Positions 1 through 64,000 of a DNA stretch of 64,000 nucleotides are shown piece after piece. Each line of letters starts with the position of its first letter. The stretch's first letter is position 1. The position numbers and the translations under genes are program-made. Source of the stretch: Candidatus Latescibacterota bacterium (lineage in GTDB: Bacteria; Latescibacterota; UBA2968); contig OZ242010.1 of the NCBI GenBank assembly GCA_965204745.1, positions 1-64,000 on the forward strand, read 5' to 3'. The notes under the pieces are model-generated. The model had not been told where the DNA came from. It ran no database searches and saw only the letters and a program-made list of their open reading frames with translations.

Positions 1-86
1 ATAACGAGCATCCCCTCTTTTTGAAATGCGTCCCACTGTTCGCGCGAAAACCCCTGCGGCGCCACGCGATAGTTCTGCTCTGACAT
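1..86 (-). CDS. Partial CDS (N-terminus), probable phytanoyl-CoA dioxygenase family protein
   Basis: ATG at 86-84 with upstream GAGGAG on the - strand; reads MSEQNYRVAPQGFSREQWDAFQKEGMLV and runs off the window; F..EG-hydrophobic pattern is typical of PhyH N-termini. Confidence 0.45.
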   Translation of the reverse strand, partial: MSEQNYRVAPQGFSREQWDAFQKEGMLV

Positions 87-258
87 GTCGATCTCCTCGT
101 TTGGATGTGGTGGTTGAAGCGGACTCAAATTCGACTTCACGAGAACTCGGATCAAAATGGAGATGAATCCGCCTCGAAAGCGATGTGTTGTTCTAAAAGT
201 ACGCTATTTGCGGTAGCGAATCAACTGGGAAAAATTTTGATCTCACCCGGAGGGGCAG

Positions 259-954
259 ATGGCAAAATTTGGGCAGGTGCGCGCATTGACGTTCGATCTG
301 TTTGGCACGATTTTGGATTTGGGCGGCAGTCTGACGCCGTTCATCGACGAGATGCTCCGCGAGAAAGGGGCCGATATAACCGCCGACGCATTCTGGCAGC
401 AATGGCGTTATCGGCAGCGGCTGGAGCAATTTCAGGACACGATCATGATGCTCGGGCACGGGGGCTATTTGGAGACCGTGCGGCGGGCTTATGTGTACGT
501 GCTGGCACTGAACAAAATCGAAATGTCCAACCGGGAAGTGACGACATTTCTGGCGTGTTGGCGAGAACTGAAGCCGTTTCCCGAAGTCAGAGCCGGGCTG
601 GAGAAACTGAGTGCGCGGTATCAACTGGTGGGTCTGTCCAACGGAGATCCGGCTTTTCTCGATCACTTGGCGAAAAATCAAATTCAGTGGGATTTTGACC
701 GCGTCATTTCCGTGACCACGATGGGCGCGTTCAAGCCGCATCCGGCGGTGTATCGCCGCGCCGCACAAATCCTGGGGCTAGAAGTGGGCGAGTGCCTGAT
801 GGTCTCGGCCAATTCGTTTGACGTGGTGGGCGCACGCGCATGCGGTTTTCGCGGTGCCTACATCAACCGCTATGCCCTGCCCTATGAAGACTCGCCCTAT
901 CGCGCCGATATAACAGCCGCAGATTTCACAGAACTGGCCGAAGCAATCGCATAA
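259..954 (+). CDS. Haloacid dehalogenase type II (HAD-IA)
   Basis: FDLFGT motif I, LSNG, FKPHPAVY, VSANSFDVVGA motifs. Confidence 0.9.
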   Translation: MAKFGQVRALTFDLFGTILDLGGSLTPFIDEMLREKGADITADAFWQQWRYRQRLEQFQDTIMMLGHGGYLETVRRAYVYVLALNKIEMSNREVTTFLACWRELKPFPEVRAGLEKLSARYQLVGLSNGDPAFLDHLAKNQIQWDFDRVISVTTMGAFKPHPAVYRRAAQILGLEVGECLMVSANSFDVVGARACGFRGAYINRYALPYEDSPYRADITAADFTELAEAIA

Positions 955-1089
955 TCCGTGGCTATAGGCTTTAATCTATCTTGAGCGACGCAGAGGGTTT
1001 GACCATTGACAATCGAGTCGGTTGGCTTTTGTGTGCCAATCAGCCAAACGGATTTGTTCATTTTTGAAGTCGCACAGGACATACAAACC

Positions 1090-2568
1090 ATGTCTTCAAT
1101 TACTATCTCCAATGCCAATGATCTTTCCGTTATTGATGCTGTCAAACGCATAGCCGAACAACACCGTCCAGAACTCGGCTTTCACGCTCGTCAGGCTTAT
1201 GTGGATAGCCTCAATAAAGGCGAACTTCTCATCGCTCAAAATGATGGCGTTGTGGGCTTTGCACGCTATCACCACAGGCGAGACAACCGGACAACGCTTT
1301 ACGAAATTGCAGTAACTCCTAACGTTCAAAACAAAGGGATCGGGCGTCGGCTGATAGATGCGTTGATCGCCGACTGCCGACGTGTGTCTTCGCGATGCCT
1401 CCGATTATTATGTCCTGTGGAATTGCCAGCAAACCGTTTCTATGAAGCGATTGGTTTCATTCGCTCAACTCGGCGCAGTCGGCTTGGCAGAAGTCGTCCA
1501 TTATACGAGTGGGAATTTCCTGTCCTGCCAAATCGGAAAATTGCGTTTGTGGCATCATTAACCTCAACAGCCTCCGACCTAAAGCAATTGATCCAGATGT
1601 GGGAAAGAGAGGGACCAAATAGAAAGCCATTCGAAAAGTGTATCATCACGCCGCTATTCATCGAGCGCAAATCTTTTGATTATGTCCGGTACATCCATGA
1701 ACACTGGGGCATTGAGGTCATCTTTGACTCCGGCGGATTCTTCGTCCAGCAAGGAAAAATCTCATACGATGAATTATTTGTACGTCTGCTCAATTTTTAT
1801 TCTCAACATAGATGGGCCCAAACGTATGTGCTCCCCGACTTCGTACCAACCTCAAGACAAACATCCGATGAGATAACAGAAAGGGTTTACATTACGGCGT
1901 CTGAGAGCATCAGATTCTTGGGTAGGCTTCCCATTGACTTGCGAGACCGGGCCCTCGGCGTTCTACAGGGGCACAATCCCGAACACCTCAAACACTGTTT
2001 CGACGCATTCATAGAGAGTGGCTTACAACGCATCGGTTTTGGGAGTTTCGATACCACAGGGATCAATGCAGAGATCAACCTGTTGACCGCTCAAACCGAA
2101 CGCCGGCTGGTTTTTGTGCGCGACCTGATTCGACGAAATTTCCTCAATGGAAAAATCGCATCTCCACCTGATCTTCATTTGTTCGGTGTTGGTTCTCCGA
2201 ATATTATCGACCAATTCAAAAACTACTTAGCGACCAGTTACGACAGTTCCGGTTGGCAACGCACCGCGGGATTTGGGAACGTTTACTTGCCTTTTATGGG
2301 GCGCCAGAACGTCAGCCATCGATCAACCGTCCTGATGCTGAATAAAAGCATGAATGCCAAAGAATTTTACGCACAGTGCGAACGCACAAAGCATTCATGT
2401 CCGTTCTGTCGAGATTTCTCAAGGCTTCAAAAAGATCGATTGGTGAGGATGTGGCACAACGCAATCGTTTTTGGTGAGATGATGGATATAACCAATCGCG
2501 TTGAGCGCAGAGAAATCCCAAGAAAAAGAAAATCAATGTCTCGACAGATATCGCGTAACGCATTTTGA
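1090..2568 (+). CDS. GNAT acetyltransferase fused to a tRNA-guanine transglycosylase (TGT/DpdA)-like domain
   Basis: N-terminal GNAT (IAVTPNVQNKGIGRRLI acetyl-CoA loop, ANRFYEAIGF); C-terminal TGT motifs FDSGGF, LPDFVP, VLQG, IGFGS, LHLFGVG, SYDSSGW and a Zn-site-like C..HSCPFC...HN. ATG 1090 preferred over TTG 1006. Confidence 0.8.
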   Translation: MSSITISNANDLSVIDAVKRIAEQHRPELGFHARQAYVDSLNKGELLIAQNDGVVGFARYHHRRDNRTTLYEIAVTPNVQNKGIGRRLIDALIADCRRVSSRCLRLLCPVELPANRFYEAIGFIRSTRRSRLGRSRPLYEWEFPVLPNRKIAFVASLTSTASDLKQLIQMWEREGPNRKPFEKCIITPLFIERKSFDYVRYIHEHWGIEVIFDSGGFFVQQGKISYDELFVRLLNFYSQHRWAQTYVLPDFVPTSRQTSDEITERVYITASESIRFLGRLPIDLRDRALGVLQGHNPEHLKHCFDAFIESGLQRIGFGSFDTTGINAEINLLTAQTERRLVFVRDLIRRNFLNGKIASPPDLHLFGVGSPNIIDQFKNYLATSYDSSGWQRTAGFGNVYLPFMGRQNVSHRSTVLMLNKSMNAKEFYAQCERTKHSCPFCRDFSRLQKDRLVRMWHNAIVFGEMMDITNRVERREIPRKRKSMSRQISRNAF

Positions 2569-2581
2569 TAACGGGGTAACG

Positions 2582-3421
2582 ATGAGATCACATAACCATG
2601 TTTTTCATACGAAACACGACTTCAAGCCAGAACTGGGGTGGGCTACCTTTCAATTATTAGCCGAGATTGGCTCTGATGGCATTTCGGCCCCCAACTTACA
2701 CGCCATCGCAAAGGCAACGGGGTCGCCATTGGCTAAACGGTCGGACTTAAATAAGATCACGACCGCTATGCAGGATGTTGGCTTGACCGAAAAAACGCGA
2801 GGAGGGATTGCGCTTTCCAAAGCGGGAAGGGCCCTTGCGGAGGGACTTGGAGGCTATGAAGCAGGCTTCCGAGCCGCGGTACACTGTCTATACGCTTGGA
2901 AATGGATTTGGGATCGGAATACTCAGACCGCTTCTCCATCATGGAGCTATCGCCAAGTATTAAAACAGATCTTGAACTCTGGATTTACAGGTATTGACTC
3001 GGATGAAATTGTGTTACGGGTCGTCTCTACCGCTGAAAAGAAATTCAATACTGTGAAAGTCTCTTTTAGCCGGTCGAGCGTGAGTGGTGTGACCATGTGG
3101 CTTGAATCTCAAGCATTGCCTCTTGTACTGAAAAAAGGACATCGCCTGATTCTCCAAAATTCTTTGACACCTATGGCAGACGCGATTCGCCTTCATTTGG
3201 CTGCACTATGCGCTTGCTATCGCGGTGAGGCGACTTTGGATGGCGACAACATACAATTGCTGTGGGAGTCTTTTTTGATTCGCACGGATGACCTCGTCGG
3301 TCTATTGTTGGATTTTACACGAGATAGTGACGAATTTCTGTTGACGCCAGCGACACCTAATCGCGTGATTTTCAGGGGATCTGAAGACCCATTTATCGAA
3401 TGGCTGGTTAGATCGGCCTGA
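2582..3421 (+). CDS. Hypothetical protein, possible tandem winged-helix DNA-binding protein
   Basis: ~279-aa ORF tightly packed in the operon; helix-then-wing patterns (MQDVGLTEKTRGGIALSKAGRAL; SRSSVSGVTMWLE...PLV). Confidence 0.6.
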   Translation: MRSHNHVFHTKHDFKPELGWATFQLLAEIGSDGISAPNLHAIAKATGSPLAKRSDLNKITTAMQDVGLTEKTRGGIALSKAGRALAEGLGGYEAGFRAAVHCLYAWKWIWDRNTQTASPSWSYRQVLKQILNSGFTGIDSDEIVLRVVSTAEKKFNTVKVSFSRSSVSGVTMWLESQALPLVLKKGHRLILQNSLTPMADAIRLHLAALCACYRGEATLDGDNIQLLWESFLIRTDDLVGLLLDFTRDSDEFLLTPATPNRVIFRGSEDPFIEWLVRSA

Positions 3422-3478
3422 TTGAAATGGCTGTCGTTGCAAAAAGAGAAATGCGTGTCTTTTGTTCAAGGACGACTT

Positions 3479-6400
3479 ATGAAAAACAATTATGCAGATA
3501 CTTTGCAAATTTTACCTATCGCTGATACTGTCAGTGGATCAGTCGCCCGGGAAAACCCCAAAGAGACGATTGATCATTACAACCGGCTTGCCAGTCAACT
3601 TTGGTTGGCGCCGAAAGTCGGTGTTGTCGCAGAATCGGTGCTTTCAAACGTGCAACGGGGACACACCACATGGGGAAGTCTGAGTGGACCGTATGGGTTT
3701 GGCAAAACAGCAACCGCGATTGCCTTATGGGCTCATGCAAAAAACGCTGACTTTTTATCCATTCCCCCTTTGTCGTGTACCAACTTCGATGAATTGGCTT
3801 ATGGGATTGCCACACTTGCCGGCGTGCAGTATCCAAAAATTAAAAAGCAGATTGACAAATTATTTCGGGATGTCTTCATAAAAGAATTGAATCCCATGGT
3901 GCAGACCGACGCGAAGCGGTACTCTGTTTCCTCTCGAACAGTCCGACAAATCTATCGAGATAAGCTCTCTAATGGTCAGTTCACATTAGACACTCGCCCC
4001 CACCGAACCGTCGAATTTCTGGCGAAATTGGGACAACTTGCAACGGAATCTTCAAAGGGCTTGGTGATTGTCCTCGATGAACTTCAGCAATTGCTCGGCC
4101 CTCTTGATGCCCGCGCCATCGTCCAATTTCGAGAATTTGTCTGGGGGATGCGTACTGAGCGTTCGTCCTGTGGTCTGATTCTAATTATGGACTCACTGCT
4201 CGAAGCGAGATTGGCACGCTGGGCAGCGGACATTCTTCATCGAATTCGTGAAAATGGCCCTGCGCTACAGCTAACCAATATCTATACCCGTGAGTTTCCA
4301 TTATGGCTATGGAATCAATTAACCAACAGAAAAAGAGGAGACCTGTCTTTCCAATCAGAGGCATTGACGGATAACGTCCTTTCGTCCCTCGGTCAACTCG
4401 TTGAGCGACCCGACCTTGCCAATGGGCCGCGCACCGTTGTGGATGTCTTTTTTCGGGCAGCAGTTCACCATAAAAAAACAGGCTCGAGCTACGATATATC
4501 TCACCTCGTTGACGATGTCCATCAAGGCCAATTTCGTTACTTCGGGGAAGGCGCGACAATACAAAATGCCCTAACCCAAATCCTGTCGGACGAGTGGATT
4601 AAAGAAGATGATGGACGTAGGACACTGGTAAAAACGCTCGCGGCTTTTCCGCAGGGATGTTCTCGACAAACACTTCAACACTACATCCCCCACAAAGAGC
4701 AACTCGAGACCGCAAGGTCGGAGTTGTTTGGCCCATTGCTCGTTGAACTTTCTGAAGGTTTGGCCTTGGAACCATTGCAGCAGGTTCGGCGGACTCGCAC
4801 CCATTGGGAGCAAATTCTGTCGCACTGCTGGGAGACATTGCCCGCGCTTGATGCTTTAGCCACGCGCGCGCCAGATATGATTTATCGGGTTCTCATTCCA
4901 AGGCTGTTTCCCAAGGGAACTCCTACTTGGCCTGCCTGGGAACAGCTCTCTGACGAATCAAGTGCTGTATTGACGGGTTGGCATATACGCCAAGGAACGT
5001 TTGACGATGCTTACCCAAAAAGAGAAATTGCCCTGTGTATAACAGACAAAGAACCGGAATCGTGGCCGCAGGATATGGATGTTTGCATTGCGTTCGTTTG
5101 CGATGTCAGTACAGACGCCAATATGACCCCCACGGCGAAATTGCTGGACACCAGTGAAGGCTGTTTCATTTTGATGAGGTTGCCGGTACTAAAACCTTTG
5201 ACAGATCGAATTCCTACAGATTTGCAACGTTACAAAAAATACATTCAGCCGGAGCCGTTTCGACCCGTAACAATCCTGACCGCCCTGCATGACCTTGAGG
5301 CATTTCTCGGAGATCTGATCGGCAATTCCGACGTTATCGATACGCCCTCTTCAAAAAAAGAACAGTCTGAAATGAAGCGGCTTGTGGCATTTGTCGATAT
5401 TGCGGTAGATTTTATCCTTCGAGAACTTTTAGGCGGGCATGTGGATGTAGGAAAGGGGCTATCGATCTCCTTGCGAGGCCCGGAACTACTGCGTGCCCTC
5501 TTTACCCAAGGATGCCATCGCCGATTTCCACAATACCAAACATTGATGGGAACGGCAAAATGGCAGGATATTTTATTCCATTATCGAGAGGGAATACGCT
5601 CGGATTGGTTGAGTCCAGCACAACGTCAGGGAGAAAAAGAAATCGTCATGCCTAAGGCAGAGATGTATGAATCGTTGTTCGGTCAACTGAGTACAGCGGC
5701 AGGTGACAGTTTCATCAAAAAACTGGGGCCGTTCGTCGAAGCAAAGAAAAAGCCAAAATCATTTTCGCTTCGTCTGACGATGCACCCCGCCGAAGTTGCT
5801 CTGATTGATTATTTGAAGGGACTTTCCGGATATCGATCCATTCCTTTCGATGCCGCTGTGGAATTTCTACGACATCGGGGTTATGTACAAACAGAAACAG
5901 AAGAAATTATCAAAATTCTCGTTGCGAGAGAATGCCTGACAAGAGATTCCAATGCGTATATCCGATTCATTCCAAACGCAGGGATCGAACGCGCCCGTAT
6001 GAAAGAAAAAATCGCGGAGATAAACCGCGAACTTTTCCGCCTTGAAGTAACTGACAATCTCGATTTTCTTTCCACAGAGGCATCCATACCCAATTTACAG
6101 GCACACCTTGACCTTATTAAAGCACGTTTGAAAGAACAGATTGAAGAACAGATTCAAGAACTGGCAAATAGAGTCACTTCGCTTCACGACTTGATAGGGA
6201 CAGTACGCGCGTCCACCGTTCCCCAAAATTGGGCAACTTCACATTTGAGCACACATCTAACAGGCGTAGCGACTAAGCTTCGCCAAACCCAAGATCCCCT
6301 GCTAAAAACCTTACGCAAGGAGTTGAAACGGGTTGAGAAAGAGCTCGATTTCTCATCCCGTCCTAAAGATGTGGGATGGGCTATTGCCCAGAGGAAAAAG

Positions 6401-7207
6401 CGGGTCTCATTTTCTCGATCCTTTCAGAAGCTACGGGATCGTGTGACGCTATTTGAAACGCGAGTGAAAGCACTCGCGTTTTGGGAAGTACTAAACAATC
6501 AACTTCGCTCAACCGATGCACTATGTACAAAGATATCCGAGGCAGAGCCTGCTCTGGTAATGGCTTTGAGTCAACTCGTTGAAGAATTTAAGGAGCGATT
6601 TGCCACCGATTCATGGGGGCCGTTGTTCGCTTCGAGCGCGTTTTCAAAGAAATTAGGAGCAGTACAATCCGATGTCCAAGGACTGCTTTACAGTTGCGTC
6701 CAAACGTTTAATCGGGAATTAGAAATAATCAGGAACCGATTCAAACCGCTATTACCAGCGGCACAACCACCGAAGTTCGACATATTGGGAGAAGGCGGTC
6801 AGGGGCACGATTCAATTCAGGAGCCTTTCCAGAAATTGTACCAATGGGCATGGAATGGTTTTCGAGAAGTTGCTAAGGATTGCAAGCAAAAAAAACAAAG
6901 TGGTATCCCATGGCGCGATCCAGACAACAAACGAGAAAACTGGAAAAAATTAGAAGATGAGGTTGACTTAAGGCTTCAAGGAGCCGATGGCACGCTCGAT
7001 TTTGAAACGGTTCAGCGTATAGGAATGAAGGTCTTGTTAATGCAACGCGGTTTCACTTCGGTAGAAGACATTGAAGCCATCCCAGGTTTATACGATAATC
7101 CGGATAGCCCTCCTGACTTTAAAAAATTAGAGCAGTTATTTGGACGAGGACAAATCGCGATTCGGGTCGATCTAAAAAGTCTTGAGGGGACAAAAGCTCA
7201 TTCTTGA
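3479..7207 (+). CDS. Large P-loop ATPase with C-terminal helical/coiled-coil region
   Basis: Walker A GPYGFGKT, Walker B VIVLDE, NGPRTV sensor-like motif; heptad-rich C-terminal third; AAGGA before ATG 3479. Confidence 0.8.
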   Translation: MKNNYADTLQILPIADTVSGSVARENPKETIDHYNRLASQLWLAPKVGVVAESVLSNVQRGHTTWGSLSGPYGFGKTATAIALWAHAKNADFLSIPPLSCTNFDELAYGIATLAGVQYPKIKKQIDKLFRDVFIKELNPMVQTDAKRYSVSSRTVRQIYRDKLSNGQFTLDTRPHRTVEFLAKLGQLATESSKGLVIVLDELQQLLGPLDARAIVQFREFVWGMRTERSSCGLILIMDSLLEARLARWAADILHRIRENGPALQLTNIYTREFPLWLWNQLTNRKRGDLSFQSEALTDNVLSSLGQLVERPDLANGPRTVVDVFFRAAVHHKKTGSSYDISHLVDDVHQGQFRYFGEGATIQNALTQILSDEWIKEDDGRRTLVKTLAAFPQGCSRQTLQHYIPHKEQLETARSELFGPLLVELSEGLALEPLQQVRRTRTHWEQILSHCWETLPALDALATRAPDMIYRVLIPRLFPKGTPTWPAWEQLSDESSAVLTGWHIRQGTFDDAYPKREIALCITDKEPESWPQDMDVCIAFVCDVSTDANMTPTAKLLDTSEGCFILMRLPVLKPLTDRIPTDLQRYKKYIQPEPFRPVTILTALHDLEAFLGDLIGNSDVIDTPSSKKEQSEMKRLVAFVDIAVDFILRELLGGHVDVGKGLSISLRGPELLRALFTQGCHRRFPQYQTLMGTAKWQDILFHYREGIRSDWLSPAQRQGEKEIVMPKAEMYESLFGQLSTAAGDSFIKKLGPFVEAKKKPKSFSLRLTMHPAEVALIDYLKGLSGYRSIPFDAAVEFLRHRGYVQTETEEIIKILVARECLTRDSNAYIRFIPNAGIERARMKEKIAEINRELFRLEVTDNLDFLSTEASIPNLQAHLDLIKARLKEQIEEQIQELANRVTSLHDLIGTVRASTVPQNWATSHLSTHLTGVATKLRQTQDPLLKTLRKELKRVEKELDFSSRPKDVGWAIAQRKKRVSFSRSFQKLRDRVTLFETRVKALAFWEVLNNQLRSTDALCTKISEAEPALVMALSQLVEEFKERFATDSWGPLFASSAFSKKLGAVQSDVQGLLYSCVQTFNRELEIIRNRFKPLLPAAQPPKFDILGEGGQGHDSIQEPFQKLYQWAWNGFREVAKDCKQKKQSGIPWRDPDNKRENWKKLEDEVDLRLQGADGTLDFETVQRIGMKVLLMQRGFTSVEDIEAIPGLYDNPDSPPDFKKLEQLFGRGQIAIRVDLKSLEGTKAHS

Positions 7208-7231
7208 ATTTTGGCAAACGCGAGGATAAAA

Positions 7232-8920
7232 ATGGCTAACTATGATGAATGGAACGAGGCAATTACCGAATACTTCGTCAGCGGTGTGCCCAACGGTGCG
7301 ACCATCTACCTGAGTGTGGACGATGGCGCGTTGATGGATATCAGCACCCGCTTTGAACAATCGGAGGCGAATCCTGTGAATTGGGTTGATGACTTTACTA
7401 CAGCAGTTCGCTCCAAGTGTTTGATCGGCAACCGAGTTTATCTGGAAAGCATTTCAGGTTACCAGCCCAAAGGGCAACCGCGTTGCGTCGCCTTTCTCGC
7501 GGCAATGGTCCTCGCTGCTCATCGCATGGTTGCTGAATATACGGAAGATGAAGCCATCGCCCAGATCAATTATTTTACACGTTTGCGTCAGGTCCTCGGG
7601 TTGCCGGATGAAGAAGGTGGCCGTCCTGATGGTTTGTCAATAGGGCTTGAGGAAAATCTGTGGCAATCTTGGAACTGGTGGTTGATTCGGAAGGGTTGGC
7701 TTCCGTCGGCTGAACCTGGACAGAGCAACTACGACAAGTACATCAACTATCCCCTCTCTCAAGCGTTGCTCCGTGAAGGAGATGGAGAATCTGTGGAACG
7801 CCTCTTCCGAGAGAGCGAAAAATCAGGTCAATTAAGTCGTGTTTGGGACAGAGATACCGTAGGTTCTTGGATACGAAGCCAAGATCTCCGTTCAAGGTAT
7901 CTCAGAGAGTTGGTTCGAGAAAGCGACCGTTATGATGCGATTACCGATGCCATCTACGACGTTTATATCTCTATTGACTGGGATCAAACTTCGCCAGAGC
8001 GTTTGACTGTGCAACGCCGCCTGACAGCAGGATTATATCGGGTGGAAGATTTTATCACGGGAACCGTTGATTATCGGCTGTATCCACGCCAACCAAGGCA
8101 ACTTCAAAATAAGCCCTTGGAAGTGATTCAAAATGGTCACACACATCTCTTGCGCGAAGAGCGTCCAGGGTGGTTTCTGCCTTTATGGTGTGCCGATCCC
8201 GCCGGTGGCGTGTCTTACGAAGTGCGAGGTCATCCCCAAATCGAGGAACTTATCTTGCCCGAACGGAAATTCTGGATTCTGATTCGCGACCCAGAGAACG
8301 AGGCATCGGGGGTTTTTGCGGGTTGGGGACACCCTGGGCTCGGCGAAACATTCCTTCTGCTATGCCGAAAAGAGTATGCGGACCAAATGGAAATTTTCAA
8401 GCGGGAAGCCTTGCTCAAATGGGATCATGATTTCCCAATAAATGATGACTGGGTCGAATATCGGGAATGCATGATTTTATCTCCAAGTTGGGAGGGCATC
8501 ATTCCGCAACACCGAGATCTCTACGATGCCCTAAAGCCGAGCGTATCGGCGACAATTTCCTTGAAAGGCGGGCTACGAGTACCGAATCAGAGTGGATATT
8601 TGGAAGGATACGCGCCTGAAATGACAATCATTGCCTTTGATGACAGCGTCGAGTTAAAGCTACTGGACCTATCTCGTCCCGCCGAACCGATCATGGATGA
8701 GATCGTCAAGACGAATCAGCCAATAAATTACCCCGACCTTGGTTTCGGAGACTATCTCGTTGAAGCCTATAATTTAGGGAAACTCGCAACCCGGCGCGGG
8801 TTCCGAATCGCGCCATGGGATTCACTGGATTGTCGGCAACCCAAAGAGGCATTTTCCGTAGTGGTTGGAAAATTTAGACTACAGGGGGCTATCATCAAAA
8901 CGAGTGAGTCTAAAGGATAA
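7232..8920 (+). CDS. Hypothetical protein (putative Druantia-like accessory subunit)
   Basis: ~560-aa ORF with GAGGA RBS, operonic with the helicase; no catalytic motif recognised. Confidence 0.65.
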   Translation: MANYDEWNEAITEYFVSGVPNGATIYLSVDDGALMDISTRFEQSEANPVNWVDDFTTAVRSKCLIGNRVYLESISGYQPKGQPRCVAFLAAMVLAAHRMVAEYTEDEAIAQINYFTRLRQVLGLPDEEGGRPDGLSIGLEENLWQSWNWWLIRKGWLPSAEPGQSNYDKYINYPLSQALLREGDGESVERLFRESEKSGQLSRVWDRDTVGSWIRSQDLRSRYLRELVRESDRYDAITDAIYDVYISIDWDQTSPERLTVQRRLTAGLYRVEDFITGTVDYRLYPRQPRQLQNKPLEVIQNGHTHLLREERPGWFLPLWCADPAGGVSYEVRGHPQIEELILPERKFWILIRDPENEASGVFAGWGHPGLGETFLLLCRKEYADQMEIFKREALLKWDHDFPINDDWVEYRECMILSPSWEGIIPQHRDLYDALKPSVSATISLKGGLRVPNQSGYLEGYAPEMTIIAFDDSVELKLLDLSRPAEPIMDEIVKTNQPINYPDLGFGDYLVEAYNLGKLATRRGFRIAPWDSLDCRQPKEAFSVVVGKFRLQGAIIKTSESKG

Positions 8921-8934
8921 TGGGAGGAGTTAAG

Positions 8935-10251
8935 ATGCCAAGGCGATATGTTGCCGTAAACACACAGGGCAAGCCGACGCGGATTTTTGACCGCGTCAGC
9001 GAGGCAGTGCGAGCGGAGAACCTGACGCGGGTGATACCCGCCGTGAAATTTGAAAGGAGACCGCGAGGACAATTTTATGTTTTTCTGGCTGTCGAAGGTA
9101 CAGAGGCGACGCAAATTCCCGATGATGTACGAGCCGTTCTCCAGCGGGCAGGTTTAAGGGGGCACCCTCTTTGGCCAATAGAGCCTGCCGAAATTAAATC
9201 AATGACAGGTCCGACAGAACTTGAAACCCACAGTCTCAACGCACTCACTTACAAATCTTTATGGGCTGATGATCCCGGTGATCCATTTGACTTATCTGCT
9301 ACACCCTCCGATGAGAAAGACCCCGGCGATCCTTCCCTTGGCGAACGCTATGATCAATTACTTTATTGGCTTTCTGCCAATGCCGAAGGGACTTGGCAAA
9401 CTTTCGCACGGGTCTGCCATGTCTTGCAGTTGGCTGACGATACGAACCAGACGCGCTCAATTTTCAGACATTTGACCCTCCTCGGTTACATCGAAAGCTC
9501 GGGGGATGGGCAGAAGTGGTCGATTTGTCCAACGACTTTGGTGCAATGTGCGGCGGATCCAGATGGGTATTTTCTGACTGGACAACGGACGCCAAAGTTG
9601 ATCGAACAATTTAACGAACGCTGGAAGGTGGAAAGTATCCCGCAACATCAAGGCCCGTCGCGTGTAAAAGTCCATAGTGTTCTTTCTCTGGATGCCTCTG
9701 ACAACGGTTTCTGCCTTGCGCGTGCAGGAGTTGCTTCAGTTCTGTTGGCACAGTCGCTACCCGATCTCGAAGGTTGGACAGACACCCTTACGACCATTGA
9801 TCGCATCAGCACCGCACACGACAACATCGAAATCTGGAATGGCAGTCGATTTGTTCCGTGTGATACGTTCTACGAAAGAAATGGGCAATATGTCGGTGAA
9901 TCGGGCATGTATTGCTTAACACGCAACGAGAAGGCGAATCCCTATCGCCGAGTCCTTTACTTTGACCAACCCAATCAGCGATGGTTGAGAGGAGATTGGT
10001 ATGGCCTCTGTTTCCTCTCATACCATGCCATCGGACGGGATTTTGAAGCGTTATGCGATTCCCGCACAAACGATATGCTGATCCCCAAAGATGAGCGTTG
10101 GCCTTTGCTGTATGAACGGCCATTGGTTTTGGCGTCCGGCATATTACCGTCTCGGGCTGAAAATCCAAAGTGGCTCAGATATTCAGGCGTTTCTAGCGAA
10201 TTGATTCAAGTGCTAAGCAAAAAACTGAATGTCTCAATCAGGGAGATTTAA
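8935..10251 (+). CDS. Hypothetical protein (putative Druantia-like accessory subunit) with possible NusG-N-like N-terminus
   Basis: GGAGGAG RBS; central wHTH-like segment (FRHLTLLGYIE); C-terminal PLLYERPLVLASGILP; stop abuts the helicase start. Confidence 0.65.
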   Translation: MPRRYVAVNTQGKPTRIFDRVSEAVRAENLTRVIPAVKFERRPRGQFYVFLAVEGTEATQIPDDVRAVLQRAGLRGHPLWPIEPAEIKSMTGPTELETHSLNALTYKSLWADDPGDPFDLSATPSDEKDPGDPSLGERYDQLLYWLSANAEGTWQTFARVCHVLQLADDTNQTRSIFRHLTLLGYIESSGDGQKWSICPTTLVQCAADPDGYFLTGQRTPKLIEQFNERWKVESIPQHQGPSRVKVHSVLSLDASDNGFCLARAGVASVLLAQSLPDLEGWTDTLTTIDRISTAHDNIEIWNGSRFVPCDTFYERNGQYVGESGMYCLTRNEKANPYRRVLYFDQPNQRWLRGDWYGLCFLSYHAIGRDFEALCDSRTNDMLIPKDERWPLLYERPLVLASGILPSRAENPKWLRYSGVSSELIQVLSKKLNVSIREI

Positions 10252-10252
10252 C

Positions 10253-13200
10253 ATGCATGATCTCGTTGGTGCTTATACACGCATGAGCCAAGTGTATCAA
10301 TGGTATATTGAAAGTGCCTTTCCATTGAGATATGAAGCCCTTGGCAACGAACGGGAACAACTTCTGTCTCGACCGGAAACCCTGTCTCAACCACCACTTC
10401 TGGAAACCATTCCCGTCTATCCATCATCGGGTTACAATCTGGCAGATGCAAGCCAACAGTTGCCATTCGATTATCGAGACCTTCAACACCTCGCTCAAGC
10501 GTTGTTTCCGCCCGATATTCAACTCTGGGACCATCAATGGCAGAGTCTCCAAGAAGTTCTGCTAAACAAAAAAGACATCGTAGTGACTACGGGGACTGGA
10601 TCGGGAAAGACAGAATGTTTTCTGTTGCCACTTTTGGCAGAATTGGCTCGGGACTCTGCCTCTTGGCCGGGCTGTCCGAATCCATCAGAGGAACGGAAGT
10701 GGTGGAATAATGATGGCGGGTCATGGAACGGTCAATGGTCACATACAGAAAGGAAGGGAGAAGAACTCCACGCAGTTCGCGCAATTATTCTTTACCCGCT
10801 CAACGCACTTGTAGAAGACCAACTACGCCGCTTGCGAAGTACGCTTGATTCTGAAGATGTCCATCGATGGCTGAATACCCATCGCGGCGGAAACCGAATC
10901 CTGTTTGGCAGGTACACGGGAGAGACGCCTGTACCCGGTGACCGAGGGAATGCGAATGCGATGAATCGCCTACGCAATCGCTTGCGAGAGATGGCAGATA
11001 CCAGTGAGGAAATCCGTCACCTCTTGGGCGCATCCCCGAACATGGATCGGGATATCCAATACCACTTCCCGAATATTGATGGCGGCGAGATGTGGTCTCG
11101 ATGGGATATGCAGGATACGCCCCCTGATATTCTCATCACCAACTATAGCATGTTAAACATCATGTTGATGCGTAGCGTTGAATCGGGCATCTTTGACCGC
11201 ACCCAAAAATGGCTTGCCGGCGACCCAACGCGCAAACTCTTTCTCGTTATTGACGAACTGCACGCCTATCGCGGGACCTCCGGTACAGAAGTGGCCTACA
11301 TTTTGCGCTTGCTTCTCGACCGAATAGGCTTGAATCCCAATTCAGACCAGCTCGCTATTTTGGCAACTTCGGCAAGTGTCACCGATACCTCTGAATCCCG
11401 AACTTTTTTGCGAGAATTTTTTGGTCGAGATCGATTTGAGATCGTCTCGGGGCAACAAACGCCCCCTTCACCAGGTGCGCGGATCAGGATGGCACCGTTC
11501 CAAAACGCCTTTGAGCAATTCGCTCGGACGGTCCAGCCGAATCCACTTGACCCAATGAGTCCGCCCGATCCTGAATCGGCAAAAAATCAAGGCGCGATGG
11601 CAGACTTGGCGAGCGCACTGGGGCAATCGCCTCCCCCAAATGAAGCGACAGAAGTTGTTTTGGCAAATGCACTGAAAAAGCAGAATGCCCCGGATGCCAT
11701 CCGAGATGCTTGTGTCGCTGTCAACCAAAGTATTCGGCCCTCAAAGGTACCCGACTTGGACGATGTCCTCTTCCCCAATGCTCGTCCGAAAGACCAAGCG
11801 GCTTCTGACGCCATGAGAGGGTTGTTGCTCGCACTTGGTATGAGCAAGGAGTCGGCGACAGGCCCCTCGCCGCAACCCGTGCGGGGCCATATCTTTTTTC
11901 ACAATCTACAAAACCTTTGGGCCTGCTCAAATCCCAACTGTACCAATGCTCATTGTGATACAACGCAACGTCGAGCATCCCACTCGGGTATTGCCATTCC
12001 CGTTGGTGCATTGCACGAAAAACATCGCCTGACTTGCTCCTGTGGCGGTAGAGTACTCGACTTCATCGTCTGCGAAGTGTGCGGGGAAATTTTCCTCGGA
12101 GGTTTTAGAGCACGACGACAGGTGGGGACGCAACGAGTTGAGATTCTAACGGCGGATCAACCGGATTTAGAAAATATGCCAGACCGCGTGTCGGTTGCAC
12201 AAAGATACGGTGAATATGCTGTCTTTTGGCCGTTAAATGAAGCCATCCCTTGGACAACCCAGCCTCAAGATCGAGACTATCAAGCCAACCGTATAAAGAG
12301 AAATTGGACGCGAGCTCGCCTCAATGTGTTTTCGGGAATACTCCAACAGAATACTGCGCCGTTAAACTCCGGTGAGGTTGCAGGTTGGCTATATCGCATA
12401 ACGGGGGACCATCCAGCTGAATCGGCTATGCCCCACAAATGTCCGCGGTGTGATGCAGACTATCGTCGCCGCAAACGCATCCCTACGCCGTTACGCAACC
12501 ATAGAACCGGCTTCCAGAAGGCATGTCAGGTGATTGCCAGTTCGCTTTGTCGAGAGATGCCAGAAAAGCTGGACAATAGGCCATCGCGGAAACTGGTTAT
12601 TTTTTCGGACAGCCGCCAAGACGCAGCAAAACTGGCGGCGGGCATGGAACGCGATCACTTCCGCGACATGATTCGTTTGGCATTGATCGATGCTCTTAAT
12701 GCTCATTGGCGTCGGTTTGAGTCGTATGTCCGAAGAACTGCTTCGCATACCAAACGCGCTTGGAAAACTCACTCTATCAATCCACAGTTGCATGCCGTTG
12801 CCTCTGATTCCTCCAATCCCATGACGAAGCATCACAGGTAAAATTCCAATCAGCCCATCAGGGGCTTGCCTTAGAGATGATGAGTTGGTTTGGAAATTTA
12901 CCACCTGCAAATCAGAATAACTTCGATACATTGATGCGTATGATGTAGGATATCCTGGGCGGATTCCGCTCGCAGAACTACGATGGATTATCCGCGACCT
13001 AATGCTCGGTCTCGGCACGAATCCGGGAGGGACATCACATCGGCTATTACAATACCGAGTGGAACGTGAATATCATGATTGGTATGAATGCTACGATTGG
13101 CAATCTGGCATGCCACAAGAAAAAACCGATCTGGTACCGCAAGCATCTCGATTGTTGAATCAAATCGATTCTTCCTTGATGTCCGAGTTGATGTACGCAC

Positions 13201-15962
13201 TATTTCCCCATGTTGCCCGAACTCTGGAGAGCCTTGGGCAAGGATGGGTGACGTATCAGCCGGGCGGGAATCCTACAGATCGAGTCGTCCAAGCCACAGA
13301 TGCAGTCATTCGGCTTTTGGGAACTCGTCGCGCTCATCGCTATGCAGAATACTTTGAACCGGGCGGTTCAACCGAATTACCTGCATTCGCTAAACGTTAC
13401 CTCGCCAATGTGGGTGTTCCGCATACAACTGTGGAGCAACAGTTGGCCCACCAATCCCAAGTCGGAGTTGGAGGTCGTAATTACGTAGGGCTAGATCCGG
13501 AGCATTTGTATCTCTGGTTGCCACCTAATGAAGATGCTCAAGGATTTCGCCCGGGATGGAGATGTCCAACTTGCAACGGCTTCTACCTTCATCCTGCCGG
13601 GGACGTATGTCCGGCATGTGAGAACGTTTCTCTTGAACCGAGCACCACACAACGCGCTCCCTTTGATTACTACCTCTACCTTTCGGAAAAATCGGGTCGG
13701 CCATTTCGGTTCCATTGCGAGGAATTAACCGGACAAACCGATTCTCCTGACCGACCCCGACGACAACGACGATTTCAGGAGATCTTCGTACAAGGCGACA
13801 TTCCACTGGTTCATGGCATTGATCTGCTCAGTGTCACCACGACAATGGAAGCCGGGGTTGATATTGGCGCACTATCGGCAGTCATGATGGCGAATATGCC
13901 TCCGAGACGATTTAATTATCAACAGCGTGTCGGTCGCGCCGGGCGACGCGGCACGGGGGTTTCTCTTGCAGTAACGTTTTGCAGGGGGAGAAGTCACGAT
14001 GACTACTACTATCTCCGGACAGAAGAGATGACAGGGGACCCGCCATCGCACCCTTATGTCGATATGGACCGCGAACCCATTTTTCGCCGCGTTATGGTGA
14101 AGGAGATCTTGCGTCAAGCATTTGAGGCTTTACCACCTAATGTCCGCGAAACCGCAATGGAACGGGCTGGCGAGCGATTTCGAGAAAGTGTTCATGGAGA
14201 ATTTGGGCCTCCAAAGGGGTGGCCTATTGCGACCACACACATACAAAATTGGCTGAATGCCTCTGAGACTCAACAGGTGCTTGAAAACGTGTATAATGCG
14301 TTGCGTGCCGGAACACCTTGGGATCGAGACCCTGACCTTGGAGCGGATTTCTGTCGGCAAATGACAGCATTTTTGCAGAACGAGTTGGTCGCAAAGCTAA
14401 CTGAAATCGTCAACGATCCGAGATATACGCAAGAGGCCCTGAGCGAACAATTGGCAAATGCAGGTTTGCTTCCGATGTTTGGGTTTCCGACTCGGACCCG
14501 TCTTTTATATACCCGTTGGCCATTACGGGGCAATCCATGGCCTCCTGAGCACGGGATAGTAGATCGCAATTTAGACATTGCGATCAGCCAGTTTGCCCCA
14601 GGGTCTGAGACCGTGAAAGACAAAGCAGTGCATACCGCATGCGGGGTTGTCGAATTGTATCCGCAAGGAAATGGCGTTGGTTCACGTCCGGGATTCTTCC
14701 CCGATTTTAGCATGGGTAATTCATCTCCGATTGGATTGTGCGATAACTGCCAAGCGGTGGCTAATCTGGAAGCAACAGCCGATCCTGCACTTGGAGGGCA
14801 AGAACCGAGGCCAATTCAGTGTCCAGTGTGTCGGCATGAAACATTACGGCCCATCGATGCGCGTGAACCAAAGGGATTTTTCACGGATTTAGACTCGGAT
14901 GATTTTGAAGGATCGTTTGAATGGAATCCACGGTCAACGCGGCCTACATTGAGCATCCAAAGCCAAGGGGTACAACCGAAGTTTGTTGGCAACGCCAATG
15001 TATCTGCTTTGGAAGATGAAATTATATCGGTCAACGACAATGGAGGCGAAGGCGGTTTTGACTTTCGAGCATCGGCAACGGTTTCTGGGCGAAACCGACC
15101 TGGAGCATACGCAGTGGAACCTCGGAGTAATAGCAATGTCTCCGTTGCTGGCACTACCTATCGCATCGCCCTCCTTTCCAGATCTCGGACTGATATTCTA
15201 TTGGTCGATATGCAACAGTGGCCCGATGGGTTGTTCGCAGATCCAACTCGGGTTGAAGGCCGCGCTGCTTGGTATTCTCTCGCGTTCTTCTTGCGAATAG
15301 CTGCTGCTTCAGAACTCGATATCGATCCAACCGAACTCGATGCTGGCTTTCGATCTCTTCCTCACAAGGGCATACCAATAGGTCAAGCCTTTCTCTCTGA
15401 CAAACTCGAAAACGGGGCTGGATACTGTCGTTGGTTTGGAGAACCCGATCACTTTCAAAAATTGTTAGCCCAAGCAGATCCCAAAATTTCAGAAAGTCTT
15501 GCCGATGTATGGATAGGACCATCGCACGAGTGTGATACGTCCTGCAATGCATGCCTCAGAGACTTCTACAATCTACCTTACCACGGGCTACTTGACTGGC
15601 GGCTTGCTCTTGACATGGCACGCCTTGCAACGGTATCAACTGCCACCGTTGACCTCGTTTCCCCTTGGGGCAAACATGACAATCCATGGCGCACGCTCCT
15701 ACGAGGAACGGATGCACCAGTGCCCGCCACGATGCAGCGACTTGGGTATGGGCAACCCATCAATTTCGCTGGTCTGCAAGGTTATGTTCACAGTTCGAGG
15801 CAACAGATCTTGATTGAACGCCATCCGCTGTGGACAGACGATCATCCGGTATATTGTGAGGCACTTAAAGAAGTACAACAGCGGTATTCGAAGTATCCAC
15901 ATGACTCGATCCGTCCGCTGAACCCATTCCGGGCACTCCGACGGCCGGCGGATTATGTATGA
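10253..15962 (+). CDS. Giant SF2 DEAD/DEAH helicase with Zn-ribbons and DUF1998 (DruE/YprA-like); two -1 frameshifts near 12820 and 12945
   Basis: LWDHQ Q-motif, TGTGSGKT, YPLNALVEDQ, ITNYSML, DELH, TSAS, FSDSRQDAA in 10253-12841; TTTMEAGVDIG, QQRVGRAGRR, LSDKLENGAGY, CDTSCNACL in 13002-15962; a bridging open frame links the two halves. Confidence 0.88.
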
Positions 15963-16033
15963 GAAGTCATGGGGTGATCCACAGCTATAGCGGCTGTCTC
16001 GGTTGCGACTGAACCAAAACAACGAGGTCTCTC

Positions 16034-17440
16034 ATGCCGACGAAGAAACCAAATGTATTGTTCATTCTCGCGGATGATTTGGGTTGGCGCGATACATCGG
16101 TGTATGGCAACGCGTTTTGCGAAACGCCAAATATCGACGCCTTGGCCGAGCGCGGGATGAGGTTTGATAATGCCTATGCCGCCAATCCCCTGTGTTCGCC
16201 GACGCGTGCGAGCATCATGACCGGGTTGTGGCCGGCACGCCTTGGCATCACAACGCCCGGCTGTCATTTGGACCGCGTGGTGCTCGAATCCCATTTGAGC
16301 GGGCAAGGGCCGCCGCATAACAAAGCGCTGGTCGCGCAAAGCGTCACGCGCTTGACCGCGGAATACACAACCCTGTCTTCGGTCTTTCAAGCCGCGGGAT
16401 ACAAGACCGCGCACATTGGAAAGTGGCACTTGGGCGCGCCGCCGTATAGCCCGTTTGAACACGGGTTCGATATCGATATCCCACACACCCCCGCGCCCAG
16501 TCCCTTGGCCGATGGCTGGTTCGCGCCGTGGAAAGTGTATCCCAACAAGGGCGAACCGGGCGAGCACCTGGAAGACCGCATGGCGCAGGAAGCCGTCGAA
16601 TTTATTCAAAAAAACAAAGACGCGCCTTTTTACCTCCAGTTCTGGCAATTCTCCGTGCATTCACCCTGGCACGCCAAAGGGGAGTTGATCGAAAAATACG
16701 CGCAAAAAGCCGACCCAGAATACCCGCAACACAATCCCGTTTACGCCGCGATGGTCGAAACGATGGATGACGCGGTTGGGCGATTGATCGCAACGCTGAA
16801 AGAAGAAGGGATTTTTGACCAGACCATTGTGATCTTTTTTTCGGATAACGGCGGGGTACACTGGCGTGCCAAAGAACATGTACATCCCGATTACGTGGAT
16901 GTGCCCATCACGAGCAACGCGCCCCTACGCGGCGGCAAGGCCAATATCTATGAGGGCGGCACCCGCGAACCCTTGATCGTCGCCTGGCCCGGGCAGATTG
17001 AAGCGGGCACCCGCAACGATCAAGCGATAGTGCAGAGCATCGACTTCTTCCCCACCTTGACCGAACTCTGCGGCCTCGACCCGCCCGAATCCATTGACGG
17101 CATCAGTTTCGCGGGCGCACTGCGTGGCGAACCCCTTGCGCGAGATACCATCTTCTGTCATTTCCCGCACTACACGCCCGCAGCCGGGGGCATCCCATCG
17201 ACTTCTGTTCGCAAAGGCGATTGGAAGCTCATCCGTTTTTATTGCGACAACGACGATCAAAGCCATCGCTTGGAACTCTACAATTTGGTCGAAGACATCG
17301 GCGAATCCAATAATCTATCAGACGAACAACCCGATCTCGTCCGCGAATTGAACGCGCTGATCGACCAATTCCCCGCGCCGAATCCAAGCTACGGAGGTTC
17401 GTCGCGATCAAACTCGAGGGAACACAATGACATTAAATGA
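16034..17440 (+). CDS. Sulfatase (formylglycine-dependent)
   Basis: ILADDLG, CSPTRASIMTG, GKWHLG, SDNGG. Confidence 0.93.
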   Translation: MPTKKPNVLFILADDLGWRDTSVYGNAFCETPNIDALAERGMRFDNAYAANPLCSPTRASIMTGLWPARLGITTPGCHLDRVVLESHLSGQGPPHNKALVAQSVTRLTAEYTTLSSVFQAAGYKTAHIGKWHLGAPPYSPFEHGFDIDIPHTPAPSPLADGWFAPWKVYPNKGEPGEHLEDRMAQEAVEFIQKNKDAPFYLQFWQFSVHSPWHAKGELIEKYAQKADPEYPQHNPVYAAMVETMDDAVGRLIATLKEEGIFDQTIVIFFSDNGGVHWRAKEHVHPDYVDVPITSNAPLRGGKANIYEGGTREPLIVAWPGQIEAGTRNDQAIVQSIDFFPTLTELCGLDPPESIDGISFAGALRGEPLARDTIFCHFPHYTPAAGGIPSTSVRKGDWKLIRFYCDNDDQSHRLELYNLVEDIGESNNLSDEQPDLVRELNALIDQFPAPNPSYGGSSRSNSREHNDIK

Positions 17441-18671
17441 TCTGCGTGGCAAGACAGTAGCATTGGCTTCGTCGGGTGGGTTGGACAGTTGCACGGTGAC
17501 GAAATGGTTGGCGGATCGCGGCGTGCAGGTGGTCAGCCTAACCGCGGATATCGGGCAACCCGATGAGGTGAATATCGACGATATTCGCAAACGCATGCTG
17601 GCCTGCGGCGCCAAAGAAGCCGTGTTGATCGATCTCAAAACCGATCTGGCAGACGCGGGCATTGCAATGCTGATTGGGCAAACGCGCTACGAAGGCGGGT
17701 ATTGGAACACGACGGGCATGGCGCGCTACGTCACCACGCGGGGGTTGTTGGAGGAAATGAATCGGCGCGACATCGAGGTGCTCGCGCACGGCGCGACTGG
17801 CCGAGGCAACGACCAAGTGCGGTTTCAACTCGTCGCGAATATGTGCCAGCCGGGGGTTGCGGTCTATGCCCCATGGCGGGATCAGGCGTTTCTCGACATG
17901 TTTGGCGGGCGCAAGGAAATGATCGACTTTTGCAATGCGTACAATTTGCCGATCACCGCGACCTACAAAAAACCCTATTCCACGGACGCCAACTTTTTGG
18001 GGCTCACGCACGAGGCCGGCAAACTCGAATCCTTGGATGTCGCCGCGGATTTTATCGAACCGGGCATGGGCGTGTTGCCCCATCAGGCGCCGGACAAGCC
18101 CGAATTATTTCGCGTCAGGCTCAACGCGGGACGCCCGGTGCAACTCAATGGCGCGGATGTCGATGCCGTGACCGCGATCTTGCGGGCCAATGAAATCGGC
18201 GGGCGAAACGGCGTGGGCATTGGCATCCACACGGTGGAAAACCGCTTTGTGGGCATCAAGTCGCGCGGCGTGTACGAAAGCCCGGGCCTGTGCTTGCTCG
18301 GCGCGTGTTACGAATTTTTGATCCAGCAGGTTTTGGACCGAAGGGCGCGAAAGTTTTACGACTCGATTTCCACTGCCCTCGCCGAACAAATCTATCAGGG
18401 CTATTACTGCGATTTGGCAACGCAGATGATGCACGGCGCGCTCGCCCCCGTGGCGAAATTGCTGACGGGCACCATAACAGTCGCCGCCTATAAAGGCACG
18501 GTCTCGTTCCAGTCCTCGCAAGACGTGCCGCACTCCCTGTATTCCGAAGAAACCGCCTCGATGGAAGATGTGGGCGATTACGACCACCGCGATTCCGAGG
18601 GCTTTTTGAATGTCCTCGGCGTAGGCGCGAAAGCCCAACACGCGGCGGGACAGATCGCAATAAAGGGATAA
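17427..18671 (+). CDS. argG: Argininosuccinate synthase
   Basis: SGGLDS PP-loop, HGATGRGNDQVRF, YSTDAN, ENRFVGIKSRGVYESPG. Confidence 0.95.
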   Translation: MTLNDLRGKTVALASSGGLDSCTVTKWLADRGVQVVSLTADIGQPDEVNIDDIRKRMLACGAKEAVLIDLKTDLADAGIAMLIGQTRYEGGYWNTTGMARYVTTRGLLEEMNRRDIEVLAHGATGRGNDQVRFQLVANMCQPGVAVYAPWRDQAFLDMFGGRKEMIDFCNAYNLPITATYKKPYSTDANFLGLTHEAGKLESLDVAADFIEPGMGVLPHQAPDKPELFRVRLNAGRPVQLNGADVDAVTAILRANEIGGRNGVGIGIHTVENRFVGIKSRGVYESPGLCLLGACYEFLIQQVLDRRARKFYDSISTALAEQIYQGYYCDLATQMMHGALAPVAKLLTGTITVAAYKGTVSFQSSQDVPHSLYSEETASMEDVGDYDHRDSEGFLNVLGVGAKAQHAAGQIAIKG

Positions 18672-18684
18672 AATCAGCCATCAC

Positions 18685-18802
18685 CCCAAGTGGTCAGTAG
18701 TCAGTCCCCACCCGACCCTACCGCCCAAGTAGTCAGTAGTCAGTCCCCACCCGACCCTACCGCCCAAGTAGTCAGTAGTCAGTCCCCGCCCAACCCCCAC
18801 CG
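18685..18802. repeat. Tandem repeat, 3 x ~39 bp (cccaagtagtcagtagtcagtccccacccgaccctaccg)
   Basis: Copies start at 18685, 18724, 18763; inverse heptamers (ctgacta/ctgacaa) follow at ~18821-18853. Confidence 0.9.
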
Positions 18803-18884
18803 CTATATTCGTTAGAATTAGTCAACTGACAACTGACTACTGACTACTGACAATGCGAATAAAGCGTTGAATCCATTTATTTGT

Positions 18885-19147
18885 ACCTACCCCCCTGGCC
18901 CCGTTACTCGCTTCGCTTCGTTGTAGGCTACGCCTGTGCCTGTGAGGAAGGGGGGAATGGCGAGAGGTTGTGCGAGGGGTTTGGGGTTCCAGGGCGTGAT
19001 CTATTCGCTCAAAGCCATCAGAACAGCCAGGGAGACAAACCTTCAAAAAGCCATGCGCTCCCCCTTTCCTTGTAGGCACAGGCGTAGCCTACAATGAGCG
19101 AAGCGAATAACGGGGGCCGGGGGGATAGGTCCTACGAGGAAGGGGAA
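18885..19147. repeat. Inverted pair of REP-like hairpin elements (family A) with a ~35-bp insert
   Basis: ~18890-18953 is the reverse complement of ~19060-19130 (cccctttccttgtaggcacaggcgtagcctacaatgagcgaagcgaataacggggg); same unit at ~44350-44430. Confidence 0.8.
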
Positions 19148-19393
19148 GAACATCTCTCGTTGCGGAGAGGAGCCGGATGACTCGTCCATGTCTTTGGGCG
19201 ATTGGGCGCGGCTTGTTTCCTACTCGCTTTCTACTCTTAATTCGCATCCTACAGTTAGGTCGTGTTGACATTCTAACTGGTATGGCTTATTTTGAGTCAT
19301 ATAGATTGAGCACCGAGTAGCGTTTTGTCGCGTGCTGTATCTTGGCAATTATGAAGGCCGATTTTGATCGTTCGCGCCGAGGATAGGTGGGAT

Positions 19394-20197
19394 ATGCGGA
19401 TTCTCAGCACCAAAAAATGGATTTCTAAACTCCTGTTTCTCTGTGTGTTGCTTCCCGCAGAGATTGGCGCGGCTTCGCCCAAACACGCGCTGGGGTTGCA
19501 ATTAGGTGGGGCTTATGTGCAGAACCGAGACGCGTTGGGGTCTCCGTTTCGATATGGCGGCGGGGTCAAAGCCTTTGGCCTGATGTATCGCTATCGCGGG
19601 GTATCCGAGCACGCGGCGCGAATCGCTATCGCCTTTGGCGGTTTGACGCCCCGATCAAAGACGTTTGAAAAGTCAGCCGATTATTATTCCGGAAATGTGC
19701 AGTATGGGTATTTTAGGCCGTGGTCGCGTTTTCATCGCGTGAAATGGGGTGGGATTTGGAACGCGGTTTTTGCAATGCGAGTGTATCATTACAGCCCGAA
19801 CGCGAACGCTGAATCACTGGTCTATCATTTTTTTTCGTCTCTGAATGCGGCAGTTTTATTCGAGCGTGCATTTTTTTCGAGAGACCGGTTTTATGTCAAA
19901 ACGTATGTCCCGTTGCTGGTTTATATTACCCGGTCGCCCTACGCGCTGATAGACGAGCGTTTTGGTCGCGCACTTTTCGATGAGGAATCACTCGTTCTCG
20001 CGTCGCTAAAAGGCGGTGAACTGACCTCGTTGCACCGATTTGTCAGTGCCAATTTTGAACTGGGTTATGAACGTCCATTGGGCCGGCGGCTGGCCTTAGA
20101 TGTTCGCTGTCACGGGATGTATTACCGATACGCTTATCCCGTCAAGACAGCGACGCTGTCTCTGCATGTGTCTGTGGATTTGACCTTTGCTTTCTAA
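19394..20197 (+). CDS. Hypothetical exported, probable outer-membrane beta-barrel protein
   Basis: Signal-peptide-like N-terminus, aromatic amphipathic strands, C-terminal Phe (LTFAF). Confidence 0.6.
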   Translation: MRILSTKKWISKLLFLCVLLPAEIGAASPKHALGLQLGGAYVQNRDALGSPFRYGGGVKAFGLMYRYRGVSEHAARIAIAFGGLTPRSKTFEKSADYYSGNVQYGYFRPWSRFHRVKWGGIWNAVFAMRVYHYSPNANAESLVYHFFSSLNAAVLFERAFFSRDRFYVKTYVPLLVYITRSPYALIDERFGRALFDEESLVLASLKGGELTSLHRFVSANFELGYERPLGRRLALDVRCHGMYYRYAYPVKTATLSLHVSVDLTFAF

Positions 20198-20202
20198 ATG
20201 TT

Positions 20203-21231
20203 ATGATGCGTTACAAGTTCATATCCGTTGTGATTTGCCTCTTGTTCTGCGGCTGTGGCGATGCCATTTTGGGGGGCGATCCGAAAAATTCTCCCGAAGA
20301 GAATTTTGAGTGGCTGTGGCGAGATTTTGACCGGTATTACGCCTCGTTTGACGTGAGGGGCGTGGACTGGCAAGCCCTGTATGATCGCTATCGCCCGCAG
20401 GTGACAGCGCAGACGACGGATCGAGAATTGTTCGACATTTTGGCGGCCATGCTGACGCCGCTCAACGATGGTCACGTTGTCCTGATCGCTCCGTTTGAAT
20501 ACTTTCAAGCCAACAATGCCACCCGTGTGCGCGATGGTTTTGATACGGATCGGATCAGAATGTACTATTTGCAGGATCGGGAATATCGCACCGGTGACAA
20601 CCGCATTGTGTACGGGCGACTTCGTGGAGAGGTCGGATATATTCACCTCCGTTCTTTCTCAGGCGGCACTTTGAGCGCAGCGGATTGGGTGGCTGATATC
20701 GATATCGCTTTGGATGCCCTGAAAGATGCGGTCGGCATGGTTTTGGATGTACGCAACAACTCGGGCGGCAACGGTCTCAACTTATATGAAATCGCGGGCC
20801 GCTTTGCAGACTATGAACAACCGGTGATCCAGACGCAGACGCGCAATGGACCGGGACATACGGATTTTACGGATCCTGCAACATGGTCTCTGCGCCCACA
20901 AGGCCCGTTCCAATACACGCGCCCAACCGTTGTTTTGACCAATCAATTCAGTAGCAGTGCCGCCGAGATCTTTGTGTTGATGTTGCGAACCTACCCCCAT
21001 GTAACGGTGGTTGGGAGTACAACCGCCGGGGCGATGAATGCCAATATTTATCGGGAGTTGCCCAATGGATGGGTTTATCGCATCTCCACGGGGCGCATGT
21101 TGTCATCCGAAGGCGAGCGCGTTGATGGAAAGGGATTGTCCCCCGATATCCATGTGCCATTCCCGGCTGAATCCGCAGATCCCACCCGCGACCCAGTGCT
21201 TGATACTGCGATAAACATTTTGACGGAGTGA
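20203..21231 (+). CDS. S41 family peptidase, lipoprotein
   Basis: Lipobox-like LFCGC, LNDGHV, GYIHL, LDVRNNSGG, SSAAE, G.GLSPDI. Confidence 0.9.
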   Translation: MMRYKFISVVICLLFCGCGDAILGGDPKNSPEENFEWLWRDFDRYYASFDVRGVDWQALYDRYRPQVTAQTTDRELFDILAAMLTPLNDGHVVLIAPFEYFQANNATRVRDGFDTDRIRMYYLQDREYRTGDNRIVYGRLRGEVGYIHLRSFSGGTLSAADWVADIDIALDALKDAVGMVLDVRNNSGGNGLNLYEIAGRFADYEQPVIQTQTRNGPGHTDFTDPATWSLRPQGPFQYTRPTVVLTNQFSSSAAEIFVLMLRTYPHVTVVGSTTAGAMNANIYRELPNGWVYRISTGRMLSSEGERVDGKGLSPDIHVPFPAESADPTRDPVLDTAINILTE

Positions 21232-21261
21232 TGCAGAGGCGCGACATAGAATTTGCCACAC

Positions 21262-21302
21262 AAAAAGCCCGGGTTCGCAATGAACTCGGGCTTTATTTTT
21301 TG
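21262..21302. terminator. Intrinsic, probably bidirectional terminator
   Basis: aaaagcccgggttc-gcaat-gaactcgggcttt hairpin with A/T tracts on both sides, between convergent genes. Confidence 0.75.
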
Positions 21303-21372
21303 GCACAGAGGCCGACCACTTGCGAAAGGCGCGACAAGAGAACCCCTGGAATCGATCACCTATCGCCAACTC

Positions 21373-21636
21373 TCAAACCCGTGCTTCGCCGTAGAGGTCG
21401 ATGCGTTCGCGGAGGGAGGGCTTGAGGAAAACATCGTCGAGGGGCAGTTGGGAGAAAGCGCGGGCGAGGATTTCGACTTGCGTGGGCACGTCGAGGCGGT
21501 AATCGAGAATGATGCGCTGTTCACCGCGCACGATGCACAACCCTCCCGTACCGCCCATGAGGTCTTCGCGGGAGATGGGAATGTCCAAGCGATAGGCGAG
21601 GGCTTCGAGTTCTTGAAGGAGTTGGGAATCGGTCAT
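21373..21636 (-). CDS. Small conserved hypothetical protein
   Basis: 87-aa ORF with natural composition (GGLCIVRGEQRIILD...DDVFLKPSLRE). Confidence 0.7.
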   Translation of the reverse strand: MTDSQLLQELEALAYRLDIPISREDLMGGTGGLCIVRGEQRIILDYRLDVPTQVEILARAFSQLPLDDVFLKPSLRERIDLYGEARV

Positions 21637-21690
21637 GGAATAAAATCGGGAGGTGGACTGAAGGCGGGTTGGATGTGGAAAAAAAAATTA

Positions 21691-22180
21691 GGCTGTATTG
21701 ACATTGCAACGAGATGGGGATAGGGCGGTTGATCTAAAAAATCAAGCCCTATGGCAGAATATTCTCTCGGTTTGAGAAACTGGAACAATCGCTCCTTCAG
21801 CTTTCTCGCTTTTGTTGCATCGTATTCACGGACATTCCGCAGTTCAAAGAAGGCATCACAACAAGTGCCCTCGCAAAACATCCTCCCATCAAGCCATCAC
21901 GCACAGCGCGCAAGGCCGTCTCGCAACCAATGTCCATTTTGCAACCCACTTTGCAGGCTGACGCATGTCGTGCTGTTACAAAAGCGATTTGCGCTGTGCA
22001 AGCCTCTCGGCGTTTGAGAGCGGCATTTTTTGCTTACTTTTTTTTGCTGTTAAAAAAAAGTAAGTCGCCGAAGGCATCAAAGGCAACAAACGAGGCTGTA
22101 GGACCAAACGCCTTAAATGAGCAAGCAACACATTTACTAATCTGTGCCTAACGTCAAAAAAATAAAATGTCAACACAACC
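21691..22180 (-). mobile_element. MITE-like non-autonomous element (family B), complete copy
   Basis: Imperfect TIRs ggctgtattgacatt / aatgtcaacacaacc, each flanked by TA (21689-90, 22181-82); interior matches 37964-38365, 40202-40466 and 62461-62830. Confidence 0.75.
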
Positions 22181-22219
22181 TACTGACAACTGACAACGCG
22201 AAAATTAAGCGTGGATGCG

Positions 22220-23794
22220 TCACATGCCCCAGATGTCGATCTCGACCCCGCTGTTAGACACCCGGCGGTCGTGAAACACTTTGTCGTCCCAAAGCCTGTC
22301 TGCACGCCGGTCAAAAATCACCAGATGACCCGCCTCTGCGTCGCAACGATCCATGTACGCGGCGGTCTGTTCCAACCCCGCGGCGATGGTCTGCTCCAAG
22401 GTCTTGTGCAGAATTTTGCACTCGATCACGAACTTGCGCGTCCGCTCGCCCTGTGGCCAGACGATGAGCAGATCGGTTCGCATGCGGCCCAAGCCATACT
22501 CGCGCTCGATGCGCCCGCCGCTGTTCATGATCCGTTGCAAAAACGCTTGAAGCAACAGTTGCGGCCCAGCCTCGCGATACGCGAATCGCTCGACCCAATG
22601 CTCGGAGTGTTCGCGGAAGAAGGTCTGGAACGCGGTCAGCAATTTGACCACATCCAAGCTGCCATCGGCATGGACATACCAAGCTGTTTCTTGCTCAAAT
22701 TCCCCTTGGACCACCCACGTCAGTTCGCGGGGCACGACTTCGGCGTAGATCGGATTGGCGATGTGATACGGCTGATCTTGACCCACGAGCCCGAGATCCT
22801 GTACATACTCCAAATCGCGATCCGTGAAGTGGCGTTCTTCATCACCGCCGCTCAAGATCGGTTCGATAATGCGTTGCACGCGATCTTCCTGCAACTTGTC
22901 AACCAACTGATCCAAGTGCGTCTCTCGGCGCAAGATGAGTTGCTCACGGGCATCGAGAATGGCCTCGGCGGTGATCGGGCGGTGGAGATCTTTCACGCCT
23001 TCGCTATCAAAGCAAGTCTCGTCTGCCAGCGCGTTGACCAGCCACGGTTGCCCTTGCGTCTGTGTCCAGATCGCCTCCTGCGCGTCTGCGGTGAACGCCT
23101 GGCCCGTTTCTGCGCTGTGCTGGCTGATCAGGGCGAGCACCTCGGACCGCGAAAAGTCGCCCAAACGCAGGGATCTCGCTTTGATGTTGAACGCGCTGCC
23201 ACCGGCGATAATGGCGTTCTCCGCGTGCGACCGGATGCGGTAGTCGCGCACATCGCGCACCCCACAAAGCACCACGCTTTGCGGAAAACTTCCCGGCCGA
23301 CGGACATAGCCCGCCCTGAGTTGACGCAACACCGATAGGAGCACATCGCCGAGCAGCGCGTCAATTTCGTCGATCAGCAACACCAAGGGCTTCGGAGTTG
23401 CCTCGGCCCAGCGCGTCAATGCCTCGCCTAAGGCCCCCGGCCCATACTTGGTCAAAATGTCGAGCCAAACCCCGTCGAGAAACTCGTCGCCCAAGGAACG
23501 CGACCAAGAGGCCAGTTGCCCCAAGATGACCTGTGTCGCCCGTTCGACATCTTCGCGCATGGCCTGGGCGGCTTCCACATTGACGTACACGCAACGGTAG
23601 ATGCCCTCGGCGTTGAGCAAATCGCGCAGTGCCAACAGCGCAGAGGTCTTGCCCGTCTGCCGAGGCGCGTGCATTACGAAGTAGCGTTTGTCGCGGATGA
23701 GGCGGCGCACTTCGGCGAGATTCAAGCGTTCCAAGGGCGGGATGCAGTAGTGGTCCGCGGCCACCACCGGCCCGGTGGTATTAAAAAAGCGCAT
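22220..23794 (-). CDS. AAA ATPase with C-terminal PD-(D/E)XK-like domain
   Basis: MRFFNTTGP start, APRQTGKTS Walker A, LLIDEID Walker B; C-terminal REYGLG..RTDL...VIECK and Q...Y. Confidence 0.85.
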   Translation of the reverse strand: MRFFNTTGPVVAADHYCIPPLERLNLAEVRRLIRDKRYFVMHAPRQTGKTSALLALRDLLNAEGIYRCVYVNVEAAQAMREDVERATQVILGQLASWSRSLGDEFLDGVWLDILTKYGPGALGEALTRWAEATPKPLVLLIDEIDALLGDVLLSVLRQLRAGYVRRPGSFPQSVVLCGVRDVRDYRIRSHAENAIIAGGSAFNIKARSLRLGDFSRSEVLALISQHSAETGQAFTADAQEAIWTQTQGQPWLVNALADETCFDSEGVKDLHRPITAEAILDAREQLILRRETHLDQLVDKLQEDRVQRIIEPILSGGDEERHFTDRDLEYVQDLGLVGQDQPYHIANPIYAEVVPRELTWVVQGEFEQETAWYVHADGSLDVVKLLTAFQTFFREHSEHWVERFAYREAGPQLLLQAFLQRIMNSGGRIEREYGLGRMRTDLLIVWPQGERTRKFVIECKILHKTLEQTIAAGLEQTAAYMDRCDAEAGHLVIFDRRADRLWDDKVFHDRRVSNSGVEIDIWGM

Positions 23795-23888
23795 GACGCA
23801 TATCCTTTTTTGGCGTTGGGTCGAGGCAATATAGCGCGAAACGAGAAAATACACAAATGGCTTGGGGATTTGCTTTCAGTCCCCTTCT

Positions 23889-25478
23889 TCATCTCAAAAC
23901 GCATTCCGCGAGGTATGCCCGCAAAGCGGATGCGGTTTTTGCGTCTCCGGGTAAGAGCGGCAGACCGCCGATGCCGTGGGGCAGGCTAGTGTAAAAAGCG
24001 TGCGTATGGTACGCGGGATCGGCCGGGGATGGAAACAGGACGATGGCGCTTTTGAGGATGCGCTGAAAATCCGTGCCCGTCACCTGACCGATGGCGTCTC
24101 GGTACGCGTGCATTTTGTCGATGTCTTCGCGCATGGGAATCCACACGCCATCGCGATCCTCGCGGCGGTATTTGGCGTCAAAAGCGTGGATGGCGCGTGG
24201 GTTGCCGGCCTCCGCAGTGTGAATCTCAATGACGATATCGGGCCTCAGATCGTGCGTGAGGGCGCGTCCGGACGCGGTGGAATAGGTCGGGTTGTACAGG
24301 CAGCGGATATGACGCGCGCCGCGCTGGAGGTGGATCGCAGAGGGTTCGCCCTGCGTTGGGGACACGCGCAGGCCGCGCTCGGTGAGGCGAAAGAGGTTGC
24401 GGTCAGAGGTCGGGGCAAATCCGAGGTCGCGCAGGGCTTGGACGAGGGCAAAGTAAATCCAGTATTCGTAGAGCACATGCGTATCCCGATAGGACAGGTC
24501 AAACGGGCCACCCACGCATGGGGCGAGGGCGCGGTTGAGGGCGCGGATCAGGGCGAATGCCGTTTGGTACCGCGCATCGAGATGCCCGGGCACGGGATCG
24601 CCGCGCCGCGCAGGGGATAGCGGGAGCGAGCGCAGAAAGCGATTGACATTCGTTTTCAGGCGATGCCCAAGGGCCGTATCCGCGATGGTTTGGGCGCGCC
24701 GAGACACGCGCTCGAGGTGGGCAACGAGATGGCGATTGCGCGGGGTGTCGATGTCCGGATGCCGATGGGTTTCGCGCACATGCGTATAGCCAATCCCATC
24801 GGGCAGGTACGGGCGGCGCGTCGTGTCGGATGTCCAAAATTGCGGCGAGCGGATCAGGTGGGAGATGGCCTGGGGATCGCTGCCCGTTGCGCGGTCGACC
24901 GGGCGGATGCGTTGCGCGGTTTTGAGATGGCGATCCGGGCGTTTGACTATCGCGTGCATGGTGCGGACGAGGTGGTTGAGAAGGTGAGCGACCACTTGGT
25001 GAAAGTCCAACGCGCCGCCTTGGGCGTCTGTCAGGTGGGTCGCTATCTGCGCGTGATTGGGCAATGAGTAAAGGAGTTCCCGGCTGACGCGCTGGAGATC
25101 GCCGCGCATGATGTGATAATCGGTTTCGTAGTCCAAGCGCGAGGGCCGCACTTCGAGTTCGGCATAGAGGATGTCCACATCGCCTGCGCGGATGCAAAAT
25201 CGGATGTGCCCGGGATGGTCCCCGGTTGCAAGCCGCCCCCAAAGCGCGTGCCCGTCGCGGAGAAAGCCCATCGCTTCGGCGGGTCGGTCATCGATAAAGA
25301 CCGAGAGGGTTTCCCCATTGCGCGGCCGGATGAGGCAGTTGCATTCGGTGGCTTCCGCGAGGTAGTCGCCATCAAAGCCCTGCACGGGCGAGAGCAAAAT
25401 GCGGGCGCAATCGTTTTGCGCGACCAAGCCCTCGGTCGTTTGCAGAAAAACCGCGCGGATGTGTTGACGTGCGTTCAT
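23889..25478 (-). CDS. DUF2357 / McrC-like PD-(D/E)XK nuclease
   Basis: LDYETDY, DTPRNR, LYEYW, RPDI...FDAKYR, DIDKMHAYRDAI. Confidence 0.85.
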   Translation of the reverse strand: MNARQHIRAVFLQTTEGLVAQNDCARILLSPVQGFDGDYLAEATECNCLIRPRNGETLSVFIDDRPAEAMGFLRDGHALWGRLATGDHPGHIRFCIRAGDVDILYAELEVRPSRLDYETDYHIMRGDLQRVSRELLYSLPNHAQIATHLTDAQGGALDFHQVVAHLLNHLVRTMHAIVKRPDRHLKTAQRIRPVDRATGSDPQAISHLIRSPQFWTSDTTRRPYLPDGIGYTHVRETHRHPDIDTPRNRHLVAHLERVSRRAQTIADTALGHRLKTNVNRFLRSLPLSPARRGDPVPGHLDARYQTAFALIRALNRALAPCVGGPFDLSYRDTHVLYEYWIYFALVQALRDLGFAPTSDRNLFRLTERGLRVSPTQGEPSAIHLQRGARHIRCLYNPTYSTASGRALTHDLRPDIVIEIHTAEAGNPRAIHAFDAKYRREDRDGVWIPMREDIDKMHAYRDAIGQVTGTDFQRILKSAIVLFPSPADPAYHTHAFYTSLPHGIGGLPLLPGDAKTASALRAYLAECVLR

Positions 25479-25531
25479 AGATCGCGTAGATTTTAAGGTA
25501 TGTCCTGTCACCATTACTCATGGAGGTCATT

Positions 25532-25774
25532 ATGGCTGTCGATGTCACGATAAAAAATATCCCGCCCAAACTCTACAAAAAACTGAAGGCACGCGCTGCC
25601 GCGCACCATCGCAGCGTGAATAGCGAGGTGATCAATTGCCTGGATGAAGTCTTGAACCCCCAGCGCGCGGAAAAGATGCTGGCCAGAATTGAGGAATTGA
25701 GAAATCGCGTTTCCGACGCGCCACCTTTGACAGATGAGTTTTTGCGAAAAGCAAAAGAAGAAGGTCGCCCATGA
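25532..25774 (+). CDS. Arc/ribbon-helix-helix antitoxin (FitA/VapB-like), orphan
   Basis: VTIKNIP...LKARAAAHHRSVNSEVI, C-terminal AKEEGRP; GGAGG RBS. Confidence 0.85.
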   Translation: MAVDVTIKNIPPKLYKKLKARAAAHHRSVNSEVINCLDEVLNPQRAEKMLARIEELRNRVSDAPPLTDEFLRKAKEEGRP

Positions 25775-25799
25775 TGTTTATAGAGAGGAAGGATGAATT

Positions 25800-26456
25800 G
25801 TGATTCGCGCCATTTTGTGGGATAACGATGGGGTGTTGGTGGATACGGAGGGGCTGTATTTTCAGGCGGGACGGGAAATTTTGGCGACGCAGGGCGTTGC
25901 GTTGACGCGAGAAGATTTTGCCGAACAGTCGCTCAAAAAGGGGCAAAGTGTCTTCGATTTCCTGCCCGATCAAAATGCCGAATTGATCGAGCGATTGCGC
26001 GTCAAACGCAATGCGCGATACAGCGCGTTGTTGGCGAAAGGCGTGCGGGTTTTGGATGGCGTGGTGGAAACGCTGAGCGCGTTAGATGGCCGCGTGCGAA
26101 TGGGCATCGTGACCGGGTCTCGCAGGGATCACTTCGAGATTATCCACGCGCAAACGCGGTTGCTCCCCTTTTTCGAGTTTGTGGTCACGCGGGAAGATTA
26201 CAACGAGGCAAAGCCCCATCCGGATGCGTATCTGATGGCGATGCGATTGCACGGGTTAAGCCCCGAGTCGTGCGTTGTCGTGGAGGATTCCGAACGCGGA
26301 TGCGTGGCTGCATCACAGGCCGGGTTGCGCGTGCTCGCCGTGCCAAATGCGTTGTCACAATCCGGCGAATTTTCGTCTGCATACAAGGTTCTGAACTCGG
26401 TGCGCGAGGTCGTGGATGAGGTGGAGAGATTGGGAAATGATGAGATCGGGGGTTAG
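25800..26456 (+). CDS. HAD family phosphatase
   Basis: WDNDGVLVDTE, KPHPDAY, VEDSERG. Confidence 0.9.
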   Translation: MIRAILWDNDGVLVDTEGLYFQAGREILATQGVALTREDFAEQSLKKGQSVFDFLPDQNAELIERLRVKRNARYSALLAKGVRVLDGVVETLSALDGRVRMGIVTGSRRDHFEIIHAQTRLLPFFEFVVTREDYNEAKPHPDAYLMAMRLHGLSPESCVVVEDSERGCVAASQAGLRVLAVPNALSQSGEFSSAYKVLNSVREVVDEVERLGNDEIGG

Positions 26457-26464
26457 GGCTTCAC

Positions 26465-26548
26465 TCGGGACGAGGCCAAGCACGGGGGCATCGCCCCTAC
26501 ACTGCTCGCCTTTGAATGGACTGTCGCCCGTTGTACCCCGCTCGTGGC
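26465..26548. repeat. GTAG-type REP-like element plus gttgtacccc module (family C)
   Basis: gcatcgcccctaca...ctttgaa..g.ct.tcgcc.gttgtacccc shared with 29376-29474. Confidence 0.65.
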
Positions 26549-26583
26549 TAAACGTTTATCTTACCGCCGTTGAGGATTTCATT

Positions 26584-27774
26584 ATGCTTACCGCCAATCG
26601 CATGTCCCTATTGGGCACGGAATCTGCATTTGAGGTGCTGGTCAAGGCGCGTGCGCTAGAGGCGCGGGGGTGCGATGTCGTGCATCTGGAAATCGGCGAG
26701 CCGGACTTTGACACGCCCGCGCACATTGTCGAGGCCGGGCAAAAAGCACTCGCGGATGGATTCACGCATTACGGCCCGCCCGTGGGCCTGCCCGAGTTGC
26801 GCGAGGCTATCGCCGAGGAGATTGCAAAAACCCGGCAGATAGACGCGCATCCGGATCAAGTGGTGGTCACGCCCGGCGCCAAGCCGATTATGTTTTACGC
26901 GATCCTCGCCTTGGCCGAAGCGGGCGACGAGGTGATGTATCCCAATCCGGGGTTTCCGATTTACGAGTCCGTGATTCGCTTTGCGGGCGCGCGACCCGTG
27001 CCCATACCGCTCATCGAAGCGCGTGGGTTTGGCGTGGATGTGGATCACCTGCGCGACTCGGTGACGGCACGCACGAAGTTGCTCATCCTAAACTCGCCAC
27101 AAAATCCCACCGGGGGCATTATTGCAGAACGCGATTTGCGCGCCATCGCCGAGGTGGCGGTCGAATATCAAATTCCCGTGTTGGCCGATGAAATTTATTC
27201 CCGAATGGTCTATGGCGATGCGTTTCACAGCATTGCGCGCTACGAGGGCATGGCGGATTTGACGATCCTGCTCGACGGGTTTTCCAAGACCTATGCCATG
27301 ACCGGCTGGCGCGTGGGCTATGGCGTGATGCCCCGCGAGCTCGTGCCGCATTTTGATCGGCTGATGGTCAACAGCAATTCGTGTACGGCTGCGTTCACGC
27401 AAATCGCGGCGATGGCCGCGCTGAAAGGCCCGCAAGACGCGGTTGACGCGATGATGGATGCGTTTCGCAAACGCCGCGCGCTGATTGTCGAGGGTCTCAA
27501 TGCGATAGACGGGATCACCTGCCCGATGCCCGAAGGTGCGTTTTACGCCTTTCCAAATATCGCGGGATTGGGCAAGCCATCCGCCGAAGTCGCGGATTTG
27601 ATTTTGAACGAGGGCCATGTGGCTTGCCTAGCCGGATCGGACTTTGGCGAATACGGCAAGGGCTATTTGCGGTTTTCCTACGCGAACTCGGTGGAAAATA
27701 TCGAAAAGGCGTTGGCGCGCATCCGAGTGTGTGCGGAAAAATTGTTGGACCTAAAATCGATCCAGGATCGGTAG
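26584..27774 (+). CDS. PLP-dependent aminotransferase class I/II
   Basis: GEPDFDTP, NSPQNPTG, ADEIY, GFSKTYAMTGWRVG. Confidence 0.95.
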   Translation: MLTANRMSLLGTESAFEVLVKARALEARGCDVVHLEIGEPDFDTPAHIVEAGQKALADGFTHYGPPVGLPELREAIAEEIAKTRQIDAHPDQVVVTPGAKPIMFYAILALAEAGDEVMYPNPGFPIYESVIRFAGARPVPIPLIEARGFGVDVDHLRDSVTARTKLLILNSPQNPTGGIIAERDLRAIAEVAVEYQIPVLADEIYSRMVYGDAFHSIARYEGMADLTILLDGFSKTYAMTGWRVGYGVMPRELVPHFDRLMVNSNSCTAAFTQIAAMAALKGPQDAVDAMMDAFRKRRALIVEGLNAIDGITCPMPEGAFYAFPNIAGLGKPSAEVADLILNEGHVACLAGSDFGEYGKGYLRFSYANSVENIEKALARIRVCAEKLLDLKSIQDR

Positions 27775-28317
27775 GATCGCATCCAATGACGCGACATGGG
27801 GATCGTGGTCAAGGTCAGGGGATCCATCGGCGAGGTGAATGCAGCGCACACGGGCTGCGGCACAAGCCATGAGGTCGTAGCGGCTGTCGCCGATGCCGAT
27901 GGCTTCGCTTGGGGAAATGCCGAGGGTTTGGAGGGTTAGACAGATGAGATGGGGATCCGGCTTGATCGGGCCATCGTCCCGGCAGAGGGCCACGTCAAAA
28001 GCGCGATTGAGCCGAGCGATTACACAGCGCATGGCCGCGCCGTGGTTGTTGGTCACCAAACCGAGTTTGAAATTGCGAGCGCGAAGCGCGTCTATGAGTG
28101 CCACCGCGCCCGTGCGAATCGCGGCGTATTGTGCGGCTTCCCACTCTTTCTCGAGCAAAATACCGCGGGCGCGTTTGCGTTGTTTCGCAGGCAAATTGTC
28201 TATATATTGAATGATGGTTTGCTCGGCCGGGCACTTGATTTTTGCACGCAAATCCAACCAGTTGATATAGGATTCGGTCAGCGTGCCGTCCATGTCGAAG
28301 ATGATGGCTTTTAGCAT
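27751..28317 (-). CDS. HAD family hydrolase
   Basis: FDMDGTL, VTNN, KPDP, IGDSRYD. Confidence 0.9.
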   Translation of the reverse strand: MLKAIIFDMDGTLTESYINWLDLRAKIKCPAEQTIIQYIDNLPAKQRKRARGILLEKEWEAAQYAAIRTGAVALIDALRARNFKLGLVTNNHGAAMRCVIARLNRAFDVALCRDDGPIKPDPHLICLTLQTLGISPSEAIGIGDSRYDLMACAAARVRCIHLADGSPDLDHDPHVASLDAILPILDRF

Positions 28318-28322
28318 GAGTG

Positions 28323-28382
28323 CAGTGGTCAGTGGTCAGTGGTCAGTGGTCAGTGGTCAGTGGTCAGTGGTCAGTGGTCAGT
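28323..28382. repeat. Heptamer tandem repeat (cagtggt) x8
   Basis: Eight perfect copies; 3 more copies at 43763-43787. Confidence 0.95.
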
Positions 28383-28410
28383 TCCCACCTCGCCCAACCC
28401 CCTTCAGTTC

Positions 28411-28782
28411 TCACGTCTCACTATTCCCCAGAAACACCGTTTGGCGGTCGCCCGATGAGAATGAGATGATGGCGTGCAACGGTTCATCGCCTGTGTTGAT
28501 CGCGTGGTGGATAATGCCAGCGGGAACTCGGATGCTGTCGCCGGGGTTGAGCACATAGCTGTCGTCGCCGTACGCGTGTTCGCAGGTTCCGGAAATGACG
28601 TAGAGAATTTCTTCGCAGTTGGGGTGGTAATGCGGTGGATTTTGCCGGCCCGGTTCAATGACAGCCAGGCCGAAGGTTTGTTCGGCATCCGGGTCAATCG
28701 CTTGGCCCATCAGCCAGTTGAGCGTGCCCCAGGGAAATTCCTCGGTTGCGGTTTCCGATAGCGTGGTAACGGGAGATGCCAT
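28411..28782 (-). CDS. Cupin domain protein
   Basis: HYHPNCEEILYVISG and PGDSIRVPAGIIH motifs; GAGGA upstream of ATG 28782. Confidence 0.9.
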   Translation of the reverse strand: MASPVTTLSETATEEFPWGTLNWLMGQAIDPDAEQTFGLAVIEPGRQNPPHYHPNCEEILYVISGTCEHAYGDDSYVLNPGDSIRVPAGIIHHAINTGDEPLHAIISFSSGDRQTVFLGNSET

Positions 28783-28902
28783 AGCGGTTCCTCGTCGCAA
28801 AGGGTGATCGTTTTGATCGGATGGCACAGGATATTGGCTTTTGCGTGCGATGTCAATAGCGCGTTGAACCGAATGCCAGCCGTCAAATGCTGTGTTTCGT
28901 AG

Positions 28903-29331
<429 letters not shown>

Positions 29332-29375
29332 CGAAAATCAGCGGTCAGCGATCAGCAAGAGGCAAGAATTTATCT

Positions 29376-29520
29376 TGGGGCGAGACGGAGGCATCGCCCC
29401 TACACATACCGCTCACCTTTGAACGGGCTATCGCCAGTTGTACCCCTTTTGTGTCTTTTGTGCCTTTTGTGGCTAAAATCCCATCTTACGTCTCACCTCT
29501 TGCCTCTCACCTCTCACCTT
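29376..29520. repeat. Composite intergenic repeat (family C REP + cttttgtgc 9-mers + heptamers)
   Basis: Matches 26465-26548, 62838-62897 and, inverted, 42394-42427. Confidence 0.75.
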
Positions 29521-29529
29521 TCCCCGCCC

Positions 29530-30477
29530 ATGAATTTCCACGACCAACCCATTATACCCGTGACGGCGCAGACGAATTTGAAACTGCATATCGGGCTGTT
29601 TTTGGCGACTGCGTACACGACGACAATGGCGGGCATGTTCATGTCCTCCATGCCCATGTCCAACGACTGGCTCGTTTTGATCGATCCGCGCCATCTGGTC
29701 AATGGCCTGCCGTTTTCCGTCACCCTGTTGCTCATCTTGGGCGTCCACGAGATGGGGCATTATCTGACCTCGCGCTCTTGGGGCGTGCGTGCATCATTGC
29801 CCTATTTTATTCCCTTCCCGTCGCTCATTGGCACTGTGGGCGCGGTGATAAAATTGCGGTCGCCCATTCCCAACCGGCGGGCGTTGATCGACATTGGCGC
29901 GTCTGGCCCCATTGCCGGGTTTGCGCTGTCCGTCCTCGCGCTGGGCGTCGGCCTGGGCATGTCGGAGGTGCGAACCGCGAGCGATCTATCGCCGGGGGCC
30001 GTCTTGTTGGGCGATTCCCTGTTGTCGGGCTGGCTGGAGGAACTCATTATCGGGGACTTGCCCGCTGGCTATGCTTTGGTGCTGCATCCGGTCGCATTTG
30101 CCGGCTGGTTGGGGTTGTTCGTGACCGTGTTGAATTTGTTGCCGATGGGACAATTTGACGGCGGCCATATCGTCTATGCGATTTTTGGATCGAGACACCG
30201 GTCGATTTCCCGGGCGACGATGGTGGGCTTGGCTTTGATGTGGGCCTTGGGGCCGCCGTATGACTGGTGGCATTCACAGGCCATGGTTGAAGCGTGGTAC
30301 GATACCCGCTGGGTCGGTTGGCTGATTTGGTTGGGGCTGGCCGCGCTGTTGGGACGGCACCATCCCCGGGTCGAAAATCCCGATGTGGAACTGGATTTTC
30401 CGAGGCAGTTGGTCGGGTACGCGTCTCTGGCGATATTTGTCCTGTGTTTTATTCCGACTCCGATTCAAATTTATTGA
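29530..30477 (+). CDS. Site-2 protease (M50 family)
   Basis: HEMGH, IGASGPIAG, NLLPMGQFDGGH; multiple TM segments. Confidence 0.93.
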   Translation: MNFHDQPIIPVTAQTNLKLHIGLFLATAYTTTMAGMFMSSMPMSNDWLVLIDPRHLVNGLPFSVTLLLILGVHEMGHYLTSRSWGVRASLPYFIPFPSLIGTVGAVIKLRSPIPNRRALIDIGASGPIAGFALSVLALGVGLGMSEVRTASDLSPGAVLLGDSLLSGWLEELIIGDLPAGYALVLHPVAFAGWLGLFVTVLNLLPMGQFDGGHIVYAIFGSRHRSISRATMVGLALMWALGPPYDWWHSQAMVEAWYDTRWVGWLIWLGLAALLGRHHPRVENPDVELDFPRQLVGYASLAIFVLCFIPTPIQIY

Positions 30478-30485
30478 GGCGTCAG

Positions 30486-31655
30486 ATGGCAACCAAAAAA
30501 CCGCGCAAAATGGCACGTGAGCAACGACCTGCTGTCTGGTGGATCGCGCTCGGCATCGCGTTGGTCGCCGGCGGCATAGCCGCTTATTTTTCGCAACCGC
30601 AACCTCGGGTGTACACCCTTCCCGTTATTGAAGAAACGCCCCAGTGGAAAGCGGGCCCCGAGGATATTGACGCATTTGCCGATACCCTGACCGCACGGGC
30701 AAAAGCCGCGTTGATCGGCTTGGGCGTTCCCGGCGAGGCCATTCAAGCGGCGCGGTTGCCCGAAGCAGAGCGCGATTCCCTGCGCTGGCAGATCCGGGCG
30801 GACGTGCCAGATGTGTTGCCCTTGTCCGTGTGCAACCTGTCATTGACCCGCTTGGCCGATCAACTCGGCGGGGCCGTGCTCGACGGAAGTGAAGACCGCA
30901 CGGGCCAGGCGTTGTCCCTTCTCGTGGGCATCAATGGCGAGCAGACCACGCTGATCGCGCTGGAGAAAAGTGTAAAACTCGACCGAACCGCCGGGCGCAT
31001 CGCCATTGTGATCGACGATTTTGGCTACCAAGATCAGGCGTTGATTCGGGCTTTCTGCGACCTGCCGCAGCCGATCACGTTTTCGATTTTTCCCGGAGAG
31101 CGGCACACGGCTTGGACCGCACGACGGGCGACAGAGAAAAACCACGGGGTCATGGTGCATTTGCCGATGGAGCCGGTCGGCTATCCGGAACACAATCCTG
31201 GCCCGGATGCGATCTTCGTCGATGACGCGCCAGAGAAAATCGCGGCGTTGACCCAAAATGCCCTCGCGGCCGTGCCCCATGCGCGGGGGATGAACAACCA
31301 CATGGGGTCGCGCGTCACGCAAAATGCCGCCGCCATGAAAGTCGTGTTGCAAATCGTCAAACAGCGGGATTTCTTTTTTGTCGATAGCAGGACATCCCCC
31401 CGATCCGTGGCCTATGCCATCGCGCGAGAAATGGGCATCCGCAGCGGTCGCGGGGCCCTGTTTTTGGACCTCGCGGCCGACGAGGGCGCAATCGCCAAAC
31501 AGCTCTACGCGCTCGCGGCACGCGCACGGCAAGAGGGCGCGGCTATCGGTATTGGGCATGCAAAACGCGAAACCCTAAGAGCACTCCAGCGCGTATTGCC
31601 CGCGTTGGAGGAACAGGGTTTCGCGTTTGTCCTGGCGGAAGAGCTCGTAAAATAA
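30486..31655 (+). CDS. Divergent polysaccharide deacetylase family protein
   Basis: IAIVIDDFG, HLPMEP, NNHMGS, FVDSRT, IGIGH; N-terminal TM anchor. Confidence 0.92.
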   Translation: MATKKPRKMAREQRPAVWWIALGIALVAGGIAAYFSQPQPRVYTLPVIEETPQWKAGPEDIDAFADTLTARAKAALIGLGVPGEAIQAARLPEAERDSLRWQIRADVPDVLPLSVCNLSLTRLADQLGGAVLDGSEDRTGQALSLLVGINGEQTTLIALEKSVKLDRTAGRIAIVIDDFGYQDQALIRAFCDLPQPITFSIFPGERHTAWTARRATEKNHGVMVHLPMEPVGYPEHNPGPDAIFVDDAPEKIAALTQNALAAVPHARGMNNHMGSRVTQNAAAMKVVLQIVKQRDFFFVDSRTSPRSVAYAIAREMGIRSGRGALFLDLAADEGAIAKQLYALAARARQEGAAIGIGHAKRETLRALQRVLPALEEQGFAFVLAEELVK

Positions 31656-31695
31656 GGCTGTCCGTAACCAAAATGATCTTTCGCGCAAAACTGTT

Positions 31696-32931
31696 TTATT
31701 GCAATGAAGCCATCGGGCCGAGGGCGACTAGGGCGGGGTCCGTGTCGAGAGGATATTGGTCGAGGTACGAGGCGATGCGTTCTGGGGTGACGGCGTCAAT
31801 TTCTGCGCGTTCTTCGGCGAGGGTTTTGAGCGGGGTGCCCGTGCTCAGGTTGCCCACGATTTGCGAGAAGCGCGACAGGCCATTTTCGCCGCTGCATATC
31901 ATCCCGGTGGCCCGTTTGGTTTTGGCGCGTTGGAGCGCGTCTTTGTCGATGCCATTTTTGAGGTCCGCCATTTCCCGGCGCGCAATGTCGAGCACGCGAG
32001 ATGCGTTTTGCGGATCCACAGAGAGGTAGATGTAAAAAAGCCCGGCGTCGCTAAAGTCGATGTAGTCTGCCGAGGCTTCATCCGCGAGACCCTGTTGAAT
32101 GATGGACCAGTAGAGGCGGCTGTTGCTCGCCGCGCCCAAGTACACGGCGAGCAAATCGGCTGTGGGGGCGTGAGCATCGGCCGAGGGCGGTGCTGGAAAG
32201 GCGAGGGCGATGTGTTCGCGGGCCGCGTTTTCGCGTTGCACAATGCGGGTTGCGGGCTGGAAAATGGGCGTAGGTTGTTTGCGGGCCGCGGCGGATGGGT
32301 GCCAGTTGCCGCAATGGGTTTCGACTGCGCGGATGATCTCTTCGCGGTCAAACGCGCCTGTAATGACAAAGGTGAGGTTGTTCGCGCCGTAGCGGCGTTG
32401 GTGGTATTCTGCCATGCAATCCCGGCTGATGTCCCGCACCGTGTCCGTCGTGCCCAACACGCCTTGCCCCAAGGGGTGATCCCCAAAGGCTTCGCGGATG
32501 AGGTCATCCACAATCAGCGCGTCTGGCTGGTCGTGGTACATGGCAATTTCTTCGAGAATGACCTGTTTTTCCGTGGCGAACTCGTCTGCCGGCAAGTTGG
32601 CGCGCATCATGTCGCTGAGGATTTCAATGGCGTCTGTTGCGCGGTCGCGCTGCACCCAGTGAAAATACGCCGTGCCCTCCCACCACGTATAGGCGTTCCA
32701 CAACGCACCTAGGTCATCTACATCGAGGGCGAGTTGTCGCCAATCGCGCTTGGGCGTGCCCTTGAAGCACATGTGTTCGAGAAAATGCGAGATGCCCAAC
32801 AACTCGGGATCTTCGTCGCGCGAACCGGTTTGCACAAAAAACCCCACTGCCGCGGACCGGATGCGCGGGATGGTTTCAAAAACGAGTTTGAGACCGTTGT
32901 GCAAGGTTTGGGTTGAAAAAGGTGATGCCAT
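31696..32931 (-). CDS. M16 family peptidase
   Basis: GSRDE, GISHFLEHMCFKGT (inverted zincin), NAYT, EKQVILEEI. Confidence 0.93.
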   Translation of the reverse strand: MASPFSTQTLHNGLKLVFETIPRIRSAAVGFFVQTGSRDEDPELLGISHFLEHMCFKGTPKRDWRQLALDVDDLGALWNAYTWWEGTAYFHWVQRDRATDAIEILSDMMRANLPADEFATEKQVILEEIAMYHDQPDALIVDDLIREAFGDHPLGQGVLGTTDTVRDISRDCMAEYHQRRYGANNLTFVITGAFDREEIIRAVETHCGNWHPSAAARKQPTPIFQPATRIVQRENAAREHIALAFPAPPSADAHAPTADLLAVYLGAASNSRLYWSIIQQGLADEASADYIDFSDAGLFYIYLSVDPQNASRVLDIARREMADLKNGIDKDALQRAKTKRATGMICSGENGLSRFSQIVGNLSTGTPLKTLAEERAEIDAVTPERIASYLDQYPLDTDPALVALGPMASLQ

Positions 32932-33059
32932 GAAAAGCTCCTCGTGCGTTCTCGCCCAGGCGATCAGGATGGTCAAAAAATAAAAAGCAACGGCAATCGT
33001 ATTGCGCGGCGCGAAAAGTAAGGTGCGTTTGGCGGGTTGTCAACTCGTAGGATGGGCGA

Positions 33060-34304
33060 TCAGAATTGTCGAAAATAAAATTGCGTGCCCCATTTGTCGA
33101 GGTGTTCGGGCCAGAGGAGGCATCCGCCGCTGATGAGCGCGCCGCCCTCGTTGAGGTGATCGAGCACGGCGGCTCTCATGCTGCTGTCGCGGGGGGCCGT
33201 GGCGAGGTCGTGGACATAAGGCCCGAAGATGCGGTCGAGACCGCTGTGTTTCCCGCGCGAGTTGAGGGGAAAGAGGTAGCATTCGCGTTGAAAGCGCGGG
33301 ATGTTGGCGTTCTGGCCGAGCAATCGCCGGTAAGTGGGGTCGAGGAACCAAGAGGTACAACACACGGCTTTGAAGGGCCGGTCGGGAAAGTACTTGGGGA
33401 AAAACTCAGCGGCTTGGCGCAGGGAATCGCCGCAGGCTTCAAAGCCCATGGGGCCGTCTTCGGGGATGTGGATTTCGAGGATGGGATCGCCCTCGGCGAG
33501 GACGCAATCCCATTCGACGCGGGCAAGGCGAATGGCTCGGCGTTGGGCATGGCCGTTGGGGTGAATGGGGTTGCCGATGATGTGGGTGCGCGTTTCAGCG
33601 AGTTCGGATGTCCACGCCTGCGGGTCTTTTCGTTCGCCCGCGCCATTGTACTTGCCGTCTGTGCGAAAGGTCAATCCGGATTCGCACAGGAGCCGAATTT
33701 GCGCGGTGGCGCGATGGCGATAGGCGCGCATTTCTTGGCGATAAGGGCCGGTTTTGTATTGCAAGCGTCCTATGCGGTAGAGGTCCCCGTTGAGGTGGCC
33801 GAGTAGCCAGGGCAAGATGCGCGTGCATAATCCCCACGCGCCGGGTTGGCCCGGGTGGAAGAAGCGACCGTTTTTGAAGATGCCGATGTCGCGGTATTGC
33901 CGCGCCCAGATGTACGTGTCGCGGCAGGTTAGGCGGGTGATGCTGTCGGGGATGTTGCGCGATTGGTGGTACGTACGGAGTTGCGGGATGCCCGAGAGCA
34001 TGATGAGCAAGTAGAAGGCACCGCCGAAGTTGCCGAGTGCGGGCGTGAGGATGGGCCAGTCCCGGGCGTCCGCTCGTCGCGCGCTTTTGTCGATGAAGAG
34101 CACGCGATGGGCGTGCCATGCCCTGCGCGCGAGGTCCGGGTTTGCGGCAATGCGGTTGCCGGCCCGAATGGCAAAGTCTATGGCGTCGGGCGGCAGGTTC
34201 GCCCAGTCCCCAGTTTCGCGGATGGCTCGGGGTTGCAAAAAGGCAAGCGCGCCGGGAAATGTCGCGACTGATTTTTCCCAGTGGGTAGCGAGGTTTTTTG
34301 TCAT
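33060..34304 (-). CDS. Acyltransferase domain protein (DUF5596/GNAT-like)
   Basis: YRIGRLQY, LEIHIP..GP, CTSWFLDP, NIPRFQ. Confidence 0.75.
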   Translation of the reverse strand: MTKNLATHWEKSVATFPGALAFLQPRAIRETGDWANLPPDAIDFAIRAGNRIAANPDLARRAWHAHRVLFIDKSARRADARDWPILTPALGNFGGAFYLLIMLSGIPQLRTYHQSRNIPDSITRLTCRDTYIWARQYRDIGIFKNGRFFHPGQPGAWGLCTRILPWLLGHLNGDLYRIGRLQYKTGPYRQEMRAYRHRATAQIRLLCESGLTFRTDGKYNGAGERKDPQAWTSELAETRTHIIGNPIHPNGHAQRRAIRLARVEWDCVLAEGDPILEIHIPEDGPMGFEACGDSLRQAAEFFPKYFPDRPFKAVCCTSWFLDPTYRRLLGQNANIPRFQRECYLFPLNSRGKHSGLDRIFGPYVHDLATAPRDSSMRAAVLDHLNEGGALISGGCLLWPEHLDKWGTQFYFRQF

Positions 34305-34427
34305 GCGGATTTGGATATGAGATTGTCCTTGGAAATTATCCCCTCGCATGCTAATTTCTCAAAAATTGCTCCTCGTGTCAAAGTTATTTGACCGTCGGTT
34401 TTTGCCTTTCGCGTTGGGGAATCCCCC

Positions 34428-36170
34428 TTGGAACGTGTCCCACTTCGGCATTACGCCGCCCTCCTAATAAGGTATCTTCGCCCGCATTGGAAGCGCGTGG
34501 TTTGGTTGGGCGTTTTCATGGTCACGGGCATTGGCCTCAATCTGATCAATCCCCAAATCGTCCGATATTTTATCGACACGGCGCAGGCAGATGGGCCCGT
34601 GCAAAACCTCATCTGGGCTGGCGTTGCGTTTCTCGCCCTAGGCATCGTGCGGCAAGGCGTGCAAATCGCGAGTTCGTACCTCGGGCAAGACGTGGGCTGG
34701 CGCGCGACGAATCAGATGCGGAACAATTTGGCGCACCACTGCCTCAACTTGGACATGGGCTTTCACCATGAACACGCCCCGGGCGAGATGATCGAGCGCG
34801 TTGACGGGGATACGATGGCCCTGGCCAATTTCTTTTCGCAATTCGTCATTCAGGTGATCGGCAGTTCGTTTTTTTTGCTCGGGGTTCTCGCCTTGGTGTT
34901 CCGCGAGGACTGGCGCGTGGGCGCGGCCCTGACGGGTTTTTCGATGCTCGCCTTCGTCGTTTTTAATCTCACGCGCAATATTGCCGTGCCCATTTACACC
35001 CGCGAGCGCGAGCGTTATGCGCGCCTGTACGGGTTTATCGAAGAGCGATTGATCGGCATCGAGGATATTCGCACCAATGGCGCGGGCGAGTACACGCTGA
35101 ATCGGTTTTACGAGGTCAACCAAGGCGTGTTTGACCGGGTGAAGAAATCCGAGTTTATGAGCGAGGGGTTGCGCGCAATTACCGGCATCGTGTTCGCGCT
35201 GGGTTACGCGCTCGCCATGGGCATGGGGATCTGGCTTTACGAGGAGGGCACGTTCACCATAGGCGCGGTGTTTCTCGTGTTTCACTACACGTCGATGTTG
35301 CGCGAACCGCTTTTTCAAATCAGCCAGCAGATCAATGATTTGCAACGCGCCACAGCCGGGCTAAAACGCATCGAGGAGTTGCACCGCATTCAGACGCGGA
35401 TTCGGGATGGCCGGGAAAAATTGGCCGCGGGCAAGGCACTCGGCTTGGGGTTTGACCATGTGCATTTTGCGTACCATCCGGGGGACCCGGTGCTTCGGGA
35501 CGTTTCCTTCGCGCTGGCGCCGGGCAAGACCCTGGGCCTGTTGGGGCGCACGGGCAGCGGCAAGACCACGATGACGCGCTTGCTCTTTCGGCTTTACGAT
35601 GTTCAGCGCGGGCAGATTCGCATTGGGGATCAGAATATCCAGAATATCCGCTTGGCCGACCTGCGGCAACACGTGGGCATGGTGACGCAGGATGTGCAGG
35701 TTTTCAACGCGAGTGTGCGCGACAATCTCACGCTTTTTCGGCCGGGGGTGTCGGATGAAAAGATCATCGGCATTTTGGATGACTTGGGCTTGGGCGCGTG
35801 GTACGCGGCTTTGGCGGATGGGTTGGATACCGAACTCATGGCGAGCAGCTTGTCCGCAGGCGAGGCGCAGTTGCTGGCATTTGCCCGGGTATTTCTCAAG
35901 GACCCGGGCTTGGTCATTTTGGACGAACCCTCGTCGCGGCTCGACCCGGCGACCGAGCAGCAGATCAACCGCGCCGTGGAACGGTTGTTGCGAGACCGCA
36001 CGGGGATCATCATCGCCCATCGCTTGGATACGGTCGAGCGCGTGGACGATATTTTGATTTTGGACGCGGGACAGATTCGGGAATTTGGCCCGCGCGCTAC
36101 ACTTCTTGCGAACCCAAACTCGAGGTTTTCACACTTGCTCAACGCGGGCTTGGAGGAATGGATCGCATGA
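34428..36170 (+). CDS. ABC exporter, TMD+NBD subunit 1
   Basis: [24 protein letters not shown]. Confidence 0.93.
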
Positions 36171-37918
36171 CGATGGGACAAACCACATGGCGGTTGCTCA
36201 AGTTCCGCCCGGCCCTGTTTTTTGCCACGGTCTTTTTTCGCGGGATCGACGATGTCGCGCCCTTTCTCGTGGGCGTGATTATGAAGGGGTTTTTCGACGC
36301 GCTCACGGGGCAAGCCGAGGCCGGGTTCACGGCTTGGACCCTGGTCGCGCTGTTTGTCGCGGTTGAGATCGGGGACCGCATCGCCCTGTTTGGCTCGGCT
36401 TTTACGTGGCCGCGCTGGTGGTACGCGATAGAGACCCTGTTGCGGAAAAATCTCCTGATGGCGATTCTCGAGGTGCGAGACCCGGGGAAGATCGCCACCG
36501 CGTCTGGTGAAGTGACCAATCGGTTTCGGGACGATGTGTTGGGCATTATTCACTATATGGATCGGTATATCCACATGTGGGGCAATCTCGTGTTTGCGGG
36601 GCTGGCGATTTCCTATATGGCGAAGATCGATCCCTATATCACGGTGATTACCATCGTCCCGGCGATCTGCGTGGTGATCGTGGTGGATTTTGCGCGCAAT
36701 TACATTCACAAGTACCGCACCGCGCAGCGCGTTGCCACAGAGCGGTCCACCAATTTTATCAATGAGATGTTTCAGTCGATCCTGGCGATTAAGGTCGCCA
36801 CCACGCAGGCGCACGTTATCTCGCGGTTTCGGGTGCTCAATGATGCGCGGCGCAAATCCACGCTGATCGACAACCTTTTTACCCAGATACTCAGTTCCAT
36901 CAATTTCAACCTCGGCCACATTGCCACGGGCGTCATTCTCATCCTCGTCGCGGAGAAGATGAAATCGGGCGCGTTCACCGTCGGGGATATGGCTCTGTTT
37001 GCCACGTACGTGGGGCAGGTCGCGCGCAGCGGTTCCCTGCTCGGCACGTTGTTGACGAATCACAAGCGGGCCGAGGTGTCGTATTTTCGCATGGCCTATA
37101 CGATTGAGGATATTCCCCGAGAGCGCGTTTCCCGGCACTCGGATGTGTATCTCGATGCAGAACCCGAGGCCCCGCGGTTGCCCGCACGCGCCGAAGTGGA
37201 CAAACTCGGGGAACTCCGGGTTTGCGACCTCGGGTACACGTACCCCAAGTCTGCCAACGGCATTCGCAATATCGACCTCGTGATTCCCGCGGGGTCGTTC
37301 ACGGTGATTACCGGACAAATCGGCTCTGGCAAGACCACGTTATTGCGTGCGCTGTTGGGGGTTCTGCCGGCTGCGAGTGGAGAGATTTATTGGAACGGTG
37401 AGCAGGTCGCGGATCCCAAAACCTTTTTCGCGCCGCCGCGCTGCGCTTATACGCCGCAGATTCCGCGGTTGTTCAGCGAGTCCTTGCGCGACAATATTCT
37501 GTTGGGCCTGCCCGATGATCCGCACGCGCTCGACCACGCGCTCTACAACGGGGTTTTAGAGGCGGATGTGCCCACCCTTGAAAATGGACTGGATACGGTT
37601 GTTGGCCCGCGTGGCGTGAAATTGTCTGGAGGACAGATTCAGCGCGCGGCGGCGGCCCGCATGTTTATCCGGGAGCCCGAGTTGTCGGTGTTCGACGATC
37701 TGTCTTCCGCACTCGATGTCGAGACCGAGCGCGTGCTTTGGCAGCGCGTTTTTGAACGCCGCCGCGCCACTTGTCTCGTGGTGTCGCATCGTCGCCCCGC
37801 TCTGCGCCGCGCCGATCAGATCGTCGTTCTCAAGAACGGTCGGGTCGATTGCATAGGCACGCTGGACGAGTTGCTCGAATCGAGCGCGGAGATGCGGCAG
37901 TTGTGGGATCGGGATTGA
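36167..37918 (+). CDS. ABC exporter, TMD+NBD subunit 2 (heterodimer partner)
   Basis: [13 protein letters not shown], degenerate Walker B VFDD, VSHR; ATGA overlap with the previous gene. Confidence 0.92.
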
Positions 37919-37963
37919 GAGGCATATATCTTGTTTTGCGCTTTGGAATGCGTTAAGTTTTAG

Positions 37964-38430
37964 TAAGTCGTGTTGACATTTTATTTTTTTGACGTTGGGC
38001 ACAGATTAGCAACTGTGTTGCTTGCTCATTTAATGCGTTTGGTCCTACAGCATCGTTGGTTGCCTTCGATGCCTTCGGCGACCTACTTTTTTTTTACAGC
38101 AAAAAAAAGTAGGCGAGCGGGGTACAACTGCCCCAGCAGTTCAAAAATGCCGCTCTCAAACGCCGAGGGGCTTGCACAGCGCAAATCGCTTTTGTAACAG
38201 CACGACATGCGTCAGCCTGCAAAGTGGGTTGCATAATGGATGTTGGTTGCGAGACGGCCTTGCGCGCTGTGCGTGATGGCTTGATCGGAGGGGGTTTTGC
38301 GAGAGCCCTTGTTGTGATGCCCTATTTGAACTGCGGAACGTCAGGGCTTGATTTTCTCGATCAACTCCTTCACATAACGGAGAGAGGTTCTTCTCCCTTC
38401 CTCGTAGGAAAGGGGCCAGGGGGGTAGGTA
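37964..38430 (+). mobile_element. MITE-like family B copy followed by a family A hairpin
   Basis: Starts taagtcgtgttgacatt; inverted homolog of 21730-22180. Confidence 0.75.
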
Positions 38431-38523
38431 CCAATAAGACATGACCGAGCGGGATTGAATCCACCGAGTAGCGAAAGAACAAGCACGCGAGGGATTCAAT
38501 TATTTTCATAGGAGGAATACAGC

Positions 38524-38943
38524 ATGGCAACCACACTCGTCCACATTGGCGTGCGCGCTACGGATATTGAAAAGACCATTCGCTTCTGGCGAGATGGCTT
38601 GGGGTTGCGCCTCGTGCAGGTTCGGGATACGTGTTATGATCTCACGGATGGCTATCACAATTTCCGCGTTTTTCAGCACAATGGGCCTTCTCGCCCCGCG
38701 CATGTGAGCGGCATGTTGGATTATTTGCACGTCGGGGTCCGCGTTCCGGATTTGGAGGCCGCGGCGCAACGCTTGACCGAGATGGGCTACGAGATTTTTT
38801 CCGATGGTCTGGATGGCAAAGAGCCGCTGGCTCCGGACGATCTGGAGGAAGGTGCGTTTAAGGTGGAAGACCCCGATGGCATTACCGTGGATATTACCGC
38901 GAGCGATGATCAATGGCCGGGCACGGGCCTGACCGAGAAGTGA
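38524..38943 (+). CDS. VOC/glyoxalase family protein
   Basis: HIGVRATDIEKTIRFWRDGLG, HVGVRVPD, EDPDG. Confidence 0.88.
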   Translation: MATTLVHIGVRATDIEKTIRFWRDGLGLRLVQVRDTCYDLTDGYHNFRVFQHNGPSRPAHVSGMLDYLHVGVRVPDLEAAAQRLTEMGYEIFSDGLDGKEPLAPDDLEEGAFKVEDPDGITVDITASDDQWPGTGLTEK

Positions 38944-38951
38944 GTTGCATC

Positions 38952-39317
38952 ATGGCGCATCAACTTCGGCCCATTCGAGATGATGTTGATTACGAAAATG
39001 CAGTGGCAATCGCGGATCAACTCGCGGTGCTGAACGAGAGAACGCGGGATCAAGCGGACTATCTCGAAACGCTCTGCGAATTCATCGGCAAATACGATGA
39101 TCAGCAGTACGCATCGCCATTGGCTCATCTGTCTCCGGTGCAATCGCTCGCGTATCTTTTGGCGGAGAACGAAATGACCCTGCCTCAACTCGGCGAGATT
39201 TTAGGCGAACCCCTCTCGGTGGTGCAACGAGTTCTCGCTGGCGAGCGCGCGTTGAGCGAAACGCATATTTGCACATTGGCACGACATTTCAAGGTGGAGC
39301 CGGATCTGTTTGATTAA
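38952..39317 (+). CDS. HigA-like HTH antitoxin, orphan
   Basis: PIRDDVDY, YLETL..FIGKYD, HTH ending VLAGERALSETHI..LARHFKV. Confidence 0.8.
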   Translation: MAHQLRPIRDDVDYENAVAIADQLAVLNERTRDQADYLETLCEFIGKYDDQQYASPLAHLSPVQSLAYLLAENEMTLPQLGEILGEPLSVVQRVLAGERALSETHICTLARHFKVEPDLFD

Positions 39318-39329
39318 AAGGAGTTTTTC

Positions 39330-40097
39330 ATGAACATCAACTTGGATGGCAAGGTCGCGCTTATTTCCGGGGCGTCTCGGGGGATTGGTCGGGGGATCGC
39401 GCTTCAGATGGGCAAGTCGGGCGCGAAGGTCGCGGTGAATTATCGCACGCATGGAGACGAGGCCGAGGCGGTTGTGGATGAGATTCGCCAAGCGGGGTCT
39501 GACGCCTTCGCGTATCGGGCGGATGTCGCGTATCGGGCGGCCGTGGATGCGATGGTCAATGCGACAGTTGAGCAATTTGGGCGTTTGGATATCGCGGTTG
39601 CCAATGCGTATTACAGCAAGCGCGAGCCTTTTCTCGATCTCGCATTAGATGCCGCGCAGCGCACGCTTGAGGTCACGTTTTGGGGGGCGTTTCACCTGGC
39701 GCAGGCCGGCGCGCGTCAGATGGTTGAGCAGGGTGACGGAGGCGCGATTCTCTTTATCAGTTCTGTTTTGGCTTGGATACCCCTGCCAGCTTCGTTGCCC
39801 TACAACGCGGCCAAAGCCGGGATCGATCAGATGTCGGCCACCATCGCCAATGAACTGACCGAGCATCGCATTCGCTCAAATGTTATCGCGCCCGGGTACA
39901 CGGATACGCCAGGGGAACGGCAATACGCGACCGAAGCGCAAATCCGCGAGGCCGCGACTGCCCTGCCGTGGAAGCGACTGGGCACGGCCGAAGATATTGC
40001 CCATGCCGCCACATTTCTCTGTTCCGATGCGGCGGACTATATCACGGGCACGGTTTTGAGCGTGGATGGGGGATATTGGTTGAAGGTAGGGAGATGA
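39330..40097 (+). CDS. SDR family oxidoreductase
   Basis: SGASRGIG, VANA, YNAAK, PG.TDT, DYITG..L.VDGG. Confidence 0.93.
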   Translation: MNINLDGKVALISGASRGIGRGIALQMGKSGAKVAVNYRTHGDEAEAVVDEIRQAGSDAFAYRADVAYRAAVDAMVNATVEQFGRLDIAVANAYYSKREPFLDLALDAAQRTLEVTFWGAFHLAQAGARQMVEQGDGGAILFISSVLAWIPLPASLPYNAAKAGIDQMSATIANELTEHRIRSNVIAPGYTDTPGERQYATEAQIREAATALPWKRLGTAEDIAHAATFLCSDAADYITGTVLSVDGGYWLKVGR

Positions 40098-40164
40098 GTG
40101 AGAGGTGAGAGGCAAGAGGTGAGAGGCAAGAGGTGAGAGGCAAGAGGTAAGAGGCAAGAGGCAA
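40097..40164. repeat. Heptamer tract (gaggcaa/gaggtga)n
   Basis: About 9 imperfect copies; reverse-complement tract at 57931-57989. Confidence 0.85.
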
Positions 40165-40201
40165 AGGGATGAATGAGGAACAGACATTCCGTACGGATCA
40201 T

Positions 40202-40466
40202 GTGTTGCTCGTCTCAAGCGTTTGGTCCTACAGCCTCGTTGGTTGCCTCCGATGCCTTCGGCGACCTACTTTTTTTCAGCAGCAAAAAAAAGTAAGCGAG
40301 CGGGGTACAACTGCCCCAGCAGTTCAAAAATGCCGCTCTCAAACGCCGAGGGGCTTGCACAGCGCAAATCGCTTGTGTAGCAGGACGACATGCGTTGGCC
40401 TGCAAAGTGGGTTGCATAATGGATGTTGGTTGCGAGACGGCCTTGCGCGCTGTGCGTGATGGCTTT
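40202..40466 (+). mobile_element. MITE-like family B copy, truncated
   Basis: Near-identical to ~38035-38282. Confidence 0.75.
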
Positions 40467-40607
40467 AGCGGATGGGCTTTTGCGATGGCCTGGGGGCAAG
40501 GGCTTCGCTGAATGACTGTGGAACGTCAAGGGGTTCGCTCGTTGTCCGCATACCGCATCACATTAGGACAACAGAAATTCAATTTGGTATGACAAAGGAG
40601 ATGACCC

Positions 40608-41933
40608 ATGCCTACGGACCTGTCTGAACACATCGCGCAAACCGCTTTGTGCGATACGCACGAGCATCTGCGGCGAGAACGGGATTGGACCGATGAGGGG
40701 CCGGATATTTTGCAGGACCTGTTTGGCAATTACGTGCCCGCGGATCTGATTGCGGCCGGGGCGTCGCCGCAGGCCCTGAGACGCCTTACCGATGCCTCTG
40801 ACCCGGATTTGGTCGGGCGGTTGCAAGGGATAAGGGCAGCGTGGGAGGCCACGCAATACACGGGATACGGCGAGGCGGTGCGACGCATGGTCACGGATGT
40901 GTACGGGTTTGACGAGTTCACGCCGGATGTGCTCGCGCCCGCGCAGGAAAAGTTGAGGGCATTTCGCAAGCCCGGGGGACGGTACGAGTTGTTGCGCGAG
41001 GTCGCCAATCTCGATCACGTTCAAACCGATGATTTTTCTTGGCCGTGCCCGCCGGACGAATCCGGCCCGGCGTTCTTTTTGTACGACCTGTCGTGGGCGG
41101 GGTTTTGCAACGGGCAGATCGATCAAAAAGCCATTGCCGAAGACACGGGCATCGCGGTCGTGGATCTCGATTCGCTGCAAAAAGCAATGGCGGCCATTTT
41201 TGAAAAACACGCGCCTTATGCGATTGCGGTGAAGGCCCAACACGCGTACAACCGCACCTTGAAGTGGCAGGCGCGTGCGCGGGGGGATGCAGAACGCGCC
41301 TTGTACGCCGCCCTCGCGTCCAACAACGAGGTTTCCGAATCGCTGCGGTTGTGCCTCGGCGACTGGTGCTGGGCACGCGGCGTGGAACTCGCGATAGAAC
41401 ACAATTTGCCCTTCAAACTCCACACGGGCTATTACGCCGGCAACAACCGCATGCCGGTGGATCGCATCAAAGCGGGCAATCTGTGCGGGCTTTTGGCCCA
41501 ATACCTCGACGCGCGGTTCGTGCTGATGCACATTGCCTATCCGTACAGCGATGAGCTCATCGCATTGACCAAGCACTACAAAAATGTCTGGGCAGATCTG
41601 TGTTGGGCGTGGTCAATTAACCCTTACGCTTCGGGCGATTTTGTGCGCCGCTTTATCCACGCCGCGCCCATCAACAAGCTCTTTGTGTTTGGCGGGGATA
41701 CGCGCTGGCCCACCAGTGCCGCGGCCTACGCATTTCAAACGCGCTTCTGGCTCACCAAGACCCTCGAGGCCGAGGTCGCTGAAGGCTATCTCACCGAATC
41801 CCAGGCCATGCACGTTGCGTCCTGTATGATGCGCGACAATCAGTACGCATGCTTTGACCTCGAAGGCACGCGCAACGCGATTAAAGCATCCACAGATACC
41901 GGTGGGGATACGGCCCCTGTGCCCGTCCAATGA
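40608..41933 (+). CDS. Amidohydrolase family protein
   Basis: DTHEH, KLHTG, LMHIAYP, DLCW, FGGD. Confidence 0.88.
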   Translation: MPTDLSEHIAQTALCDTHEHLRRERDWTDEGPDILQDLFGNYVPADLIAAGASPQALRRLTDASDPDLVGRLQGIRAAWEATQYTGYGEAVRRMVTDVYGFDEFTPDVLAPAQEKLRAFRKPGGRYELLREVANLDHVQTDDFSWPCPPDESGPAFFLYDLSWAGFCNGQIDQKAIAEDTGIAVVDLDSLQKAMAAIFEKHAPYAIAVKAQHAYNRTLKWQARARGDAERALYAALASNNEVSESLRLCLGDWCWARGVELAIEHNLPFKLHTGYYAGNNRMPVDRIKAGNLCGLLAQYLDARFVLMHIAYPYSDELIALTKHYKNVWADLCWAWSINPYASGDFVRRFIHAAPINKLFVFGGDTRWPTSAAAYAFQTRFWLTKTLEAEVAEGYLTESQAMHVASCMMRDNQYACFDLEGTRNAIKASTDTGGDTAPVPVQ

Positions 41934-41986
41934 GGCAGATGCGGACGACTAATCAAACTGAGATAAAAGCCCACAGAAAGCCCACA

Positions 41987-42907
41987 ATGCCCCCAATAGT
42001 CATTTCCACCTGGCGATTTGGCCTCGCTGCCAATCAACCCGCATGGGACATTTTGAAAAGCGGTGGTTCCGCGCTCGACGCGGTCATTCAAGGGGTTGAA
42101 GTGGTCGAGCGCGATCCGAGGGTTCGGAGCGTTGGATACGGCGGTTATCCCAATGCCGCGGGCGAGGTCGAAGTCGATGCGGCGGTGGTCGATGGGCGCA
42201 CGCTCGGGTATGGCGCAGTGGCGGGATTGAAGCGTATTGCCACGCCCACAGCGGTGGCGCGACGGGTGATGGAGAAGACCGATCACGTATTTCTCGTGGG
42301 CGAGGGCGCGTTGCAATTTGCGCGCACACAGGGTTTTGAGGAATGCGAGATGCTGACGGCGCACGGACGAAAAGCCTGGGAAGCATGGAAAAGAGCCACA
42401 AAAGGCACAAAAGGGGTACAACTGGCGCACGGAAGAGGGCAGGCAGAGGCCCCGGCAGATGTTCACGATACCATTGGCATGATCGCGCTCGACCAACGCG
42501 GCGATCTCGCGGCGGCGTGTACCACCAGCGGCGCGGCCTTCAAGTTGCCCGGGCGCGTGGGGGATTCGCCGCTGATCGGGTCGGGCCTATACGCGGATAA
42601 TGACGCAGGCGCGGCAGTGGCCACGGGACGCGGCGAGGAGATCGTCCGCACCTGCGGGTCGTATGCTATCGTGGAACACATGCGACAAGGCAAGTCGGCC
42701 CAACGAGCGTGTGAGGCGGTCGTCCAACAACTCGTTGCGCGCGTGCCCGCGGCACAACCCCACCAAATGGCTTATATCGCGCTTGACAAGCGCGGCAACT
42801 GGGGTGCTGCGGCAGCCCGTTCTGGTTTTTTTGCGGCTGTGACGAACAACGCGGAAAATCACCTTTGCGAAAGCCGATATTTTTTTGATCGCGGCGGGAT
42901 TGTCTGA
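41987..42907 (+). CDS. Type 2 asparaginase / glycosylasparaginase (Ntn hydrolase)
   Basis: SVGYGGYP, HD|TIG autoprocessing site, TTSG, GRVGDSP, TGRGE. Confidence 0.92.
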   Translation: MPPIVISTWRFGLAANQPAWDILKSGGSALDAVIQGVEVVERDPRVRSVGYGGYPNAAGEVEVDAAVVDGRTLGYGAVAGLKRIATPTAVARRVMEKTDHVFLVGEGALQFARTQGFEECEMLTAHGRKAWEAWKRATKGTKGVQLAHGRGQAEAPADVHDTIGMIALDQRGDLAAACTTSGAAFKLPGRVGDSPLIGSGLYADNDAGAAVATGRGEEIVRTCGSYAIVEHMRQGKSAQRACEAVVQQLVARVPAAQPHQMAYIALDKRGNWGAAAARSGFFAAVTNNAENHLCESRYFFDRGGIV

Positions 42908-43752
42908 TGGCATTGCGTCTCCATCTCATCAACATCGTTTTTATGGTGTGCGCGATTGGTGTGCCCGTTGCTGGCGCGAATCCCGATTCCACGGCTGTTC
43001 AACCCGGCGTTTCAGCGCCCGTCAATGCGATGCCCCTTCCGACATCCCTCGCAATCGGGGATCCCTCGCAACCGCCTGCCCATTGGGTTACGCCTTTCGG
43101 GGACTCCACCTGCGTGCTCGAGTCCTTTGACTATCCTCGGTTTTTGAATACCTATCCCGACAAAATTTGGGAAGGGCGCTCGGGTTGGCGATATAGCAAA
43201 ACGAGAAAATCAGAGGTTTATTACCGGATTTTGATAGAGGGCGATAATTATTATCTCAGCGCGGAAACCCAAGGGGGGGCCGTGAACTTTGGCAGAGAAG
43301 CCAAACTCAGGTATCGCGGCGCAGAGATCAAAGCCAATTTGCGTTTGTTCCAAAAATTGCGCTGGCGCTGGCGGGTACACAGATTGCCAGAGGGATCCGA
43401 TGAAACCGACAGCGATAAAAACGACAGTGCCGCTGCCGTGCGTCTGCTTTTTGGAACCGGTGCTTTTTCGGGCAAATCACTGAAATATATCTGGAGTGCA
43501 ACCCTTCCCGTGGGCACGGTCATCGAGAGCAACCGTCAACACGTCGTCGTTTTGCGTAGCGGTGCGGACGAGTTGGGCAAATGGATTTGGGAAGAAGTGA
43601 ATGCGTACAAAGATTATCGCCGCTTGTTCGGCGGCGATCCCCGTCCGGCAGATGCGTTGGGCCTGCTGACCGATTCAAATAATACAAAGACAGTTGTCAG
43701 CGCGGATTACGACGACATCACGTTTATCATCCCGAGGCCCATAGACGAATAG
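42907..43752 (+). CDS. DUF3047 domain protein, exported
   Basis: Signal peptide; LRWRWRV..LP, KYIWS, DYRRLFG, LLTDSNNT. Confidence 0.78.
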   Translation: MALRLHLINIVFMVCAIGVPVAGANPDSTAVQPGVSAPVNAMPLPTSLAIGDPSQPPAHWVTPFGDSTCVLESFDYPRFLNTYPDKIWEGRSGWRYSKTRKSEVYYRILIEGDNYYLSAETQGGAVNFGREAKLRYRGAEIKANLRLFQKLRWRWRVHRLPEGSDETDSDKNDSAAAVRLLFGTGAFSGKSLKYIWSATLPVGTVIESNRQHVVVLRSGADELGKWIWEEVNAYKDYRRLFGGDPRPADALGLLTDSNNTKTVVSADYDDITFIIPRPIDE

Positions 43753-43799
43753 ATGTTAAAATCAGTGGTCAGTGGTCAGTGGTCAGTTGAATCGAGTGG

Positions 43800-44432
43800 T
43801 TTTGCGAGGGGGACCTACCCCCTAACCCCCTTCCTAAGAGGAAGGGGGAACGGTGATGGGTCTTCCGAGGGATTGCTCGAGAGGTTTTTTGGGTTCTATG
43901 GCGTGATCCATTCGCCCAAACCCACCAAAAGAGCTTTACTCCCCTTTCCTCGTAGGAAAGGGGCCGGGGGATAGGTCCCCTCGGTAACGCCATCAGAGCA
44001 ACCAGAGCGAGAAGCCATCAAAGGAGCTTTACTCCCCTTTCCTCGTAGGAAAGGGGCCGGGGGATAGGTCCCCTCGGTCAACGCCATCAGAGCAACCAGA
44101 GCGAGAAGCCATCAAAGGAGCTTTACTCCCCTTTCCTTGTAGGAAAGGGGCCGGGGGATAGGTCCCCTCGGTCAACGCCATCAAAAGAACTTTACTCCCC
44201 TTTCCTCGTAGGAAAGGGGCCGGGGGATAGGTCCCCTTGGTCAACGCCACCAAAAGAGCTTTACTCCCCTTTCCTCGTAGGAAAGGGGCCGGGGGATAGG
44301 TCCCCTTGGTCAACGCCATCAGAGCAACCAACGCTAGAAGCCATCAAAGGAGCTTTACTCCCCTTTCCTCGTAGGCACAGGCGTAGCCTACAATGAGCGA
44401 AGCGAATAACGGGGCCGGGGGATAGGTCCCCT
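43800..44432. repeat. Tandem array of REP-like family A hairpins (6 units plus one inverted variant)
   Basis: gagctttactcccctttcctcgtaggaaaggggccgggggataggtcccc starting at 43931, 44024, 44118, 44187, 44256, 44350. Confidence 0.92.
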
Positions 44433-44495
44433 CGCGCTTTGATGAACTGTTGACGCAGTTGTACCCCGTTCCCGCTAATTGACGGAGGCTATCCG

Positions 44496-45713
44496 GTGAA
44501 TGCACAACGCAAAATTTCGCGTCCATTGTCGATACTTGTCGGCTGTCTGCTCGTCGCACTGCTGAGTGTCGCATCAGCAGAGGCGCAAAACGTTTCGGTT
44601 TCCGATTACAGAGTGCCCGTGAGCCGGGCGGACAACCTGCGGATTGACGCCTTGAGTTTTAATTTTACGACTGTGGATGATGAGATCGTCACCGAACAGG
44701 GCAATGTCGGGATCGTGTACAAAAAGTTTTACAGTTCTCTGCCCTTTGCATATTCTATTGACGCGGTCGGTTCAGCCTCATACATCCGCGAACTCGAATC
44801 TACGCCCAACCCCGATGGCACTTATGGCTCCCACCGCAATGGCACGTATGACTTCTCGCTCGATATGCGGGTTCAGAAGTATTTTGTGGAGACCAACGAG
44901 TTTTTCTATTCGATCAGCCCAGACATTTTGGATAGCAGAGGCTTTGAGCGACCGCAAATAGATGTCGTTGTCGGCCTTGGGTATGGCCGCTTTATCAATG
45001 CCACCGCTTTGCGTAAAGCCGTGCGTATCGAAGAATTTTTGTTCAGAGAAGGCGTGATTAGTGATCACATGCCCAAAGACACGATGATCGATTTGGGACA
45101 CACGATAGAAAAAGAGGACGAGTACCGCGATCTGTACGGGGATCGTTCCTATCAGAACTATTGGTATGAGGATATGACCAATGAGATCAACAAGACCGGG
45201 CTCGTGACCGGGGGCGGCAATATCGGGCCTATCGGCATTTTTCGGATGCGCGAAGTGCTCACGCAAGAGCAGATCAGCGACCGCTTTTTTGGTTGGGATG
45301 CCAATGTAGGGCTTCAGTATCAAATCCAGACGCAAGCGAAAGCCATAAAACGCCCTCCCCTTGCCCTCGCCATTAGTTTGCGGTATTCCCGCCCCATCAG
45401 TTGGCGGATGCAAATTAACACCCGATTCACATCTGATACCCCATTCGAGGATTTGGGTCGCGTGTATAACGCCCGGCAGAATATCGACTTTATCTATGAA
45501 ATCACGAACAAAATTGCCTTTGTCACATCCAATACATTTTATTTGGAAAAAAAAGCCCAGCAAGAGGTTAGGTTGCGGTATGTTTCAAATATCAGTTTCA
45601 CATTTTTTGTGGAGAACAAAATCAATTTGTCGATCATCGAGCAACTTTCAAAAAATCAAGGAGCATCGTTTAGGCAGAGTTTGCATCTCGGCCTGAGCTA
45701 TCGCATTTTTTGA
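44496..45713 (+). CDS. Hypothetical exported, probable outer-membrane protein
   Basis: GGAGG RBS with GTG start, signal peptide AEA|Q, beta-rich, C-terminal YRIF. Confidence 0.7.
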   Translation: MNAQRKISRPLSILVGCLLVALLSVASAEAQNVSVSDYRVPVSRADNLRIDALSFNFTTVDDEIVTEQGNVGIVYKKFYSSLPFAYSIDAVGSASYIRELESTPNPDGTYGSHRNGTYDFSLDMRVQKYFVETNEFFYSISPDILDSRGFERPQIDVVVGLGYGRFINATALRKAVRIEEFLFREGVISDHMPKDTMIDLGHTIEKEDEYRDLYGDRSYQNYWYEDMTNEINKTGLVTGGGNIGPIGIFRMREVLTQEQISDRFFGWDANVGLQYQIQTQAKAIKRPPLALAISLRYSRPISWRMQINTRFTSDTPFEDLGRVYNARQNIDFIYEITNKIAFVTSNTFYLEKKAQQEVRLRYVSNISFTFFVENKINLSIIEQLSKNQGASFRQSLHLGLSYRIF

Positions 45714-45848
45714 GGCGCGGCGCGCGTGTCAAAAGACTTGTGAACGCAAATTTTCTCTCCTATCTTAGCTTTGTCCCTCGGCTTTCGTACATCCCAAATT
45801 GCGTATTGGGAGCGGAGCCGGTTCGTTCATCCAATCGTTGGAGGCTTT

Positions 45849-46151
45849 ATGGCAAAAGAAGAAAAAGTGGTGCTGGAAGGAAGGATTGTCGATATTTTGC
45901 CCGATGGGCAATACAGGGTCGAGGTCGATGGGGGGCATCAGATCCTCGGTTATACGTCGGGCAGGATGCGCCGGTTTAATATTCGCATCGTGGTCGGCGA
46001 TACCGTGACGATTGAGACCTCGCCCTATGACCTGAACCGAGGGCGCATTACGTTCCGCGATTCCGGAACAGACGCGCCGCCGCCGAGCGCGCAATCGGCC
46101 GGGAACAGGCGCCCCGGCCGCGGAGGACGCAGACCGCGCCGCCGGCGTTAA
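45849..46151 (+). CDS. infA: Translation initiation factor IF-1 with Arg-rich C-terminal extension
   Basis: MAKEEKVVLEG.IVDILP, SGRMR, IRI..GD.V, SPYDLNRGRITFR. Confidence 0.93.
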   Translation: MAKEEKVVLEGRIVDILPDGQYRVEVDGGHQILGYTSGRMRRFNIRIVVGDTVTIETSPYDLNRGRITFRDSGTDAPPPSAQSAGNRRPGRGGRRPRRRR

Positions 46152-46178
46152 AGACGCACATGCAGCTATCGCAAACGA

Positions 46179-46206
46179 CCACCCGCCAAGCGGGTGGCTT
46201 TTTGTT
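46179..46206 (+). terminator. Intrinsic terminator after infA
   Basis: ccacccgc-caa-gcgggtgg followed by cttttt. Confidence 0.75.
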
Positions 46207-46269
46207 ATGGCGCGAAGGGAGATGGCCCCCCGCCCGAAAATGCAGGCGATTCGCACACTGGGAGGGATT

Positions 46270-47682
46270 ATGTCGGAAGAAGTTAGAGGGGCACAACCAT
46301 CCGATGAAAACAGCGAGAACCAGGATCTGTACGCGCTGGATCCGCACGCGATTCAACAGCCGCCGCAGGGGCTTGGGAGCACGCTGCGATTTCTCGGGCC
46401 GGGCCTGATTCTCGTGGGGTCTGTCGTGGGGTCTGGCGAGATTATTTTGACGACCAATCTCGGGTCGCTCGTCGGGTTTTCCATGCTGTGGTTCGTGCTG
46501 TTGAGTTGCTGGAGCAAGACTATCGTGCAGGCCGAGTTGGCGCGTTTTGCGGTGGGGTCTGGCGAACCGTTTTTGCACGCTTTTAACCGCTTGCCCGGGA
46601 AATTGCCGGCGTTTCGCGGGCGAAAGGTGTCGTGGTACATCTATTCTTGGTTGATCTGGATCATTCCCGGCCAACTGATCAGCGGGGGGATTTACGGGGG
46701 CGCGGGGCAGGCGATTCACACGGTATTGCCCGTTCTCGGGTCGGAATGGTGGACCGTGATTCTCGCGGGTGTGGCGTCTGTGGTCGTGCTGACCGGGACG
46801 TATCGGTTTCTCGAAAGGCTGATGACGGTGTTGGTGGTCGCGTTCACGTTTATCACGGTTGTGTGTGCGATTTTGTTGCAACTGACCGAGTACGCGATTA
46901 CCTGGGAAGAGGTGCGCGGCGGGCTGACGTTTGGGTTTCCGGCGTTTGCGGTGCTGGCCGCACTGGCGATGTACGGAGGCACGGGCGTCGGATCGGGGGA
47001 GCAAATCGCCTATACGTATTGGTGCGTGGAAAAGGGCTATGCGCGGTTTTCAGGGCCCGCGGATCGGACCGATGCGTGGGGGCAGCGCGCACGGGGTTGG
47101 GTGCGCGTGATGCAAACCGATGTGCTGTTGACGTTGGGCTTGCTCACCTGTGCGACGATTCCGTTTTACATGCTCGGCGCGGGGGTGCTCTATCGGCTCA
47201 ATCAACGCCCGGATGGGCTTGAGACGATTCCCGTGTTGTCCAATATGTACACGCAAACCCTGGGCGAATGGGCGTTTTGGCTGTTTATGGTGGGGGCGTT
47301 TTTCGTGCTGTATTCCACGGCGATTTCCGGCTTGGGCGGCGGGGTGCGCGTGTTTGCCGATGGCATGGCCGTGATGGGGTTGATCGAGCGCGATGATTAC
47401 AAAACCCGCGTCCGGGTTTTGCGCGTTTGGGCCGTGGTGTCGCCGCTGGTGACGGCGATGGCGTATTTCTTTTTTCAAAATCCGGTTTGGATGCTGACGA
47501 TGGGGCATTTGTTCGGGGCGGTCAAGTTTCCCCTGATTGCCGGGGGCACGCTGTATTTGCGGTACAAACATCTCGACCCGCGGCTGAGGCCGTCTTTGAA
47601 GACCGATCTGCTGTTGTGGTTCAGCTTTTTGCTGATGATCGGGCTGGCTGTTTATATTTTGTACACGCGCTATTTTGCGTGA
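46270..47682 (+). CDS. Nramp-like (APC superfamily) transporter
   Basis: LGPGLILVGSVVGSGE, YTYWCVEKGY, about 11 TM helices. Confidence 0.85.
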   Translation: MSEEVRGAQPSDENSENQDLYALDPHAIQQPPQGLGSTLRFLGPGLILVGSVVGSGEIILTTNLGSLVGFSMLWFVLLSCWSKTIVQAELARFAVGSGEPFLHAFNRLPGKLPAFRGRKVSWYIYSWLIWIIPGQLISGGIYGGAGQAIHTVLPVLGSEWWTVILAGVASVVVLTGTYRFLERLMTVLVVAFTFITVVCAILLQLTEYAITWEEVRGGLTFGFPAFAVLAALAMYGGTGVGSGEQIAYTYWCVEKGYARFSGPADRTDAWGQRARGWVRVMQTDVLLTLGLLTCATIPFYMLGAGVLYRLNQRPDGLETIPVLSNMYTQTLGEWAFWLFMVGAFFVLYSTAISGLGGGVRVFADGMAVMGLIERDDYKTRVRVLRVWAVVSPLVTAMAYFFFQNPVWMLTMGHLFGAVKFPLIAGGTLYLRYKHLDPRLRPSLKTDLLLWFSFLLMIGLAVYILYTRYFA

Positions 47683-47692
47683 GGAGGCGACT

Positions 47693-48784
47693 ATGGCGAT
47701 TCCCACGTATCGATCACTTGGGATGCGCCCGTTGATCAACTGCCGCGGCACCTATACGATCATCAGTGGCTCGCTGATGCTACCCGAGGTGCGCGAGGCT
47801 ATGGTGGAAGCGGCAAAGGCGTACGTGCATTTGGACGAGTTGATGGAGGCCGTGGGCGCGCGCATTGCCGAGGTGATGCAGTGCGACTGGGGGTTGGTGA
47901 CCAATGGCTGTGCCGCCGCGCTGACGCAGGTGACGGCCGGGTGCGTGGCAGGCGCCGATCCACAACAGATCGCGCAGTTGCCGGATACGACCGGGATGAA
48001 GAACCGCGTGTTGTTCCAGCCGGGGCATTTGCACGTTTATACGCACGCGATTCGGGCCGTGGGCGTGGAACTGGTGGAGGTCGAAGATCACGACGCGCTT
48101 TCCTCTGCAATAGATGATCGCACGGCGATGTTCGCGTTTTTTGGGGATCGCGGCGATGCCAGCAATATCCCCCTCGAAGATGTGGCGACGATTTGCCACC
48201 GCCGGGGCGTGCCCGTGTTCGTCGATGCCGCGGCCGAGCGGCCCGATGTGCCCAATCCGTATTTGCAAGCGGGCGCGGATGTGGTGGCGTATAGCGGGGG
48301 CAAGTGCTTGCGCGGGCCGCAGTCGTCTGGGCTGGTGCTCGGGCGCAAGGATATTTTGCGAGCGGCTTTTGCCAATGGCGCGCCGCATCATTCCTTGGGG
48401 CGGGCGATGAAAGCGGGCAAGGAAGAGGTGATGGGCTTGCTGGCAGCGGTGGAGCAATGGGTGTTGCGCGATCACGAGGCCGAGTGGGCCATGTGGGAAC
48501 ACTGGTTGCAACTGATCGCCGATGCGGTTGCGGATCTGCCCTCTGTGACGACAAAGGTTCGCATGCCCGGGCGGTCGAATGTGGCGCCGATTTTGGAGGT
48601 GCATTGGGATTGCGCGTCTTTACCTATCGCGGCCGACCAAGCGCAACAGCAGTTGTCAAACGGCGACCCGCGCATCGAGTTGTTCGCGCACGACAGGGGC
48701 GTGGAGGTGATGCCCTATATGATGGAGCCAGGCGAGGCCGCAATCGTCGCCAAGCGATTGCGCGAGGTGCTCTCTGTGGCGTAG
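47693..48784 (+). CDS. SelA-like PLP-dependent enzyme
   Basis: INCRGTYTIISGS, VDAAAE, YSGGKCLRGPQSSG, GRAMKAGKEE. Confidence 0.85.
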   Translation: MAIPTYRSLGMRPLINCRGTYTIISGSLMLPEVREAMVEAAKAYVHLDELMEAVGARIAEVMQCDWGLVTNGCAAALTQVTAGCVAGADPQQIAQLPDTTGMKNRVLFQPGHLHVYTHAIRAVGVELVEVEDHDALSSAIDDRTAMFAFFGDRGDASNIPLEDVATICHRRGVPVFVDAAAERPDVPNPYLQAGADVVAYSGGKCLRGPQSSGLVLGRKDILRAAFANGAPHHSLGRAMKAGKEEVMGLLAAVEQWVLRDHEAEWAMWEHWLQLIADAVADLPSVTTKVRMPGRSNVAPILEVHWDCASLPIAADQAQQQLSNGDPRIELFAHDRGVEVMPYMMEPGEAAIVAKRLREVLSVA

Positions 48785-48814
48785 GTTTTGTTGCGCGTTG
48801 CGTGGAGATTTCCG

Positions 48815-49240
48815 ATGAGCAGGCAAGACATGCGTTGGATTCAGAGGGCCAAGCATTTTGACAAGGCGTTTTCTCTGTTGGAAGAGGCCGTCGAACTGGC
48901 GCGGCAACGCCCGCTCTCGAAGTTGGAGGCGCAGGGGTTGATCCAAGGCTTTGAATACACGCATGAATTGGCGTGGAATACGCTGAAGGATTTTCTCGAA
49001 GATCGCGGTGTGCAAGCCCTTTACGGGTCGAGGGATACGACCCGCGCTGCTTTCCGGACGGGTTTGATCGAAAACGGCGAAACCTGGATGGAGATGATCC
49101 AAAGCCGCAACTTGACCTCGCATACCTATAATGAGGCCACGGCTGACCAAGTCGTCGGGGCGATTCTCGATTCGTATTTCGCAGCATTTCAGGCATTGCG
49201 AACCACATTGGCAGGTTTGAAACAAGAGGACTCATCATGA
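48815..49240 (+). CDS. HEPN protein (HI0074-like nucleotidyltransferase substrate-binding family)
   Basis: GLIQGFEYTHELAWNTLKDFL, RNLTSHTY (RX4H). Confidence 0.92.
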   Translation: MSRQDMRWIQRAKHFDKAFSLLEEAVELARQRPLSKLEAQGLIQGFEYTHELAWNTLKDFLEDRGVQALYGSRDTTRAAFRTGLIENGETWMEMIQSRNLTSHTYNEATADQVVGAILDSYFAAFQALRTTLAGLKQEDSS

Positions 49241-49638
49241 CAACTCGTTCTCAACCCGGCTCGAGATACGGCCTGTCGGAATTGACCATCCAAAAAATTT
49301 GCGCGGTTTTTGCCCGCTATCCGCAAGTGGAAAAAGCGATTTTGTACGGATCGCGTGCCAAGGGTACCTATAAGAACGGTTCGGATATCGATCTCACCCT
49401 CTGCGGTGGTTCTGACCTGACCCTGCATACGCTGTGCCGAATCCGCGATGCGTTGGACGATTTGCTCCTGCCTTATGCGATTGACGTGTCCATTTTCCAT
49501 GACATCGGCGATCCCGATGTGGTCGCTCACATCCAGCGCGTCGGCGTGCCGATGTACGCAAAGGGAGTATCGGATGATGAGTTTGAGGCCCTATCCGATT
49601 GCGCGGTCAGCCGCGAAGGCTTGTACGAGGAGCATTGA
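49237..49638 (+). CDS. Minimal nucleotidyltransferase (MNT)
   Basis: LYGSRAKG, SDIDL, LPY.ID; ATGA overlap with HEPN. Confidence 0.92.
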   Translation: MTTRSQPGSRYGLSELTIQKICAVFARYPQVEKAILYGSRAKGTYKNGSDIDLTLCGGSDLTLHTLCRIRDALDDLLLPYAIDVSIFHDIGDPDVVAHIQRVGVPMYAKGVSDDEFEALSDCAVSREGLYEEH

Positions 49639-49685
49639 TCGTCGCGATCTGTCTAACCGATACCAGTGTTTTGAAGGAGGATGTT

Positions 49686-49874
49686 TTGAGGTGTTTTAAG
49701 ATCGTTGTTGAAAGATATCCCGATGGTTATGTGGGCTATCCCCTCGGGCTGAAGGGCGTCGTCGTTGGACAGGGAGAGACGTATGAAGCCGCATTGGCGG
49801 ACGTAAAATCTGCTGTGCAATTTCATATCGAAACATTTGGCTCAGAAGCCTGGGTTCAGCACACCCCGCGCTGA
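49686..49874 (+). CDS. HicB family antitoxin (short)
   Basis: IVVERYPDGYVGYPLGLKG.VVGQGETYEAAL; AGGAGG before TTG. Confidence 0.75.
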   Translation: MRCFKIVVERYPDGYVGYPLGLKGVVVGQGETYEAALADVKSAVQFHIETFGSEAWVQHTPR

Positions 49875-49898
49875 AGCGACGGGGCGGAGATGATCGTA

Positions 49899-50120
49899 AT
49901 GGAATGTCATATCTGCGGAGCTAATTTGGAGCCTGTTGTGACCGATTTGCCTTTTAAGGTGAGCGATGAGAAAATTGTGATCGTGGAAGACTTGCCCGTT
50001 CACCAATGTAGCCAGTGCCGCGAATTTTTGTTGGAAGATCGGGTGATGGCACGCGTCGAAACCATTCTCGAAACAACCGGTGTTGCGACGAAGTTGGAGG
50101 TCGTCAAGTACGCCGCATGA
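49899..50120 (+). CDS. YgiT/MqsA-type zinc-finger protein
   Basis: CHICG...IVIVEDLPVHQCSQCRE. Confidence 0.82.
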   Translation: MECHICGANLEPVVTDLPFKVSDEKIVIVEDLPVHQCSQCREFLLEDRVMARVETILETTGVATKLEVVKYAA

Positions 50121-50158
50121 GTGTATCATCGGACGCAACAACGGAAAGGAGAGGGCGA
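50093..50158 (+). repeat. 66-bp direct repeat, left copy
   Basis: 63/66 identical to 54755-54820. Confidence 0.93.
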
Positions 50159-50225
50159 CTCAAGTCATCGACGTTGCGAACGATTTGCACGCAATCGGGA
50201 ATTTCGCGTGATGATTTTTTGACAG
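50159..50225 (+). pseudogene. C-terminal remnant of a HicA-like toxin
   Basis: LKSSTLRTICTQSGISRDDFL resembles HicA C-termini; no N-terminal half. Confidence 0.5.
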
Positions 50226-50234
50226 GAGGTCAAC

Positions 50235-52169
50235 ATGCCAAAAGGCTTTGACGAAAAGTTGATCGCATTGCTCGAGACAGATGCCCGTTTTTTGGATGAA
50301 GAGGGCGAGTTGATCAAGGCGGCGGTGATTGATCGGGCGTGGAAAATTGACCATGACCTCGTGCGGTTGCTGATCGGGGATGCCGATATCAAGGCCAAGT
50401 TTTTTGACGAGATTGCAGGGCACTATATTTTTAATCACAACACGTTTATCGACTACGTTTCCGCCAAGGGCTTTCTCGCCAATTCCTACACCCGATTTCG
50501 CAACAGAATCGGCTTGGACATCGGCGACAAATCCATGCGAGAACGGGGCGAGGTGTCCTTGGTTTGGCCGTACAAGGATTGCGTGTTAGAGGGCGGGCAG
50601 ACCAAAGAGGAAGAGAAGCGCGAGGAGATTTTCTTCAACGAGGTGCTGGCACAGGACGAGATCGACCGCATGTTTGCCCCGAAGGTGCTGACCCACTATA
50701 AACGCCACACGGTTGATGGCGAACAAGAGGTCACAGAGATCGCACGAGACGAGGACGGGACCATTCGGGAAAACCTGCTCATCAAGGGCAACAACCTGCT
50801 GGCGTTGCACACATTGAAGAAGCAGTTCTACGGCAAGGTGAAGTTGATCTACATCGATCCGCCATACAATACGGGAAGTGATTCGTTCGGTTACAACGAC
50901 AACTTCAACCATTCGAGTTGGCTGACGTTCATGAAGAATCGGCTGGAAGTGGCGCGAGAACTGTTGCGGGATGATGGCCTGATCTTCATTCATATTGACA
51001 ACCGAGAATTAGCCTATCTCAAATGTCTCTGTGACGAAGTGTTTGGACGCAACAATTTTCGGAATGGGATTATTGTGAAGAAAGGACAAAAGAGTCTCCA
51101 AAAGCAATTTGATTCCATTGATAAATTGAATGCGGCCTACGATACGATTCTCTGTTATAGTCGGAAAAATGAAATCAAAATTCCGAATCTCTTTAAGAAA
51201 TTGAAGGGTAACCGTGCAAGTTCATGGAATAATCACTGGCGCGGCACTGACCGGCCGACGATGCGATTTAGACTTTTCGACATCACGCCGGAAACGGGAC
51301 AATGGCGATGGGCACAGCAGAGAACGGAAGATGCCGTTGAGAATTACTATACCCTTATCCGCTATATTGAAGATGCAGGTATTGTCGAAGCAGACATTAC
51401 TGATGCACATATTGATGATTATTATCATAGGTATCTTCACGAAAACAGCATATTGAAATATTCCGATTTTGAATTGGTCAGGTTGAGTAAAAACGGCCGC
51501 CCTGAGCATTACATTCCCGCTACCGATAAAATTTTGTTGAGCGAGAATTGGACAGATATTAGCGTTGCTGGTCGCTATTCAGAGTTTTCAGCAAATAAAA
51601 ATGAGGAAATCCTCAAACGCATTATAGAATGGCTGACAGAAAGCGGAGATATTGTCCTAGACTTTTTTTCTGGTTCAGGCACGACTGCCGTAGTTGCCCA
51701 CAAGATGAACCGCCAATGGATTCTAGTTGAGCAAATGGATTACATAGAAACCATCACGATGACGCGACTAAAAGAAGTGCTTGCAGGCGATCAGAGCGGC
51801 ATATCCAAAGCCGTCAACTATCGGGGCGGGGGCGACTTCATCTTTTGCGAACTGATGCAGTACAACGAAGTCTTTATGGACGAGATACAGGCCGCTGAAT
51901 CATCCGAAGAACTCGTGGCACTCTATCGGAACATAGCCGAAAACTCATTTCTCAACTGGTATGTCAACCCCAAAGTGCCGGAAGATGCGGTCGATGATTT
52001 TATTGCGATTGGGCGGGGTGAAGACGGGCTGGACAAGCAAAAAAAGTTGCTGATGGAACTCTTGGACAAAAACCAACTCTACGTCCACCTTTCGGAGATT
52101 GACGATGCAGATTTTGCGGTCGGCGATGCGGACAAGGCGTTGAATCAATCGTTTTACAGCGAGGTATAG
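50235..52169 (+). CDS. mod: Type III R-M modification subunit (beta-class amino-MTase)
   Basis: NLLIKGNNL, IYIDPPYNTG, VLDFFSGSGTT; AT-richer central TRD. Confidence 0.92.
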   Translation: MPKGFDEKLIALLETDARFLDEEGELIKAAVIDRAWKIDHDLVRLLIGDADIKAKFFDEIAGHYIFNHNTFIDYVSAKGFLANSYTRFRNRIGLDIGDKSMRERGEVSLVWPYKDCVLEGGQTKEEEKREEIFFNEVLAQDEIDRMFAPKVLTHYKRHTVDGEQEVTEIARDEDGTIRENLLIKGNNLLALHTLKKQFYGKVKLIYIDPPYNTGSDSFGYNDNFNHSSWLTFMKNRLEVARELLRDDGLIFIHIDNRELAYLKCLCDEVFGRNNFRNGIIVKKGQKSLQKQFDSIDKLNAAYDTILCYSRKNEIKIPNLFKKLKGNRASSWNNHWRGTDRPTMRFRLFDITPETGQWRWAQQRTEDAVENYYTLIRYIEDAGIVEADITDAHIDDYYHRYLHENSILKYSDFELVRLSKNGRPEHYIPATDKILLSENWTDISVAGRYSEFSANKNEEILKRIIEWLTESGDIVLDFFSGSGTTAVVAHKMNRQWILVEQMDYIETITMTRLKEVLAGDQSGISKAVNYRGGGDFIFCELMQYNEVFMDEIQAAESSEELVALYRNIAENSFLNWYVNPKVPEDAVDDFIAIGRGEDGLDKQKKLLMELLDKNQLYVHLSEIDDADFAVGDADKALNQSFYSEV

Positions 52170-52170
52170 G

Positions 52171-54749
52171 ATGGCGGATAAGTTTTTGTATGAGACGCTC
52201 GATTCTGTTTCTCAAATGGGATTGTTGCCAACAGAAATCCCCGATTATCTCCGGGATAATCTGAATCCCCAATTCGAGTTGCGGCCCTATCAGGAAGAAG
52301 GGTTTGCGCGTTTTTTTTATTGTCTTGCCAATGATTTTCCGGGCAAAGAACGCCCGCTGCATTTTCTGTTCAACATGGCGACGGGCAGTGGCAAGACCTT
52401 GATGATGGCCGGATTGATTCTCTATCTGTATGAAAAGGGGTATCGCAATTTTCTGTTCTTCGTCAACTCGACCAACATCATCGAAAAGACGCGGGACAAT
52501 TTTCTCAATCCCGTCAGCATCAAATATCTGTTCGATGAGGACATCCACATTGCCGCCAGCCGGGTGCGAATCGCGCCTGTGGAAAACTTCGAGGCGGTTA
52601 ATCCCAACGACATCAACCTTTCCTTTACCACCATTCAAAAACTCCATTCTGACCTGACGACCGAGAAAGAAAATGCCATTACGTATGAAGACTTTCGCAA
52701 GCACGAGATGGTGTTGATCGCCGATGAAGCGCATCACATGAACGTCGCGACCAAGTCTCAGCGGGAGATGTTCGAGAGTTGGGAGAATACTGTCGAGCGC
52801 ATTTTCAAGCAAAACGAGAATAATATTTTGTTGGAATTCACCGCCACGCACGATTACGAAACCCCCGCGATGGTGGAAAAATACCGCAACAAGGTGTTGT
52901 ATCGCTACGACTTGCTCCAATTCCGCAACGACCGGTTTTCAAAGGATGTGGTCATTGTGCAATCGGATTTCGACTTGGACGCGCGCGTCCTTCAAGCGCT
53001 GATTCTCAGCCAGTACAAGCAGGAAGTGGCGGCGAAATACCTCATCGATCTCAAGCCCGTCATTCTGTTCAAAGCACAGCGCACGATAGCCCAATCGCGG
53101 GCGAACAAAGCCGACTTTCACAAACTCGTCAATGGCCTCACGGCTGCGGACATCGCCCGGATTCGCAATTCAAACATCCCGCTCGTTCAGCGGGCATTTC
53201 GCTTTTTTGACGACCACAACATCAAAGACGCGCAGTTGGCAGAACGCCTGAAGCGAGAATTTCGGGAAGACTTCTGCCTCTCGGTCAACGAGGAAAAGAA
53301 AAGGAAAATCATCAGATTTTGGTCAATACCCTCGAAGACCGCAACAACCGCATTCGCGCTGTTTTTGCGGTGCAAAAGCTCAACGAAGGGTGGGATGTGC
53401 TCAATTTGTTCGACATTGTCCGCTGTTATGAAGCACGCGATTCCGGGAAGAATAAAATCGGGCGAACGACCATGTCCGAGGCGCAACTCATCGGGCGCGG
53501 GGCGCGGTATTTTCCCTACGTCTTGCCGCACAACGCGGACCGTTTTCGCCGCAAGTTCGACGGCGATCTCGACAATGAATTGCGCGTGCTAGAAGAATTG
53601 CACTATCACAGCATCAACGATTCGCGTTACATCGCCGAAATTCGCAAAGCGCTGATCGAAGAAGGCATGCTGGACGCGCGCGAAGTGACGCGCCACCTCG
53701 CGCTCAAAGACTCGTTTAAGCAAACCGCTTTCTACAAACGCGGCGTGGTTTGGTTCAATGACCGCCGCGCCAAAAATTACCCGCATGTGCAATCGTTTGC
53801 CGATTTGGGCGTGCAAAACCGAAATTACGTCCACGTCATTGCCACGGGGCGCGGCGGCGCGCAATCCGTTTTGGCAACGGGGCAAGAGGTGGCGCAAGAC
53901 GAAACCCGGCAGGATGTGAAGGTCTGCGCCCATGAGCGCAACCTCGTTCAATCTGCCATTGCGCGCAATCCGTTCTTTACCTTTGCGTCGCTCAAACGCT
54001 ATTTTCCCAATCTCGCATCCATGCGCGATTTTGTGGTTTCTGAGGATTATCTCGGCGGCTTGGAAATCACGTATCAAGGCAATGTCTATGGGTTGGATGA
54101 GAACCGCGCTGAAAAACGCGCTGCCGTGTCGGGGTTGTTGCGTCAAGTCGAAGCCGAAATTCGCCAGTGCGCGACCAAATACGAAGGGTCACGAGAGTTC
54201 AGGCACAGTTGGGTGCGCGAAGTCTTTGGGGATAAGGTGTTGAAATTTAACGCTCAAAATCCCCTCGCTGCGGAAGACGCGCAATTTGAACATTTCGTCT
54301 CGGCCAAAGACTGGTTTGCCTGCAACACGATTTACGGCACCAGCGAAGAAAAGGCGTTTGTGCGGATGCTGGACAGGCAAATGCAGAAATTACAGCGCGA
54401 TTACGACGAGATCTATTTGCTTCGCAACGAAGGGCATTTCGAGATTTACAATTTTGACGACGGGCGAGCCTTTCAACCGGATTTTGTCCTGTTCCTGCGC
54501 GAAAAGGATGGCGACTTGTCGGTGTATCAACTTTTTGTGGAACCCAAAGGCAAGCATTTGGGCGAGCGCGACCGCTGGAAGGAAACCTTTTTGAAAGCGA
54601 TCACCGCCGAGGTTGGCGGCAAGCCCCTGACATTTGAAAACAAAAAATACCGTTTGATCGGCGTGCCGTTCTACAACAACGAAGACGAGAACCGATTTCG
54701 GGACAACTTGTTTGAGGCGTTGACCGCGAAAACGGAACGGAGTATTTAA
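52171..54749 (+). CDS. res: Type III R-M restriction subunit; one -1 frameshift near 53295
   Basis: LRPYQ, NMATGSGKT, DEAH, FTAT in the first ORF; LNEGWDV, QLIGRGAR, FQPDF...VEPKG in the second. Confidence 0.88.
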
Positions 54750-54754
54750 TCTAT

Positions 54755-54820
54755 GTTGGAGGTCGTCAAGTACGCCGCGTGAGTGTATCATCGGGCGCGA
54801 CAACGGAAAGGAGAGGGCGA
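54755..54820 (+). repeat. 66-bp direct repeat, right copy
   Basis: 63/66 identical to 50093-50158. Confidence 0.93.
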
Positions 54821-54920
54821 TGACGAGGCAGGCGTATTTGGCGGAGATTAGCCGACGCGGGAGATGGTGGAGACACGGACAGTTTCGGCACGCTCAAGAA
54901 AGTGCGGCGATTGGAAATGA

Positions 54921-55916
54921 TCATCCATCAACTCGGTGAGGGCCAAGGAATTTCTCGCCATCGAAATGAATTATATGAGAAGGTTCGTCGGCAAGCCATA
55001 CTTCTGTTTCCCAACTTATCTCTACGATCCATTTTCTAAATTCCTCACGGTTCTGAAAAACACTGACGAATATCCTGCCTGCCCGGCACCTCGCAGTTAA
55101 GCGTTCCAAGTCCAAATGTCTTAATTTGCTGATTGGATTGGATGAATGGACTGCTTCGATCAAAAGAATCCAGTTTTTCTCTGGGTCGTAGGCTACGACA
55201 TCTGGCAGTAGATCGTGATTTAGATCAAAAAATCCCAACGTTTGCAAGCGTTCTTCCTGTTTGAAAAGTTGTTTTTTTATGGTATCACCCAAGTATAAAA
55301 TCTCAGAGCCAGGAGCAAAACGAGGCAAAAATTCTTCAACGATGGCCTTTTGGAGAATATTGTGGGGACCTGAAGTTAGAGATAGCTCTTGTCCTGTTGG
55401 AAATTTCACCGGTATCATTGTTCTTTGGCGATCTCTTTGTAGTCTTTTACGCAGTTCTCCACATTCAGACTTAAACCGATTGACGCACTCTTCCCATTCA
55501 AAATTTCCAAATTGGTGTAAGAGATCCAGGCCAATCTGTGATACAGCATATCGGCGAGTGGGATTATTTGTATTGGCATTTGGATCGTGGGCACTACGCA
55601 AAACCAATCCCGCTTCAACCAAATAAACGAGATTTTTTCGCCTGACGTCATCATAGGATCCCGGCGAGAGATTCAATCCGTAAAACTTATTCCAAAATCC
55701 GATAATATCTCGGGTTCGCAGCGCGTAGCCATTCCCATCCCCATGTATTTTTGCTTCCTCCCATTTCGACGAGGGTTTTATATCTGCCACTGCAAGCAAT
55801 GTAAGCGCGAGGCGGTCTTGTCGCAGTTCAGTTTTTAACTCACCTTCCCCAAGTGGGATACCTATTGCTCGGAGAATTGTGCGGGCTTCTGATATTTTGA
55901 TTTGAATGGAGGTCAT
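54921..55916 (-). CDS. Type II restriction endonuclease, BsuBI/PstI family
   Basis: GPHN.LQKAIVEEFLPRFAPG, LPDVV, LIEAVHS, ISWETEVW.ADEP.H.IHFDG. Confidence 0.9.
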   Translation of the reverse strand: MTSIQIKISEARTILRAIGIPLGEGELKTELRQDRLALTLLAVADIKPSSKWEEAKIHGDGNGYALRTRDIIGFWNKFYGLNLSPGSYDDVRRKNLVYLVEAGLVLRSAHDPNANTNNPTRRYAVSQIGLDLLHQFGNFEWEECVNRFKSECGELRKRLQRDRQRTMIPVKFPTGQELSLTSGPHNILQKAIVEEFLPRFAPGSEILYLGDTIKKQLFKQEERLQTLGFFDLNHDLLPDVVAYDPEKNWILLIEAVHSSNPISKLRHLDLERLTARCRAGRIFVSVFQNREEFRKWIVEISWETEVWLADEPSHIIHFDGEKFLGPHRVDG

Positions 55917-56971
55917 GATAATTTTTTCAGATCGAATATCTCGAGTTGAGAGGATTTTGGGTATTTTCGCTTGACGCGGTTAATATCATCTCGTGAAAGT
56001 TCAGGGCCGTAATAACACTTTTGAATTTCCATTGCCAATGCCTTTGCGAGCAAAGGCGGTACAGCATTGCCCACTTGGTTGAATTGGCTGCCTTCACTCC
56101 CACAAAACTGAAACCAGTCGGGAAAACTTTGCAATCGGGCACTTTCTCTTATACTGAGCCGCCTGCGTCTTCCGTCTTTTAGTTTAATACGCATCATATC
56201 GCCCGTAGCCCCATGTAAATTTCGACATGTTATCGTTCTTGCGGGTTGGTTGAGATGAAGATCTCGAGGGCGAATACACTGAGATGCGCGTTCGTAATTT
56301 GCAACGTATTTGTCCATGTTTGGGGTTAGAAATTTGGCGTTCTCGGGGATATGATAAGCGAGTTTCTCCAGTGCTTCTCCAGCAGTAACGGGAGAAAAAA
56401 AAGTACCTTTTGGAAAACGCCAATGTCCTCGATGTGCAATGACAAAAAGTCTTTCTCTTTTTTGTGGAACGCCGAAATGGATGGCTTGTAAAATTTGAGA
56501 TTCCACAATATATCCAAGATTTGCTAAGTATTGGGTAATCTGAAAAAAATAATGGTGACCTTTATAGAGCATCCCTCTGACATTCTCAAACATAGCTATT
56601 TGGGGTCTATATCGTTCAACACACGCGAGAAAAACGGGAAATCCATCTCTTGGATCATTGCGCCCCATTTGAAGCCCTCCAACGCTAAATGGCTGGCAAG
56701 GAGGCCCCCCAATAACAATATCGGGTACGACTTTTAAGTCTGTTTCTTCTGAAAGGCGGACACAATGACAATCTCCATGAAGATTTGCAACATAAGTTTC
56801 ACAAGCGTCTTTTGCCATTTCAAAGCCAATCGTTTGAAAACCCACAGCTTCAAATCCAAGTGCCAGTCCACCGCAACCAGCAAATAGATCGACAACGATG
56901 GGTGCTGTACTGTCGGGTTTTTGGGGCGTGAGTTCTCTGTTCAAATAGTCTGAAAATTTAATGAAATCCAT
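55913..56971 (-). CDS. DNA (cytosine-5) methyltransferase
   Basis: DLFAGCGG, GGPPCQPFS, ENV, Q.RER, RLQSFPD, QVGNAVPP; overlaps the REase start. Confidence 0.95.
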   Translation of the reverse strand: MDFIKFSDYLNRELTPQKPDSTAPIVVDLFAGCGGLALGFEAVGFQTIGFEMAKDACETYVANLHGDCHCVRLSEETDLKVVPDIVIGGPPCQPFSVGGLQMGRNDPRDGFPVFLACVERYRPQIAMFENVRGMLYKGHHYFFQITQYLANLGYIVESQILQAIHFGVPQKRERLFVIAHRGHWRFPKGTFFSPVTAGEALEKLAYHIPENAKFLTPNMDKYVANYERASQCIRPRDLHLNQPARTITCRNLHGATGDMMRIKLKDGRRRRLSIRESARLQSFPDWFQFCGSEGSQFNQVGNAVPPLLAKALAMEIQKCYYGPELSRDDINRVKRKYPKSSQLEIFDLKKLS

Positions 56972-57104
56972 AATTGACTCACATGATGGGAAACTGCAAA
57001 ATTCTGAATGTAGATTTGTGCAAAATATAATATCAAATGCTACGCTGTGCAAATGGGCAATACGCAGTTGCAACGATCCATTGCCTTACAGATAGGAGGA
57101 TGCG

Positions 57105-57875
57105 ATGACGGCAGAGGAGAAGTTCACATTTGATCTCGACGGGTATTTGGTGATCAAAGATGTGTTGAGCCGCGAGGAGGTGGCGGTTCTCAATGCGGTG
57201 GCGGATCGGGAATTTCCCAGGGATTACGCGGATGCGGAAGCTGATGGGGCCTTCGGCAATGCCAATGGGGTGCGCCGCGCGCCGAGTGTTGTGGAGTGGG
57301 ATGTGGCGTGTCGGAATTTGATCGATCATCCAAAGGTGTTGCCCTATCTCGTGGCATTGCTCGGGCCGAAGTTCCGCTTGGATCACGATTACGCCATTTT
57401 TATGACGAAGAATGGAAAGCGCGGGAGTTTGCACGGGGGCAAGCCGGATTTGTTCCACCACTATTACAAATACCACGATGGCACGATGCAGTGCGGCTTG
57501 TCGGTCTTGACCTATTTGTTGTCGGATGCCGATGCGGGCGATGGCGGGTTTGCGTGCGTGCGGGGCAGCCACAAGAGCAATTTCAGGATGGATTTGCCGC
57601 GCGATGTACAGCGGTTTGAGCGGGTTCCGCACTATGTTGTCCAGCCGCCGGCAAAAGCGGGAGATGCGATCTTTTTTACCGAAGCGTTGATCCACGGCAC
57701 GCTGCCCTGGCGGGCCGATCACGAGCGCAAGGTGTTGCTCTACAAATACGGACCTGGGCATTTGATTTCCGCGCCAAAGGGGTACGACGGTTCGGCTTAC
57801 AAAGGGCTGACCGAACGCCAAAAGCGCGTTCTGCTACCGCCCGGAGTACACGATAGGCCGGATGTGTTGGGGTGA
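57105..57875 (+). CDS. Phytanoyl-CoA dioxygenase family protein
   Basis: FDLDGYLVIKDVL, GSHK, AGDAIFF..ALIHG, R. Confidence 0.85.
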   Translation: MTAEEKFTFDLDGYLVIKDVLSREEVAVLNAVADREFPRDYADAEADGAFGNANGVRRAPSVVEWDVACRNLIDHPKVLPYLVALLGPKFRLDHDYAIFMTKNGKRGSLHGGKPDLFHHYYKYHDGTMQCGLSVLTYLLSDADAGDGGFACVRGSHKSNFRMDLPRDVQRFERVPHYVVQPPAKAGDAIFFTEALIHGTLPWRADHERKVLLYKYGPGHLISAPKGYDGSAYKGLTERQKRVLLPPGVHDRPDVLG

Positions 57876-57930
57876 GTTGTAGATGCGGTGGGGCGGCCTG
57901 ACCGCTGACCACTTGGCGCCGTTTCTCCCG

Positions 57931-57989
57931 TCTTGCCTCTTACCTCTTGCCTCTTGCCTCTTGCCTCTTACCTCTTACCTCTTACCTCT
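57931..57989. repeat. Heptamer tract (cctcttg/cctctta)n
   Basis: About 8 copies, complement of the 40097-40164 tract. Confidence 0.85.
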
Positions 57990-58016
57990 CCCGTCTTACC
58001 GAAGGGTCCATTTGAC

Positions 58017-59885
58017 ATGACAAAGACACGGCGATTGACGATGGCGCAGGCGATAGTGCGGTTTTTGAAGGCGCAGTACGTCTCGCGCGATGGGATGGAG
58101 CAACCCTTTTTTGCCGGGATGTCGGGCATTTTTGGGCATGGGAATGTGGCCGGAATCGGGCAGGCATTGCATCAATACCGCGACGAGTTTCGGTATTACC
58201 AAACGCGCAATGAACAGGCGATGGTGCATACGGCAGCGGCGTACGCGAAGATGAAAAACCGCTTGGGCACCTTGGCGTGTACCGCGTCAATTGGCCCGGG
58301 CGCGACCAATATGGTGACGGGCGCGGCGACCGCGACGATCAACCGGTTGCCGGTGTTGTTGTTGCCGGGGGATATTTTTGCCCGACGCAATGTCGCGCCG
58401 GTATTGCAGCAGTTGGAGTCCAATGCGTCTCAGGATATTTCCGTGAACGATTGTTTTGAGCCAGTGTCCCGGTACTGGGATCGGTTGAATCGAGCGGATC
58501 AAGCTATTGTCGCGTTGCCCGAGGCCATGCGGGTTTTGACGTCGCCGGTTGAGACGGGCGCGGTGACGCTGTGTTGTCCGCAAGACGTGCAGACCGAGGC
58601 GTTTGATTATCCCGACCAGTTGTTTGAAAAGCGCGTGTGGGTGGTGCCGCGCAACCGGGCGGATCGCGATTTGGTGGCAAAAGCCGCATCGTGGATTCGG
58701 GCGAGCAAGTGCCCGATGGCACTCGCGGGCGGCGGGGTGCTCTATAGCGAGGCGAGCGACGCGCTGGCAACATTTGTGGCGCAGACGGGCATTCCACTAG
58801 GCGAGACGCAAGCGGGCAAGGGATCGCTCAATTACGACCACGCGCACAATTTGGGCGCGGTGGGGGTGACGGGCACGCCGGGCGCGAATGCCATCGCCCA
58901 CGAGGCGGATTTGGTGATCGCGATTGGCACGCGCTTAAGCGATTTTACGACCGCGTCCAAGACGGCGTTTCAAAATCCCGATGTGAAATTCATCGCGGTG
59001 AATGTGGCGGAATTTGACGCGGGCAAACACGGCGCGCTGCCATTGGTGGGCGATGCGCGCGTGGTGCTCGAGGAACTCGCCGAAGCGGTGCAGGGGTATC
59101 GCGTGCCGCGGGATTTGACGCAGCGAGTTGCGACATTTCAGGCCGCGTGGGAGACCGAGGTCGAGCGCGTTTACAATTTGGGACACCGCCCCATTTTGAG
59201 CCAAGGGGAGGTGATCGGCGCGGTGAACGAAGGCTCTGCGCCCGAGGATGTGATGGTGTGCGCCGCGGGCAGCCTGCCGGGGGATTTGCACAAGTTGTGG
59301 CGCGCACGCGATCCCAAGGGCTACCACCTCGAGTACGGGTATTCTTGCATGGGCTACGAGATCGCCGGGGGCTTGGGGATTAAGATGGCGGATCCAGATC
59401 GGGAGGTGTACGTGATGGTGGGCGATGGGTCGTATTTGATGATGGCGCAGGAGATCGCGACGTCGGTGCAAGAGGGGCTGAAGCTGAATATCGTTTTGCT
59501 GGACAATCACGGGTTTGCGAGTATTGGGGGGTTGTCAGACGCGGTGGGCGCGCACGAGTTTGGCACGCACTACAAGATGCGCGATGCGCGAACCGGGCAG
59601 TTGGACGGGCCGCATGTGCCCACGGATTTGGCCGCAAATGCCGAGAGTTTGGGCGCGTACGTGTTGCGGCCCGAGGGCCGAGAGGGGTTGATGAAGGCGA
59701 TAGCAGAAGCGCGGCGCATAGATCGCACGACTGTGATCGCGGTGGAGGTAGATCGCGAGGTGCGCGTGCCGAGTTATGGGAGTTGGTGGGATGTGCCGGT
59801 TGCGGAAGTTTCGACTGTGGAAGCCGTGCAACAAGCGCGTGCGGAATTTGAACGCGCGGTGAAGCGAGAGCGGTATTTTTTTTGA
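58017..59885 (+). CDS. iolD: 3D-(3,5/4)-trihydroxycyclohexane-1,2-dione acylhydrolase
   Basis: RLTMAQA, IFGHGNVAG, RNEQAM, EYGYSCMGYEIAG, TPP motif GDGSY...DN, WWDVPV. Confidence 0.95.
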   Translation: MTKTRRLTMAQAIVRFLKAQYVSRDGMEQPFFAGMSGIFGHGNVAGIGQALHQYRDEFRYYQTRNEQAMVHTAAAYAKMKNRLGTLACTASIGPGATNMVTGAATATINRLPVLLLPGDIFARRNVAPVLQQLESNASQDISVNDCFEPVSRYWDRLNRADQAIVALPEAMRVLTSPVETGAVTLCCPQDVQTEAFDYPDQLFEKRVWVVPRNRADRDLVAKAASWIRASKCPMALAGGGVLYSEASDALATFVAQTGIPLGETQAGKGSLNYDHAHNLGAVGVTGTPGANAIAHEADLVIAIGTRLSDFTTASKTAFQNPDVKFIAVNVAEFDAGKHGALPLVGDARVVLEELAEAVQGYRVPRDLTQRVATFQAAWETEVERVYNLGHRPILSQGEVIGAVNEGSAPEDVMVCAAGSLPGDLHKLWRARDPKGYHLEYGYSCMGYEIAGGLGIKMADPDREVYVMVGDGSYLMMAQEIATSVQEGLKLNIVLLDNHGFASIGGLSDAVGAHEFGTHYKMRDARTGQLDGPHVPTDLAANAESLGAYVLRPEGREGLMKAIAEARRIDRTTVIAVEVDREVRVPSYGSWWDVPVAEVSTVEAVQQARAEFERAVKRERYFF

Positions 59886-59912
59886 TCTACAATTTACACA
59901 GCGAGGTGCGCG

Positions 59913-62462
59913 ATGACTATTCCTCCGTCTGAACATTTTGTTCCCGTGTCGCTGGCCGGGCATTACAATGTGGACCGCGGGCAGTTGGATGGGTTTTGGG
60001 GCGAGGAGTTGGGCGCGATGTACGGGAGGCAATCCGTTTTGGGCGTGCCGTTTGAACTGGGCGCGGCGGGCGAATCGAATGGGGTGTTGCTCGACCGGGA
60101 TGCGGTGCAGGTGGCTATGGGCGGCGCGATGGCGACCTATCTCTTGTTTTTGCACGCGGTTGAAAATCGCGTGACGTGTTATCAGGAGGGGTTGGCTGAT
60201 TTTTCCGTCGATGGCAATGAATTGGGCGATCACGTCTCGGATTACGCGATTCACTACGCGGATGGCGAGCGTGAGACGACGCGCATTTTGCGGCGGTTTG
60301 CGATTCAGCAACCCCATATTTCATGGGGGGCGAGCGCGTTTGCGGCCATGCCCGCGGCCAAACCCGTTGTCGTGATGGGCGCCACGGATGAACACGGCTT
60401 GGGGCGGCGGCCCGCGGCGGCGTATGGGCGTGCAGAGACGCGGCACAGTTCGGGCCGAGAGAGGGGCCGGGCAAAGCTGTGGGTGCATGCGTTGCCCAAT
60501 CCACATCCGCACAAGCCCATTCGAGAAGTGGTATTGACGCCGAAAACCGAGCGGTCCGTGGTGCTGGGGATCGCGCGTACGCAGGTGGCAGATCATCCGT
60601 TGCGCCCGGGCGTGTGCGAAAAATTGCGGTTGGATTTGCCGGCCGGGGCGCGCTTAAACGCCGTGGGCGAACTCGAGGATATCGACATCGATTTAGGCGT
60701 GGTCATGTCTGCGCGGGCCGCGTTGGATTACGATGCGGATCGCTGGTTGGGCGCAGAGGTGGATGTGCAACCCGAGCGGTCGTCTTCTGCGGTGATCGTG
60801 GAGTACATCGCCCACCCACAGGCCAAGTTGTACGTGGGGACAGACGCCGGGGAGAATGTGGGCTATGATCTGGCGCGGGCAGATGGGATCGCCGTGGTGC
60901 AACCCGCGCATCGCCCGGTCAAAATTCGCGTGGTGGAAAAGGGGACGGGATTACCGGTTGCGGTGCGGTTGCACATGCACGGGCAGGCCGGGGAGTATTT
61001 GCCGCCCAAGGGCTATCACCGCAGGGTGAACCCACACTGGTTTGAGGACAATTACGGGGAGCACGTCAATGGGCTGAATCAGTATTGTTATATCCCGGGC
61101 GAATGCGTGGCGGATTTGCCCCTGGGCGAGGTGTATGTCGATATTCAAAAGGGGTATGAGATCGCGCCTATCCGCGACGAGTTCACGGTGGGGCCGGATA
61201 CGGATGTGGTGACGTTTGAGATCGAGCGGGTGCTCAAGTGGCGAGAAAAGGGATGGGTGACAGCTGATACGCACGTGCATTTCCTAAGTCCGCAAACCGC
61301 GCGCTTGGAAGGCGAGGGCGAAGGCGTGAATGTGGTGAATTTGCTGGCGAGTCAGTGGGGGGAGATGTTTAGCAATGTGACGGATTTTGATGGGAAGACG
61401 ACTTTTGGCGCGAGGGATTTTGGCGGGGATGGCGAGTTTCTCGTGCGCGTGGGTACGGAGAATCGCATGCAGGTGCTCGGGCATATTTCCCTGTTGGGCT
61501 ATTCCGGGCAGATGATTCACCCCTTGTGTTCGGGCGGGCCATCGGAATCCGCATTGGGTGACGCGCAAGAGGTGACGATGGCCGAGTGGGCGCAGCAGTG
61601 CATCGATCAAGGCGGGTTGGTGGTGATGCCGCACGGGCCGAATCCGCAATGCGAGCGCGCGGCGGATATCGTGTTGGGCTTGATCCACGCGATAGAGATG
61701 ATGACGTTTAATCCGCACAATGCACAGATCAATCCCTATGGGATTGCGGATTGGTATCGGTATTTGAATTTGGGCTACCACATCCCGGTCGTGGGCGGGT
61801 CGGACAAGATGGCGGCCGCGTCTCAACTGGGCGGGGTGCGAACCTATACGCATTTGGGAGATCGCACATTTGACTATGAGAACTGGATGGCCGCGACCAA
61901 AGCCGGGCATACGTTTGTGACCGTGGGGCCGCTGGCAGATGTGCAGGTGGAAGGATACGCGCCCGGCTCACGGGTGCAGTTGCCCGCGTCTGGAGGGACG
62001 GTTGACGTGACGTGGCAGGTGGCGTCGGTGCGCTTACCCATCGATCAGGTCGAGGTGGTCGTGGGCGGGATAACGCACGATCAGGTCAATGTCAACAAGG
62101 CTCTGTCCGCGTCGGGAAGTGCAAGGGTGCGCGTGGAAAATTCGACGTGGATCGCCCTGCGCGTGCGCGGGAGTTACCGCGGGCAACACGGCGAGATCGC
62201 AGCGCATACGAGTGCCGTGCAGGTGATGGTGGAGGAAAAACCGATTTTTTCCCAAGCAGATGCGACGACGGTTTTGGAGCAGATCGAGGGCGCGATTGCC
62301 TATTTGGATACGCTCGCACCGCGGCCCGAGGCAACGCGCTTGAAGCAGATGCGCGCCACATTGGAAGCCGCGCACAACCGCTTGCACCAAGAGATGCACC
62401 GACACGGCATTTTTCACGACCACACGCCCCTGCACGCGCACGGACACGCACACGAGCATTAG
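59913..62462 (+). CDS. CehA/McbA-like (PHP-fold) metallohydrolase with His-rich tail
   Basis: GW..ADTHVH, GHI, GGSDKM, G.TFVT.GP. Confidence 0.75.
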   Translation: MTIPPSEHFVPVSLAGHYNVDRGQLDGFWGEELGAMYGRQSVLGVPFELGAAGESNGVLLDRDAVQVAMGGAMATYLLFLHAVENRVTCYQEGLADFSVDGNELGDHVSDYAIHYADGERETTRILRRFAIQQPHISWGASAFAAMPAAKPVVVMGATDEHGLGRRPAAAYGRAETRHSSGRERGRAKLWVHALPNPHPHKPIREVVLTPKTERSVVLGIARTQVADHPLRPGVCEKLRLDLPAGARLNAVGELEDIDIDLGVVMSARAALDYDADRWLGAEVDVQPERSSSAVIVEYIAHPQAKLYVGTDAGENVGYDLARADGIAVVQPAHRPVKIRVVEKGTGLPVAVRLHMHGQAGEYLPPKGYHRRVNPHWFEDNYGEHVNGLNQYCYIPGECVADLPLGEVYVDIQKGYEIAPIRDEFTVGPDTDVVTFEIERVLKWREKGWVTADTHVHFLSPQTARLEGEGEGVNVVNLLASQWGEMFSNVTDFDGKTTFGARDFGGDGEFLVRVGTENRMQVLGHISLLGYSGQMIHPLCSGGPSESALGDAQEVTMAEWAQQCIDQGGLVVMPHGPNPQCERAADIVLGLIHAIEMMTFNPHNAQINPYGIADWYRYLNLGYHIPVVGGSDKMAAASQLGGVRTYTHLGDRTFDYENWMAATKAGHTFVTVGPLADVQVEGYAPGSRVQLPASGGTVDVTWQVASVRLPIDQVEVVVGGITHDQVNVNKALSASGSARVRVENSTWIALRVRGSYRGQHGEIAAHTSAVQVMVEEKPIFSQADATTVLEQIEGAIAYLDTLAPRPEATRLKQMRATLEAAHNRLHQEMHRHGIFHDHTPLHAHGHAHEH

Positions 62463-62897
62463 GTCGTGTTGACATTTCATTTTTTTTCGTTAGGCACAGA
62501 TTAGCAAATGCGTTGCTTGCTGATTTAAGGCGTTTGGTCCTTTGATGGCTTCTCGCTCTGGTTGCTCGGACCTATCCCCCGGCCCCTTTCCTACGAGGAA
62601 AGGGGAGTAAAGCTCCTTTGATGGCTTCTCGCTCTGGTTGCTCTGATGGCGTTGCGCGAGGGCATAAAGCGATTAAATATCCCTCATCAATCCCCTCGCA
62701 AAACCGCTCACTGTTCCCCCCTTCCTCGCAGGAAGGGGGGTTAGGGGGGTAGGTCCCGATAAGGAGCGACTGTCCGAATTTCTCAAACCGAGAGCATATC
62801 CTGCGATAGGGCTTGATTTTCTCGATAGACCGCTCAAGCCAGTTGTACCCCGCTCGTGCCTTTTGTGCCTTTTGTGCCTTTTGTGCCTTTTGTGGCT
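62461..62897. repeat. Composite of family B ends, family A hairpins and (cttttgtgc)n 9-mers
   Basis: aggtcgtgttgacatt start; inverted family A unit ~62567-62616; family B distal part ~62761-62830; 9-mers ~62856-62897. Confidence 0.8.
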
Positions 62898-62962
62898 AAA
62901 CTGCCATCTCTCGTCTCGGATTGCCATAACATTATCGAAAATCAACCGAAAGGTTTTGTGAC

Positions 62963-64000
62963 ATGACTGAGCGACTTTCGTTTCGGCCCGAGCGCAGGCC
63001 CAATGTGATTTGGATTTTTGGGGATCAGCATCGCGCCCATGCCTTGAGCTATCGGGGCGATCCCAATGTGTTCACGCCGAATATCGACAATCTCGCGCGC
63101 GAGGGGACGCGCTTTGACTGTGCGGTGGCAGGGGCACCGTGGTGTTCGCCTTTTCGCGGCGCGTTGCTGACGGGCACGTATCCGCATCAAAATGGGGTGA
63201 CGAAAACGCCATCGCCACTGCGCCCGACGATCCCGACCATTGCCGAGCCGTTCAATGATGCGGGGTATCACACCGCGTACATCGGCAAGTGGCATTTGGA
63301 TGGGGCGAACGCACGGGAACACTACGTGCCGCCCGAGCGCAGGGGGAAGTTTCAGTATTGGATGGGGTATGAAAACAACAACAACCAGAACGAGTGCTAT
63401 GTCTATGGCACGGATGGCGAAACGCCCCGGCGGTTGGACGAGTACGAAACCGATGGCCTGACCTCACTGCTGTTGGATCATCTCGCTGGGCATGTGGATG
63501 ACCGCGAAGACTATCAGCCCTTTTTCGCCGTGCTTTCGGTGCAACCGCCGCACAACCCCTACGTGCCGCCCACCAATCCACAGCGCGGGGCCAGGCGGAT
63601 TCACCCGTCCGAGATTCGGCTTCGGCGCAATGTGCCGGATGTGCCGTGGATCCGCGAGCGGGCCGCACTGGATCACGCGGGGTATTACGCGATGGTGGAA
63701 AATTTGGATGACAACGTGGGGCGGGTTCGCAACGCGCTCAAAGAAATGGGCATCGACCGCGAGACGTATTTGATTTTCTTTTCGGACCACGGGGATATGC
63801 TTTGGAGCCACGCGCAGTCGGGCAAGTCCTCGCCGTGGGAGGAATCGATCCGCATTCCGTTTGTCATCGGCAAAGTGGGCGGCAGTTACAACATGCGAAC
63901 GGGTTCGACCGATGCGGTTATCAATCACGTCGATATCGCGCCTACGACCCTGGGCCTGTGCGGCATCCCGGTGCCCGATAGCATGGTGGGGCACGATTAT
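62963..64000 (+). CDS. Sulfatase, partial (runs off the window)
   Basis: MTERLSFRPERRPNVIWIFGDQHR, CSPFRGALLTG, GKWHL, PPHNPY, SDHG. Confidence 0.9.
   Translation, partial: MTERLSFRPERRPNVIWIFGDQHRAHALSYRGDPNVFTPNIDNLAREGTRFDCAVAGAPWCSPFRGALLTGTYPHQNGVTKTPSPLRPTIPTIAEPFNDAGYHTAYIGKWHLDGANAREHYVPPERRGKFQYWMGYENNNNQNECYVYGTDGETPRRLDEYETDGLTSLLLDHLAGHVDDREDYQPFFAVLSVQPPHNPYVPPTNPQRGARRIHPSEIRLRRNVPDVPWIRERAALDHAGYYAMVENLDDNVGRVRNALKEMGIDRETYLIFFSDHGDMLWSHAQSGKSSPWEESIRIPFVIGKVGGSYNMRTGSTDAVINHVDIAPTTLGLCGIPVPDSMVGHDY

Follow-up and report, generated by a model that had tools for sequence, protein, structure and literature searches.

A GNAT-TGT fusion gene at the head of a Druantia type IV operon: a candidate enzyme for DNA self-marking

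The gene at positions 1090 to 2568 of the window (the whole stretch of 64,000 nucleotides that was analysed) encodes a GNAT domain fused to a TGT-like barrel, and it is the first gene of a tight operon (positions 1090 to 15962) that also carries the genes of a Druantia type IV system. We propose that the fusion, the neighbouring protein orf281 and a large P-loop ATPase form a DNA self-marking module serving Druantia type IV, in which the GNAT domain would acylate a host-made 7-deazaguanine inserted into DNA. We give this reading a probability of about 0.5. The operon comprises the following open reading frames, the gaps or overlaps along it being 7, 0, 3, −1 and −23 nucleotides:

1090 to 2568, + strand: GNAT-TGT fusion, 492 aa; GNAT domain (residues about 1-145), linker, TGT-like barrel and zinc subdomain (about 150-473)
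2576 to 3421, + strand: SspB/BrxA-like protein (orf281), 281 aa, three winged-helix-like units
3422 to 7207, + strand: putative BrxC-like P-loop ATPase, listed at 1261 aa, whose C-terminal region is a long coiled coil
7211 to 8920, + strand: DruF, 569 aa (PADLOC DruF4, E 1.1e-24)
8920 to 10251, + strand: DruL, 443 aa (PADLOC DruL4, E 1.1e-12)
10229 to 12841, + strand: DruE, N-terminal part, 870 aa (PADLOC DruE2 and DruE4, E 4e-242 and 6e-239)
13002 to 15962, + strand: DruE, C-terminal part, 986 aa, in another reading frame (PADLOC DruE4, E 4e-238)

The GNAT-TGT reading frame runs on the + strand from the ATG at 1090 to the stop codon ending at 2568 and gives 492 residues. This ATG is favoured over the upstream TTG at 1006 because a database protein, also of 492 residues, is 99% identical to the translation and covers 100% of it. 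Three Pfam acetyltransferase models match the N-terminal part above their cut-offs: PF00583 (Acetyltransf_1; E 8e-14, residues 30-123, 52.3 bits against a cut-off of 20.7), PF13508 (Acetyltransf_7; 51.1 bits, cut-off 27) and PF13673 (Acetyltransf_10; 41.5 bits, cut-off 23.6). The CoA-binding motif Q-x-x-G-x-G is present as VQNKGIG, and the segment NRFYEAIGF aligns with ALYESLGF of RimI. The closest solved GNATs are the protein N-terminal acetyltransferases Ard1 (4pv6) and RimI (5isv), a kinship with which a protein acceptor fits as well as a base acceptor. Searches at E≤1e-3 returned 574 homologues, the best 120 of which are almost all full-length fusions, and the fusion is therefore not due to chance. 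The sequence-only reading had described a GNAT fused to a TGT domain and had made its persistence in homologues a test of the idea; with the Pfam matches, the TGT fold of the model (see below) and these homologues, both points hold.

The C-terminal part of the protein is, according to its predicted structure (AlphaFold2, pLDDT 91.5, pTM 0.83), a TGT barrel with a zinc subdomain. Foldseek matched the model to arcTGT (1iq8, E 3.6e-10) and to DpdA (7ui4, E 3e-9), and VIA-align superposed residues 148-476 on arcTGT 1iq8_A (Z 25.1, 274 residues aligned, rmsd 2.7 Å) and gave a Z of about 24.5 with the Z. mobilis TGT; in these searches TGTs of bacterial and archaeal type rank highest by structure. 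The alignment to bacterial TGT, arcTGT and DpdA that had been suggested as a check thus recovered the expected barrel. All the TGT landmarks listed from the sequence are found in the translation, in the order given: FDSGGF (211-217), LPDFVP (248-253), LQG (292-294), GFGS (316-319), then HLFGVG (363-368), YDSS (384-387), HSCPFC (435-440) and WHN (455-457). Residues D213, D250, H363, G366, D385 and H435 are invariant in an alignment of 52 sequences, and for C437, C440 and H456 conservation is 90% or more. The zinc site is of the H/C/C/H type, its first ligand being a His where TGT has a Cys, and many of the aligned homologues have H instead of Q in the QG base-binding motif. With a predicted TGT fold, and with the Asp triad and the zinc site kept in 52 homologues, the transglycosylase looks intact.

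The Pfam TGT model PF01702 did not match GNAT-TGT at E≤0.01, whereas it gives the canonical host tgt 535.7 bits. The NCBIfam DpdA model NF041059 reaches 25.7 bits (E 4.6e-6) over residues 255-388 only, against a cut-off of 200, and the PADLOC DpdA model matches weakly (E 3.4e-5). When the family profile was compared with solved structures, DpdA 7ui4 came first (E 3.2e-6), followed by arcTGT (4.5e-5), Cap10 (0.01) and bacterial TGT (0.07). The hhalign comparison of the family with the host Tgt (probability 4.8, to be read as a register check only) aligned nothing beyond the nucleophile and zinc region, with SFDSS on MFDCV and GHxCPFC on CACYAC. The arcTGT-type C-terminal tRNA-binding domains are absent, GNAT-TGT ending directly after the zinc subdomain. 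Membership of the TIM-B group was considered and rejected, the Beta_protein model PF14350 not being matched at E≤0.01.

The two genes that follow encode putative DNA-handling partners. For orf281 no Pfam, NCBIfam or PADLOC model matched, and Pfam DUF4007 was unmatched even at E≤10. Its AlphaFold2 model (pLDDT 94, pTM 0.92) has SspB 6juf as best Foldseek match (E 2.9e-4), and VIA-align against 48,161 chains gave SspB a Z of 14.8 (249 residues aligned, rmsd 3.9) and BrxA 7zge a Z of 10.4; on the strength of this model, orf281 is a putative DNA-binding or site-selecting partner. The predicted complex of GNAT-TGT with orf281 scored 0.00 in a run without controls, a value that counts neither for nor against binding. 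As for the ATPase, its Walker A residues G92, G94, K95 and T96 and the pair D219/E220 are invariant in 32 sequences. The Pfam models AAA_16 and AAA_22 match it weakly; BrxC_BrxD is matched by 8 of 32 family members (best E 1.2e-5) and DUF6079 by 0 of 32. Protein-atlas links to BrxC and DUF6079 clusters have scores of 0.89 to 0.96, to be taken as leads only, and the family profile run against PDB sequences returned only coiled-coil look-alikes (apolipoproteins and designed bundles). From these sequence matches the ATPase can be assigned weakly to the BrxC/SspC type. Its true start may lie some codons downstream of 3422.

DruE, DruF and DruL are found together, as in the PADLOC definition of Druantia type IV, with DruE split in two ORFs. 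The N-terminal ORF covers positions 1-859 and 3-801 of the PADLOC DruE2 and DruE4 models and the C-terminal ORF covers positions 855-1818 of DruE4, and the stretch separating them has stop codons in each of the three frames. In a related locus (L024) DruE is a single protein of 1917 aa; the N-terminal DruE part from the window aligns to its residues 1-853, and its residues 905-1916 align from window position 12951 onward. DruE is also one ORF in relatives such as those at L009 and L018. Since DruE is interrupted in the window, the system may be inactive here. Searches with Pfam, NCBIfam and PADLOC models revealed no match to DpdB or DpdC among the seven neighbouring proteins, and none to HerA, DUF87 or FtsK, to PglZ, or to a QueC-like Cap9 and a CD-NTase cyclase among the products of the operon's seven ORFs.

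The same set of genes recurs elsewhere. Of 18 genome loci, 15 show GNAT-TGT followed by orf281, the ATPase, DruF and then DruL or DruE, and one more, L024, has the same genes in permuted order. Among 100 loci carrying a TGT-like gene, many of them on short contigs, 70 also have orf281, 67 the ATPase, 63 a GNAT, 35 Dru genes and 13 HerA; Dru genes and HerA never occur together (0 of 100). The TGT, SspB-like and BrxC-like genes travel together, linked in some loci to Druantia genes and in others to HerA-type "BRC" genes. Metagenome loci such as L100 and L067, in which HerA stands with a small P-loop NTPase and a separately encoded GNAT, fit the description of BRC; in L100 the HerA model matches with E 1e-14. 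A tree of the TGT sequences separates the Druantia-linked forms from the HerA-linked ones as distinct clades, and the GNAT-TGT fusion arose once, inside the Druantia-linked clade. Within the phylum, DruL was found in 2 of 168 genomes. The operon is an insertion of about 15 kb that is absent from 19 of 20 congeners. Between the flanking HAD and sulfatase genes there are 15 kb here, against 0.6-2 kb in 17 of 20 congeners. This is the behaviour of a mobile, horizontally inserted defence island.

The absence of que genes from the window, noted from the sequence, holds for queC, queF, queD/PTPS and folE2: a search of the host genome, which had been put forward as a check, found these four elsewhere in the genome, which also has tgt; FolE type I was not found in this genome. 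With queC, queF, queD and folE2, preQ0 and preQ1 should be available to the host. A QueC match at 17469-17639 of the window was rejected as a que gene because it belongs to an argininosuccinate synthase (Pfam E 2e-44 and 3e-35), which shares only the PP-loop. Both queC and queF are present in 9 of 9 other host genomes examined; this is weak evidence because the two genes are common in bacteria (queF in 7 and queC in 13 of 14 control genomes). A closer link is seen at five loci (L018, L019, L020, L072 and L080), where an extra queD, scoring above the QueD equivalog cut-off, stands directly upstream of GNAT-TGT, at 20-40 nt or overlapping. The three genomes that show this linkage have one or two further PTPS copies elsewhere, and the genes upstream of the linked queD differ among them. 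At another locus (L047) the divergent neighbour is queC. Such adjacency concerns only 6 of the 100 loci, and the five queD cases fall within one part of the fused clade, which implies one or two evolutionary events. The host que genes and the linked queD make a deazaguanine substrate plausible.

A two-gene version exists in a virus. The Thermocrinis Great Boiling Spring virus encodes a GNAT (35% identity, E 2e-24) and a TGT-like protein (30%, E 5e-47) in overlapping genes situated directly upstream of genes for a sliding clamp, a helicase, a nuclease and PolA. The viral TGT-like protein has 257 aa and stops before the zinc subdomain, and no que gene is annotated in the virus record. When the TGT domain was searched with tblastn against 50,697 phage records, a single record matched, and it was not P4; relatives in IMG/VR come from three loci, one of which is the Thermocrinis virus itself.

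The marking reaction we propose would run as follows. The winged-helix protein and the ATPase would locate sites in the DNA of the cell itself and open them. The TGT barrel, with D385 as nucleophile, D213 as acid/base and D250, QG and GFG holding the base, would then exchange guanine for host-made preQ1 or preQ0, and the fused GNAT would acylate this base with acyl-CoA, either after or before its insertion. The likeliest acceptor would be the aminomethyl amine of preQ1. DruF, DruL and DruE would then act on unmarked DNA. The idea of N-acetyl-preQ1 is chemically reasonable because, according to PMC8989533, a phage GNAT acetylates 5-aminomethyl-dU in DNA. A more far-reaching version, in which Druantia type IV, or at least this clade of it, would depend on modification and in which the self mark would be N-acylated 7-aminomethyl-7-deazaguanine, placed in chromosomal DNA by the one GNAT-TGT polypeptide under the guidance of an Ssp-like chassis of winged-helix protein and ATPase, seems to us rather doubtful. 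For the GNAT-TGT family as for the BRC version, activity, substrate and product are predictions from sequence and structure.

Four other readings have to be weighed against DNA self-marking. A system protein might receive a deazaguanine-type base from the barrel or be acetylated by the GNAT (as could happen to the ATPase or DruE, for example), and this would then be a regulatory switch like that exerted by Cap10 on the type IV CBASS cyclase or that proposed for the TIM-B regulators. The family profile does detect Cap10 (9ntn) as a relative (E 0.01), the Ard1 and RimI affinity of the GNAT goes in the same direction, and the 2026 preprint 10.64898/2026.10.19.760177 proposes that the TGT-related TIM-B negatively regulates linked effectors, GNATs among them. 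We nevertheless hold protein modification to be unlikely: DpdA and arcTGT fit the family profile better than Cap10, PF14350 is unmatched, the operon has neither a QueC-like Cap9 nor a cyclase, the zinc subdomain is retained as in enzymes acting on nucleic acids, the protein constantly occurs with an SspB-like DNA-binding fold and a BrxC-like ATPase, and the Thermocrinis virus pair stands without such a partner protein. It is also conceivable that the barrel takes out a base, or flips it, and inserts no deazaguanine, so that incoming DNA would be damaged or probed by a restriction glycosylase or a detector of modified guanine, the GNAT having a separate regulatory role. TGT chemistry begins with excision of the base through a covalent Asp intermediate, and most loci lack a dedicated base-synthesis gene in the operon; both points count in favour. 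This reading, which ranks next, is improbable in our eyes, since D250 and the motifs around it are conserved as in exchanging enzymes, the adjacency of queD or queC in six loci is difficult to account for unless the substrate is a deazaguanine, and the constant presence of a GNAT, fused once and adjacent otherwise, argues for a shared small-molecule or base substrate.

A tRNA-directed effector, which would exchange guanine in host or phage tRNA and acetylate it, serving either abortive infection as a toxin or housekeeping as a modifier, agrees with the existence of tRNA-acting members in both folds and with the bacterial and archaeal TGTs at the top of the structural matches. The genome already possesses a canonical tgt, and the gene studied here lies in a horizontally inserted defence operon missing from 19 of 20 congeners, beside proteins of DNA systems (SspB-like, BrxC-like and the DruE helicase); it lacks the tRNA-binding domains of arcTGT, and the viral pair is located in a replication module. 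All this makes a tRNA target very unlikely, and the stand-alone tRNA toxin that the sequence-only reading had offered as its alternative loses ground for the same reason, a Druantia type IV operon with Ssp/BREX-like partners pointing instead to DNA self-marking. The least probable of the readings is that the GNAT acetylates the exocyclic amine of a normal base directly, the barrel serving only to flip that base or to bind DNA. GNATs that acetylate nucleic acids do exist (PaMx11 gp48, and NAT10 as cited in PMC8989533), but the invariant Asp residues at catalytic positions and the intact zinc site in 52 sequences argue for a working transglycosylase, and the queD linkage also speaks against it.

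How Druantia distinguishes self from non-self is poorly understood, and the GNAT-TGT/SspB-like/BrxC-like module placed on DruF, DruL and DruE is a testable candidate for this function. If the product of GNAT-TGT is an acylated deazaguanine, it would be a new DNA base and the first acylated deazapurine in DNA, and the Ssp/BREX-type targeting chassis would be a plug-in platform, reused with unrelated chemistries (sulfur, methyl, deazaguanine) as well as with different effector arms (Ssp, BREX, HerA, Druantia). For biochemical work, simple constructs can be drawn from the fused single polypeptide, from its split forms and from the gene pair of the virus.

Among known systems, Druantia type II pairs DruF and DruE with the modification gene DruM, a methylase. 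The window has DruF, DruL and DruE of type IV, all present and in order; in PMC8565338, the PADLOC paper, Druantia type IV is described without a modification gene, whereas the window adds the linked three-gene GNAT-TGT module. In the Dpd system too, a defence island combines a TGT-fold enzyme and a YprA-type helicase, and an ATPase partner is expected; DruE matches DpdJ models weakly (NCBIfam and PADLOC). In contrast to GNAT-TGT, DpdA has no GNAT, and the partners in the window are SspB-like and BrxC-like, with no match to DpdB (ParB-like) or DpdC. Cap10, the enzyme of type IV CBASS deazaguanylation, has Cap9 and a CD-NTase in its operon, neither of which was found among the products of the window operon. 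For the acylation step, the phage bases N-formyl-dPreQ1 and N-methyl-dPreQ1 are examples in which an aminomethyl group carried by a DNA base is acylated or alkylated. According to PMC8989533, the phage GNAT PaMx11 gp48 acetylates 5-aminomethyl-dU within DNA to 5-acetylaminomethyl-dU; here too an aminomethyl group on a DNA base is acylated, although the base and the GNAT lineage are different and gp48 forms no fusion with the amine-installing enzyme.

The closest precedent is BREX-Related Capture (BRC), for which PMC12839542 (NAR 2026) describes GNAT and TGT as "occasionally fused" and proposes a DNA self-marking apparatus, the modification being, in that account, a prediction only. BRC resembles the window in that homologous GNAT and TGT-like genes stand with a DUF4007/BrxA-like protein and a large ATPase, in the window a putative relative of the BrxC/DUF6079 type of BRC. 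It differs in its HerA, HerA/FtsK being reported as kept in all 45 BRC taxa, where the window operon has the Druantia type IV effector arm instead. The word "Druantia" does not occur in the text of PMC12839542, whose taxon and locus tables could still list Druantia-linked loci, and literature searches, the supplementary tables of PMC12839542 lying outside their scope, found no paper tying the GNAT-TGT module to Druantia. The words GNAT, TGT, acetyltransferase and transglycosylase are also absent from the YprA-helicase preprint (10.1101/2025.09.15.676423). DNA modification by GNAT and TGT was thus already proposed for BRC in 2026, and the links to Druantia and to queD and the viral pair appear to be new. 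For the two partner genes, the comparison is with SspABCD phosphorothioation, of which SspB and SspC are described as the nickase and the ATPase, and with type 4 BREX, whose BrxC is described as an SspC homologue (bioRxiv 10.1101/2024.06.03.597175). In SspABCD and in type 4 BREX (BrxP/BrxC), as in the window, an SspB-like triple winged-helix protein and a large P-loop ATPase stand beside a modifying enzyme, and the module feeds a separate restriction arm, as we propose here; here the modifying enzyme would be GNAT-TGT, with neither the PAPS-reductase-like SspD/BrxP nor a cysteine desulfurase. By its predicted fold orf281, and by a weak sequence assignment the ATPase, match the proven DNA-modification chassis of SspABCD.

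The GNAT-TGT fusion is encoded on the + strand from the ATG at 1090 to the stop codon at 2568 (492 residues). This start was favoured over an upstream TTG at 1006 because the resulting protein is matched over 100% of its sequence, at 99% identity, by a database entry of equal length. The gene is intact and is the sole copy of its family in the host genome. Residues 30-130 matched Pfam GNAT models, each above cut-off (PF00583, E 8e-14), and no Pfam family was matched outside this domain. There, we obtained weak DpdA matches with NCBIfam NF041059 (E 4.6e-6, 25.7 bits for a cut-off of 200) and with PADLOC (E 3.4e-5). The TGT landmark motifs described in the sequence-only reading were all found in the translation, in the order listed. 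An alignment of 52 homologues showed no variation at D213, D250, H363, G366, D385 and H435, and conservation of 90% or more at C437, C440 and H456. We then compared an AlphaFold2 model built from this alignment (mean pLDDT 91.5, pTM 0.83) with solved structures. Foldseek matched residues ~148-476 to arcTGT (1iq8, E 3.6e-10), DpdA (7ui4, E 3e-9) and the bacterial and human TGTs, and the N-terminal part to Ard1 and RimI; VIA-align gave Z 25.1 for 1iq8_A (274 aligned residues, rmsd 2.7 A) and about 24.5 for Z. mobilis TGT. Pfam, the model comparisons and the conserved residues thus confirm the proposed association of a GNAT with a TGT fold.

The fusion is the first gene of a tightly packed, co-directional set, which continues as follows.

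Genes downstream of the GNAT-TGT fusion
2576-3421, + strand: orf281, 281 aa, no family match
3422-7207, + strand: the ATPase, 1261 aa, weak AAA matches
7211-8920, + strand: DruF (PADLOC, E 1.1e-24)
8920-10251, + strand: DruL (PADLOC, E 1.1e-12)
10229-12841 and 13002-15962, + strand: DruE in two halves (PADLOC, E 4e-242 and 4e-238; model positions 1-859 and 855-1818)

DruE, DruF and DruL together are the PADLOC definition of Druantia type IV (PMC8565338). The operon is flanked by housekeeping genes, a type II HAD hydrolase upstream and a sulfatase and argininosuccinate synthase downstream. The HAD-sulfatase spacing is 15 kb in the window compared with 0.6-2 kb in 17 of 20 same-genus genomes (in the other three the sulfatase query had no match), and DruL is present in only two of the 168 genomes of the phylum, the host and one congener. 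The operon is therefore an inserted defence island of roughly 15 kb. The insertion (window 955-16033) sits between the hydrolase and sulfatase genes. Across the first 16 kb, GC content (0.47-0.51) is below that of most of the remaining window (0.51-0.61); a second low-GC stretch at 50001-58000 (0.47-0.51 amid 0.57-0.60) could be another island.

Three relatives, the closest included, have DruE as one uninterrupted ORF (1903-1918 aa), and in two others it is broken. Aligned with a 1917-aa DruE, the window protein falls into two pieces (residues 1-853 and 905-1916) in different frames; positions 12842-13001 between them have stops in all frames, and about 50 residues are unaccounted for. Relative to the window, contigs of related strains from sponge metagenomes carry several small indels at 12741-12955. 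The break may therefore reflect decay specific to this strain, or else a misassembly. In one 6.2-kb contig the changes sum to +2 letters, which by arithmetic would put both halves in one frame. The break leaves the GNAT-TGT gene unaffected.

We looked at the two partner proteins. The model of orf281 (pLDDT 94, pTM 0.92) consists of three winged-helix-like units. Compared with 48,161 representative chains, it most resembles SspB (6juf_B, Z 14.8, 249 aligned, rmsd 3.9), with BrxA (7zge, Z 10.4) and MarR-type single-domain proteins (Z 8-9) well behind; Foldseek concurs (E 2.9e-4). In the SspABCD machine for DNA phosphorothioation, SspB is described as the DUF4007 nickase and SspC as the ATPase, and the BrxC of type 4 BREX has been termed an SspC homologue (bioRxiv 10.1101/2024.06.03.597175). 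The 1261-aa ATPase has an invariant Walker A motif and D-E pair and a long coiled-coil tail. Eight of 32 members of its family matched Pfam BrxC_BrxD and none matched DUF6079; a protein-atlas resemblance to BrxC/DUF6079 clusters serves only as a lead.

At E<=1e-3 the fusion has 574 homologues. Of the best 120 listed, almost all are full-length fusions (53-99% identity); the architecture is conserved. An exhaustive search of cluster representatives gave 901 proteins, among them TGT-like proteins (about 310-350 aa) and GNATs that each stand alone. We gathered 18 genome, 3 viral and 80 metagenome loci and labelled their ORFs by phmmer against the window proteins. Across the 100 loci that have a TGT-like gene, and as lower bounds since many contigs are only 1-5 kb, we counted an orf281 homologue in 70, the ATPase in 67, a GNAT in 63, Druantia genes in 35 and HerA in 13; Druantia genes and HerA never occurred in one locus, and 21 loci showed the ATPase with neither effector arm. 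HerA-type loci additionally hold a small P-loop NTPase and a separate GNAT (in locus L100, HerA matched Pfam DUF87, E 1e-14), and they fit the description of the BREX-Related Capture (BRC) systems, seven-component systems whose GNAT and TGT, "occasionally fused", are proposed to mark self-DNA (PMC12839542).

A maximum-likelihood tree was computed for 88 TGT domains, leaving out fragments of less than 270 residues and duplicate sequences; a context was labelled HerA when it contained HerA or a gene usually found beside it. The tree splits into two clades (SH-aLRT 99), one of 38 rows (30 HerA-type, 7 unknown, 1 Druantia) and one of 50 (33 Druantia, 16 unknown and 1 HerA-type on a long branch). 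The 26 fused proteins all group in a single clade (support 100), and the fused/split character thus changes once on the tree. Eight split-form, Druantia-linked loci (L035, L036, L042 and L053-L057) have two BrxC-like ATPase paralogs, one convergent or tandem; in the first three, no SspB-like homologue is visible beside the second ATPase, which is followed by a 270-aa ORF. Many relatives also carry, between the ATPase and DruF, a gene absent from the window operon (L018 16447-18420, L023 16043-18034, L025 10849-12849) for a protein of ~660 aa with weak nSTAND5, UvrD and ResIII matches and a PADLOC NERD+UvrD match.

Searching the host genome for que genes, as had been suggested, we found queC, two adjacent QueF-domain matches, one PTPS/queD and folE2, as well as a canonical tgt (535.7 bits), but no FolE type I. 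queC and queF were present in 9/9 other host genomes tested, which is weak evidence since such genes are common. The canonical tgt lies ~4 kb from the end of the single-contig genome, and would be near the window start if the contig is circular. The pair formed by tgt and the ORF preceding it is found at G000:C1 5475778-5476929 and 5477173-5478300 (locus L001, 82-1233 and 1477-2604); the preceding ORF carries DPFCGRGT and TSPPY motifs and may be a DNA methyltransferase.

The neighbours of the fusion carry more weight than this host supply. Five loci, three of them in Acidobacteriota genomes (L018, L019, L020) and two on metagenome contigs (L072, L080), have a co-directional queD directly upstream of the fusion, 20-40 nt away or overlapping, which scores 107-114 bits (QueD equivalog cut-off 89.25). 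The three genomes have one or two further PTPS genes elsewhere. Beyond queD the upstream genes differ in each genome (type IV pilus genes, unrelated enzymes or a transposase), so queD appears to belong to the island. In L018, an Acidobacteria MAG, a queC fragment is directly upstream of queD and a full queC is 9 kb farther upstream (coordinates given for this region: 9183-9323, 163-945; 9601-9963); the fragment is degraded, with internal stops, and type IV pilus genes lie between it and the full queC. In locus L047, the GNAT and TGT genes are split and have queC as their divergent neighbour. These six que-adjacent loci represent few independent events.

A split pair was also found in Thermocrinis Great Boiling Spring virus (BK013347.1 36079-37256, equal to L027 3953-5130). 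Its 135-aa GNAT is 35% identical to the GNAT domain of the fusion (E 2e-24), and its 257-aa TGT-like protein (30% identical, E 5e-47) stops short of the zinc subdomain. The two genes overlap and lie in the replication module, directly upstream of sliding clamp, helicase, nuclease and DNA polymerase genes. No que genes are annotated in the BK013347.1 record, and the paper describing the virus does not discuss the pair.

The fold, conserved residues, synteny, single fusion origin, island insertion, queD adjacency and viral pair are computed results. The reading they support best, to which we give a probability of about 0.5, makes GNAT-TGT the subunit that performs the chemistry in a module for self-marking of DNA, which would serve Druantia type IV in this clade. 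Such a module would swap guanine for a host-made 7-deazaguanine and acylate it, the second step having a precedent in PaMx11 gp48, a GNAT described as acetylating 5-aminomethyl-dU in DNA (PMC8989533). What we infer here is that the substrate is DNA, which base is inserted, which group accepts the acyl and that the module is tied to restriction. Counting against self-marking, GNAT-TGT falls below the TGT and DpdA family cut-offs, DpdB and DpdC were not found in a scan of seven neighbouring proteins, the queD link is restricted to a small part of the family and the ATPase assignment is weak.

The nearest solved GNAT relatives acetylate protein N-termini, which also counts against self-marking. 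Modification of a protein, as in Cap10 or TIM-B systems, is unlikely; when the family profile was compared with solved structures, DpdA was the top sequence relative (E 3.2e-6) and arcTGT the next (4.5e-5), ahead of Cap10 (0.01) and Thermotoga TGT (0.07). A role as a glycosylase or sensor is about as unlikely, an effector acting on tRNA would be improbable, and direct acetylation of DNA about equally so.

For BRC systems, a putative DNA-modifying apparatus of GNAT and TGT has already been published (PMC12839542). In the literature searched, we did not find the attachment of the module to Druantia type IV, although supplementary tables could hold such loci, nor, supplementary tables aside, the single origin of the fusion clade, the resemblance of the partner's fold to SspB, the queD adjacency or the viral pair. 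The GNAT-TGT module extends a known kind that is so far only predicted. Given the SspB-like fold of orf281 and the BrxC-type features of the ATPase, the constant triad looks like an Ssp/BREX modification chassis in which GNAT-TGT takes the place of the sulfur or methyl enzyme.
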